A program made the position numbers and the translations under genes. Positions 1 to 45,077 of a stretch of 45,077 nt of DNA are shown in pieces. The stretch comes from Candidatus Poseidoniales archaeon. Lineage in GTDB: Archaea; Thermoplasmatota; Poseidoniia; Poseidoniales; Poseidoniaceae. Below the pieces are notes generated by a model. The model was given only the letters and a program-made list of their open reading frames with translations. It was not told where the DNA came from and did no database searches. The stretch is from positions 1 to 45,077 of the forward strand of contig QXXW01000016.1 of assembly GCA_009887255.1 (NCBI GenBank), read 5' to 3'. The stretch's first letter is position 1. The number at the start of each line of letters is the position of its first letter.

Positions 1-753
1 GGTATCGGAGCCCTTGTGGAACGTCGCTTCTCGGTTGATGTGACCAACACAGGCAACGGCCAAGACACGTTCAACGTGGAAATTGGTTCGGCTGTTCCAG
101 ACGACTGGTCCATCACTGGCGGTGGTGACTTGGCGCTTGCTAAGGGCGAAACACGAAGTTCACTCTTCACGGCCTTTGCTCCAGAATCGTTCACAGAAGG
201 CGAATTCCCACTGACCATCCGAGTCACAAGCGAAGATGGCAACAGCACAGACGAAGTGACCCTTGACGTTCAATCCGCTCGAATCACCCTTGAGGTCAAT
301 CAAGGAGCCATTGCCACGGCTTCCGATCAATACACCAAGGAAGAAGGCTCGGTACGGGTTCCCGTTCAGAACACTGGATTCCTCGACGCTCCAAGCGTGT
401 TTGTCTACCTTACGGACGAACGCACCGGAGACGAGATGCAGATGAACATTGAAGTCCCTGCGAACGGCAACGCAACCGCAGTGTTTGAAGGGATTGAGCA
501 AGAAATCCAGGGCAACGCTCGTTACACAGTTCGCATTGACGTGCAAGGTGTTGAAGCTGAATTCCTTGACGCCATCCTTGTTGACGGTGAAATGGACGAC
601 GACGGCACCTTTGATTTCTCGATTGAATACAACCCTCGCACAAGTTCTGACGGCGATTCACCATGGCTCACGCTGGTGATCGTTGTTCTCGGTGCTTTGG
701 TGATTTTCGGTGGTCTTCGAACCGCCCGTAGTCGAAGCAACAATCGGTTCTGA
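1..753 (+). CDS. Cell-surface protein, C-terminal fragment (CARDB/NEW3-like beta-sandwich repeats, C-terminal membrane anchor); 5' end outside the window
   Basis: Frame 1 is open from base 1 (ORF track 16..753). Segments such as FSVDVTNTGNGQDTFNVEI and VRVPVQNTGFLDAPSVFVYL resemble CARDB/COG1470-type archaeal surface modules. The protein ends in the hydrophobic helix PWLTLVIVVLGALVIFGGL followed by the basic stop-transfer RTARSRSNNRF. Confidence 0.7.
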   Translation, partial: GIGALVERRFSVDVTNTGNGQDTFNVEIGSAVPDDWSITGGGDLALAKGETRSSLFTAFAPESFTEGEFPLTIRVTSEDGNSTDEVTLDVQSARITLEVNQGAIATASDQYTKEEGSVRVPVQNTGFLDAPSVFVYLTDERTGDEMQMNIEVPANGNATAVFEGIEQEIQGNARYTVRIDVQGVEAEFLDAILVDGEMDDDGTFDFSIEYNPRTSSDGDSPWLTLVIVVLGALVIFGGLRTARSRSNNRF

Positions 754-769
754 GCATCTTTTCCCTGAA

Positions 770-2026
770 ATGGGAACAAGGGTTCTTCAGTCGGAAGGAT
801 GGTGTAGGCCTATGAACGATCTTCAGGGAGTGAACTACCTCCCTGAACCAACCGACAGGAACATGGTTTCTGCGGTTGATGCAAGCGTTGTGGATCACGA
901 ATCCGGATGGCGCTCTGAAGTCATGGGTTGGGCTCCTCAAGAAGTCCGCCCGGTCGGTCACGCTCGTCGCTCAACGGTTACCGCAGGCACGCTGCTTCTC
1001 TCCGTGCTGATGGTGGCCTTGGGCCTCTTTGCTTGGCAGAATCAGTGGTACGTGATCGAACTGCCGCTGCCCGATTCAGAATGGGCGTTTGAGACGACCG
1101 ACATTCGCAGACTGCAGGACATGGGGCTTACGGGGGAAGGCGTCCGTCTTTGCATGGTGGACACCGGCATTGATGCCCAACACGAGGCCTTTTCTTCCGC
1201 TAGCATTGATTTCCAAGACCTCGTTGGTGGTTCGTTGGACCCGGTGGATTACGGAACGGTGGCTCATGGGACCCTGATGTCCGGCCTGATGTTGTCCACC
1301 ACCCATCAGATTGGAGTGGCCCCTAACGTCACGTTTGCAATGGTTGCCGCATTGAGCTCTGGCGAAGGCGATGAAAACAGTGGAAGCGACGATGATGTGG
1401 CCGATGCCATCCGTTGGTGCCAATTCGAGTTTCAAGCCGACATCATTTCCCTCTCACTGGGTGGGGAGTCGGCTGGCGTAGGAGAGCGTGAAGGTGCCAG
1501 TTCATCGGCCACAAGGCAAGCCACCGATGCAGGTGTCTATGTCATTGCCGCTGCCGGAAACGACGGAGGTCCGGACGACGATGGCGATGTGGCTTCTCCG
1601 GGAAGTGTTCGATTGGCCATTTCTGTAGGCGCAACCGATCGTGATGCAACGGTTTGGTCCAATTCATCCCAAGGAGACGCCATGGGTATGAACGGTAGCC
1701 CAAGAGATGCTCCCCATCAAAAACCAGAGGTCGTGGCTCCTGGCCAAGCCATTGTGAGCACGGGTGAGAGCAACCGGTGGTATTCATCGAGCGGAACCTC
1801 AGATTCAACGGTCTTTGTCGCCGGTTCTTTGGCCCTCATTCTGGAGTCATATCCTCATTTGAAGCCCCAACCATCCGGTAATTCATCGTGTCTTGAACAT
1901 GTTAAAGAGGCTTTGATGACGTCATCTCAGGGAGACAGCAACCAAGGTCATGATCCAAGAAACGGCTATGGATTGCTGAATGCGGTCGGATGGCACAATG
2001 CGCTTTCAAACATCGAACAGTGCTGA
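770..2026 (+). CDS. Subtilisin-like serine protease (peptidase S8), N-terminally membrane-anchored
   Basis: Catalytic triad motifs occur in the canonical order: VDTGID (Asp), HGTLMSG (His), GTSDSTVFVAGS (Ser). The N-terminal TM is TAGTLLLSVLMVALGLFAW. The ORF track starts at a GTG at 710, which overlaps the upstream gene; 770 is the first ATG after the upstream stop and 812 is another option. Confidence 0.85.
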   Translation: MGTRVLQSEGWCRPMNDLQGVNYLPEPTDRNMVSAVDASVVDHESGWRSEVMGWAPQEVRPVGHARRSTVTAGTLLLSVLMVALGLFAWQNQWYVIELPLPDSEWAFETTDIRRLQDMGLTGEGVRLCMVDTGIDAQHEAFSSASIDFQDLVGGSLDPVDYGTVAHGTLMSGLMLSTTHQIGVAPNVTFAMVAALSSGEGDENSGSDDDVADAIRWCQFEFQADIISLSLGGESAGVGEREGASSSATRQATDAGVYVIAAAGNDGGPDDDGDVASPGSVRLAISVGATDRDATVWSNSSQGDAMGMNGSPRDAPHQKPEVVAPGQAIVSTGESNRWYSSSGTSDSTVFVAGSLALILESYPHLKPQPSGNSSCLEHVKEALMTSSQGDSNQGHDPRNGYGLLNAVGWHNALSNIEQC

Positions 2027-2170
2027 ACTCCGACTCAGATGACGAGCCTTTCTTGGCCGCAGTTGGCCGAAGGCCTCCGAATCCAATCCGCCTAAACGAC
2101 TAAATTTCGCATTGTTTCGTTGATACTAAATGTGGCGAATGATATTCTTATCCAATCCACAAGGGCGCAG

Positions 2171-2178
2171 TATTATAT
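2171..2178 (+). promoter_or_regulatory. TATA-box-like element upstream of the beta-helix giant gene
   Basis: TATTATAT is the most AT-rich element of the 163-bp spacer 2027..2189. A start about 25 nt downstream would fit the ATG at 2211, which is preceded by GGTG. Confidence 0.25.
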
Positions 2179-2210
2179 TCTTGGTGAGTATGGAGAAAAC
2201 TGGTGCCTCA

Positions 2211-5200
2211 ATGCTGAATCGTCAGAAATCCAAATCCATCTCACTGGTTCTCCTGTACATGCTGTCCATTCTCTTGGGTCTCGCAGCATTGCCGACCGTT
2301 CAAGCCGTGAACGAAACAACACAAGGCACCGTAACCGGTGTCGAAACGTGGACGGGAACGATGAACCTCCAGGGTGACGTGGAAGTGGCTGAAGGTGCAA
2401 AACTCATCATCAATGCCGGAACCACCATCAACATCCCACCCGGGAAATACATTGATGTCCGTGGTGCCATTTGCATCGGAGACACCGCTTGCGGAGCAAG
2501 TGCTGGATCCGCTTCGAGTCAAGCCCGTTTCATCTGGTCAGATCCAACCGATACCACACGGTACGGGCGTTGCACCAACGATTCATTGGTCCAGGATCTT
2601 GACAACATTGACGCTGCGTGCGGATCAGGCATGGTTATTCGCAACACCATCGACCAAGCACAAACCTCAATCAAGTTTGCCCACTTTGAAGGAGCTTACG
2701 GTTACCCACTCTACATCCAAACAGACAGTGCTGGTTTCAAGTACGGTGTGTTGGTCTTTGATGGCTCCAGCACCACGGTTCAAGGTTTGACCTTCAACGA
2801 TGTCAACACCTCCAACGTGCTGCTCTACAACCTCGCATCGCCAACCATCAGCGATTCGTCGTTTGTGGTCGGCAACGATGCAAGTTTTGAATCGCCGGCC
2901 ATACAAGCCTACGGAGCAGGAGCCGGTATTTTCTCGTCGTTCCGAGTCTTGGATTCTGATTTCACAGGCAACGACGCCAGCTGCGATGACGGTGTGAACG
3001 TCATCGATGTTGTTGAATCCTACATCGACCTTTCGAGGTTGAACATTGACCAATCCTCTTTTGGTGTGATTCTCAAGAAAACATCAGGTTCCATCACCAA
3101 CTCCACGATCAACGTCGAATGCAGCGGCATCAACACCAACGGTTTCAAATCCACCGGATTAATTGAGCACACTCTCTATGTCAACGACAACGTCATCACG
3201 ACCACTGACCTTGCGGGTCTCACCGCTTACGACAATGCAAAAGTCGTTGCCCACAGAAACGAAATTTCGGGCGCAGCCTCCGGTTCGGGCGTAGGGATTC
3301 GGTCCTCTCAAGTTGAACTCGTGGACAACACGATTGGACCTGTTGAAGGGTACAACGGGCTGTGGATCTACGGCGCTTCCGATGTGACCGCCATTGGAAA
3401 CACGATTCAAGACACCGGTGCTGAACCTGTGTTGATGGGTGAATACCACATTGACGACCAAGGCTGGAGCGGCTTCGCACAATACTTGCTTCCGGCTCGT
3501 CTCTACCTTGACAACAACATCATCTCAAACGTCTCCGGAACCTGCACGGCCAACGTGTATGACGGTGAATTCGATTGTCCAGCGATCCACGTCTTCAGAA
3601 CTTCAGCCACCATCGTCAACAACACCATCAGCGGAAACACAGGGGACATCATCCGTGCTACTGGAGCCATCGTCAACGTCCAAGGCAACACGGGAGATTC
3701 ACTCGGCGGCTTTGCCGGCAACATCAGCGTGCACGACGACAACCAAAACACCCGTGTTGGTTCCATCGCTTACTTCTCCGGCAACACATGGACAGGTGTG
3801 TCCCAAGTGTACAACATCACCGAGTCCCGTGTGACGGTCCAATCGGAGCAAATCCCTTCCCCAGGCAACGGTGAACTCTATCCCGTCAATCTTCAGTGGC
3901 TCAGCAACGAATGCCCCTACGTGCAGAACGCGTGCATCAGCGTTCCACCCACCTCACTCATGCCCCCACGAGGGATGCCAATGGCACTCGAACTCGTGCA
4001 AAACGCCACGGTCTTCTCCTTTGCAGACCTCGCAAACTTCGATACCAGCATGATTCACGTACAGAATCAAAATTCAGCATGGGGTTCTCAAATTCAGGAA
4101 GGTGAACTCGTTCGCTATCAGGTGAAGGCGAAGAACTCCAACATGGCCGGCGCAACGGTTGTGATCCGTGATGCCACGGGTCTGCCACTGTACGAACTCG
4201 AGACCGACGCTTTTGGTTTCACACAACAAGTCTCGCTGCCATCTGACTTCATGCTGGACCACAACTGGAATCACGAAGTTGGTGAGCGATCTGTTGCAGT
4301 GCCAGGTTCCAATGACGGCACCGGTCAACCCATTGTGATGGACGAGGATTCCTGTGCAGACGGGATTGACAACGACGGAGACACGCTCGTTGACGGCGAC
4401 GATGCAGACTGCCTCAACGGCCGAGAACTCCCGTTCTACACCGTCGACGCCTACAAGTTCGGTAGCGGTAAAAAGAACCTCACGTTTGTTCTCTCCGGCG
4501 AAATTGATGAAGTCATCAACCTGGAAAACCTCAGGCCCAGTGTTTCTGTGGACCAAGCTGACGGTGCTTCCTTCGCCACCAACGTTGTCATCACCGGAGA
4601 TTCATACGACGGCATCAACTTGCCCACGACCATTGACTATGTGGAATACGAAAACCAATTTGGATTGATTCGTAGGGTCGAAGTTCAGCCACCCGGTTCA
4701 CAAGACTGGTATTCAGCAGTTGACACCTCTGGAGCCAACGGTATGCTGACAGCCACCAACCATCCGTTCAAGACTTGGTCGTTTACTTGGGATCTGTCGG
4801 CCCATCCTGAGGGAGAAGGCGATGTCACCTTCCGTATTCGCTCCTATGACGGTCTTGACTACTCTCCAGTTCAATCAAGGTTGTACAAACTCAACTTGGT
4901 CCCACCGACCTTGCTTGTTGATGTCCCAACCTCTGGAAGCACACACAGCACGGGAAGCATTCTGTTCCAAGGGACCGCCGCGGATCCCTATGTGGGCGTT
5001 TACCCGCAAGACATTAAGAACATCTGGTTCAAAATCACAGGGCCAGGTTACAACGCCACAGTACCTTCTCCAGGTTCAACAAGCTGGTCATTCAACTGGG
5101 ATGTCTCTTCCTTGCCAAGTGGTGAATACACTGTCGATGTATGGGCTGCAGACTCTGACTTCTGCATTGAATCGCCAGGCCCCGAGGGTGAACCTGGTTC

Positions 5201-6599
5201 ATGCACCATCGAACGACGGGTTCTGACCATTGACAATGAAAACACACCACCTATTCTTCAAGTTTCATGGGTCGGTGCCATGGACCAATCCAACGGTGGA
5301 ATAAATGGAGCCACCATCCGTGCTGCCGAAAACACCACGATTTCTGGTGTCGCACGCGATGTTGGAGGACAAGTGACTCGTGTGGAAATCGGCATCGTTG
5401 CCCTCGCCACCGGACTGGAACTGAACGACGGACCCTTGCCAGTGACTCAATTCAATCCGGACGGATCCTGGATGACGACATGGGACACTTCAGACCTGAT
5501 CGACCAGCAGGTCTACCAGCTCACCGTACGTGCTTACGACGGAAGGGATTACTCAGAGGCCACCGTATGGCGGTTGACCATCGAAAATCCATTGGATGCC
5601 GACAATGTGGGACCTATCTTTGACGATACTTCATGGCCGGGAACCATCACCATTTTCTGTGATTCTGAGTCAAACTCCTTCGACCGCTGCGGTCAAGGTG
5701 CTGTCATTGATCTCACCCAGTTCTTTTCGGATCCAGACGGATCAGGCGTCGTTGTTGATGACCTTGAGTTTTACGTATTTGACAGTGATAGTGCGGGCGA
5801 TGACAACTACGACCAATACATCCGTTTGACGGCGGATGGTGAAGCGATCTACAACCCAGTGGAAACCATTGCACAAACGACCAACAACATTCCGGATTGG
5901 AGCCTCGAAGGGGTGATGTTCTATGCCGTGGACACCCAAGAATCTCGCGACTACTCGTTGCAGGTGAACTTCCTGGTCCGTGCGGTGGCCTTCACCGTTG
6001 AACGAGTCGACAGTGGAGAAATCAAGTCCAATGACCCAGCTGAATTCCAAGGAACCGGCTTGCCGGGCAGCCAAGTCGTGATTCGCTTCGCAGACGGCAA
6101 CTCCAGACTCAACGACACGCGTGTCCTCTCCGACGGCACATGGTCCATGCAACTAACCAGTGGTCAATTGGGCGATGAAGGTCGTTCTGCGGTGATTTTC
6201 GAAATGGACGGTCAAATCTACCAGTTTGCAGGCCAAAACGAGCCCGGTGAATTCACCGTAGCCGTGGCTTCAGGCGACGGCGGAGGCTCAGGTGTTTTGA
6301 ACATCGTTTTGCTCGTGCTGGGCGTCCTCGTTCTTCTCGGGGCGGGAGCTTACTTCTTCATTGAGTTTGAAGACGTTGTCGACGAAGACGAGTTGACCGC
6401 TGATGACAGTCAGCCAGAGGAAGACCCCTACGCATGGGCCAAAGCCAAGCAAACACCTGAATTGCCTGCTGCATCACAAGTTGCTGCACCAGCCGCAGCT
6501 GCTGAACCTGCTGCACCTGCATCTCAACACCCAGGCTGGTTGTGGGACCAAGGTTCCAACCAGTGGGTGGCAGATCCTGACTACACTGGCGAACAGTGA
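2211..6599 (+). CDS. Giant surface protein: signal peptide, parallel beta-helix (PbH1-like) region, Cys/Asp metal-binding-like motif, three Ig-like modules, C-terminal TM and 78-aa cytoplasmic tail
   Basis: ORF track 2130..6599. The ATG at 2211 gives the signal peptide MLNRQKSKSISLVLLYMLSILLGLAALPTVQA and has GGTG 7 nt upstream; 2190 is an alternative. Beta-helix-type repeats are present (NNTISGNTGDIIRATGAIVNVQGNTG and others), as is CADGIDNDGDTLVDGDDADC. Three modules share W-x-[FT]-x-WD-x-S ... Y-x-[VL]-x-V-[RW]-A-x-D. The TM is GVLNIVLLVLGVLVLLGAGAYFFI. Confidence 0.8.
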   Translation: MLNRQKSKSISLVLLYMLSILLGLAALPTVQAVNETTQGTVTGVETWTGTMNLQGDVEVAEGAKLIINAGTTINIPPGKYIDVRGAICIGDTACGASAGSASSQARFIWSDPTDTTRYGRCTNDSLVQDLDNIDAACGSGMVIRNTIDQAQTSIKFAHFEGAYGYPLYIQTDSAGFKYGVLVFDGSSTTVQGLTFNDVNTSNVLLYNLASPTISDSSFVVGNDASFESPAIQAYGAGAGIFSSFRVLDSDFTGNDASCDDGVNVIDVVESYIDLSRLNIDQSSFGVILKKTSGSITNSTINVECSGINTNGFKSTGLIEHTLYVNDNVITTTDLAGLTAYDNAKVVAHRNEISGAASGSGVGIRSSQVELVDNTIGPVEGYNGLWIYGASDVTAIGNTIQDTGAEPVLMGEYHIDDQGWSGFAQYLLPARLYLDNNIISNVSGTCTANVYDGEFDCPAIHVFRTSATIVNNTISGNTGDIIRATGAIVNVQGNTGDSLGGFAGNISVHDDNQNTRVGSIAYFSGNTWTGVSQVYNITESRVTVQSEQIPSPGNGELYPVNLQWLSNECPYVQNACISVPPTSLMPPRGMPMALELVQNATVFSFADLANFDTSMIHVQNQNSAWGSQIQEGELVRYQVKAKNSNMAGATVVIRDATGLPLYELETDAFGFTQQVSLPSDFMLDHNWNHEVGERSVAVPGSNDGTGQPIVMDEDSCADGIDNDGDTLVDGDDADCLNGRELPFYTVDAYKFGSGKKNLTFVLSGEIDEVINLENLRPSVSVDQADGASFATNVVITGDSYDGINLPTTIDYVEYENQFGLIRRVEVQPPGSQDWYSAVDTSGANGMLTATNHPFKTWSFTWDLSAHPEGEGDVTFRIRSYDGLDYSPVQSRLYKLNLVPPTLLVDVPTSGSTHSTGSILFQGTAADPYVGVYPQDIKNIWFKITGPGYNATVPSPGSTSWSFNWDVSSLPSGEYTVDVWAADSDFCIESPGPEGEPGSCTIERRVLTIDNENTPPILQVSWVGAMDQSNGGINGATIRAAENTTISGVARDVGGQVTRVEIGIVALATGLELNDGPLPVTQFNPDGSWMTTWDTSDLIDQQVYQLTVRAYDGRDYSEATVWRLTIENPLDADNVGPIFDDTSWPGTITIFCDSESNSFDRCGQGAVIDLTQFFSDPDGSGVVVDDLEFYVFDSDSAGDDNYDQYIRLTADGEAIYNPVETIAQTTNNIPDWSLEGVMFYAVDTQESRDYSLQVNFLVRAVAFTVERVDSGEIKSNDPAEFQGTGLPGSQVVIRFADGNSRLNDTRVLSDGTWSMQLTSGQLGDEGRSAVIFEMDGQIYQFAGQNEPGEFTVAVASGDGGGSGVLNIVLLVLGVLVLLGAGAYFFIEFEDVVDEDELTADDSQPEEDPYAWAKAKQTPELPAASQVAAPAAAAEPAAPASQHPGWLWDQGSNQWVADPDYTGEQ

Positions 6600-6618
6600 A
6601 GCTTGAGGTCGTGAATGC

Positions 6619-9141
6619 ATGGCAGTTCAGCCAAAACCTGGTGTACAGGAACGCATCCTGTTGCACTTGTTGGATTATTCGGATTACAAGGACAGCATCG
6701 AGGTCCCGTTTGCTCTTTCGCAAATGGGGATTGCCAACGCTGTCGCCATAGCCCGGTCAAACGTACCACGAGCAATTGCTGGACTGAAAGATCAGGGGTC
6801 CTTGATTGAACGTCAAGCGCACGTCAAAGGCGTCTCTCGAAAACGAAAAGCCTACTTCTTGACCGATGGAGGCGTTGCTTTGGCCAACGAAACATGGCAA
6901 CGGCTTCGCTCGTTTCCACTTCGATGCATGTTGGACGACCAACTGGCAGAGAACACCACGCTGGGAAGTGCCAAATCCGTCTTGCCTTTTGAAATGCGCC
7001 CGGTTGACATCATCAGGTACATGGACGAACAAGGTATGCTGGATGTCCGCAACCTCAGTGAAGAATTGATTCAGAGAGACCTCTCCAAACATGTCGAAAA
7101 GCAGTTGGTTACATCGCTGGCAGATTTGCCTCGCCTTCGTCACTTCTACGGCCGCACATCTGAATTGGACAACATGGTCAATCTCTTGGACGCCCGCGCC
7201 ACCACATTGCTCGTGCCTGGTATCGCTGGTATCGGCAAGACCACAATGGCTTCGAAACTGATTGAACAATTCGTACACAGGCGCAATCTTCTGTACCACC
7301 GCTGTCAAGACTGGGAAGGCTCCAGGTCGTTCTTTGAATCCGTTGCTGATTGGTTCTCCAGCATGGGCGACTCGGACTTCGCTACCTATCTTGCAGCAAC
7401 CCCTGTTCCCAATCCAGCCGACGCTGCTCGGCTGATGGTCGATGCACTCACCGGAACACCTGCATTGATGGTGGTGGATGATTTCCATAAGGTTGCAGAT
7501 TTGGTCCTCCATCAAACATTCCAAGCCATGGCCTTGGCGTTGCTTGGCAGCGAAGAGAGCATTGGGTTGGTGATCTTTTCACGCTCCTTCAAACCCGTGG
7601 TCCCTGCGAAGGATGCTGAAGGGCGTATTGCAAGCTTGGTTCTCCCTCTGGACGGTTTGGACCCCGATTCCGGGCGAAAATTGCTCTCAAGTTTCGGTGA
7701 ATTGGCTGACGAACAATGGCTTCACATTCATGGTTTGTCTCGAGGCCACCCCTTGGTGCTTGAACTTATCAACCGTGGTGCATCTGCCGGTGCCTACCAC
7801 GAAACGCTGGAAAATTATGTCACCGTTGAGATTTTCTCCAAACTCACTGCCGAACAGAAACGCGTGCTCTCTGCACTGGCTGTTTTCCGAGAGCCAGTGG
7901 GTCTTGAGGCGTTGGCTCGTCAGGAACTCGATACGGATGTGTTGGATACTCTTGTGGAGTCAGGTCTTGCGCGTAGAGCAGACTCGGATGCCTACGACGT
8001 TCACGACTTGATTCGTGAATTCCTTTTACGCAGCATGGCCCCATCCTTGAAAATAGAATTTCACCAACGTTGCTCTGAATGGTACAAACACCATTCCGAG
8101 AATCAAGACCTTCTCATCGAACACATCTATCACTGCATTCAATCAGAACAACATGAAGAAGCCTCGGAACTGGTTGTCAAGGACGGCAGAACACTCGTTG
8201 CCGTGGGTCATTTGGAATTGCTGGGCTTGATCGAACAAATCGACATGTCCGAACTGGCCCTCGACACGGTTCTGAACCTTTCTCAATTGAAGGGCGAAAT
8301 GATGGCTTTGCTGGGTCGATTTGACGATGCAGAGCACGTTCTTCAAGGTGCTTTTGATCAAACCGATGACACGTCCCTCATCCTCCGTGCCCAATTGCTT
8401 TCTTCGATGGCTGATGTGAGCAGAAAGCAAGGCAACAGCGACCTGGCCTTGACTCGACACAAGCAGGCCTTGAAGCATTACGTCGAATTGAACGACGCTC
8501 GTTGGGCGTCACGGACATACAACAACATCGGGTACCTCCTTCGCCGGAAGAAGGAACGAGGCAAAGCCCTCGAGGCGTATGCGGAAGTTGAGGCGATACT
8601 CAACTCAAACCAAGATTCTATGTTGTTGCCAAGTCAAATCACCTTGGCTCGGGCCCTGATCGATTTGGACGAACTTGACCGAGCGAAGGTCCACGCCTTG
8701 ACAGCCTACGAACAGACCCAAGATTCCGACGAGCCTGGGCTTCATGCAAGAGCCCAATCTGTTCTGGGGCGTTACTATGCCCGAATGAACCAAGCCGAAC
8801 TTGCCATGTTCCACTACACGGCTGCCCTTGAGAGCATGAACGAAGCCGGCGACCTGCAATCCCTGGTTGAAGTAACCATGTTGCTGGGCGGTGTTCTCCA
8901 AGACGCTGGGAAAACAGAAGAAGCCCTCGACCACTATCAACAGGCTTTGGTGGTTGCAGAAGCCAACGACATGCGAATGCAAATCGGTGAGCTTCTCACC
9001 AGAATTGGGGGCACGTCTTCGGTTCGACAAGAGCGTATGGAATACCTTCAACGCGCACTGTCCGTTTTCAGGGAATTGGGAGCTCGCTCAAGAATGAAGG
9101 AAGTCCAAACCATGGTTCATCGGGCCGTCATGGGGCGATGA
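6619..9141 (+). CDS. STAND-class NTPase (AAA_16 / NB-ARC-like) with N-terminal winged helix-turn-helix and C-terminal TPR array; putative signal-sensing transcription regulator
   Basis: The wHTH-like segment is FALSQMGIANAVAIARSNVPRAIAGLKDQGSLIERQ. FYGRTSELDNMVNLLD precedes the Walker A LLVPGIAGIGKTTMASKL, and the Walker B is ALMVVDDFHKV. GLVIFSRSF and the GxP motif SRGHPLVLELI follow. The C-terminal ~300 aa contain TPR-like helical repeats (ASRTYNNIGYLLRRKKERGKALEAYAEV; EEALDHYQQALVVAEA). GAGGT lies 9 nt upstream of the ATG, and the gene starts only 19 nt after the upstream stop. Confidence 0.8.
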   Translation: MAVQPKPGVQERILLHLLDYSDYKDSIEVPFALSQMGIANAVAIARSNVPRAIAGLKDQGSLIERQAHVKGVSRKRKAYFLTDGGVALANETWQRLRSFPLRCMLDDQLAENTTLGSAKSVLPFEMRPVDIIRYMDEQGMLDVRNLSEELIQRDLSKHVEKQLVTSLADLPRLRHFYGRTSELDNMVNLLDARATTLLVPGIAGIGKTTMASKLIEQFVHRRNLLYHRCQDWEGSRSFFESVADWFSSMGDSDFATYLAATPVPNPADAARLMVDALTGTPALMVVDDFHKVADLVLHQTFQAMALALLGSEESIGLVIFSRSFKPVVPAKDAEGRIASLVLPLDGLDPDSGRKLLSSFGELADEQWLHIHGLSRGHPLVLELINRGASAGAYHETLENYVTVEIFSKLTAEQKRVLSALAVFREPVGLEALARQELDTDVLDTLVESGLARRADSDAYDVHDLIREFLLRSMAPSLKIEFHQRCSEWYKHHSENQDLLIEHIYHCIQSEQHEEASELVVKDGRTLVAVGHLELLGLIEQIDMSELALDTVLNLSQLKGEMMALLGRFDDAEHVLQGAFDQTDDTSLILRAQLLSSMADVSRKQGNSDLALTRHKQALKHYVELNDARWASRTYNNIGYLLRRKKERGKALEAYAEVEAILNSNQDSMLLPSQITLARALIDLDELDRAKVHALTAYEQTQDSDEPGLHARAQSVLGRYYARMNQAELAMFHYTAALESMNEAGDLQSLVEVTMLLGGVLQDAGKTEEALDHYQQALVVAEANDMRMQIGELLTRIGGTSSVRQERMEYLQRALSVFRELGARSRMKEVQTMVHRAVMGR

Positions 9142-9142
9142 G

Positions 9143-9619
9143 TCATTCCACGGTCGTTGGTCTGTCCAGTCCAATGCTGGTGACACCGTCTTCGTAAATT
9201 ACCCAAATTCTGTCAACGCCTGCCAGCGGAATCAGTCCCTCATGAACGCCCCGCCCAGTTCCTGAAATAGGCACTTCCATGTCAAGAGGGCCTCCTTCGT
9301 CCATGAGAATCACTTGAGTGTCTGTTAATTCAACCCAAAACAAGGATTCGTCGGCTTCAGTAGGTCGCCACATCACTTCTTCTGCATAACTCACGTTGCC
9401 AAGACGGCTGGCCTCATCGGCTCGTTCAACCGCTGCTGCGATGTCGTCCATGTTGGCCTGAATCGCCTCCTGATTCCATCGGAGTCTGGTGTTGGTTTCG
9501 ATGTCCCACGCCCAAACGCTGAACATTGTCATCAGCATCACGCCCAAAAGGAAGGTGAAAATGTAACCAAGTTCGGTGGCAGCTGCTTGTACATCTCCGG
9601 TCATTCGTCGCCGCCTCAT
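9143..9619 (-). CDS. Small type IV pilin-like protein (class III signal peptide-like N-terminus)
   Basis: The N-terminus MRRRRMTGDVQA|AATELGYIFTFLLGVMLMTMFSVWAW has a charged head followed by an approximately 25-residue hydrophobic helix. It is the last gene of a 4-gene operon and overlaps the upstream gene by 4 nt (9616..9619). Confidence 0.6.
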   Translation of the reverse strand: MRRRRMTGDVQAAATELGYIFTFLLGVMLMTMFSVWAWDIETNTRLRWNQEAIQANMDDIAAAVERADEASRLGNVSYAEEVMWRPTEADESLFWVELTDTQVILMDEGGPLDMEVPISGTGRGVHEGLIPLAGVDRIWVIYEDGVTSIGLDRPTTVE

Positions 9620-11847
9620 GAGAGATCCCCCCTGGCTGTGACGTCGAGCATGGAAAGCTGAAGGGTGAATTCAATGACTTCTCCGTTGGTATGCCAAACG
9701 GCTTCAGCCGTCCCGTAACTTGGATCTGGCACCCAGCCAACATAATCGGTGAGTAAATCCAACCTGCCCGGATAGATGGTCCAGTCTTCACTGGCATCAA
9801 GCCCAACAGCAGCGTGGTCGGCGATGGCGGTTCCATAGGGCGCACTCCAGCCCCGACGGATTTCAAAAGCAGGAGCCGAAGCCAAGGAACGTCGATTCAC
9901 CAATTCAATGTCCAAGTCCAGGGCCCCCCCGCCGCTGATGCTGTCACTGGTTGGATGGAGCGACGGCACGGTGGCTGCAAATCTTGGACCAGGACCGCCT
10001 CGGTCTGAGGGTGGTACGATGACGTAGGGGCGAAACTCGGGATGGTTTGTTAGCACAGCACCACCGCTGAAGGCCACTTCCATGCCTTCGACGGAGGAAC
10101 TGAACGTGTAGGCCAATCTCGACAGATGGAAGGCCCATACCGTGCCAACAACAGCATGTGTTTCCAAGTCCGCACCACCGATGACCTCGATTTCAACACT
10201 GGAGGGGTGTGCTCCGCGAATCCAGGCCTGCTCCACATCAACAGCACTCCGTCCACCCATGCGTTCCCATGGTAGGTCGGTGGTCAACCAACCACTTGCT
10301 TGGGTGCCCACCGTTGTGCATCGTTCCTCTCCGTCGTGGGGGAGTTGATGGACGCCGTGAGCTCCAGCGGCTCGGGTGAGCCGAAGTGGATGGCCATCAA
10401 TGACCTGCAAGCTGGTGTTGCCTTGAGCCAGTGCCAACGTACTGACTCGGTTGTCCCCCAGGAAGGATCCCGATGAATTGGTGGATCCGGTGGTGTTCCA
10501 TTCTGTGACATAGCCCACCAACTCCACCCGCAATTGTTCTGAAGTAGCATCGTCTTTGATGAACACAAATTCACCACCGGAAAGGGCACCGGTGTCATGC
10601 GCTGGTACAATGTGATGTCCAACAGCTGAGTTTGTGCTGCTCAAGTTGTCTTCTCCAGACCAGAGCATCATGAGCGCTCCGTCTGCGATCAACACAGGCG
10701 CCCCTTCGGTGTCTTCGGGGGGCCAAGAAACGTGCTCCAGGCCTCCAGGTTGAACAGAGATGCCACTTCCAGTCCATGTTGCTGTGACCACCTCCTCTCC
10801 TGGATTGGTCAGTCGCAAGGTCCCTGGCTGTGTTGGAGGGGTAAAGGTGGTCCCCGTGTATTGGCCCGTGCTGGAAGGCCATGGCGTGATACCAAGATCG
10901 GCACTGATGTTTCGAACAAACAACAGACGCGACGGAGCACTGGTGGTGATGTAAACCACAGAGGGATCTGTGATGTTTACAGGGGCCACAAACGAGGTTC
11001 CAGTTCGCATCGTGCCATCGGGCAGGGCGAAGCCGATTGATGTCTCATCCCCGATGTCAATCTGTATTTGGTTGGCCGTTTGGCTCAGCACTTCAACGGT
11101 GTGATGGCCTGCAGGCATGGGAACAGCCCAAGCGTGTCCTTTGTCGTCAACGGGTTGATGATCGTCCGGCAGCATAACAGTCGCTCCAGCTTCGCCTGTA
11201 AAGGCCAACACCGTGAGCTCATGGGTTGAATGGAGAACCAGGTCTTCGTTTGATGACAGCAAAATCTCGGTCAATTCGTCAACTCGCAATTCTCGTTCTT
11301 CAATCACATCAACGTCGTTGGACAGAATCAAGTCAACCGGGCCCAGGGGCATGGCAAGGCCGGGCAGGACCGATACAAGAACCGAGTCAAGGTTGTTGTC
11401 GAGCGTGTAGGCATACGGGCGATTGACACCTTGCCGCAAATCGGTGATGCAAACGGCTTCCACCGGCGATTCAGCATGGCGTATCTCGACTTCATCGTCA
11501 AAATCCAGCGCACCACGTGCTCTGAGTTCTTGACCCTCATGCCAGGTGGCGGAATACCACATTCCGCCTCTCAGGCTGTCCCAATCGAGGCTGCCATCAA
11601 CTGGAATCAACTCGGCAGAGGTGGAATCTCCGGGCATGCCTCGTTCGCTGAGGGCATTGGTTTGCGATGCCAACAGGGTCATCTGAGCCGACATGTCATG
11701 GCGCTCAACTGAACCTTCCATCTCTTCGATGACTGGCATCATTGACACCATCATCAGCCCAATGATGGACAAGACTCCACCGAACAGCAACACCGTGGCT
11801 ACCGCCGCCGATACCGCTTGCTCATCCCGGCGCATGGCGCCGTTCAT
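9616..11847 (-). CDS. Large (743 aa) pilin-like / pilus-associated surface protein with class III signal peptide-like N-terminus
   Basis: The N-terminus is MNGAMRRDEQA|VSAAVATVLLFGGVLSIIGLMMVSMMPVI. The remainder is beta-rich and Thr/Ser/Gly-rich with no further TM. There are 4-nt overlaps with both neighbours (11844..11847 and 9616..9619). Confidence 0.6.
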   Translation of the reverse strand: MNGAMRRDEQAVSAAVATVLLFGGVLSIIGLMMVSMMPVIEEMEGSVERHDMSAQMTLLASQTNALSERGMPGDSTSAELIPVDGSLDWDSLRGGMWYSATWHEGQELRARGALDFDDEVEIRHAESPVEAVCITDLRQGVNRPYAYTLDNNLDSVLVSVLPGLAMPLGPVDLILSNDVDVIEERELRVDELTEILLSSNEDLVLHSTHELTVLAFTGEAGATVMLPDDHQPVDDKGHAWAVPMPAGHHTVEVLSQTANQIQIDIGDETSIGFALPDGTMRTGTSFVAPVNITDPSVVYITTSAPSRLLFVRNISADLGITPWPSSTGQYTGTTFTPPTQPGTLRLTNPGEEVVTATWTGSGISVQPGGLEHVSWPPEDTEGAPVLIADGALMMLWSGEDNLSSTNSAVGHHIVPAHDTGALSGGEFVFIKDDATSEQLRVELVGYVTEWNTTGSTNSSGSFLGDNRVSTLALAQGNTSLQVIDGHPLRLTRAAGAHGVHQLPHDGEERCTTVGTQASGWLTTDLPWERMGGRSAVDVEQAWIRGAHPSSVEIEVIGGADLETHAVVGTVWAFHLSRLAYTFSSSVEGMEVAFSGGAVLTNHPEFRPYVIVPPSDRGGPGPRFAATVPSLHPTSDSISGGGALDLDIELVNRRSLASAPAFEIRRGWSAPYGTAIADHAAVGLDASEDWTIYPGRLDLLTDYVGWVPDPSYGTAEAVWHTNGEVIEFTLQLSMLDVTARGDLS

Positions 11848-12905
11848 CCGCTCACCTCAATGCGTTGCAGGTCCATTTCAAGGTAGAGAGGTAAGCCTTG
11901 GTTGCTGACGGTAATGCCGTCGGATCCGCTCGCCCTTTCATAGGGTGTAAATCCAATGTACGTGTCAAGAGTTCCGGCGGCCCGCTGAACGGTGTAGTCG
12001 GTCAACCACGTGTCGTGGTACTGCGGGGTGACCACGGAGTGAAGGGCATTGAACACGTTAAACCGCACGTTGTATGCTTCACCTGTAAACAGCATCATGG
12101 GCCCTTGGGAAACAAATTCAATGCCGATGTTGCTGCCGCTTCCCACGGACCCTTCCGTAACCGCATCGGTCAGCAGGATGGAGAGGCGCAATTCATCGTT
12201 GGCCATCCTGTCAAATTCAACCATGGGCATCTGCGTCACGTCCCACGCTCCGTTCGGAAATCGCTCTCCACGGGCGTTGTTCATCAGCACGATATCATGC
12301 TGGCCTTGACCCAACGAGGTTGTGACTTGGAGTCCAGAAAGTGAAATGTCAACCGAACGATGCAACTGTTCTCCGATTTCATCGTACACCGTGACGATCA
12401 TCCAGTGGCTGGAATAGGCATCGTGTTCTATGAGAATTTCCTGATGGTCTGCCTCCAATGTGGCGTTGAACATCCCGTTTGGGTGCTCAATCGTGAGGCT
12501 TCGTGCGGTTTCATTGGCAGAGAGGAGGCCGATGACCGTATCGTTGACATGCCTCACATTGATCCGTTCGGTCGAGGTCAAATCTGCAGCAATGGTCCAC
12601 GTTTCCACGTTTTGAACCGACAGGATTGATGTGGATTGAATCGCCAACGTGTTCCTGAATCCTGTTCCATCTGGAGCATTTCCTGCAACTTGCAAACGGT
12701 CCTCCAGTCGGTCGGCAATCCCCGTTGCGGAATTCCAGTTGGTGTTGTCTTCAAAATCTGAGAGGTACGGGTTGAGAAACACCCACACCCCCCCCATGAT
12801 GGTAATCACCATGGCAAGAAGCATCACCACGCCGAGGACTTCACTTACACCACGCTCATCAGCATCCAGCCGTTGACGAGCGGTTTGACGGCGCCGGCGC
12901 ATCAC
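11844..12905 (-). CDS. Archaeal type IV pilin-like protein (archaeal pilin N-terminal domain, formerly DUF1628)
   Basis: The N-terminus MMRRRRQTARQRLDADERG|VSEVLGVVMLLAMVITIMGGVWVF matches the characteristic (D/E)RGVSEV-hydrophobic signature of archaeal prepilins processed by PibD/FlaK-type peptidases. There is a 4-nt overlap with the upstream MBL gene (12902..12905). Confidence 0.7.
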   Translation of the reverse strand: MMRRRRQTARQRLDADERGVSEVLGVVMLLAMVITIMGGVWVFLNPYLSDFEDNTNWNSATGIADRLEDRLQVAGNAPDGTGFRNTLAIQSTSILSVQNVETWTIAADLTSTERINVRHVNDTVIGLLSANETARSLTIEHPNGMFNATLEADHQEILIEHDAYSSHWMIVTVYDEIGEQLHRSVDISLSGLQVTTSLGQGQHDIVLMNNARGERFPNGAWDVTQMPMVEFDRMANDELRLSILLTDAVTEGSVGSGSNIGIEFVSQGPMMLFTGEAYNVRFNVFNALHSVVTPQYHDTWLTDYTVQRAAGTLDTYIGFTPYERASGSDGITVSNQGLPLYLEMDLQRIEVSG

Positions 12906-13777
12906 GATTTGTCACACCTGTTGCTCTCATTTAGCCCTTGACCTTCATGCTCTGTTCGAACCGCCATTGCTTGTGGGGTTTGAATGCCATCGTGTTCGCC
13001 CCTGTCCGCTCCAATGTAGTGTGAAAATTCGGGTCCATCTTGGGTTGAGATGGTGAGGTCTCCCGAAAACACCTCCTCGATGTAGTACAGAACGGTGGAC
13101 TCAGCGATGTGGGGTTGGTTGTTTTTTTGACTCAAGTGGGTCAACACCACACTACGCGTGTCTTGGGTGCAAACTTCGGCCAAAAATTGGCCGGTTTGGT
13201 CGTTGGACAAGTGGCCTCCCGGACCGGATATTCGGTCCTTGAGTGACCGTGGGTACGGTCCGTTGAGCAATCGTCGTTCATCGTAATTCGCCTCAACGGA
13301 AATGTGTTCGCAGCCCCGAACATGACGAACGAGTTCGTCGGTGAACGTCCCGAGGTCGGTGATGATGGCGGCACGCTCACCATTGTGACTGGCCACGAAA
13401 GCCACGTTGTCGGAACCGTCATGGGGGACAGGAACCGGGAGGACGCTCAGGTCGTCACCGATGCGTATCAAATCCAGCGATTCAAAAAACGTGGTATGTT
13501 CTGGATTTAACCCCAGTTCCAGCGATGTTCTTTCGTTGGCGAGAACCTGAAGCTGCCATTTGTTCTGCACAACCGCAGCCCCCCCACCGTGGTCACCATG
13601 GTGGTGCGTAATCAACACGCAATCGATGTCTTCGGGAGAGAGGTTCATCAGTGCAAGTCGTTTTTTGAGTTGCACGCCACTGAAGCCCTGATCGATCAGC
13701 ACATTGACCTTCGGTGTGGAGAGCAGCGTGGCGTTGCCACGGCTTCCCGTCCCGAGGTGCGTGATGGTCATGGGCAT
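12902..13777 (-). CDS. MBL-fold metallo-hydrolase, YycJ/WalJ-PhnP-like (Lactamase_B_2 type), probably cytoplasmic
   Basis: The N-terminus LGTGSRGNATLL, the metal-binding motif ITHHHGDHGGG and the late motif GPGGHLSN ... THLSQKNN are typical of YycJ-type MBL hydrolases. ORF track 12902..13885. I prefer the ATG at 13777 (MPMTITHLGTGS) because the 36-aa extension has no counterpart in the fold, but 13885 remains possible. Confidence 0.8.
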   Translation of the reverse strand: MPMTITHLGTGSRGNATLLSTPKVNVLIDQGFSGVQLKKRLALMNLSPEDIDCVLITHHHGDHGGGAAVVQNKWQLQVLANERTSLELGLNPEHTTFFESLDLIRIGDDLSVLPVPVPHDGSDNVAFVASHNGERAAIITDLGTFTDELVRHVRGCEHISVEANYDERRLLNGPYPRSLKDRISGPGGHLSNDQTGQFLAEVCTQDTRSVVLTHLSQKNNQPHIAESTVLYYIEEVFSGDLTISTQDGPEFSHYIGADRGEHDGIQTPQAMAVRTEHEGQGLNESNRCDKS

Positions 13778-13927
13778 GCTTCTGTACCCAGCGCGGGAAC
13801 CACTTGAACACACCGCCCTGCTGGATGAATTAGCGATGATTTGAGGTCCATTTCCGTCAATTCGGTCAAAGGTGTGTATGAACATTGTTCCATCAGCCTC
13901 ATAAGCAAACTTTCCAAGAGAAAAAAG

Positions 13928-13942
13928 AGCGAAGTCTTCGCT
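13928..13942. promoter_or_regulatory. Candidate operator: 7-bp inverted repeat AGCGAAG-t-CTTCGCT in the divergent control region between the MBL/pilin-like operon and the 1917-aa gene
   Basis: The perfect palindrome agcgaagtcttcgct was read directly at 13928..13942. It lies 17 nt upstream of the ATG at 13959 and is preceded by an A-rich tract (gagaaaaaagag). Function is inferred from position only. Confidence 0.25.
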
Positions 13943-13958
13943 TTATGGGGTCACCGGC

Positions 13959-16900
13959 ATGCGACGAAGTCAAACCGCCTTGCTGACAACCATCGCTGTC
14001 GTGTCCAGTCTGCTGTTCATGTCACAATTCCCAGCCATCTCAAGTGTTGCCAACATCCACCCGGATGACACCGATGGCTCACCGCCCCCGAACACGGACT
14101 CTGATGGGGACATGATCCCCGATGTGCACGAAACCCTGTTCGAAGAATGGATGAACTGGACGGCTGTTGACGGAAGAGATGTTGTCATCAAAGGGTTGGA
14201 CAAAAACAACGCTTCCGATGCCTACGTGGACATTGATCGGGACGGATTGAACGCCACAGAAGAATTTTGCTGGCCATATCCGGCCAATTGCACACAACCA
14301 GGTTTTCCAAGAGGATTGACCGGGGAACTTGATGAAAACAACGATCGAATCTACCTTGACCCTCGGATGTCCGACACCGATGGCGATGGGATGCCAGATG
14401 GGTATGAAGCGTACATGTGCCAACGAATCGGGGGTTTTGACACGGCAACACTACGCTACTTGTGTCCCTCGTTCAACCCTTTGAATGCTTCCGACTTGAC
14501 CCTTGATGGCGACAACGACGGGTTTGATGTCGATCGGGACGGTATTATGACCCCTTCAGAGCGCTTTACGGCCCCAGAGGAGTACGCTCACGGGACCCCA
14601 GACACCTACACGCCGGAACTTGACGGGTTGTGGTGCCATGCCACACTGCCAGAAGGGTCATCGCTCAAGGTTTGGCCTTACATCCCAACGGGTGCTAACG
14701 CCACCTTCCAGAACCTTCTCCCTGCTTGCACCGGCAACGCTACATTCCCGGTGGGTGAAGATCTGTGGCTTGGTACGGACCCGCTTCTTGACGATTCAGA
14801 CCGGTACAACTGGGACGGTTTCTCTGTGCGCCCGCTCTACCCATCGTTCGGAGACGGCATCCCTGACGGTTGGGAGGCCCACTTCGGTCTCGATCCACTC
14901 AATCGGTCCAACGCCTTGCTCGATTCGGATCAAGACGGCTGGGATGCGAACAGAGACGGCTTCGTTTCCGCAGACCTTTCAAGAACCTCCACCGCCATGA
15001 CGCTGGGTGAGGCTCTTTCAACGCTTCAAGAGTATCTTGTTCACGAGGATGGAGGCAACACCGTATATCCCGGCCTCAAGAACACCGAACTGGGCACAGG
15101 CGGGGATGTCACTGTTCATCCGCTGATTTATGACAGCACCGAAAGCGACCCGTCCGTCCTTCACCACGACATCAGGTCTCTCGACCATTCCAACGGGGAG
15201 TTGTACGTGACCACACGCTACGGTGTGTCCATTATCGACCTCTCTGAGAACACTTCACGTCACTCGTCCATGGTCCAGGGTGTTGATGTCATGGACTCCA
15301 CTCTCCTGTCACGGGACGGTCAGCCCTACGCAATGGTCATGGCCACAAGCGTTGGGATGGTGGTTTCACCCCTTCTCGCCGATGGACAGTTGGCTGAAGC
15401 GTCCGATTGGACCTGGGCGCTTGGGCCGAAAATCACCGCCATGACCGTGCTTCATGGCACCGACGGTGACGCTCAATTGCTGGGATTGGGCCACGCAGGT
15501 GCAGGCATGGTCGTTGAGGTGGATGGCGCTGGTCAGTTGTCGGCAAGCCACGATGTCGGAACCGGCATCGTCGAAGCACTTGCCGCCGCCAACGCCTCCG
15601 TTACGGCTTTGGATCACGGGTCCGCAGCTGGAACGACAATCACCCTCTACGTGGGGACCGACCGGGGGATGCTGGTTGTTGACACCCCCTCCGCTCGCGA
15701 CGAAGCCACCGGAATCTGGCGTTTCTTTTACACCACTGAATCGGTGAGCATCACGGCCAACGTGGATGAACTTCGCCCTCTGCCCTTGGGCACCACAGGC
15801 AACCCTGCGGAAGTGCGAGATTTGGTGCTTGAAGGACCAAGTGAGAACAACGCTCAAGCGTTGTGGTTCGGTACGCCTTTCGGCCTTCACAAGATGAACC
15901 TCAACGATGGCACCATCTCTCACAGCGGCTTGCTCACCCATCCCGGGGTCGATGGTCAGTTGGCACGGGAGAGCAACAGTATCCGGAGCATCCACCCGAC
16001 TGGAGACGAACTTCTCATTGGTTCTTCTTGGGGTCTATGGGCCGTCGCAGGCGATTACACTGCTGTTTACGGGGTTCAGGATCAAACGTGGATACCTGGT
16101 GACATCACGACCGTTCTTTCGGTTGACGTTGAGGGCCAAACCACCGTGTTTGCGGGTTCTTCACCCGGTCAATATGCCAATCTCCGATTGATGGACCCTG
16201 GTGCGAACGATTCAGACGCCGATGGGATGCCCGACGGCTGGGAAGTCGTGCACGGCCTTGACCCCACGGATCCCTGGGACGCCCTCTATGACACGGACAG
16301 CGACGGTCTGGACCTCGATCAGAACGGCGACATGAACCTTGAACGCCTTTGGACCAACCTTGATGAATTTCGATACAGTGCCACCACGCCTCAAGGGTAC
16401 AACTCAACCGATCCAAGGGTGGGCGACACCGATGGGGACGGGCTGACCGACGGCTCAGAGTATTTCGGCTTCTTCTACGACGTCAGCACGTTATGGTGCC
16501 ATTACTCCGTTCAAATGGAATATATTTGCGACGATCCAGCTGGACAAGCAGCCAACGCCACGTACCTTGCCGTGGCCAACATTGACACTTCATTGGACCC
16601 AACAAACCACGATTCCGACCAAGATGGGATGCCAGACGGCTGGGAAATTGAACACCGACGTTGGGTAGGCTCGACCTTTAGCGGCGGCAACAACTGGACA
16701 CTGGATCCACTTCGCGCTGACGATGCAGCGTGGGATGCTGATGGGGATGGCTTGGCCAACCTGTGTGAATACCGATGGTCAATCGTTCGTGACATGGCAG
16801 CCAATGGTGACTTGTACGAAAGTCACGGGGAAGCCTCAGACTCAGCGGCGTTGTGGTCGGTAGCCGACCCCAACAACGTCGATTCTGACGGAGATACACT

Positions 16901-19712
16901 CCCTGACGGGTGGGAATCCAAAGGGTTGTGTTCTTGGGACCCGAGCCGACAGGGTGTCAACCCGTTGAACGGTTCGGACGCTTTCCAGAATCCGGACGGT
17001 GACGGATACGATGTCAACCGTGATGGTGTTCTTTCCCCCAACGAGTCGTTTGTGAACTATCTTGAGTACCACCTTAGAAGCGACCTCTTTTTGGGCAACG
17101 TCACCCTTGAAGGTGTGACACTTCCTGATGGATTCAACACCTCGTTGTTCAACAACATCGCCGCTCTTGGAGAACCCGAAGCCACCTTTGCCGCCCGCGC
17201 TTCCGGCTCGGTCACTGCGGGGTTGTCATCCTACAGTGTTGGCGCTTCGGACCCGCTCAGCGCCGACACCGATGAGGACGGCATGCCCGATGGTTGGGAA
17301 ATCTGGTTTGCACGTTGGGATCTCCTCTCCGATGAATGGACCCTCAACCCCCTTGACGCAGCCGATCGCTGGGGTGATGCAGACCAAGACGGCATGACGA
17401 ATTGGGAAGAGTACAACACCGTTGACCGCAACATGAGTGAAACGGATGCGAACCGTTCTTCTCCACAATGGTTCGTGACCACCATTGGTCAGGCATTTGC
17501 CATCCAACAATGGCCGGGAATCCCCACTTCTGACTCGTTTGGAACCTTTTTGACCACGGATCAGTACAACCTGACGGGTCCAACCTCCGACCCCAACAAC
17601 ATCGACACAGACGGCGATGGAATGCTCGACGGTGTTGAATTGCTCTTTACTGCTTGGAACAGCTCCGCACGCGTTTGGACACTCAATCCACTGGTTCCAG
17701 GAGACGGTGACTTTGACGGTGATGAAGACGGTCTAACCGATCGTCAGGAATTCGCCATCGCCATCGCACAACCTGACAACGGTGAATCTCACCCAAGCGA
17801 TGCCCCGCTTCTTCACATCGATGGAGATTTGCAACAGCCTACAGAAAAAGCACAACGGGTGTTCAATATCCTCATCTCAAAAGAAACGAGAGGGAAGCGA
17901 CTGTTGAACGATTTCAACGATTGGCAGCAAGGTGAACCTCCCAACGCTTTCCTTGAGGTTGTGTTGGGAATGACCGATCCAACCATCGCCGACACGGACA
18001 GCGATGGTATGTACGACGGTTTCGAATACTGGTTCACTTCATGGGATTTGGACGAAAACCGCTGGTCCATGAACCCGCTCATTGATAACGATGTCAACCT
18101 TGATTCTGATGGTGACAGTTATGATTGCAATCGTGACGGAACTGTCGATGCGAATGAGACGTTTTCAAACCTGCGTGAATGGGAATCAAGAACATGGGGT
18201 AAATACCTCAACAGGGACACGGTTCCTACTGCTTTGGGGATTGTTGATTTCGGAAAAGACGCTATGAACGCCTACGCAGAGGAATTGGGATATTCAGCGT
18301 TCCAGGCCCAACTTGCGCTTTACAACGACTTCGTTAGCAAAGGGACGTCCTCCATGGACAGAATGATGAAAATTAATGAATTCGACGCTGAAAACTTCAA
18401 CAGAAGCCTCCGGGGAGTTGCCGACCCAACCCACGCTGATTCCGACAACGATGGCATTCCCGACGGTTGGGAATACTGTTATGCCATATTCGGGATGGAC
18501 GATGCGTCCACCTTGACCCATTGGGCAGCCAATCCAATCAATCCTTGGGATGTTGGGTACGATGGTGATCGAGATGGCTGGTACGGTCGCACACCGTTTG
18601 ACATTCCCGCTACACAAGGTGGATGGGACAATCGAGAATTCACGCCCTCGGGGCAAGTCATCCAGAACGGTGAGGGAGACCTGCCGTTCACGAACGCCAT
18701 GGAATTTGACAACGACACCCGACCCGACCTCAACGACAGCGATGGAGACAGCACCACATACATCACGACAACCATCAACGGCGTGGTTCAATCTCATGTT
18801 AGAGATTACAACTACTCCGATGGCCGTGAAGTGTTCAAATACGGTTCAAACCCGAACGACAACGATACAGACGGTGACATGCTCCCGGATTGGTACGAAT
18901 ACAAAATGGCATGGAACGAGAGCAACGACAACTTCAGTTCCTATTTGGCGATACAGGTTGTTTGGATCGATGTTGGGACCGGTGGTCCCTGCACGGCAAC
19001 CACCGCTTCATGCTTGCCATTGTCTCAAGGTGACGGCGGAGTGCTTAGTCGCCCCGACCTTGCAATGGCTTGGTTCACATTGGACCCTGCGGACCCTGTA
19101 GATGCCAATCTTGACCCCGACCAAGACGGAAGATGGGATTGTTCTGGTGCAGGGGGGTGCCTCTACGAATCGTACACCAATTTCCAAGAGTTTTACGCCA
19201 TCACGACAAGCGATTATGCATCTCCAAATTCGGTTCGCTTGAGCGGGTTAACCTATCAGGGGTCCCCTGTGACGGAAGGTTGGCAATTCCGTGCTTCATT
19301 GCTCGGTCTCGGCCAGGCCAACGAATTGGTTCTCAACTATCTCAAACTTGACAAGTACGCCGGCATGGACCGCCAATACGGATACATTGTTGAAGACATG
19401 GACAGTGATTTCCTTACCGTTGACACGAGCGACGACGTTGTCCTTATGGCTGGCAATCGCACGGACCAATGGGACATATACTACGCCTCGTCACCGAACA
19501 CACCACCGATTCGCAACGTTGGTGAACACGAATTTGGATGGTACCTCCTCGACTTTGACAACGATCATCTCGCCGAGGGTAGCAACCCCATGAATTGGGA
19601 TACGGACGGCGATTGGATGAACGATTGGTTTGAGGTTCGAGACGATGAGGAAGACGGAGTTCGTGGCGATTCATCACCGATTCGTTACGACTCTCGACAA
19701 ACCAGTGCCTGA
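13959..19712 (+). CDS. Giant (1917 aa) secreted protein with about two dozen thrombospondin type 3-like Ca-binding repeats and a central Reg_prop-type beta-propeller; no C-terminal anchor
   Basis: The signal peptide is MRRSQTALLTTIAVVSSLLFMSQFPAISS. The repeat D-x-D-x-D-G-x-x-D-G-[WY]-E recurs (DTDGDGMPDGYE, DSDADGMPDGWE, DSDQDGMPDGWE, DTDEDGMPDGWE, DSDNDGIPDGWE, DTDGDMLPDWYE and others), often followed by NPL(D/N). Propeller-blade motifs LYVTTRYGVSIIDL, LYVGTDRGMLVVD, LWFGTPFGLHKMNL, LLIGSSWGLWAV lie at about nt 15110-16200. Confidence 0.85.
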   Translation: MRRSQTALLTTIAVVSSLLFMSQFPAISSVANIHPDDTDGSPPPNTDSDGDMIPDVHETLFEEWMNWTAVDGRDVVIKGLDKNNASDAYVDIDRDGLNATEEFCWPYPANCTQPGFPRGLTGELDENNDRIYLDPRMSDTDGDGMPDGYEAYMCQRIGGFDTATLRYLCPSFNPLNASDLTLDGDNDGFDVDRDGIMTPSERFTAPEEYAHGTPDTYTPELDGLWCHATLPEGSSLKVWPYIPTGANATFQNLLPACTGNATFPVGEDLWLGTDPLLDDSDRYNWDGFSVRPLYPSFGDGIPDGWEAHFGLDPLNRSNALLDSDQDGWDANRDGFVSADLSRTSTAMTLGEALSTLQEYLVHEDGGNTVYPGLKNTELGTGGDVTVHPLIYDSTESDPSVLHHDIRSLDHSNGELYVTTRYGVSIIDLSENTSRHSSMVQGVDVMDSTLLSRDGQPYAMVMATSVGMVVSPLLADGQLAEASDWTWALGPKITAMTVLHGTDGDAQLLGLGHAGAGMVVEVDGAGQLSASHDVGTGIVEALAAANASVTALDHGSAAGTTITLYVGTDRGMLVVDTPSARDEATGIWRFFYTTESVSITANVDELRPLPLGTTGNPAEVRDLVLEGPSENNAQALWFGTPFGLHKMNLNDGTISHSGLLTHPGVDGQLARESNSIRSIHPTGDELLIGSSWGLWAVAGDYTAVYGVQDQTWIPGDITTVLSVDVEGQTTVFAGSSPGQYANLRLMDPGANDSDADGMPDGWEVVHGLDPTDPWDALYDTDSDGLDLDQNGDMNLERLWTNLDEFRYSATTPQGYNSTDPRVGDTDGDGLTDGSEYFGFFYDVSTLWCHYSVQMEYICDDPAGQAANATYLAVANIDTSLDPTNHDSDQDGMPDGWEIEHRRWVGSTFSGGNNWTLDPLRADDAAWDADGDGLANLCEYRWSIVRDMAANGDLYESHGEASDSAALWSVADPNNVDSDGDTLPDGWESKGLCSWDPSRQGVNPLNGSDAFQNPDGDGYDVNRDGVLSPNESFVNYLEYHLRSDLFLGNVTLEGVTLPDGFNTSLFNNIAALGEPEATFAARASGSVTAGLSSYSVGASDPLSADTDEDGMPDGWEIWFARWDLLSDEWTLNPLDAADRWGDADQDGMTNWEEYNTVDRNMSETDANRSSPQWFVTTIGQAFAIQQWPGIPTSDSFGTFLTTDQYNLTGPTSDPNNIDTDGDGMLDGVELLFTAWNSSARVWTLNPLVPGDGDFDGDEDGLTDRQEFAIAIAQPDNGESHPSDAPLLHIDGDLQQPTEKAQRVFNILISKETRGKRLLNDFNDWQQGEPPNAFLEVVLGMTDPTIADTDSDGMYDGFEYWFTSWDLDENRWSMNPLIDNDVNLDSDGDSYDCNRDGTVDANETFSNLREWESRTWGKYLNRDTVPTALGIVDFGKDAMNAYAEELGYSAFQAQLALYNDFVSKGTSSMDRMMKINEFDAENFNRSLRGVADPTHADSDNDGIPDGWEYCYAIFGMDDASTLTHWAANPINPWDVGYDGDRDGWYGRTPFDIPATQGGWDNREFTPSGQVIQNGEGDLPFTNAMEFDNDTRPDLNDSDGDSTTYITTTINGVVQSHVRDYNYSDGREVFKYGSNPNDNDTDGDMLPDWYEYKMAWNESNDNFSSYLAIQVVWIDVGTGGPCTATTASCLPLSQGDGGVLSRPDLAMAWFTLDPADPVDANLDPDQDGRWDCSGAGGCLYESYTNFQEFYAITTSDYASPNSVRLSGLTYQGSPVTEGWQFRASLLGLGQANELVLNYLKLDKYAGMDRQYGYIVEDMDSDFLTVDTSDDVVLMAGNRTDQWDIYYASSPNTPPIRNVGEHEFGWYLLDFDNDHLAEGSNPMNWDTDGDWMNDWFEVRDDEEDGVRGDSSPIRYDSRQTSA

Positions 19713-19782
19713 ACAGTGCTGATTCGTTTGACTGTGTCGGCGAACCGCATGGTTCAAAGTCTATGTTGGCCCTGTGTTGGTC

Positions 19783-22700
19783 ATGCAGGGTAGCGTACAG
19801 CATGCCAACTCGTCGCGAGGCGTTCTCTTCTTGCTCGTTGGCTTGATGTTCTTTGTGCCACTGACACCACTTGTGGATCACGTCGTTGAATCGGTTGAGG
19901 CTGCCGCCGGATCTCGCCACGTCTACGAATTCCATGACGGTTCGGTCGACTACATCGCCCTTTACCAAGGTGCAAATCCTGACGCAGGTGCCATGGTCTC
20001 CCTCCCGCGAGGCGCCGATGTCACTGACGTCAGTCTCACTCTCTCCGGTGCTTCGGCCACAGGATGGTCCCAGAGCGTTGCGGACGATCGAATTCATTGG
20101 GTGTCCGGTGAAGAGAGCGCTACGGACGACCGCAGCGATGATTTGACGCTGGGTCTCGACAACAGCATGGACCTCTTTCTCCCTCACGGTCAAGACGCTT
20201 ATGTTGACACCAATTCCGACGCCTGGCTGGACAACGGTTCCTACGCTCTTCGCCAACCTCACACCTCCAACGCTACCGAGGCCCTGTTTTCTCAACAACT
20301 CACGAAAACTTCACCCAGCTTCAGTGGTACCTCGCAAGGGGCTATGTTGAGCCACCATGACTGGTTGTTCCTTTCGACATGGACCTCTTCGAGTTTCACC
20401 AATGTCGTTCACCGCTTGTACCCAAACAACGCCACACGGGAGAGCATCATCACGCTTGACCAAGGAGATTGCACCCTCCCCCAGAAGCATCCATCCTCAT
20501 ACTCAGGCTATTACGGATTCCGGGATTGGACCGTGACCGACGACGAACGTTTGTTTGGCATCCTTTCTGGCTACAGGACGACCCAATCAACTGCCTCGGT
20601 GAATTATCATCGTGTGATGGAAATGGACATCTCAAGGGACGACATATGGACTTGCATCGATTCCTACGACGTGTCGCCATCGGTTGGTGAATACACTGGT
20701 ATTGCTTATGACCGCAACAGCAGTGAAGTCTGGATCGCTCACAACGCCATCAATCGCCTCTATTCCTATGATTTTGCCAGCGATGGAACGGGCAGTTACA
20801 CCCGGAGTTCAGAATTTTACACCTACCAATCCGCTCAAGGATCAACCTGGGACTGTGGAGGTACGGACGCCAACGGTGGTCGTCAAATGCTCCGTGGGTT
20901 GGAAGTGAACGGATCCACGTTTTACATGCGTTGTCAAAAGGACTACTATTACAACGACAGGGACACCCTTGAAGCGTGGTCTGTCTCAGGCACATCGCAA
21001 GCCCTCATCCCCGAGACCACCACACGTCAAATTTCCCGCTTGGGCCACGGCCTCCAATTCGATGGCGAGCGTTTCATCACGGTTGACAGCGGTTACAGCA
21101 CTTGGTCAAGCACCACGCTGTATTACCGAGAATTTGGGACCGGATGGTTGTACGAAACGACCCCCTCTCCAGGAACACATACGTGGTACGGAGAGGTGGT
21201 TCGCACCGCTGAGGACATCGTGGCCGCCAACGTTCAGACCTACTGGTCGGCCGCTTCCATTGGAGACAGGGTTGAATATTGGGTTTCTGCAGACAACGGG
21301 ACCCATTGGGAGCAAGTGACGTCGAACTCAACCATTCACTTTGATTTCCCCGGCAACGAACTGGTATGGAAGGCTCAACTCATCGGCTCAACAGCCGTGT
21401 CGTGGTGGGTCGACATTGAATACGCGTCGGATTACGTGTCTTCGGGTGACTGGACCTCAACCCCGCTCAACACGGGCACCAAGGTTGGCAAAGTACGACC
21501 CTCATGGACCGCCGATGTGCCAGCAGGTACCGGCGTTCAGGTGCTGGTCTCGAACGACAACGGCACATCGTGGTTGGAGGCAACCAACAATGCTGAGACC
21601 AGTTTCTCCGCAGAGGCAGCCGGCAACACCCTTCGTTATTCCATCCTTATGACCTCCACGGACAGCAGCATCACACCGAGCATCGATCGTTTCCTGTTGG
21701 AATACGAAGAAGGGTACCCGGACAGGCCAATGATTGACGTTGGCTCCGACGGTACATTCGACTGGGAATCGCTCATGTTCCTTAACGAATCCAGCGTTGT
21801 GGCTACAGACGACTCAGAGGTGGGTGTTGTGGTCCGACGGGCTCCAACCCTTGTGGATGCGTTCAATGACTTTGTTCCTGACAACGGTGACGGAATGGTG
21901 CACGTGCCGTTGTCCATTAAAGCCGCTACTTCAGGACGGATCAAGGTGTCCAACATCGACGTGACCTACGCCATGCAAACCCGTGCACTTGACGCCACCT
22001 TTGAGGGAAGTCGTGCCTCTCCTGATGGCATGTACCGCAATTTCATCACCCGTGTGGCTCCTGGTGATGACGTTGATTACGTTACCCAAGCCACGGTGTT
22101 CATTGACCACACCTACGGAGACAACCCGGGTTTCACATGGGAGCGCGGTGACAGTTGTACTTCGGCCAACGATGGTGGTGGAATCGTGCTCTTCGACACT
22201 GCGAATTGCACCTCCATGACCGACAGCAACGGCATTGTTTCCATTTGGATGCCAACCAAAGTTAACTGGAGTTGGAACGATCAACTGGATACAGAAGCGA
22301 TCATCAGCGTCCAAGACGACCTTGGCATGGCCGTGAACGCATGGAGCACCAGCGACATGGATCTGGTGATTGAAAACGACATCCAACTGGACGGTCTCCG
22401 GGTCTGGGAAGAAACCGGGCGTCAACTCTACCCCATGGATTGGGTCCGAGGTGGGTTTAACCTGAGTTTCAGCGGGAGAATGGTCTTCCAAGATTCACAA
22501 CTCATGCCTCCGTCAGGAACCTTTGACCTCCAAATTCTGGGTCAAAACGTGACCTTTGACGGTGATGCCATAGGCGAACCAGAATTGCTTTATCAAGAAG
22601 CAAATCCGGCGTTTGGAGATTACAACATCACCTTCATGTCACCCATTGAATCAACACCCGGTGGCATGGTGTTCTACGTGCAGGCGGTCAATCTGGAAAA

Positions 22701-25203
22701 CGGTTCCACCTACACGAACCCCAACTACAACACAATTCGACTCATTTTGGACGGTAATTCGCCTTTGGTGATCGCAGCTACACCCTCCGACGGTGAAGAA
22801 CGCCACGTCGGTTCTGCCGGTGCAGGTCAACCCCTGTCAATCGTCGTTCAAGACACGGTGGACCCCCCCAACCAAATCAACCTCCATTACTGGGTGGGAT
22901 GCAATCCGAGTGAAGCCATTGGATGCCACGATTACAACTTTGATGGTTTGCCCAACGAAGACGAGTACGAGATGACAACACTGTCCTCTCCCGAGAGAAG
23001 GGCTGGAGGATTAAACATCTTTGACGGATTGGTCGATGATTCCATGCTGCTCCACAAGCAAAAAGTTTCGTTTTATGTCTCCGGATCAGACGGTCAAGAC
23101 AACGAGATTGCCATGGGCCGGGGCCCGGTTTGCCCCCCCAGCACAATCGCCTGCGGCTTCCGCCCTGGTGAGACGCTTCCAGACTGGTCAGCTGACTTGG
23201 TGACGTATTCTATTCGACAAGAATTTGAGCCCACCATCGATCTCGGCAATTCCACCATCATCGGTCACGATGACAACGCAGCACTCCACCCGAGTGTACC
23301 CTACACCGTTCAGGTGAAACTCATTGACCAAAACGGTTGGAAGGACATTGAAACGGTACAGATTGCTCTTGGTGGCGACTTTGCTGACGAAGAGTCCTCC
23401 ATGTTCGTGACCCTTGCAGCCGATGAAAACGGCTTGCCTCAAGCGGTCATGGCTTCGGGAAGTGACAACATCGCCGTTTCCAACCTCTACTCTACGGTTG
23501 AACTTGAAGAAAACGACGACACCGTGGTGGTGATACAGGCCCGCTTCCAACTGACGTGGATGTTCCCAGAATCCTTTGACACCAACGGAGACAGCACCTT
23601 CATTCCCAAAGTTAGGGTCACGGATCAACCCTGCAACGAGGGTGAGGTGATCCCATGTTTCGTTGTGGATGAAGGATTGGGTGACGACCACTGGAGTCTT
23701 GACAATGATTTCAGATTTGATGTAGAGCAAGGGCACATTCGGGCCATAGAATTGCGCAACAGCGTGAACCATTACACCCCGGAAAATTACGAGTCCATCA
23801 TCGGAGCAGGCCAAGCCCTGCGTGTAACGGGTCGTGTGCTGTTCTCGGAAACCGAAACCCCCGCTCCTGCCGGTGCGTTTGATGTGGTGTTTGGCGATTA
23901 TGAGAACAACTGGCGAACCTCCACAAGAGACGATGGCGAGTTTTCTCTTGACCTCCTGGTGCCAGCCGTTCGGTCTGGACGTCTTGACTTGCGCCTCAAC
24001 ATGGACGACCTTCCTGGATTGGCACTCGATGAATCTGAATTCCAGCCACGACTTCGACTCGCAGTTGACAACGACCGTCCCACCATTGACAGCATCTCCC
24101 TCAACGGTGTTGTTGAGGGACAACCTCTTCCGATCGGACAGGCATCAAATCTCGAAGTGATTCTCATCACCAACGATGAAAATGGATTTGATTTGACCGA
24201 GCCTGCCGTCTTACATTATCGTGTTAAGGCCGGAGAAGCTGAGATTTCACGTGGCAGTGTGCTGCTCCCCGACATCACACCGTTCGGTCAACAATTTTTC
24301 TGGAGCGGCGTGTTGGATTTGACCGATTCAGGAGCCACCACCTTGCTTCCGACATACATCGTTGACGTCTGGGTCTCAGGATCGGATGAAGCAGGCAATC
24401 CATACGATACCACTTCCAACACCATGGAAAGTGCCTTTGCATCATGGCCTCTTTCCTTGACGGGTCCTCGTGTTGATCTTCAAGACAGCAGCACCGTCCT
24501 CTCTTGGGACACACCAAGCCCCTATCAGGGCGATTCGGCCACCATGAACATTCAAACCGACAACCTCGGAGGAAACGGGCGCCTTGCTTTTGCCCTTCAA
24601 CGCCTCACCAGCGGTGGATTTTGGGCTACTGAAGCCAACGTCAGCGTTGATACCCGGACAGGAGAAACCGTGAGAACGAGTCTATCTGTTCTGCCAGATG
24701 CCGACATCGGTGATGCAGTGGAATACCGAGTCATCGTGCTGGTCGATGATGTAGAAATGGACCGGCAAGTCGTTCCGTCGCTGTTGGTGAAAGCAGAGAC
24801 TGTCCGAGACGGTGAAGCACTCTCTCAACAACTTTCAGAAGACGTGTTCAGTGTTACGTTGTTCCTGGTGGCCTTGGGTTCGGTCTCCTTCGGAATGTAT
24901 GCCCTTGTGATGCGCCGTCGTTTACTGGCTCCACCTTCTGAAGAAGAGTTGGTCGACCAAACCGAGGATGTGGTGGAAGAAATGAACGCAGGGAAGACCG
25001 TTCCGACCATCGATGCGGCAGCACCTCATGCGGCCACTAACGACGCTCCAGCCCCGCCTTCCATGACTGCTCAGCCCCCTGCTCCAACAGGAAACCGTCA
25101 GCAAGCACCGCCCGTTCCCCCGACCGGATTACCGGACGGTTGGACTGAACAACAGTGGGCTTCTTACGGATGGCAATACATTGACGCTCTTTCGGGGAAG
25201 TGA
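19783..25203 (+). CDS. Giant (about 1806 aa) surface protein with N-terminal signal/anchor, Asp-box (BNR) motifs, C-terminal TM and 96-aa Pro-rich cytoplasmic tail
   Basis: ORF track 19774 (GTG); the first ATG is at 19783. The N-terminal hydrophobic segment is SSRGVLFLLVGLMFFVPLTPLV. Two S-x-D-N-G-T-x-W Asp-box motifs are present (SADNGTHW near 21290, SNDNGTSW near 21550). The C-terminal TM VFSVTLFLVALGSVSFGMYALVM is followed by RRRLL and a tail ending LPDGWTEQQWASYGWQYIDALSGK. Confidence 0.85.
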   Translation: MQGSVQHANSSRGVLFLLVGLMFFVPLTPLVDHVVESVEAAAGSRHVYEFHDGSVDYIALYQGANPDAGAMVSLPRGADVTDVSLTLSGASATGWSQSVADDRIHWVSGEESATDDRSDDLTLGLDNSMDLFLPHGQDAYVDTNSDAWLDNGSYALRQPHTSNATEALFSQQLTKTSPSFSGTSQGAMLSHHDWLFLSTWTSSSFTNVVHRLYPNNATRESIITLDQGDCTLPQKHPSSYSGYYGFRDWTVTDDERLFGILSGYRTTQSTASVNYHRVMEMDISRDDIWTCIDSYDVSPSVGEYTGIAYDRNSSEVWIAHNAINRLYSYDFASDGTGSYTRSSEFYTYQSAQGSTWDCGGTDANGGRQMLRGLEVNGSTFYMRCQKDYYYNDRDTLEAWSVSGTSQALIPETTTRQISRLGHGLQFDGERFITVDSGYSTWSSTTLYYREFGTGWLYETTPSPGTHTWYGEVVRTAEDIVAANVQTYWSAASIGDRVEYWVSADNGTHWEQVTSNSTIHFDFPGNELVWKAQLIGSTAVSWWVDIEYASDYVSSGDWTSTPLNTGTKVGKVRPSWTADVPAGTGVQVLVSNDNGTSWLEATNNAETSFSAEAAGNTLRYSILMTSTDSSITPSIDRFLLEYEEGYPDRPMIDVGSDGTFDWESLMFLNESSVVATDDSEVGVVVRRAPTLVDAFNDFVPDNGDGMVHVPLSIKAATSGRIKVSNIDVTYAMQTRALDATFEGSRASPDGMYRNFITRVAPGDDVDYVTQATVFIDHTYGDNPGFTWERGDSCTSANDGGGIVLFDTANCTSMTDSNGIVSIWMPTKVNWSWNDQLDTEAIISVQDDLGMAVNAWSTSDMDLVIENDIQLDGLRVWEETGRQLYPMDWVRGGFNLSFSGRMVFQDSQLMPPSGTFDLQILGQNVTFDGDAIGEPELLYQEANPAFGDYNITFMSPIESTPGGMVFYVQAVNLENGSTYTNPNYNTIRLILDGNSPLVIAATPSDGEERHVGSAGAGQPLSIVVQDTVDPPNQINLHYWVGCNPSEAIGCHDYNFDGLPNEDEYEMTTLSSPERRAGGLNIFDGLVDDSMLLHKQKVSFYVSGSDGQDNEIAMGRGPVCPPSTIACGFRPGETLPDWSADLVTYSIRQEFEPTIDLGNSTIIGHDDNAALHPSVPYTVQVKLIDQNGWKDIETVQIALGGDFADEESSMFVTLAADENGLPQAVMASGSDNIAVSNLYSTVELEENDDTVVVIQARFQLTWMFPESFDTNGDSTFIPKVRVTDQPCNEGEVIPCFVVDEGLGDDHWSLDNDFRFDVEQGHIRAIELRNSVNHYTPENYESIIGAGQALRVTGRVLFSETETPAPAGAFDVVFGDYENNWRTSTRDDGEFSLDLLVPAVRSGRLDLRLNMDDLPGLALDESEFQPRLRLAVDNDRPTIDSISLNGVVEGQPLPIGQASNLEVILITNDENGFDLTEPAVLHYRVKAGEAEISRGSVLLPDITPFGQQFFWSGVLDLTDSGATTLLPTYIVDVWVSGSDEAGNPYDTTSNTMESAFASWPLSLTGPRVDLQDSSTVLSWDTPSPYQGDSATMNIQTDNLGGNGRLAFALQRLTSGGFWATEANVSVDTRTGETVRTSLSVLPDADIGDAVEYRVIVLVDDVEMDRQVVPSLLVKAETVRDGEALSQQLSEDVFSVTLFLVALGSVSFGMYALVMRRRLLAPPSEEELVDQTEDVVEEMNAGKTVPTIDAAAPHAATNDAPAPPSMTAQPPAPTGNRQQAPPVPPTGLPDGWTEQQWASYGWQYIDALSGK

Positions 25204-25655
25204 CCACCTTGACGACCGATGAATCGGTGACCGATGGCCTGGTAACCTTACAGGAACGGACGGTTAACCTGATCAACCAACTCACCATGCCGGTCGTCGA
25301 AGTGGCTTTGGTGCTTCAAAAACACATCAACGCCCTCATGAACACCCTCACGGAACACGTGAGCCTCCAGGGCGCTGTTCTTCCGAACAACGTGGCCGAA
25401 CCTTGGCCATTGGAGAGCGGTTTGATCGAGAGCAACGCTACTTTTTCTCTCGACAAGGTCATGGACATTGTCGACGAGCAACGAATGGACATCCTTGACA
25501 CCTTGATTCGGGTGACGCTGGTTGAAATCAACATCAACGTGCTGGAAGCCGTGTTAGCCCTTCGCTCATGGGAGCAATTGGTTCGCACCCAACTGGCTGC
25601 CGCCACCGGCCCGGGTCAATTGTTTTCGCCATTGGTCATCCCCGAGGACTGGTAG
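25200..25655 (+). CDS. Small (151 aa) predicted all-helical cytoplasmic protein, unknown function
   Basis: The ORF overlaps the giant gene's stop by 4 nt (GTGA, GTG start); an alternative ATG is at 25287. The sequence is amphipathic and Leu/Val/Glu-rich, with no TM and no recognisable motif. The only competing ORFs are short and antisense. Confidence 0.5.
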   Translation: MTTLTTDESVTDGLVTLQERTVNLINQLTMPVVEVALVLQKHINALMNTLTEHVSLQGAVLPNNVAEPWPLESGLIESNATFSLDKVMDIVDEQRMDILDTLIRVTLVEININVLEAVLALRSWEQLVRTQLAAATGPGQLFSPLVIPEDW

Positions 25656-25692
25656 GGCGTGGATTGAAAAACCACCAACTTGAGGTCGGACC

Positions 25693-26481
25693 ATGAATGG
25701 CTTGCGCCTCAAAGCCTTGGCAGGATTGTTGCTGCTGCTGTGCAGCTCGCTCGCAGGGTGCTTAGGCGATGCAGTGGACGATTTGCTTCCCGAGCGCAAA
25801 GGCATCCCCGGGAGTCTCGCCCTCGCCTGTCTCCAAAGCGATCGATTCACGTCAATGGTCGTGGAAATCGATTACGAACCGGGATACAAACCGATGACGA
25901 GCAGCACGGACATGCTTCTCGAGCGCTTGGAGGAAGTCTGCGACAAACCCAACGGTATCTCTGTTGAATTCTCAGAAGTAAACTACGAGTTTGAGGGAGC
26001 ATGGACTGCGGATGCGGTCAGAGAACAAGCTTGGATTCACAAGTCTGGAGACGTGATGGATGCCAGCGAACTACGATGGCAGCTGTTGTTCCCGGAAGGT
26101 GAGTACAGCGAAAACGGTGTCCTCGGTGTAGCCGTGGACGGGTCAAGCATTGCCTTGTTCGGGGACACCATCGAAGAATCGGACGGGCCCTTTGGCCGTC
26201 CCTCGGTTGAAAACGTCGAAAACAGTGTAATCGTTCATGAAATCGGGCATCTTTTGGGTTTGGTCAACCTCGTTTACACCTCTCCAGCCGACCATGAAGA
26301 TGCCGAACACCCTGGCCACTCCAACAACGAAGATTCCGTCATGTATTGGGCGGTCAATTCGGCAGATTTAGCCAACATCTTTTTTGGCTCCATTCCAAAT
26401 GAATTCGACCAAGATGACCTTGCAGACCTCGCAGGAATGGCCGATGGTTCCATCTCGGCCGACGATCAACTCTGGTCCTGA
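25693..26481 (+). CDS. Lipoprotein-type secreted zinc metalloprotease (metzincin-like)
   Basis: The signal peptide carries a lipobox: MNGLRLKALAGLLLLLCSSLAGC. The zinc site HEIGHLLGLVN is followed by a Met-turn-like SVMYW. GAGGT lies 6 nt upstream of the ATG. Confidence 0.75.
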   Translation: MNGLRLKALAGLLLLLCSSLAGCLGDAVDDLLPERKGIPGSLALACLQSDRFTSMVVEIDYEPGYKPMTSSTDMLLERLEEVCDKPNGISVEFSEVNYEFEGAWTADAVREQAWIHKSGDVMDASELRWQLLFPEGEYSENGVLGVAVDGSSIALFGDTIEESDGPFGRPSVENVENSVIVHEIGHLLGLVNLVYTSPADHEDAEHPGHSNNEDSVMYWAVNSADLANIFFGSIPNEFDQDDLADLAGMADGSISADDQLWS

Positions 26482-26807
26482 GCGCGACTCATGTACGCCA
26501 CAGCGTCGCGCCACGCGTCAAAAATGGACCAGAGGTACAAACCGATCCACAACACGAGTGTAAATGCGAGAGGAATTTGCAAAAACGACCACTCAAAGCC
26601 CCTGCGGTGTTTACGGTTGAAATGTTGACCGAGAAACAAGAAGGGAACCAGAGCCAAGACTGCCGTCACCAACGGACGGAAGGCCCCCCATGTGCCAACC
26701 CCAAAGGTGATCTCTCTCCAAATTTCCTTGAGGAGGCGCCCCGGCGACATGCGTTGTTTGGAGACCGGTGCATCGTTCGAAAGCACCACCACCAAATCCT
26801 CGTCCAT
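26466..26807 (-). CDS. Small integral membrane protein (2-3 TM), unknown function
   Basis: Hydrophobic helices are PLVTAVLALVPFLFLG and FLQIPLAFTLVLWIGLYLWSIF, followed by DAWRDA. The 3' end overlaps the convergent metzincin gene by 16 nt. An alternative start (MSPGRLL) is at 26750. Confidence 0.5.
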   Translation of the reverse strand: MDEDLVVVLSNDAPVSKQRMSPGRLLKEIWREITFGVGTWGAFRPLVTAVLALVPFLFLGQHFNRKHRRGFEWSFLQIPLAFTLVLWIGLYLWSIFDAWRDAVAYMSRAQDQS

Positions 26808-26902
26808 GGGCGCACCTTGGGATGAGGTGGAGCCTTGTGTTTGTGAATGTGACGCCTGCGCGTAGGCGCATGGTCCAAGAACCGAAGGCAGTAGGGTTTG
26901 CC

Positions 26903-27904
26903 ATGGCAGCCCCTCAAGTCCTTCTCACGGGCTTTGAACCGTTTGGAAACCACACGAGCAACATCAGTCAAACCGTAGCGTTGGCGCTTCAAGGCCATCA
27001 TCGTCGTCGTTCTCCTTTGGTGGGCGATGAGGTTGAATTTAATGTTGAAACTCAGGTGTTGACCGTTGATGAGCACGGAGCCAACACCGTTGCATCTCGC
27101 TTGAATGAGGGTGAACAGTGGGACGTCATCCTCCATCTCGGATTGTGCGAATCCTGTGAAACTGCCCGTCTTGAGGTTCGTGGGTCGGATCAGTTGTCAA
27201 TGCGAATCCCTGACAACGCTGGTCGGCAACTGCACAACGCCGTTGTGAGCGGGCAAGGAGTGCAAGGTGCTGTGGTTGATCCAACATGTTGGCCCGTCGA
27301 TCGTTTTTCAACGCCCTTCACGGTGTCAAAAGACGCTGGTAAATTCATTTGCAACGAGTCCTATCATCGTACCCTGTTGCAATTGCAAGCCCTTCACAAC
27401 CGGCCAGGATTGCCTGTCCCGTGTTTGTTTGTTCACCTTCCATCGTCAAGGAAATCTTCCGTTGTTCAAGCCAATGAATTGGTCCTCGATGTGATCGCGA
27501 GCCTCGTTAAATCGCCTCCTGTGATCGACGTGGTGGCGGGTGTGGTTCCTTCAAGCGACGGTCGATTCTTGATTGCGAAGCGGATGAACTCCAGGGAACA
27601 TGGGGGCACATGGGAGTTCCCGGGTGGAAAGGTAGAACCCGGTGAGTCATGGTCGGACGCCACGGTTCGTGAGTGGAAAGAAGAGTTGGATGTGGACGTG
27701 GAACCTCTTCATTTGCTGGGAACCCGTTCACATGTTCACGAGGGACACGTGTACAACGTTCATGCGGTGTTGTGCCGCCGGGTAGAGGACGCCCTCGAAG
27801 TGACTCTGAACGAACACGAAGAATGGCATTGGTGGTCTCCAACCGAACGCATGGAGCGTCGGTGGACCGGACGAGACGATGAACTGGCAGCCGAACTGCG
27901 TTGA
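26903..27904 (+). CDS. Fusion protein: pyroglutamyl peptidase I (peptidase C15, Pcp) N-terminal domain plus NUDIX (MutT-like) hydrolase C-terminal domain
   Basis: Pcp signatures are VLLTGFEPFGNHTSNIS, the catalytic Cys context GKFICNESYH and the His context CLFVHLP. The NUDIX box is GGTWEFPGGKVEPGESWSDATVREWKEELDV. The reading frame is continuous. ORF track start is 26768; ATGs at 26870 and 26903 fit the Pcp N-terminus and avoid overlap with the divergent gene. Confidence 0.8.
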   Translation: MAAPQVLLTGFEPFGNHTSNISQTVALALQGHHRRRSPLVGDEVEFNVETQVLTVDEHGANTVASRLNEGEQWDVILHLGLCESCETARLEVRGSDQLSMRIPDNAGRQLHNAVVSGQGVQGAVVDPTCWPVDRFSTPFTVSKDAGKFICNESYHRTLLQLQALHNRPGLPVPCLFVHLPSSRKSSVVQANELVLDVIASLVKSPPVIDVVAGVVPSSDGRFLIAKRMNSREHGGTWEFPGGKVEPGESWSDATVREWKEELDVDVEPLHLLGTRSHVHEGHVYNVHAVLCRRVEDALEVTLNEHEEWHWWSPTERMERRWTGRDDELAAELR

Positions 27905-27906
27905 CG

Positions 27907-28422
27907 TCAATGCCAGGTGCTTGCTTCACCGTCGATGTTCATGCTTTGTTCATCTCCGACGCTTCTTGGAACTTGGGTTCGACCAGGGTGCCAAGTAGCG
28001 GCCTCAAGCCACTCGGAGAGACCCCGCCCGCTGAGGTGGATCTCAAAGGTGCCTCCAACAGGGTGTTCATTCGGGATTGGGAAGGCCACTTTTCCTTTTA
28101 CAGCAGCTTGCCGACTGATGTTGAATGTGGTTTGCTCATCGCTGAGGCGGCGGCTCATCGCATCAAGGGCGGTGTCCAATATGCGCTGTTGGTGAAGGGC
28201 GTCAAGGAAGGTGTTCATGCCTTGATGTTCCCAAATGAGTTCAGCGTCTTGGGGCGTACCAAACACGGGTTCGTGAAGGTGTTCAGGACGGGTTGCTTCA
28301 GGGAACATGGTTTGCAAGGCATCGAGCACTTTCGATGGTGAATCGGCTCCTCGGACCCGTGTTGAAACGGTGCATTCAATCCCCTCATCAACGCCAGTAA
28401 GTCGAATGCGTCCGGCGACCAT
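27907..28422 (-). CDS. UPF0201 / COG1931-like putative RNA-binding protein
   Basis: IRLTGVDEGIECTVSTRVRGADSPSKVLDALQTMFPEA, HQQRILDTALDAM and FNISRQAAVKGKVAFP ... HPVGGTFEIHL resemble the archaeal UPF0201 family layout. ORF track start is 28506; I prefer the ATG at 28422 (MVAGRIRL). This is a from-memory family match, hence the moderate confidence. Confidence 0.55.
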   Translation of the reverse strand: MVAGRIRLTGVDEGIECTVSTRVRGADSPSKVLDALQTMFPEATRPEHLHEPVFGTPQDAELIWEHQGMNTFLDALHQQRILDTALDAMSRRLSDEQTTFNISRQAAVKGKVAFPIPNEHPVGGTFEIHLSGRGLSEWLEAATWHPGRTQVPRSVGDEQSMNIDGEASTWH

Positions 28423-28487
28423 GCCTGTTGGAAGCGGTGCATGTTGAAGAACTTGGCCAAGGGGAGGATGGATGCCCCAAGGGTCAT

Positions 28488-29537
28488 ATGGCCATGCTTG
28501 AACCAAGACTCATGGAGGTTCACGAAGGTCCGAGGTTGGCCACCGTTATTCCTCTTTACAACGAAGCAAAGCACATTGAAGGTTTGGTGAACAGTTTGGT
28601 CGCACAGACCATGAACCCCACCCAACACATGGTTCTGTTGCTTGATGGTGGCTCAACGGATGGTACGTTGGACATCATCAAACGTGTGTTGGAGGGGCTT
28701 GGACCTGAGTCCCCCATCGTTCGCCTTGTCGAGAATCCTCTCCGTACCGTTGCTCATGCTCGAAATTTAGCCCTACAGCATCTTCCCGCTTCGGTGGAGT
28801 ATGTCGTCGAGTTGTTGGGACATGCCGACATCTCAGATGATCACCTTGAACAACGCATGCTCGCATGGGAACGGGCTGAAAAAGTCGCTCCAAAGCCGCT
28901 TGCAGGCGTGGGATGCAAAGTGGAAGGGCTGAACGACACCTCCTCAAAGCGAACGATGTGGATTGACGCAGCGTTGTCTTCGCCGCTTGGCCAAAGCGGC
29001 GGCCAATTCAGCACGTTTGACAGGGTGGAGCCCACACAAGTTCCAGCGTTTGTGACCCATCGGAAATCTTCTCTTGAGGCGGTTCAAGGTTGGGACACGT
29101 CCTTTCTGACCAGTCAGGACAGCGATTTGTCCATGCGGTTGCTCAATCAAGGTTATTCGCTCTACAGAGCACCGTACCCCGTCGTGAAAATGGCCCGCCG
29201 GGACACCCTCTTTAAGTGGTGGAAAATGGGCCACAGGTATGGGTTTTGGCGTACAAAAGTGGTGCTTCGACATCCACGACGCATCAGGGCGATCGAATGG
29301 TTGCCATGGATGGGTTTTGTCGGTTCCATGATCTTGTTGTGGGGCAACGTCGCTCTGTGGTGGCTTGGAGCCGCCGCCTACGTTGGTGTGTTGATGGTTG
29401 AGGGCTTGCGGCATTCACGTCGCCATCCGTCGTTGTTGCTCGGCCTGCCGTTGTGCCTGTTCATTCTTCATGCCAGCTTCTCCATCGGCTTGATCGACGG
29501 GTTTGTCCGTCGCGGCAGGAATGCAAGCGATCGCTAG
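28488..29537 (+). CDS. Family 2 glycosyltransferase with C-terminal transmembrane segments
   Basis: The GT2 N-terminal signature is LATVIPLYNEAKHIEGLVNSLVAQT ... VLLLDGGSTDGTLDIIK. The C-terminal hydrophobic helices are WLPWMGFVGSMILLWGNVALWWLGAAAYVGVLMV and LLLGLPLCLFILHASFSIGLI. ORF track start is a TTG at 28428; ATG candidates are 28488, 28494 and 28512. Confidence 0.8.
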   Translation: MAMLEPRLMEVHEGPRLATVIPLYNEAKHIEGLVNSLVAQTMNPTQHMVLLLDGGSTDGTLDIIKRVLEGLGPESPIVRLVENPLRTVAHARNLALQHLPASVEYVVELLGHADISDDHLEQRMLAWERAEKVAPKPLAGVGCKVEGLNDTSSKRTMWIDAALSSPLGQSGGQFSTFDRVEPTQVPAFVTHRKSSLEAVQGWDTSFLTSQDSDLSMRLLNQGYSLYRAPYPVVKMARRDTLFKWWKMGHRYGFWRTKVVLRHPRRIRAIEWLPWMGFVGSMILLWGNVALWWLGAAAYVGVLMVEGLRHSRRHPSLLLGLPLCLFILHASFSIGLIDGFVRRGRNASDR

Positions 29538-29565
29538 CACACCACCCCAATAGATACATGAAGGC

Positions 29566-30498
29566 ATGGGAGAAGCCTGCATCATGGGAGATGCTCGGCA
29601 CCAAACCGCTCGAGGTTTGGCTCTTCTTCCCCTGATTCTGATGGGTGCTTTGCACTTGACAGTGCCTCCGTTGTCGGGTACGTTTGAACTTGAACCGCTG
29701 TTGATGGTGCTGTGGTACGCTGTGGCGTTGGTGTTGGGGCTTGTCCTCTTTCGGAAAACCCGCGTCGTGAAGGATCATGAGTACAACAGAGCGAAAGCCA
29801 TGCGCTCCATTCGACACGTGTACAAAGCGGAAGCGGAAGGCGTTTGGGAACGAGATGTGTCGCTTGATGGTCAACTCACAGGCACCTCCAACTTGGCCCT
29901 TGGCCAGACCGTTGGTTCTCTCGCTCCGGAAACCGATGAAATCGAATTGGACAACGATTCCAAGGTTGAAGTCAAGGTGTTGACGGGAACCGTTGGCGTG
30001 AATTCCTCAAAAACCAGCACTGAGTATGATGATGCACCTGTTGTACAGCGAACGTTAGGCGCACAAGCCAAGGAAGGACCAATGGACAGAATATTGGATA
30101 CGGTGTTTGGTTGGTTTGGGCGTGACACCAAGGCTGAACGAGAATCCCAACGGCAGGCGAGAATGCTCGGGAACGCACGAGCGGCTCCCGTCATCGCTCA
30201 ACGACCCATAGCGCCTCTTCGCCTCAACACGAGGGACGATGATGGTGAGGTTCAGATGACTTCGATGAGCGACACTGGAGGCGTTGAAACCGTGTTGACC
30301 TCCAGGGGTTCTGAAGTTTCGAATGGAATGCTTCCGGAGGATTCCGGTACATCACTTCCCATGACGCTTGAACAAATGGCTCAAATCCAATCCGTGACCC
30401 CATCGTCATCACCCTCTCAAGTTCCTGCGTGCAGGGGGTGCGGTGGCACTGCTCCGGCCGGAATTGCATATTGTCCTCACTGCGGTTTGGACCTTTGA
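29566..30498 (+). CDS. Membrane protein with two N-terminal TM helices and a C-terminal zinc ribbon
   Basis: TMs are GLALLPLILMGALHL and LLMVLWYAVALVLGLVLF. The C-terminal CRGCGGTAPAGIAYCPHCG has CxxC-x11-CxxC spacing (nt 30429-30485). No catalytic motif is recognised. Confidence 0.6.
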   Translation: MGEACIMGDARHQTARGLALLPLILMGALHLTVPPLSGTFELEPLLMVLWYAVALVLGLVLFRKTRVVKDHEYNRAKAMRSIRHVYKAEAEGVWERDVSLDGQLTGTSNLALGQTVGSLAPETDEIELDNDSKVEVKVLTGTVGVNSSKTSTEYDDAPVVQRTLGAQAKEGPMDRILDTVFGWFGRDTKAERESQRQARMLGNARAAPVIAQRPIAPLRLNTRDDDGEVQMTSMSDTGGVETVLTSRGSEVSNGMLPEDSGTSLPMTLEQMAQIQSVTPSSSPSQVPACRGCGGTAPAGIAYCPHCGLDL

Positions 30499-30550
30499 GG
30501 GGCGTGAATTTCAAAGGGGACCTGTCCTCGTGGTGTGACGAGGGGACTCC

Positions 30551-31678
30551 ATGACCACCAAGCGAGACTACTACGATGTCTTGGGCGTTGAGAAGGCTGC
30601 CTCAGAATCAGAATTGAAAAATTCTTTCCGACGATTGGCTCGTAAGTACCACCCAGATCGTAGCACTGAAGAGGATGCTGAGGACCGATTCAAGGAAATT
30701 CAAGAAGCTTACGCCGTTCTCTCCGATCAGAAAAAAAGGGCTCAATATGACCGCTTTGGTCACGATGGTGGGCAAGGAAACCCGTTCGGCGGTTCCGGAG
30801 GAGGGTTCAACATCAATCTGGAAGACCTCTTTGGCGGGGATATTTTCTCTTCCATGTTCGGTGGCGGCAGAGGTGGAGGAGGCAGACGCCGACAAAGCGG
30901 TTCAGACATCCTCATCCGACATTCGATTGAACTCAGCGACGTCCTCAACGGTACAGATCAAGAAGTTGTCATCGATTTGCCACATGCTTGCGAGTCTTGC
31001 GAAGGTACAGGAGCCGAAGGCGGTCGATTGACCACGTGTGCATCGTGCAACGGGCAAGGTCAGGTACGTGTTCGCCAACAAATTGGCCCGTTCGTTCAAG
31101 AAGCCGTGCAGGCTTGCCGGGAATGCAATGCTCGTGGTAAAGTCGCAGACAACCCGTGCGACGGCTGCGGGGGTTCAGGACAGGACATGAAAAGCAGCAC
31201 GCTTCGCTTCAAGGTTCCTTTGGGGGCTGAACAAGGAACGAGGCTTCGCATGCGGGGCAAAGGCGAACCTGCTCCCCAAGGTGTTGGCTCTCCTGGCGAT
31301 CTTTTCATCGAACTCGAAATTGAGCCCCATCCGTTCTTTGAGCGTTCAGGGTCGGACTTGATCATGTCCTTGCCACTCGGATATCCCGACCTCGCCCTTG
31401 GCACCACCATCACGATCGAACACATCGATGGAGATGATTTGCAGATCAAGGTCCCCTCTCAATCCAATTCAGGTGAAACGGTCGAGGTTCGCAAACGTGG
31501 ACTGCCACGTCAACGAGGCAACGGGCGAGGCGATGTCGTGGTTCTCTTGAAGTTGCACATGCCCAAAAAAATCGGACGGTCCACCAAGAAATCACTTGAA
31601 GCGCTTCGAGGTGATTTGGGTCCCAAGGACGTCAAAAGCTCCATTTTGAGCGATGCGCAAGAACGACGCCGTGGTTGA
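30551..31678 (+). CDS. dnaJ: Molecular chaperone DnaJ (Hsp40, type I)
   Basis: The J domain is KRDYYDVLGVEKAASESELKNSFRRLARKYHPDR, containing HPD. A Gly/Phe-rich linker follows. The Cys-rich repeats are CESCEGTG, CASCNGQG, CRECNARG and CDGCGGSG. GAGGGG lies upstream of the ATG. Confidence 0.95.
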   Translation: MTTKRDYYDVLGVEKAASESELKNSFRRLARKYHPDRSTEEDAEDRFKEIQEAYAVLSDQKKRAQYDRFGHDGGQGNPFGGSGGGFNINLEDLFGGDIFSSMFGGGRGGGGRRRQSGSDILIRHSIELSDVLNGTDQEVVIDLPHACESCEGTGAEGGRLTTCASCNGQGQVRVRQQIGPFVQEAVQACRECNARGKVADNPCDGCGGSGQDMKSSTLRFKVPLGAEQGTRLRMRGKGEPAPQGVGSPGDLFIELEIEPHPFFERSGSDLIMSLPLGYPDLALGTTITIEHIDGDDLQIKVPSQSNSGETVEVRKRGLPRQRGNGRGDVVVLLKLHMPKKIGRSTKKSLEALRGDLGPKDVKSSILSDAQERRRG

Positions 31679-31679
31679 T

Positions 31680-33881
31680 TTACTCTTCTTCCATGAGCAC
31701 GGTTTGTGGAATTCTTGAAGCAAACGGTACACGGTCCATCCGTCCGTTCAGTTCAATGTCCACCGCTGGCGCTTGACCTTGCAATTCGACGTAAAGGAAC
31801 GCTCTGTGCCCTTCATTGAGGGTGTCCAAAAAGACCTCTTCACCTTGATGGAGGAACCTCGGTTCAACATGAACGACCTCGAAGGGTTGTCCGTGTGGGG
31901 CATCAAATCGGAGAGCCGCCAATTCCCACGTGCCTTTCAGTACATGGACGCCGATCACCAGTGGCCAAGTTCCTTTGGTTCGAGCCAAGCGCTTGTCGAC
32001 CCGCCAAACGCCCATGGCCATGCCGTCCGTGGTGTGAGTTAAGGCTGGTTCCCCCCACGCATTAATGCCCTCTTCCCACGGCAGTTGTGCAACCGCCATG
32101 AGGGCCCTGTTCAAGTCCTTTCTTGAGGCTTTGACCGTGGTCTCTCCACTGCTCAACCGTTCACTGTACCAGGCGAGCCTTGAGGCCTTGCGGAGGAGTT
32201 CCTTAGCGAATTGTCGGTCGCGCTGGAACGAAACACCCACGTAAACAGCAGGAATCAGGAACAGGAAACCCAAGAACCAACGGGCGAAACTCCCCCACCA
32301 CACGGCTTCATCTGAAGGCTCGAACCAAGGTTCCTCACCTTCATCCATTAGACTGTATGCTGGGGTGATGAAATAGGGCTTTGAGGCAACATCTTCACCC
32401 CAGAGGTTGGATGTGGAGGCGTTGGAATCTTGGAGGCGGAATTGAATGTAGTGTGTCCCCCGTCCAACCTGAAGTCCAATTCGAAGCTGTTCGGAAACAG
32501 GTCGAGTGATGTCGGTGGCCAACACCTCTCCAGTGGTTTGGTCAATGTCCCACATTTGTGCTTCCATGCCCGTCACGTTGCCGTCGAGTGTGAATTGAAC
32601 ATAGTGGATGGAATCTTCCCAACCGTTCACCACGATGCGGAAGGTGTCGGAGATGTCGTGAACGGCGAGGGTCAATTCCGACGCAGTGACGTTCGTGAGG
32701 TTGAGAACCGGCCACGAGGCGTTGTCGGTATCCAAACCATCAGGGAGGTACGATGGTGCTTCCAAATGGTTCAGGTCAGCGTAAGATTCAGCCCTGAGAT
32801 GGACGGCGAACGCCACGCTCGATTCAACCATCACTCGACCACCTGTGACGCCCGGGTACGGGTAGGTGATGAGGGGTGAAGAACCGTTCAGAGGGACCGT
32901 TGTGCCGAGAATCCATGAGCCGTTCATCAGTTGATCAACACGCACTTCAACTTCCCCATAGGGGTGTTCGAGCGTCAATTTGGTGTTGACCGGCCAATCG
33001 AACAAACCTGTTGTTGTGCCGTGGCCTTGGATGGTAGATGCCTGCGTGAGATCATGTTGTGTTAGGTCAGTTACAGGTTGATTTTGGTGGTGAAAAACGA
33101 TGGCCTTCCACGTCACATGGGTGTCCTGAGTTGACAATCTGAACACCAATCTTCCATCTTCAGCAGCCGTCCACCAGGCCACCGCCTCATCGCTTGTTGG
33201 TTGAAGGTAGGACGAGGTAAGCACAGATTCTCCATCAAGCAAGATTTCTGTTGAATTTGTTTGCGCATAGGCTTGCAAACGGACGCCGGCTGTGGTGGCC
33301 AACCATTGCCATTCGACCGTGTCCCCCTCCTCGACCTCCACGATGTAAAATTCATCAGAGCCAACAAGATGTCCCGTGGCCGCAAAGTGCTCCTCTTGCC
33401 CTTCGGGTACCGTTCCGAGCACTCCACTCCGCTCCAGATCCATGCATTCCATTGGTGTTGGGCACAATCCTGCGGCATGATGAGCCATGGCCTGGCCCGG
33501 TGCCGGTCGCACCGTGGGGTGTTCCTGTGTCGTTGAATTCGAAAGCGTGTATCGAACATTTTCGGTCTGTTCTACGGTCATGCTGAGATGGTATTGGCCG
33601 ATAAGATCGGTTTTGACCAAGGATTCAGTGAACGAAAACGACGTGTTGTCTCTGCTCAAGTTCAACGTGCATGTTGAACAATCCACCGCCATGAAGAAGG
33701 TCGAATCTTGCGTCAAGTCAACCGTGGTGGAATACACGACGTTGGGTCGGGCCGTGAATTGGTTCATTGGCTGGTCCAGAGGGAAGGCCAAGTCGTTTTG
33801 GGCCGATGCGGTCGGTAGGGTGGCACTCCATGAAGCCAAGAGCATGAGGACCAGCATCCCGGTCGCAGCGAAGCGCTTCAT
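31680..33881 (-). CDS. Bitopic membrane protein: signal peptide, about 500-aa ectodomain, one TM, 181-aa cytoplasmic domain; unknown function
   Basis: The preferred start, MKRFAATGMLVLMLLASWSATLPTASA, is a signal peptide at the ATG at 33881; ORF track start is 33965. The internal TM is FARWFLGFLFLIPAVYVGVSF. The C-terminal domain (nt 31683-32225) has no recognisable motif. Confidence 0.6.
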   Translation of the reverse strand: MKRFAATGMLVLMLLASWSATLPTASAQNDLAFPLDQPMNQFTARPNVVYSTTVDLTQDSTFFMAVDCSTCTLNLSRDNTSFSFTESLVKTDLIGQYHLSMTVEQTENVRYTLSNSTTQEHPTVRPAPGQAMAHHAAGLCPTPMECMDLERSGVLGTVPEGQEEHFAATGHLVGSDEFYIVEVEEGDTVEWQWLATTAGVRLQAYAQTNSTEILLDGESVLTSSYLQPTSDEAVAWWTAAEDGRLVFRLSTQDTHVTWKAIVFHHQNQPVTDLTQHDLTQASTIQGHGTTTGLFDWPVNTKLTLEHPYGEVEVRVDQLMNGSWILGTTVPLNGSSPLITYPYPGVTGGRVMVESSVAFAVHLRAESYADLNHLEAPSYLPDGLDTDNASWPVLNLTNVTASELTLAVHDISDTFRIVVNGWEDSIHYVQFTLDGNVTGMEAQMWDIDQTTGEVLATDITRPVSEQLRIGLQVGRGTHYIQFRLQDSNASTSNLWGEDVASKPYFITPAYSLMDEGEEPWFEPSDEAVWWGSFARWFLGFLFLIPAVYVGVSFQRDRQFAKELLRKASRLAWYSERLSSGETTVKASRKDLNRALMAVAQLPWEEGINAWGEPALTHTTDGMAMGVWRVDKRLARTKGTWPLVIGVHVLKGTWELAALRFDAPHGQPFEVVHVEPRFLHQGEEVFLDTLNEGHRAFLYVELQGQAPAVDIELNGRMDRVPFASRIPQTVLMEEE

Positions 33882-33968
33882 GGCCCATCGCTGTGGGCTC
33901 AGCCTTTCAAACCAACCGTTGGCCGGCCGTTCAAACCTTTCAAGAACCTCACTCCGCCACCCCAAACC

Positions 33969-35744
33969 ATGTCCGGACCGCTCGCCCGAACGGTCCTTGC
34001 CCGAACTCGACTCGCTCGGTCATGGGGTTTGGGTGACAGGAAGTCACCGTCGGCCATGACTCCAGCCCTGATCACCACCGGAATGGATGTGGAACTTCCC
34101 GTAGGGTACGCCCCGTTCAGTTCTTCGACCAGCAACACCCTCCCGTCAATGCTTTCCATTGAATCGCGGGGAGCGTTCGTGCCACCTGCGTTTGATGCCC
34201 CAGGTCCTTCGTACGCAGTGAACATCGGTCACGTTCTCCCACCATCGTTGGAAGAAGCGAACGCGGGAGAAGCCCAAGGAACCGGTGCATTGCTACCGGT
34301 TTCATGGCAGCGCATGCATCACGATGACGGACTGATGGATGCGTCGTTATCCCCTGAAATCGTTGTTCTTACCGATGCGCCTCAATTGGCAGCCCAACCG
34401 GGTAAACTGGCCCAAGCCTTGTTGACGCTCAAGCAGCGGTTCCCCGGAGCACTGGTTTGGACGCCGGGTTTGGGTGGACCCGACAACATGGCGGTTCTGA
34501 CCCTCATGGGCGTTGACCTCTTTGACATGGCAAGGGCGCACGAAGCCTCAGCACGAAAGGTTCTGCTCACCGCCACAGGACCTCGCTGGCCACTGGCACA
34601 TGAATCCACCACGGTTGAGCACCAAGCATATCATTGGATCAAAGCGCTTGATGAGGTCAGGGCCGCTGTGCAGCAGGGCACGCTCAACACGCTTGCAGAA
34701 CGGCAGAGTTTGTCCAGCCCGCGCCTGGTGGAACACCTTCGACATCATCATCGTATTGTGTCGGACACCCCCGGTGTACTGGCTTCACATGTGGACGGAA
34801 AAACCGAATTCCCGTGTTACAGCACCAACATGCTTCATGATCCGCTGGTCAACGATTGGGAGCGGTTCATGAACGAAGAATACCAAGCGCCAGAAGCCAC
34901 CACAACCGTCATGGTTTTTCTCCCATGTTCTGCAAGAAAACCCTATCGTTTGTCCAGATCTCACGACCGCTTCCTCTACGCCATGCGCTCCTCTGCATGC
35001 CATGAAGTGATGATGACCTCTCCACTTGGTTTGGTCCCTCGGGACCTTGAGGATGTTTGGCCTGCTTCACATTACGACGTTCCCGTGACTGGGCACTGGT
35101 CGCTTGATGAGAAGGCTCGGGTTCAACGTATGCTGGTCACCTTGGTGGAGCGCGTGGGCTACAAGTGCATCATCAACCACACGGATTTTGATTTGAGTTT
35201 CTTGGATGTGGAGGTCATCGACACCCGACAGGGCCTTGGAGCGACCCAACACGATGCCCTCCAGTCACTGACGGCTGCCGTGAAATCAGCGGTCGAAACC
35301 CACGGGCTCAAGAACCAAAGGAACAATCTGCGATTGAAGGCCAAATTCAAGAGCATTGCGCGTAAGTTGACACGCAACGATGCATGGATGGAACCCTTGA
35401 GTGTGAAGGGAAAAATACCGCGCTGGCGATTGGAGCTGAACGGTCAACAACTTGCAGTCTGGTCCATCGACAGGAACGGGTTTTCATTCTCGAGAGCGGC
35501 CATTGACCACCTTCACGAACACGATGCCTTGCCCAGAGTTGTCCTCAACACCGGGGTTGACTGGCGCGGGGATGTGTTCGCCAGTATGGTGGAGAATCAC
35601 GACCCGCAGATTCGTTCGGGTGATGATTTGCTTGTGATGCAAGACGGACAGGCCATGGGTTTGGCCCGTGCGGTTTGCCCCGGTTGGGAGTGGAACACCA
35701 CCGTCGGGACACTTGCCAAATCTCACCAACGACGCAAGAAGTGA
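33969..35744 (+). CDS. arcS: Archaeosine synthase ArcS (TGT-like N-domain, DUF5591-type catalytic domain, C-terminal PUA)
   Basis: The ArcS signature PC-x3-KPY-x2-S-x2-H is present as LPCSARKPYRLSRSH. The TGT-like segment is GLGGPDNMAVLTLMGVDLFDMARA and the C-terminal PUA-like segment is GDDLLVMQDGQAMGLARAV. The start is uncertain (alternatives MTPAL, MDVEL). Confidence 0.8.
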   Translation: MSGPLARTVLARTRLARSWGLGDRKSPSAMTPALITTGMDVELPVGYAPFSSSTSNTLPSMLSIESRGAFVPPAFDAPGPSYAVNIGHVLPPSLEEANAGEAQGTGALLPVSWQRMHHDDGLMDASLSPEIVVLTDAPQLAAQPGKLAQALLTLKQRFPGALVWTPGLGGPDNMAVLTLMGVDLFDMARAHEASARKVLLTATGPRWPLAHESTTVEHQAYHWIKALDEVRAAVQQGTLNTLAERQSLSSPRLVEHLRHHHRIVSDTPGVLASHVDGKTEFPCYSTNMLHDPLVNDWERFMNEEYQAPEATTTVMVFLPCSARKPYRLSRSHDRFLYAMRSSACHEVMMTSPLGLVPRDLEDVWPASHYDVPVTGHWSLDEKARVQRMLVTLVERVGYKCIINHTDFDLSFLDVEVIDTRQGLGATQHDALQSLTAAVKSAVETHGLKNQRNNLRLKAKFKSIARKLTRNDAWMEPLSVKGKIPRWRLELNGQQLAVWSIDRNGFSFSRAAIDHLHEHDALPRVVLNTGVDWRGDVFASMVENHDPQIRSGDDLLVMQDGQAMGLARAVCPGWEWNTTVGTLAKSHQRRKK

Positions 35745-35773
35745 AACCCTCTCACCGTTGTACGGTGCGGAGT

Positions 35774-35782
35774 GATTAAGAA
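35774..35782 (+). promoter_or_regulatory. TATA-box-like element upstream of rps15
   Basis: GATTAAGAA is centred about 42 nt upstream of the ATG at 35820. A transcription start about 25 nt downstream would leave a short leader containing the GGTGAT Shine-Dalgarno (35808..35813). The match to archaeal TATA consensus is weak. Confidence 0.25.
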
Positions 35783-35819
35783 GGGGTGATATTACGGTGG
35801 GCTACTTGGTGATGTCTTT

Positions 35820-36278
35820 ATGGCACGTATGTACAAATCTCGAAAGGGCACAAGCGGTTCAACCCGCCCACACATTACGACCGCTCCTGAATGGTCGAAC
35901 ACCAACAAAGATGCGGTGACGGCGCTTGTTCTTGACCTGGCCAAGGCAGGACACTCCAGTGCTGAAATCGGCACTGCCCTACGCGACAAGCACGCTGTGC
36001 CCAACGCTCGCCTTGTTCTTGGGAAGCGAATCTCACAGGTTCTGGCTGAACACGACATGCTCGGCACCTATCCAGAGGACATGATGAACCTCATGCGACA
36101 AGCTGTTGGCATCATCAATCACTTGGGCGCTGGCAACCACAAGGACATTCACAACAAGCGAGCCCTTGAGATCACAGAGGCGAAAATTCGCCGTCTGGCC
36201 AACTACTACAAGAGCGAAGGTCACCTTCCATCCGACTGGCGATACAAGCGAGACGAACTTCGACTGATGGTCGAGTGA
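35820..36278 (+). CDS. rps15: 30S ribosomal protein uS15 (archaeal S15P/S13e type)
   Basis: The N-terminus MARMYKSRKGTSGSTRP and a length of 152 aa are typical of archaeal S15. GGTGAT (complementary to the 16S 3' end) lies 6 nt upstream of the ATG. Confidence 0.9.
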   Translation: MARMYKSRKGTSGSTRPHITTAPEWSNTNKDAVTALVLDLAKAGHSSAEIGTALRDKHAVPNARLVLGKRISQVLAEHDMLGTYPEDMMNLMRQAVGIINHLGAGNHKDIHNKRALEITEAKIRRLANYYKSEGHLPSDWRYKRDELRLMVE

Positions 36279-36335
36279 TGTCGCCAACGATGCTCATCTT
36301 CATGAGGGGTCACCTCTTCATCGGAGTGACCAACG

Positions 36336-37256
36336 ATGCGTGACCTTCTGTCCGTTCCAATGTTTGCTGACGTTGTGAAGCACTTGCGTTCACAAGCCGC
36401 AGCCCTCAATCATGCACCGCTGTTGAACCTTCAGGCTCCATCTTCATTGAGTGGCGTGTTGGCCATGGGTCAACTCGAAGCCGCTTGCCTCGATGCTGGC
36501 TTGATGTACAGTCGCCGGTTTTACCCTTCGCAATCCCACAGGCCGCGAGACGAGCCTCCTTCGATTGTTCGCGCTTCCCACGGTCTTACGGTGGCTTTGA
36601 TGACGGAGGAATCAACGTGGACCAGCGACGAAGTTACCCTCGATGAAGGCGTGCGTTTGGTGCCCCTTGCAACATCCGTTTTGACAGGCGACACCAACAA
36701 AAATCTCCAAGGAGCGCTTGATGTGGTCGCACAAGCCGCAGCTTTAGCAGCCCTCTTGGCCCCCAACGGTCGCCGTGTACGTCTACTTCGCCCTATGGCC
36801 TCCCTGGGCATGTGGCTGGGTGGCTCGTTGGACACCAGCATGGACGTCTTCCACAACCTTTTGATTCATCACTTGAACGAGGAAGGAACCCTGCGCTTGG
36901 TCCCCTTGCCAGAAGTGCTTGAGCCAAAATCTGGAATGTTACCGAACGTCTCCGACCGTCGGGTGAAGAAACTCGCCAAAGCTTGGGCGAAGATGAACGT
37001 TGAAGATCGGGCTCAGGCCATGAGCGAACTCACGCTGCCATGCTTGGCCAACACCACACTTTCCACACCGCGCCTTGAGTCGTTGATCTGGTGCAGGATG
37101 TTGGTCGGTGAAGACCCCGTCGATTTGGCCAGCCAACTCAGCTACCTCCAGAGCGAATGGCCTGAAGATGGAGCCGAGCAGAAACGTCACGCAAGCAACG
37201 TGTTGGACGGCTGGCTGGCCTCAGGACGGTTGTGGTCGAGCCCAGCGACGGATTGA
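36336..37256 (+). CDS. Hypothetical protein (306 aa), Leu/Ala-rich, no TM
   Basis: It is the longest ORF in this interval and lies on the same strand 57 nt after rps15. GGAGTGA is 6 nt upstream of the ATG. No catalytic motif is recognised. Confidence 0.55.
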   Translation: MRDLLSVPMFADVVKHLRSQAAALNHAPLLNLQAPSSLSGVLAMGQLEAACLDAGLMYSRRFYPSQSHRPRDEPPSIVRASHGLTVALMTEESTWTSDEVTLDEGVRLVPLATSVLTGDTNKNLQGALDVVAQAAALAALLAPNGRRVRLLRPMASLGMWLGGSLDTSMDVFHNLLIHHLNEEGTLRLVPLPEVLEPKSGMLPNVSDRRVKKLAKAWAKMNVEDRAQAMSELTLPCLANTTLSTPRLESLIWCRMLVGEDPVDLASQLSYLQSEWPEDGAEQKRHASNVLDGWLASGRLWSSPATD

Positions 37257-37281
37257 AGGCGAGCGGGCCCTTGGGCATCCC

Positions 37282-37632
37282 ATGGCGATTGAACGACTTC
37301 TCACTGGTAGCATCCAAACCCAACTTCACGATCTCCTTTCAACCGAGGATCTGGTCATTGAGGCATTTCGTGATCTCGTGAAGGACGAGCTCAAAGCTCA
37401 TATCCGTGCCAAGGTCGACTCAGACCCAGAACTCAAAGCCGAAATCAAGGAGGCTGTGACGTATTATTTCCATTCCAAAGCACGGTCAATTTATGCTGAA
37501 CTCAAAGCCACTCGGGCGGCGACACGTCTTGGTTTGCGCCTCCTTCCCGACGACATCCAAGGGGAAGTTGGCAACGCGCTGGTGACCTTGTTCGAAAAAG
37601 AATTGGGCGACCTTTTGGAAAAGGCCCTTTGA
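37282..37632 (+). CDS. Hypothetical small helical protein (116 aa)
   Basis: The ORF track gives 37108..37632, but its 5' part overlaps the previous gene. The ATG at 37282 (MAIERLLTGS...) lies 25 nt after the upstream stop. The sequence is charged and amphipathic. Confidence 0.5.
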   Translation: MAIERLLTGSIQTQLHDLLSTEDLVIEAFRDLVKDELKAHIRAKVDSDPELKAEIKEAVTYYFHSKARSIYAELKATRAATRLGLRLLPDDIQGEVGNALVTLFEKELGDLLEKAL

Positions 37633-37687
37633 GTCCGCTCTTACCCACGTATGAGTACAAGTTATGTGCTGAACTTTCCTCGGGAGA

Positions 37688-39709
37688 ATGAGCATCATGC
37701 GACGGACGGTTTTTGTCAGTATGCTCCTGATAGCCACCGTATGGTTTCCACTCTTCATTGGAACTGCTCAATCCGTGAACGATGGCGAATCTGTGGTGTG
37801 CTGTGATGCTGCAGAAGTGGATTTGTACCTCATTGGAAGCGACAGCAGTGCGACACTTACACCGTTTGCGAGTGAGTTGGGTGACGACGTGCAGAGCATC
37901 GTTGTTGAATCCTCAGCCGTCGGCCAGGAAACTCTCGGCACGTGGTTGCTCCCGGACTTGTGGGAGGGTGCTGTTCCAGGTGGCGTATGGACATTTTCGC
38001 TGGAATACGAAGTATCCGACGCTGCGGGTGTTCAAATCAACGCAACAGCCTCCATCAACATCGGTTCAAAGTCGTTCTCAGCCACCACAGACCCGACCTC
38101 TTCCTTCCTTGCTCAGGGAACTGGCACGTTGTCGTTCGATATTGATGTTGAAGCGTTCACGTCAAGTGGCAACTCAAACTTGGAACTGACCCTCACGGCC
38201 CAGACCATCGTGTTTGAGGTCCCCAACAGCGAGGCATCGTTTGAATTGCTGTGGGGTACGGAGAACAAAGACTCCGCACTTAGCGCAACAATTCCACTTC
38301 TTGACATATGGATGATTGAGCCTGAGGTCGAAGGTTCCGATGTCTACCTCGCCGTTCGATTGGATTCTCCTTGGGGCTTGTCGACACTTTCTCTTTCCGA
38401 CTCGATATCGTTGTTGGTCAACGGACAGCCCGTCACGGGTGACCCGATCGAAACGGCATCCGACGATACGGTCAGGGTAACATGGACATGGGACGGAGCG
38501 GCTGGTGGGGTTGAAACGATTACCGTACAGGTGGAATTGGTGTTCCAACCGGATCAAACCGCATTAACTGGATCATCGGTGTTCGAAATTGAAACGTTTG
38601 ACACAGGGGGCGGCACCGGTACATATTATCCGCCAGATGAACCGCTGCGTACGGACGGCAGTGGCAGTCAACTGGACGTGAACATCCGCTCTGAATTGAC
38701 CAGTGGAAGCAACGGGAAGTTGGTGATGAAGACCACCACCCTCATCACCGTTCATGACGAAGTCGCCTTCTGGATGCGCTGGGGTTTGGATCACATTGGT
38801 GACGATGTGACGCCTCTATCCTCTACTCTCGGTGCTTTTTCAGCAGGTGGAGTCACCGATGATGACCGTATAAGTCGGGCCATTGAGGGGGTTGAAGTGG
38901 GTGAATTTGAGCGCCAAATGGTCAACCTCGGTCAATTGTTCTTAACCAATGGACTTGGTTTGGACAGCGATGAATTGCTCGGCGATTTCCGTAACTTTGA
39001 CCAACTGCAAATTGAACTTGACCTCATGGGTGAATCCAACGTTGTGAACCACCCGGTTTCCATTGTGTTTTTGACCACAACCGAAGTACCGGACGGCGTG
39101 GCCATGAACTTCATTGAACAATTTGTGGTGTCCCAACCTGCTCCGATTTGGTCCTCGATCAACCTTGACGCCGAATATCGTTCCTCCATGCTCACCGCCA
39201 TGACGAACAGCAAGTTGTTGAAATCAGACAACCTCCAGTTGTCCGTATCCCGTAGCCCCTTTGGGGACACGATTTCTCTTGTGGGAGAAGGGTTTGATCA
39301 GGACGAGAACTTTGCCCTCAACATCATCCCAACCTCGGCCATCACCTACGCCCCGATGCCGTTGGCCGTTCTTTCGCTGTTGGCCTGTATTGGCGCCATG
39401 GTCATTGGCCTACGTCTCTCACGAAACCGAATACGTACCTACCTGTACCTCGAACTTGTGCTGCTGCCGGTTATCGCTCTCATCTTCCTGTTTGGATTCC
39501 CACCAGTTTGGGTCGGCTCATCCATCGCCATCACGACTCTTCTTTGGTGGATCACCGCTGTTGCAAGTCCGAAAACGGCTGTTCAACCGAGGCAGTGGCC
39601 CTCAATTTCTTGCCCCAAATGCAGCACTCCCAACCTCGTGGCGAGCGACGAGCGACCGTATCGATTGTCGTGCAGCGGATGCAGCCGAACCATCAAAATT
39701 GAAGGGTAA
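37688..39709 (+). CDS. Surface protein with signal peptide, large ectodomain, two C-terminal TM helices and a cytoplasmic zinc ribbon
   Basis: The signal peptide is MSIMRRTVFVSMLLIATVWFPLFIGTAQS. The C-terminal TMs are MPLAVLSLLACIGAMVIGL and LELVLLPVIALIFLFGFPPVWVGSSIAITTLLWWITAV. The terminal CPKCSTPNLVASDERPYRLSCSGCS has CxxC-x15-CxxC spacing (from nt 39611). Confidence 0.65.
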   Translation: MSIMRRTVFVSMLLIATVWFPLFIGTAQSVNDGESVVCCDAAEVDLYLIGSDSSATLTPFASELGDDVQSIVVESSAVGQETLGTWLLPDLWEGAVPGGVWTFSLEYEVSDAAGVQINATASINIGSKSFSATTDPTSSFLAQGTGTLSFDIDVEAFTSSGNSNLELTLTAQTIVFEVPNSEASFELLWGTENKDSALSATIPLLDIWMIEPEVEGSDVYLAVRLDSPWGLSTLSLSDSISLLVNGQPVTGDPIETASDDTVRVTWTWDGAAGGVETITVQVELVFQPDQTALTGSSVFEIETFDTGGGTGTYYPPDEPLRTDGSGSQLDVNIRSELTSGSNGKLVMKTTTLITVHDEVAFWMRWGLDHIGDDVTPLSSTLGAFSAGGVTDDDRISRAIEGVEVGEFERQMVNLGQLFLTNGLGLDSDELLGDFRNFDQLQIELDLMGESNVVNHPVSIVFLTTTEVPDGVAMNFIEQFVVSQPAPIWSSINLDAEYRSSMLTAMTNSKLLKSDNLQLSVSRSPFGDTISLVGEGFDQDENFALNIIPTSAITYAPMPLAVLSLLACIGAMVIGLRLSRNRIRTYLYLELVLLPVIALIFLFGFPPVWVGSSIAITTLLWWITAVASPKTAVQPRQWPSISCPKCSTPNLVASDERPYRLSCSGCSRTIKIEG

Positions 39710-39764
39710 TATTGGATTGGCTCAATCGACTTTGGTGACGCCGTCGAGTGAAGAGTTGTCCAAA

Positions 39765-40175
39765 TCAAAGTCCAAGTCCCTTCAAACTCTTGACCAAGTC
39801 CATCGCTTCTTGGTAGTCTCCAGGAGAGAAGTATCCTGAAAATGTCTCGTTATCGTCGACGGCGACCACGGCTTGTGGGCTTCGCTGTCGGATGTCCTTG
39901 AGGACGGCGGAAAGTCCATCGCTGAGGTTCACCTGAAGAAAATCCATCTCCATATGGGCATGGCATGGCTCATCATTCGGGTTCACACCGTTGGCAAGGG
40001 CTTGGATGAGTTGTCGTTGGCCGATAACCCCCTTCACCCTTTCATCTCCGTCGAGAACAACCAAGATTCCACCGGTGATGGTTAACAGCCGCAACGCCGC
40101 TTCTTGAAGCGTATCGTCCATGCCGATGGTCATGTGTTCGTCGTCAAGTTTGAGGTCACTGACCTGTTTCGCCAT
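39765..40175 (-). CDS. CBS domain pair protein
   Basis: The 136-aa protein has two CBS-like halves: TLQEAALRLLTITGGILVVLDGDERVKGVIGQRQLIQAL and GLSAVLKDIRQRSPQAVVAVDDNETFSGYFSPGDY. It lies 35 nt downstream of gltX on the same strand. Confidence 0.7.
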   Translation of the reverse strand: MAKQVSDLKLDDEHMTIGMDDTLQEAALRLLTITGGILVVLDGDERVKGVIGQRQLIQALANGVNPNDEPCHAHMEMDFLQVNLSDGLSAVLKDIRQRSPQAVVAVDDNETFSGYFSPGDYQEAMDLVKSLKGLGL

Positions 40176-40210
40176 GGACCGAGAGGAAGGTCCCGGATTA
40201 GGTCTTTTCC

Positions 40211-41977
40211 TTACACAGATTCCGTTGTTCGTTCGTGGCAGAGGAAGAATGAACCGTCTTCCATCACCTTTGCATAACCGATTCGTTCGAGTTGCACGAT
40301 GGTACCAACAGGATGGTTGTGGGGTTCAATAAGGCCCTCTATGGCCGTGATTTCCCCGCCACTCGTGCTCATCAAGACCGCTTCAACGGCGTGTTGCTCT
40401 GGAAGCCAGTGTACGATGGGGCGCCGGTCCGAACGGTCCAATGAAACCAGAGCGGCCTTGGAATTCTCAATGCTCACATCGGCGTATTCCTTGAGCCGCA
40501 CATCCCCTTTGATGGCATCTTCTGGTTCAAGCCAGATGCCCGTGGTGTTGAGTTCCCAACGACGCTGGCCCTGATCTGGATGGTTGGGGTGGATGGGGAA
40601 TTGCAACACTGTAGCGGCATCATGAGCGTTCAAGTCCAAGCGTTGTGGGTGTCGAACGAAGGAAAGTCGAGGGGCTTGGTCATCCACTGCTTTGGTGTTG
40701 TGAGAGTAGAGGGTGGATAGAGGGACTGAGATGTCCTTCTGGGTGATGCCGAGTTCGGTCCAAAACCCTCGGAGTGCAGCGGCCGTGATGCCTCGACGAG
40801 CCAAGCCAGCCAACGTGGGCAAGCGAGGGTCGTCCCATCCTGTGAATTCCCCTGCTTCGATGTTTTTTCTCATGGCAGAGGTGGAAAAGCCTCCCCATTC
40901 GTGTACTTTTACTCGCCCCCAATACATGGTTTCAGGATAGGTCCAACCGAAATGCTCGTAGAGCAAGGTCTGTTTTCTTGTCGAATCCATGAGGTCCTTT
41001 CCACGAATGATGTGGGTGACGCCTTGAAGGTGGTCTTCGACGGCACTTTGGAAATCCAAAAGGGGCCAAACGGTGTGGCGGCTCCCGACGTTCGGCCTTG
41101 GGTGTGGGTGAGCTTTGGTGTCTTGGATACGCAGGGCCGGCCAATCTCGGAGTGCAGGATTTTTCAACGTCATGTCGGTTTTGACTCGGACAACGGCGTC
41201 TCCCTGTTGGTAGGTGCCGTTGAGCATCGAGGCCCATCGCTCCATGTTTTCAGCAACGTTGTTTGGGCGGCACGGGCATTCTGTTTTGTTCACCCGATGT
41301 TCTCGAAAGGCTTCCGCTGAGCAGGTGCACACATAGCCGAATCCCTGCGAGAGCATCTCTGTGGCATGCTGGTGGTAGTGTTCCATTCGTTCTGATGCGA
41401 TGACCACTCGGTCTGGACCTCGGCCCATAAGCCAAGTTGCTTCTTGCTCAATTTGGGCATAAGCACTCATCATGGGCGGTTTCACCTTCGTGTCGGTATC
41501 GTCAAACCTGAGGATCAACACGCCATCGTACATCTCTCGATACGAACTGTTGATGACCAGCCCTCGAGCGTGACCAAACGAAAGCGGCCCGTTCGGGTTT
41601 GGAGCGAACCTGAGGACTACGCTCCCTTTCGTGGCGTTTTTGAGTTCTGGCAACCCTTCTCGCTTGGTCTGTTTTACCTTCACCTCGAGGAGATGAGGTG
41701 CCTCTCGAAGGAGGAGGTCACGAACATGGTCGAGGCCTTCGGATGCGGCCAACCCGTTGGCTTGGTTGACATGGGTGGCCACCAGCCCGGAAATCGTTTT
41801 CCCGTGTTGGCGTAAATCGCTTCGCGCACCCATTATTCGGCTGATGACAGAGCCAATAGAGGCTTTTCCTTCGTATTGAAGTGCATTCTGAAGAGCGAGA
41901 TGATGGATGAATCGAACGGTTTCCTCATCGGGTATCCATTCATTCGTCATGATTGTGCGCTGAAGCGCTCCCCTCAT
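40211..41977 (-). CDS. gltX: Glutamyl-tRNA synthetase, archaeal/eukaryotic GlxRS type
   Basis: The class I HIGH-region is VVLRFAPNPNGPLSFGHARG and the hallmark GlxRS segment is FTGWDDPRLPTLAGLARRGI. The ATG at 41977 overlaps the rnhB stop (ATGA); an alternative ATG is at 41950. Confidence 0.9.
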   Translation of the reverse strand: MRGALQRTIMTNEWIPDEETVRFIHHLALQNALQYEGKASIGSVISRIMGARSDLRQHGKTISGLVATHVNQANGLAASEGLDHVRDLLLREAPHLLEVKVKQTKREGLPELKNATKGSVVLRFAPNPNGPLSFGHARGLVINSSYREMYDGVLILRFDDTDTKVKPPMMSAYAQIEQEATWLMGRGPDRVVIASERMEHYHQHATEMLSQGFGYVCTCSAEAFREHRVNKTECPCRPNNVAENMERWASMLNGTYQQGDAVVRVKTDMTLKNPALRDWPALRIQDTKAHPHPRPNVGSRHTVWPLLDFQSAVEDHLQGVTHIIRGKDLMDSTRKQTLLYEHFGWTYPETMYWGRVKVHEWGGFSTSAMRKNIEAGEFTGWDDPRLPTLAGLARRGITAAALRGFWTELGITQKDISVPLSTLYSHNTKAVDDQAPRLSFVRHPQRLDLNAHDAATVLQFPIHPNHPDQGQRRWELNTTGIWLEPEDAIKGDVRLKEYADVSIENSKAALVSLDRSDRRPIVHWLPEQHAVEAVLMSTSGGEITAIEGLIEPHNHPVGTIVQLERIGYAKVMEDGSFFLCHERTTESV

Positions 41978-42711
41978 GAAATGCTTGGGTCTTCAGATTG
42001 AAACAGCGTGTGTTGGACGGTTGGAGGTTGGCCTCGCGTTGGGGGCTGGCCGGCATGATGGCGTGCCCAATACCGCTTGACAGTGGCCCATTCCCATCGC
42101 ACATCCACATCAATCGATTCCGAGGTGATGAGGCTAGGAAGCGCTTGCACAGTAGCAGGGTCACTTGGATAGCCAGACCCAAGGGGTCGTTCGAGTCGTT
42201 TTGCCATGTCGCTCATGGCTTGATCACGATGTGTTTTTGCAAGGATACTGGCCATGGCCACCACCGGGTCACGATCGTCGGCTTTGTGTTCGCTCACCAT
42301 CCTGCACCCCACCCATGGCCACCCCGGTAGGAGATTGACGATTCGCTGAGTGAATCGCTCGGCGTTCACATCGCATGCGTCCGCCAGAACACTCAACCCG
42401 GTCGTTGGGCCCAAATCCTGAATGGCTTTCGCAAAACCTCTGACTTCCAACCAGTTCAGGCCGTCAGCATGCAATGCCTCGTCAATGTTTGCGGCGGAAT
42501 ACACCACTAGGTTTGAACACCATCCCCGTTCATTGCCCACTTGTTTGAACCAATTGACCAGCTCGTCACGACGTTTAGCAGACAGTCGTTTCGAATCTCG
42601 CACACCCGCTTGAACCAGCAGGGGGACGTCCTGTTCGGGAATGCCACAAGCAGCGATGACCAATGGCCCCAACACGGGTCCTCGTCCCGCTTCATCCAGA
42701 CCGACTCGCAC
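41974..42711 (-). CDS. rnhB: Ribonuclease HII
   Basis: The N-terminus MRVGLDEAGRGPVLGPLVIAACG is the canonical RNase HII DEAGRG active-site motif. Downstream are ADACD and the ASILAK helix. Confidence 0.9.
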   Translation of the reverse strand: MRVGLDEAGRGPVLGPLVIAACGIPEQDVPLLVQAGVRDSKRLSAKRRDELVNWFKQVGNERGWCSNLVVYSAANIDEALHADGLNWLEVRGFAKAIQDLGPTTGLSVLADACDVNAERFTQRIVNLLPGWPWVGCRMVSEHKADDRDPVVAMASILAKTHRDQAMSDMAKRLERPLGSGYPSDPATVQALPSLITSESIDVDVRWEWATVKRYWARHHAGQPPTRGQPPTVQHTLFQSEDPSIS

Positions 42712-42720
42712 ACCAGCCCC

Positions 42721-45077
42721 TCAGAAATCTAAATCGTCGTCTTGCCAAAGTGGGGGTGTATTGGTGGTGGTTGTCCCCGGTTTGGTTTGGCTTGGCATGC
42801 TGGATGTGGGCGGTTCAGTTACCTCAACCGGTGGGGCAATGTCCAGCATTGGAGAGGCGATTTGACCAGCTTGAAGAGCGTTCAGGAGGTCATCAGCACG
42901 TTGCAATTCCCGTTCTTCCGTTCGTTTTTCAAGAACGAGTTGTGCGGCGTTGACGAGCTGAGGATTCACCGGCGTTTGTTGTACTGCGGCGTGGCCGTGT
43001 TGTTGACGAAACTGCCTCGCATAGTCCTCTTTGTGGATTGCATCTGGAGTGCTCTCAGGCTCAATTCCGGGTGGTGTGGCAGGCTCAGAGGGCCCTGAAT
43101 TGAATTTGGCCATCCAATCGTCAGCGGTTTCGGATGCACGTTGGTAAGGCATGAGAGTGTTTTCGGCCCTTCTGCGCTGACGAGCACGCACGGCCACCAC
43201 AACCAAAGCAAAGGAGAACGCACTCGCCAAGAGGACACCCGCCCATGCCTCAAGATAGGCCAACGACAAGGACACCCTTTCGGCCCAAACCGAGGCCTCA
43301 TCATCTTCACCAAGCGGTTGCCAAGGCGTCCCGAGATAATCCGCTTCTGTGGTGTGAACAAACATGTCTTCGGGCGTGTAGCGAGAACGCAAGGTGGTGT
43401 TGAGAAACATGGTGCCGTTCGAGGACTGATCTTGTGGCAATTCGGCCCAAGCACGCAAGGTGAAGGTGGAACCAATGGGTATTGTATTGATTTCCATCGA
43501 TCGTGGTTCAAGCACGCCATCTTCGTAAACGGCACCTTCTGGTGGGACGAGTCCCATCCCAACGGCATGACTTGATTGGAGTTGAACCATCAGCCCATCC
43601 GCAGCGTTCCCGTCGTTACGAACTTCAAAAGCCATGGAGAGCCGACCGTTTCGGTCAACCGTTTCATCCACGACGGTTAGATTCCAACGAATCAAAGGGC
43701 TCACGCGCAAATTCACTGATTGTGCGGCTACAACTCGACCGGTATCGTCCACAACCTCAAGGTCCATGGTTCCCCTGGTGAAGGCCAAGAGTTCTGGACG
43801 TGAAACAACGGTGACCACGGCCAATTCCTTTTGCTGACCTCTGAGGAAAAACGCACGGTCTGTTTCCCCGACTGAAGTGTTGAAGCCGTCGGTCACATCC
43901 GCAATGCGAACCGTGAAGGTGTTGAATGAATTCCCTGTGTTTGTTACCGTGGTCTCAACGGTGCAAGAGTTGATCTCGTTGAGATCGTCGCAACCCTGGT
44001 GTGCCACTGAGAACTCAGCCCCAGTGGTTCGCACGATGGTGGCCTGTACCGTTGTTTCTCGTTGCAACAACGAGGCACCCTGTGCAAACACCATCAGTTT
44101 GACACGAAGTTCACCTGTCAGTTCGTAGGGGGCTTGTATGCCTACTTCGACCACCCTGGATTCGTTGGGCGACAACGGGACGTCTTCCAAGCCACCAAAC
44201 AGGGCCACGGTCCATCCACTGACGTTGAATCTGTCTGAACGTGTCATCCCTGGCAACACTTGACCGTCCTCATCAACGGCGACCATGCTGATGTTGATGG
44301 TGTTGACCGTGTTGCCCACGTTTCGAACCGTTATCTGTGCCCGACCGTCCTGGGTTGGTGATAGGGTAAGGTTGGAATCGACGTGGTCGATGCTTACGTT
44401 TCGTTTTTCATTCATCAACAGATCAAACTGCCACGTGTGGGCAGCGAGGTCCAATCCTGAAACACCCGTGAGTGTGAACCTCGGCCCTGTTCCCGCCAGA
44501 GGCGCGCCGTCAAGAACTTCAGGAACGTCCACCCAAAGGTACACGTAGCCAGTCTGACCTTGCGTGAGGTTCAACACCGCTTGGCCCTGGGTGTTGCTGT
44601 CCATGTTCCAACCCCAGGACCATGACGAAGGCGAGGACAATGAAAACGTCACGTTGTCAACACGTTCGGCGTTGTTGGTCATGTTGACCGCTACGGAAGT
44701 TCTCACCGTTTCATCGACGATAAACTGAGAAATGCCATTCACACCCCAACTCAGGTTTGAGTAAGGTGCAATTCGCACACTCATGTTGACCGAGAGAACA
44801 GCATCGGTGTCAACATCTCCTGTGATGTGAAAAGTGATGTTGCTGCTCTGAAAAGCTGAGGCATTGGACGCCATCACTTCAAACGTGAATTGATGGAGAT
44901 GGTTGGCCGCTAAATCCGCGCTCGTTGGGAGACCAAGCACGGTCAAATCTGTATGATTTGAAACCACATCAATCGTTACGGTTTGGGTGACGCTGGCCGT
45001 GTTGTGAACGGTGACGTACGTGGTTACGGCCTCTCCGGGATGAACGATCACATTCTCTTCAGATACGGCTTCCAAGT
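42721..45077 (-). CDS. Large cell-surface protein (CARDB/NEW3-like repeats), C-terminal TM and 155-aa cytoplasmic tail; N-terminus outside the window
   Basis: The frame is open to the window edge and no signal peptide is seen. Repeated modules include VTTYVTVHNTASVTQTVTIDV, AQITVRNVGNTVNTINISM, TVETTVTNTGNSFNTFTVRI and LSMAFEVRNDGNAADGLMVQL. The TM WAGVLLASAFSFALVVVAV is followed by RARQRRR, and the tail ends PPLWQDDDLDF. Confidence 0.75.
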   Translation of the reverse strand, partial: LEAVSEENVIVHPGEAVTTYVTVHNTASVTQTVTIDVVSNHTDLTVLGLPTSADLAANHLHQFTFEVMASNASAFQSSNITFHITGDVDTDAVLSVNMSVRIAPYSNLSWGVNGISQFIVDETVRTSVAVNMTNNAERVDNVTFSLSSPSSWSWGWNMDSNTQGQAVLNLTQGQTGYVYLWVDVPEVLDGAPLAGTGPRFTLTGVSGLDLAAHTWQFDLLMNEKRNVSIDHVDSNLTLSPTQDGRAQITVRNVGNTVNTINISMVAVDEDGQVLPGMTRSDRFNVSGWTVALFGGLEDVPLSPNESRVVEVGIQAPYELTGELRVKLMVFAQGASLLQRETTVQATIVRTTGAEFSVAHQGCDDLNEINSCTVETTVTNTGNSFNTFTVRIADVTDGFNTSVGETDRAFFLRGQQKELAVVTVVSRPELLAFTRGTMDLEVVDDTGRVVAAQSVNLRVSPLIRWNLTVVDETVDRNGRLSMAFEVRNDGNAADGLMVQLQSSHAVGMGLVPPEGAVYEDGVLEPRSMEINTIPIGSTFTLRAWAELPQDQSSNGTMFLNTTLRSRYTPEDMFVHTTEADYLGTPWQPLGEDDEASVWAERVSLSLAYLEAWAGVLLASAFSFALVVVAVRARQRRRAENTLMPYQRASETADDWMAKFNSGPSEPATPPGIEPESTPDAIHKEDYARQFRQQHGHAAVQQTPVNPQLVNAAQLVLEKRTEERELQRADDLLNALQAGQIASPMLDIAPPVEVTEPPTSSMPSQTKPGTTTTNTPPLWQDDDLDF

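Follow-up and report, generated by a model that had tools for sequence, protein, structure and literature searches.

The window analysed here, a 45,077-nt stretch of DNA from a Poseidoniales archaeon, carries three consecutive minus-strand genes, P2, P3 and P4, that constitute an undescribed, order-specific pilin-like trio of Poseidoniales and not an operon led by the MBL-fold hydrolase gene upstream of them. The features referred to in the following are:

2130..6599, plus strand: giant secreted protein G1489 (1489 aa), Pfam Big_7, with Beta_helix in homologues; conserved block
6619..9141, plus strand: HTH-STAND NTPase-TPR regulator-like protein, Pfam AAA_16, nSTAND, TPR_12 and HTH
9143..9619, minus strand: P4, ORF of 158 aa, pilin-sized, class III-like N-terminus
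9584..9619, minus strand: P4 leader MRRRRMTGDVQA, predicted cleavage after A12 or A13
9616..11847, minus strand: P3, ORF of 743 aa, pilin-like, large beta-rich ectodomain
11815..11847, minus strand: P3 leader MNGAMRRDEQA, predicted cleavage site A11↓V12
11844..12905, minus strand: P2, ORF of 353 aa, pilin-like, DUF7289/Pilin_N-type N-terminus, beta-sandwich ectodomain
12681..12848, minus strand: P2 N-terminal alpha-helix (residues 20-75), its hydrophobic first half the most conserved part of P2
12849..12905, minus strand: P2 leader peptide MMRRRRQTARQRLDADERG, predicted prepilin-peptidase site G19↓V20
12902..13771, minus strand: MBL-fold metallo-hydrolase (likely extent), Pfam Lactamase_B_2 (E=2e-16), PhnP/YycJ-like
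12902-13885, minus strand: MBL ORF as listed, open up to 13885
12928..12943, minus strand: conserved 16-nt motif GGTCAAGGGCTAAATG, whose TATA-like CTAAAT precedes the P2 start by about 25-29 nt
13959..19712, plus strand: giant secreted protein G1917 (1917 aa), TSP3-type Ca-binding repeats, divergent from MBL
19774..25203, plus strand: second giant secreted protein G1809 (1809 aa); conserved block

The four minus-strand ORFs, their overlaps and the motifs quoted in a preceding sequence-only reading of this DNA are real, as judged from the ORF list and from direct reading of the junctions. P2 and P3 are joined by ATGA at 11847-11844 and P3 and P4 by ATGA at 9619-9616, while the MBL stop codon (TGA, 12904-12902) overlaps the P2 start, for which there are two options, GTG at 12905 (GTGA) or ATG at 12902 (TGATG). 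The trio is found in both Poseidoniales families, Poseidoniaceae and Thalassarchaeaceae, with P3 and P4 following P2 in this order at 133/133 loci. An overlap between P2 and P3 (-4 or -1) is present in every sampled locus listed, and at 91 of about 136 loci there is a 4-nt overlap between the P3 stop and the first in-frame start of P4. As both overlaps and the gene order recur across loci, the start/stop overlaps within the trio are more than chance.

The three proteins follow a common pattern: a variable basic leader ends in an invariant G/A at position -1, and the hydrophobic helix that comes next shows the highest conservation in the profile of each protein; the mature N-terminus is invariant in all three families. 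The P2 leader is variable both in length and in sequence, and its -2 residue can be uncharged, while the -1 G/A and VSEVLGV from +1 are invariant among 28 homologues, and conservation reaches 0.76 in the hydrophobic part of the helix versus 0.32-0.62 in the ectodomain. Pfam matches for P2 and P3 are to DUF7289 or Pilin_N: P2 scores 27.2 bits against DUF7289 (cut-off 27) and E=1.9e-3 against Pilin_N, which match 20/20 and 15/20 members of its family, respectively, and the DUF7289 N-terminus is matched by 19/19 members of the P3 family (best E=1.6e-7), in which VSAAVATVLLFGGVLSII is invariant behind the variable leader. P4 conserves D-x-x-[AG]↓A[AS]TELGY[IV]FTFLLG in 13 diverse homologues, of which 4/13 weakly match DUF7266, and its N-terminus aligns to that of P2 in hhalign. 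The 'R-G/A↓V-S' junction of the trio is the one known from Haloferax PilA pilins: in H. volcanii PilA1-6 the predicted PibD sites read 'DA↓VS' and 'RA↓VS', the latter in PilA4-6 (PMC4371748). On these sequence features, we assign P2, P3 and P4 as type IV pilin-like proteins with predicted class III signal peptides. The sequence-only reading had proposed the same from the three N-termini, which read as it quoted them, and its description of the P2 N-terminus as that of a textbook archaeal prepilin holds.

Structural models are in line with this assignment. The AF2 model of P2 (pLDDT 78) has a predicted 59-residue N-terminal helix (17-75) followed by an all-beta ectodomain of Ig-like beta-sandwich domains. 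The top PDB profile matches of P2 are to haloarchaeal pilins, Natrinema PilA2 (8GI2) and the archaeal pilin 9MYG, aligned across the junction and helix with non-significant E-values of 0.1-0.6. For P3, AF2 confidently models residues 140-530 as beta-sandwich/jelly-roll domains and performs poorly at both ends; the C-terminus is unmodelled, and its ~170 aa are highly conserved, on par with the P3 helix. For pilins, P2 (353 aa) and P3 (743 aa) are large.

The N-terminal helices could also be plain membrane anchors, the trio then being an ordinary type II (signal-anchor) envelope complex that is not processed and has no link to type IV machinery. The big ectodomains would suit such a complex, as would the Pilin_N and TIGR02537 scores of the window proteins, which lie below the curated cut-offs, and the occurrence of the trio in Thalassarchaeaceae, which are mostly reported without Fla genes. 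Assembly genes are likewise missing, as the sequence-only reading had noted: a Pfam search of the other large ORFs in the 45-kb window turned up no secretion ATPase, platform protein or A24 peptidase, and none of the relative loci (of about 21 kb) holds assembly or peptidase genes. However, a conserved -1 G/A after an acidic/basic residue and strict conservation from +1 to +10 are unexpected for a plain anchor, DUF7289 and Pilin_N are matched consistently, and the best PDB matches are pilins, so we regard this explanation as unlikely. The missing assembly genes are also not the oddity that had been suggested, since archaeal pilin genes commonly lie outside type IV pilus operons (PMC4858521, PMC4371748), and indeed usually outside assembly operons (PMC4858521), and proteins with class III signal peptides also occur in genomes without a detected type IV filament locus (bioRxiv 10.64898/2026.04.22.720090).

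A role of the trio as accessory or minor subunits of the MGII Fla-type (archaellum-like) filament is suggested by source annotations, which call P2 homologues 'flagellin-like' or 'FlaG/FlaF family', and by the presence of FlaB/G/H/I/J genes in MGIIa genomes. We nevertheless consider it very unlikely: Pfam matched none of the trio proteins to archaellin or FlaF/FlaG families, the genes lie outside the Fla operon, and Thalassarchaeaceae loci conserve the trio just as well, while by published accounts that operon is missing from most MGIIb clades. According to the literature, an archaellum-type FlaHIJ operon occurs in all MGIIa and in only a minority of MGIIb. With the trio in both families and the Fla operon confined to a minority within MGIIb, the partner machinery in MGIIb is only putative.

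Among similar known systems, the haloarchaeal adhesion pilins PilA1-6 of Haloferax volcanii and Natrinema PilA2 share the short charged leader, the 'R/D-A↓V-S' processing junction, a similar hydrophobic N-terminus (ERAVSPVIGVILMVAITV vs DERAVSEVLGVVMLLAMVI) and a gene location away from pilB/pilC. Similarity between P2 and PilA spans only about 30 N-terminal residues with E-values that are not significant, and PilA proteins are major subunits of about 150 aa, unlike P2 and P3 with their multi-domain beta ectodomains. The euryarchaeal predicted minor pilin family arCOG02911 combines a FlaFind-type N-terminus with an all-beta Ig-like ectodomain, spans about 250-550 aa and is duplication-prone (Makarova et al. 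2016, PMC4858521). The trio resembles arCOG02911/DUF7289 in its FlaFind-type N-terminus and variable length, and P2 and P3 match the DUF7289 N-terminus, the match being limited to the first ~70 of 238 profile positions; arCOG02911, in contrast, is described within ATPase/TadC loci, and its equation with DUF7289 is our conjecture. Several unequal-sized pilin-like proteins are also encoded together in EpdA/B/C of Methanococcus maripaludis. The bacterial sets GspH-I-J-K and TadE/F/G, likewise encoded together, are made at a constant ratio and associate via their N-terminal helices into a priming or tip complex. Unlike the trio, EpdA/B/C and the bacterial minor-pilin sets lie in or near loci with an ATPase and a platform protein; EppA substrates carry Gln at +1, which the trio lacks, and no sequence relationship of the trio to minor-pilin sets was detected. 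[quoted passage not shown]

The MBL gene had been taken as the leader of a four-gene operon, made in stoichiometric amounts with the pilins. Its position is indeed conserved, upstream of P2 and co-directional at 153/155 loci, but the overlap is not: MBL-P2 spacing ranges from -4 to +330 nt, in most relatives 8-330 nt lie between the two genes, frequently including a GC-rich hairpin, and the overlap is limited to the lineage of the window and a few others. At the two remaining loci, other genes replace MBL while the 16-nt motif and the trio stay. The motif, which here sits within the MBL 3' end, has no second copy in the window, against a chance expectation of 0.09 matches, and 123/172 loci carry exactly one copy, immediately upstream of P2. 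It is a candidate for an internal promoter that would give a leaderless P2-P3-P4 mRNA. Alternatively, the motif could be a ribosome-binding site together with the ATG start codon; in 85/102 distinct sequences, the ATG of the motif and P2 share a reading frame. The spacer, the hairpins, the TATA-like motif and the replacements speak against MBL as operon leader.

The enzyme itself is, as had been proposed, a soluble member of Lactamase_B_2 of the PhnP/YycJ kind. Its MBL motifs are HHHGDH at 13589-13606, GHLSN at 13202-13216 and THLSQKNN at 13118-13141; the metal-binding motifs are all invariant among homologues, and because these are mostly 266-292 aa long and begin M-x-x-ITHLGxGS, the start is most likely M37 or M39 (13771 or 13765). 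No TM segment or signal peptide was found (maximum hydropathy 0.85). The match to E. coli PhnP in hhalign is full-length but distant (about 24% identity), no NCBIfam equivalog model was reached, and one source names one homologue 'YycJ', which we take its GGHLSN and HLSxxNN motifs to resemble. With PhnP, YycJ/WalJ and Apyc1 it shares the HxHxDH/H/D/H metal site, a length of about 270 aa and solubility; unlike in the PhnP context, phn genes are not nearby. Between the two families MBL is 51-58% identical versus 31-37% for the pilins, and this slower evolution fits a cytoplasmic enzyme.

It had been speculated that MBL and the three pilins make up one nucleic-acid-handling surface filament, by analogy to ComEC. 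The adjacency just described, the overlap in the window and the nucleases and phosphodiesterases among Lactamase_B_2 members would fit such a filament. Yet the MBL domain of ComEC is membrane-tethered whereas this protein lacks any membrane or secretion signal, Pfam revealed neither a competence channel nor a DNA-binding domain, the coupling is not conserved, with a hairpin and a promoter-like motif between the genes in relatives, the loci L127 and L130 carry other genes instead of MBL, and the pilins diverge much faster than MBL does. Moreover, a single DUF7289 relative was seen that does not belong to the P2 family; it lies on the metagenome contig L170 and has no MBL neighbour. Nothing supports the DNA-handling reading, which we consider extremely improbable. 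Given the variable spacer, the hairpins, the motif, the replacements and the lack of a TM segment, MBL is most likely a conserved neighbour independent of the pilin-like machine, while its adjacency at 153/155 loci leaves room for a functional tie.

The trio is embedded in a larger block of the order S8 protease, G1489, STAND, P4-P3-P2, MBL, G1917, G1809, which is kept from 99% to about 29% P2 identity. The STAND regulator-like gene is convergent with P4, with stop codons 1 nt apart, and is at the identical position in 122/122 loci. The block raises the possibility that the giant TSP3-repeat proteins encoded next to the trio use it as a dedicated anchor or export pseudopilus. These proteins have Sec-type signals but neither a membrane anchor of their own nor C-terminal hydrophobic segments; the conserved P3 C-terminus, unmodelled by AF2 for P3 alone, would fit a partner-dependent interface. 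This proposal rests on a neighbourhood that may reflect mere gene-order conservation in Poseidoniales, and has no archaeal precedent, and we judge it quite unlikely.

From the observed gene structure, conservation, N-terminal signature and variable MBL-P2 spacing, and from the modelled fold of P2, we infer a pilin-like surface complex whose machinery is encoded elsewhere, which the sequence-only reading had offered as its alternative and which the evidence favours. P2, P3 and P4 would be inserted into the membrane as precursors with class III (prepilin-type) signal peptides, and a prepilin peptidase of the A24 family (PibD/FlaK type), with its gene elsewhere in the genome, would cut at the conserved junction (G/A↓V or G/A↓A) and so release the short basic leader, giving mature proteins with a conserved hydrophobic N-terminal helix. 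The three helices may then pack into a pilin-like hetero-oligomer, for which the translational coupling of the three genes at all loci makes a 1:1:1 composition probable, and which could serve as a minor-pilin/tip-type complex of a type IV filament or as a short membrane-anchored pseudopilus. It would display the beta-sandwich ectodomains, with the large P3 as the likely binding part. The trio would be its own expression unit, and the conserved TATA-like element, which precedes the P2 start by about 28 nt, suggests a leaderless mRNA. MBL, a neighbour of long standing, would work in the cytoplasm as a soluble PhnP/YycJ-like enzyme of the phosphodiesterase or nuclease type rather than as a structural partner; a lineage-specific C-terminal extension would account for its overlap with P2 in the window. 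Taken as a whole, we hold this reading, a class III-processed trio forming a pilin-like hetero-oligomer from its own expression unit with MBL as a mere neighbour, to be reasonably probable. Its hosts, the Poseidoniales, are abundant, uncultured marine archaea, and the trio is conserved across the order.

Direct reading of the junctions bears out the four consecutive ORFs and their overlaps as proposed in the sequence-only reading, in which a gene for a metallo-beta-lactamase-fold (MBL) hydrolase is followed on the same strand by three genes encoding pilin-like proteins, here named P2, P3 and P4 and together referred to as the trio:

The four consecutive ORFs
12902-13885, minus strand, ORF encoding the MBL hydrolase, first of the four
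11844-12905, minus strand, ORF encoding P2, 353 aa
9616-11847, minus strand, ORF encoding P3, 743 aa
9143-9619, minus strand, ORF encoding P4, 158 aa

The MBL stop codon (TGA, 12904-12902) overlaps the start of P2, which is either a GTG at 12905 or an ATG at 12902, while an ATGA is common to P2 and P3 at 11847-11844 and another to P3 and P4 at 9619-9616. The true start of the MBL gene is probably M37 or M39 (13771 or 13765) and not 13885, given that the homologues are mostly 266-292 aa long and begin with M-x-x-ITHLGxGS. The window is of archaeal origin, and its nearest relatives are Candidatus Poseidoniales MAGs. It also proved correct that no pilus assembly genes lie nearby: for the other large ORFs in the 45-kb window, Pfam searches matched no family of secretion ATPases, platform proteins or prepilin peptidases, genes for a PilB/FlaI ATPase or a PilC/FlaJ/TadC platform are absent from the window and from the ~21-kb loci of relatives, and an A24-family prepilin peptidase (PibD/FlaK/EppA) was found neither in the window nor in the relatives' loci.

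[quoted passage not shown] In alignments of 100-140 distinct homologues per protein the junction is invariant and the leader varies in length and sequence; with the junction marked by a slash, the homologues read [GA]/VSEVLGV for P2, [AGS]/VSAAVATVLLFGG for P3 and D-x-x-[AG]/A[AS]TELGY[IV]FTFLLG for P4. The weighted column conservation of the hydrophobic helix amounts to 0.76, 0.81 and 0.82 (P2, P3 and P4, respectively), compared to 0.3-0.6 for most of the ectodomain. The helix is the best-conserved segment of each protein, as is characteristic of pilins and uncommon among plain signal anchors. The twin arginines in the leaders of the window's proteins are not conserved among homologues, which makes a Tat signal unlikely.

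Profile searches with curated N-terminal pilin/archaellin models and with DUF families gave scores on both sides of the cut-offs. Window P2 scores 27.2 bits against Pfam DUF7289 (cut-off 27), 19.5 bits against Pilin_N (PF07790, cut-off 25.2) and 17 bits against TIGR02537 (cut-off 20); window P3 scores 22.7 bits against DUF7289, which is under the cut-off of 27, and window P4 has no Pfam match, nor any to Pilin_N or TIGR02537. At the level of families, DUF7289 is matched by 20 of 20 P2 members (best 8e-10) and 19 of 19 P3 members, Pilin_N by 15 of 20 P2 members (best E=3.4e-6) and DUF7266 by 4 of 13 P4 members. The N-termini of the three proteins are weakly alike in profile-profile comparison. 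When the P2 profile was searched against the PDB, the two best pilin matches were the haloarchaeal type IV pilins 8GI2 and 9MYG, aligned exactly at the junction, with E-values that fall short of significance given how short the matched stretch is; the corresponding searches with P3 and P4 returned nothing meaningful. No NCBIfam equivalog was found for the MBL protein, P2, P3 or P4. As far as sequence and models can tell, the three proteins are pilin-like, as had been proposed.

The AlphaFold2 model of the P2 monomer, built from a 28-sequence alignment, consists of a 59-residue N-terminal helix (residues 17-75) followed by beta-sandwich domains (pLDDT 78), which agrees with the pilin-type architecture that the earlier interpretation called for. 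In the P3 model the N-terminus is helical, at low confidence, and residues 140-530 form a confidently predicted array of beta-sandwich/jelly-roll domains. Foldseek searches retrieved only generic Ig/FN3-like folds for P2 and generic jelly-roll/Ig-type domains for P3, in both cases at low TM-scores, and do not support a specific adhesin or enzyme fold for either protein. The C-terminal ~170 residues of P3 (~567-743; window 9616-10150) are as conserved as the N-terminal helix and contain many invariant Gly, Pro and Trp residues; they are modeled with a pLDDT below 35 and have no Pfam or PDB match. This segment may be a partner-dependent domain.

We collected ~170 loci around P2 homologues ranging from 99% down to ~27% identity to window P2. 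The P2 family is small, with 87 matches among 1.84 billion cluster representatives in an exhaustive search, and all members with a source organism are assigned to Poseidoniales or to unresolved Euryarchaeota, Methanobacteriota or Thermoplasmatota MAGs. Judging from source names, the loci come from Poseidoniaceae (MGIIa) as well as Thalassarchaeaceae (MGIIb), the two families of the order. P2 is followed by P3 and P4 in 133 of 133 loci with enough sequence, and a gene for an HTH-STAND NTPase-TPR regulator-like protein (STAND) is convergent on P4 in 122 of 122. The coupling within the trio likewise withstood comparison: P2 and P3 overlap (-4 or -1) in every sampled locus, and in 91 of ~136 loci there is a 4-nt overlap between the P3 stop and the first in-frame start of P4. 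The linkage extends well beyond these genes, as the order S8 protease, ~1490-aa giant, STAND, P4-P3-P2, MBL, ~1917-aa and ~1800-aa giants is kept throughout:

Conserved block
710-25203, S8 protease, three giants, STAND, trio and MBL, gene order conserved across both families

The block spans at least 21 kb among relatives and ~25 kb in the window, and its giants (1489, 1917 and 1809 aa) are secreted proteins with repeats of the Big, beta-helix and TSP3 types. The block as a whole probably represents a core island of cell-surface genes in Poseidoniales. The MBL gene lies directly upstream of P2 on the same strand in 153 of 155 loci, so that the proposed four-gene linkage stands in nearly all relatives; in two loci of one MGIIb lineage, L127 and L130, another gene takes its place. 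Since the whole block is conserved, the linkage of the MBL gene is real but no more specific than that of any other gene of the block.

A few sequences collected along the way deserve separate mention. The 72-kb contig NZEQ01000036.1 (locus L028), labelled 'Verrucomicrobiales bacterium', carries the full Poseidoniales block at 72-76% protein identity and is almost certainly a mis-binned archaeal contig. One 387-aa P2 homologue (P0096) has a precomputed Secretin (PF00263) match besides DUF7289, and P0515, a 123-aa member of an MBL cluster, bears the name 'D-aminoacyl-tRNA deacylase'; errors of annotation or gene calling probably account for both. The sole DUF7289-type relative reached outside the P2 family, P0443, is encoded on a 6.5-kb metagenome contig on which neither an MBL nor an ATPase gene was found.

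The junction between the MBL gene and P2 behaves differently from those within the trio. Measured from the MBL stop to the first possible start of P2, the gap varies among the loci between -4 and +330 nt, being usually 8-60 nt in MGIIa-type and often ~200 nt in MGIIb-type loci, and the overlap in the window results from a C-terminal extension of the MBL protein that is specific to the window's lineage and a few others. In many relatives the spacer contains GC-rich hairpins whose sequences differ by clade (for example CACCCCCCTATGGGGGGGTG, ATCGCCTACGGCGAT and GAGCCCTGTAAGGGCTC), which might be terminator, processing or stability elements; no such hairpin is found in the window itself. In 123 of 172 loci (L001-L086 and others) a 16-nt motif, GGTSAANNNCTAAATG, is present in a single copy that invariably sits immediately before P2; it is conserved as DNA, irrespective of the reading frame, and a related element, GCGAAsCCATAAGAAC, takes its place in MGIIb/Thalassarchaeaceae-type loci.

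Elements at the MBL-P2 junction
12928-12943, minus strand, motif GGTSAANNNCTAAATG, unique in the window, inside the MBL 3' end
Loci L051, L074, L086, L092-L116, L126, L143, L154, L155 and L161, hairpins between the MBL stop and the motif

The TATA-like core of the motif most often starts 28-29 nt before an in-frame GTG or ATG of P2. In archaea the centre of the TATA box lies ~26 nt ahead of the transcription start, and this spacing suggests that the trio has its own promoter and a leaderless P2-P3-P4 mRNA, with GGTSAANNNCTAAATG as a candidate BRE/TATA element. TATA-like elements of a similar kind precede two neighbouring genes. Alternatively, the motif could be a ribosome-binding site together with the ATG that is used in gene calls of 361 aa. 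Its ATG is in frame with P2 in 85 of 102 distinct sequences and out of frame in the other 17, including the window.

In the lineage of L127 and L130 the gene upstream of P2 is a non-MBL gene, with motif and trio kept. Positions 1-1060 of L127 are of low GC content (35-40%) and hold a hydrophobic 160-aa ORF and a 60-aa class II aminoacyl-tRNA synthetase fragment; the same interval of L130 holds a P-loop kinase-like ORF where the MBL gene otherwise sits, and the 288 nt that L125 contains upstream of P2 are the same as in L127. As both the L127 and the L130 contig end ~1 kb upstream of P2, the region appears to be variable or repeated. The variable MBL-P2 spacing and the absence of the MBL gene from L127 and L130 speak against a translationally coupled operon of four genes. 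Together with the spacer hairpins and the promoter-like motif, they also remove the ground for the stoichiometric co-expression led by MBL that had been deduced from the overlap in the window, and the MBL gene is probably not an operon leader.

The MBL protein itself matches Pfam Lactamase_B_2 (PF12706) with 60.6 bits (cut-off 27, E 2e-16). The window sequence contains the motifs HHHGDH and GHLSN as well as a second motif, THLSQKNN, and across 16-25 homologues there is no variation in the HxHxDH motif or in the metal ligands further along the chain (H, D and H). The protein lacks a hydrophobic segment (maximum KD19 0.85) and is hence taken to be soluble. Its GGHLSN and HLSxxNN motifs resemble those of Bacillus YycJ/WalJ, and its homologues carry the source name 'phosphoribosyl 1,2-cyclic phosphodiesterase' and in one case 'YycJ'. 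PDB sequence and profile searches matched only the generic MBL motif at the N-terminus and found no closely related solved structure, and none of the best 25 of 55 matching NCBIfam families comes near its curated cut-off. The match to E. coli PhnP is full-length but distant (hhalign probability 74%, 24% identity), and no phn genes occur in the window. The description as a soluble YycJ/PhnP-type hydrolase therefore stands with respect to fold, metal site and solubility, whereas orthology to PhnP is rejected on account of the low identity, the lack of an equivalog among those 25 best families and the missing phn genes.

Between the two families of the order the MBL proteins share 51-58% identity as compared to 31-44% for the pilin-like proteins, showing that the MBL gene evolves much more slowly. 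The protein is most plausibly a cytoplasmic enzyme of the phosphodiesterase type whose gene stayed beside the trio. It had been suggested that the enzyme could serve a nucleic-acid-handling surface filament by analogy to the MBL domain of ComEC. However, the MBL protein is a single domain of ~270-290 aa with no fused channel, and we found neither a channel domain, an export signal nor a DNA-binding neighbour that would link it to DNA uptake; this reading is accordingly not supported. An AVAST type 1 defence system, which pairs an MBL protein (Avs1a) with a STAND protein, was also considered and rejected: the PADLOC Avs1a profile matches just the N-terminal motif (14.6 bits), no Avs profile matches the STAND protein, PADLOC makes no defence assignment for either protein, and the locus is fixed across the order Poseidoniales instead of showing the patchy distribution of AVAST systems.

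Two further observations concern the neighbouring genes. The STAND stop codon (TGA, 9139-9141) and the P4 stop (9143-9145, minus strand) are one base apart, an arrangement kept in 122 of 122 loci, and with a single-base gap the two transcripts must overlap or terminate inside each other. The 1489-aa, 1809-aa and 784-aa proteins end in a Pro/Ala-rich linker and a short Trp-rich tail, and this common tail may be a sorting or anchoring signal:

Trp-rich C-terminal tails
6500-6599, …HPGWLWDQGSNQWVADPDY…
25100-25203, …LPDGWTEQQWASYGWQYIDA…
42721-42860, …PPLWQDDDLDF

At the N-terminus of the 1809-aa protein (19774-19900), R-[GA] precedes a hydrophobic stretch in all homologues (…SSRG/VLFLLVGLMFF…). 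It superficially resembles a class III signal, but an ordinary Sec signal is more likely in view of the A-x-A-type site (EAAAG) downstream.

A pilin set encoded apart from an assembly machinery is in line with what is known from other archaea. Most of them have pilin genes outside assembly operons (PMC4858521), the six genes for adhesion pilins in Haloferax are regulated separately from pilB/pilC (PMC4371748), and proteins with class III signal peptides are encoded in many genomes that yielded no type IV filament locus (bioRxiv 10.64898/2026.04.22.720090). In PilA1-6, the adhesion pilins of Haloferax volcanii, PibD is predicted to cut at R-A/V-S and D-A/V-S (PMC4371748), and the junction of P2 is of this type. 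The closest described type to the trio is arCOG02911, a predicted euryarchaeal minor pilin that is FlaFind-positive, 250-550 aa long, all-beta and prone to duplication (PMC4858521). Neither that survey nor the 2026 preprint (bioRxiv 10.64898/2026.04.22.720090) mentions an MBL protein, the metatranscriptome paper PMC9723583 does not mention the trio or MBL genes, and we found nothing relevant in the literature on Poseidoniales pilins, DUF7289, DUF7266 or FlaK in MGII. We consider the trio an undescribed, order-specific member of the archaeal class of pilin-like proteins and not a new kind of system.

What the data show directly is the arrangement of the genes, their conservation, the N-terminal signature and the fold of P2; cleavage, oligomer and role we infer, and the most likely course is as follows. 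The three proteins would be produced in a fixed ratio from their own, probably leaderless, tricistronic mRNA, inserted into the membrane and trimmed by a prepilin peptidase encoded elsewhere; their conserved N-terminal helices would then join them into a pilin-like hetero-oligomer exposing the beta-sandwich ectodomains, either a minor-pilin/tip complex or a short pseudopilus. According to the Poseidoniales literature, FlaB/G/H/I/J genes are present in all MGIIa and a minority of MGIIb, with FlaHIJ reported in MGIIa and in few MGIIb. As the trio is fixed in the whole order, including Thalassarchaeaceae, a family in which archaellum genes are reported to be missing from most clades, it is conceivable, though in our estimation quite improbable, that it forms a Fla-independent, filament-derived surface module, namely a short pseudopilus that anchors or exports the giant TSP3-repeat adhesins. 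'Thrombospondin' genes have been reported as widespread in Poseidoniales and probably include the giant TSP3-repeat proteins of the block.

No member of Poseidoniales (Marine Group II), the most abundant archaea in the surface ocean, has ever been cultured, and their cell surface and particle attachment are known from gene lists only. The analysis delineates a block of surface genes that is conserved throughout the order, together with a candidate promoter element, provides several hundred protein clusters, mostly unnamed or labelled 'hypothetical' or 'flagellin-like', with an annotation as pilin-like class III signal-peptide proteins, and does away with an attractive but unsupported connection of the MBL enzyme to a DNA-handling filament. 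It also raises the question of what processes and assembles the trio in MGIIb clades reported to be without archaellum genes. A Fla-independent pseudopilus, if true, would represent a new archaeal use of pilin-like proteins and the first defined surface apparatus of MGII.
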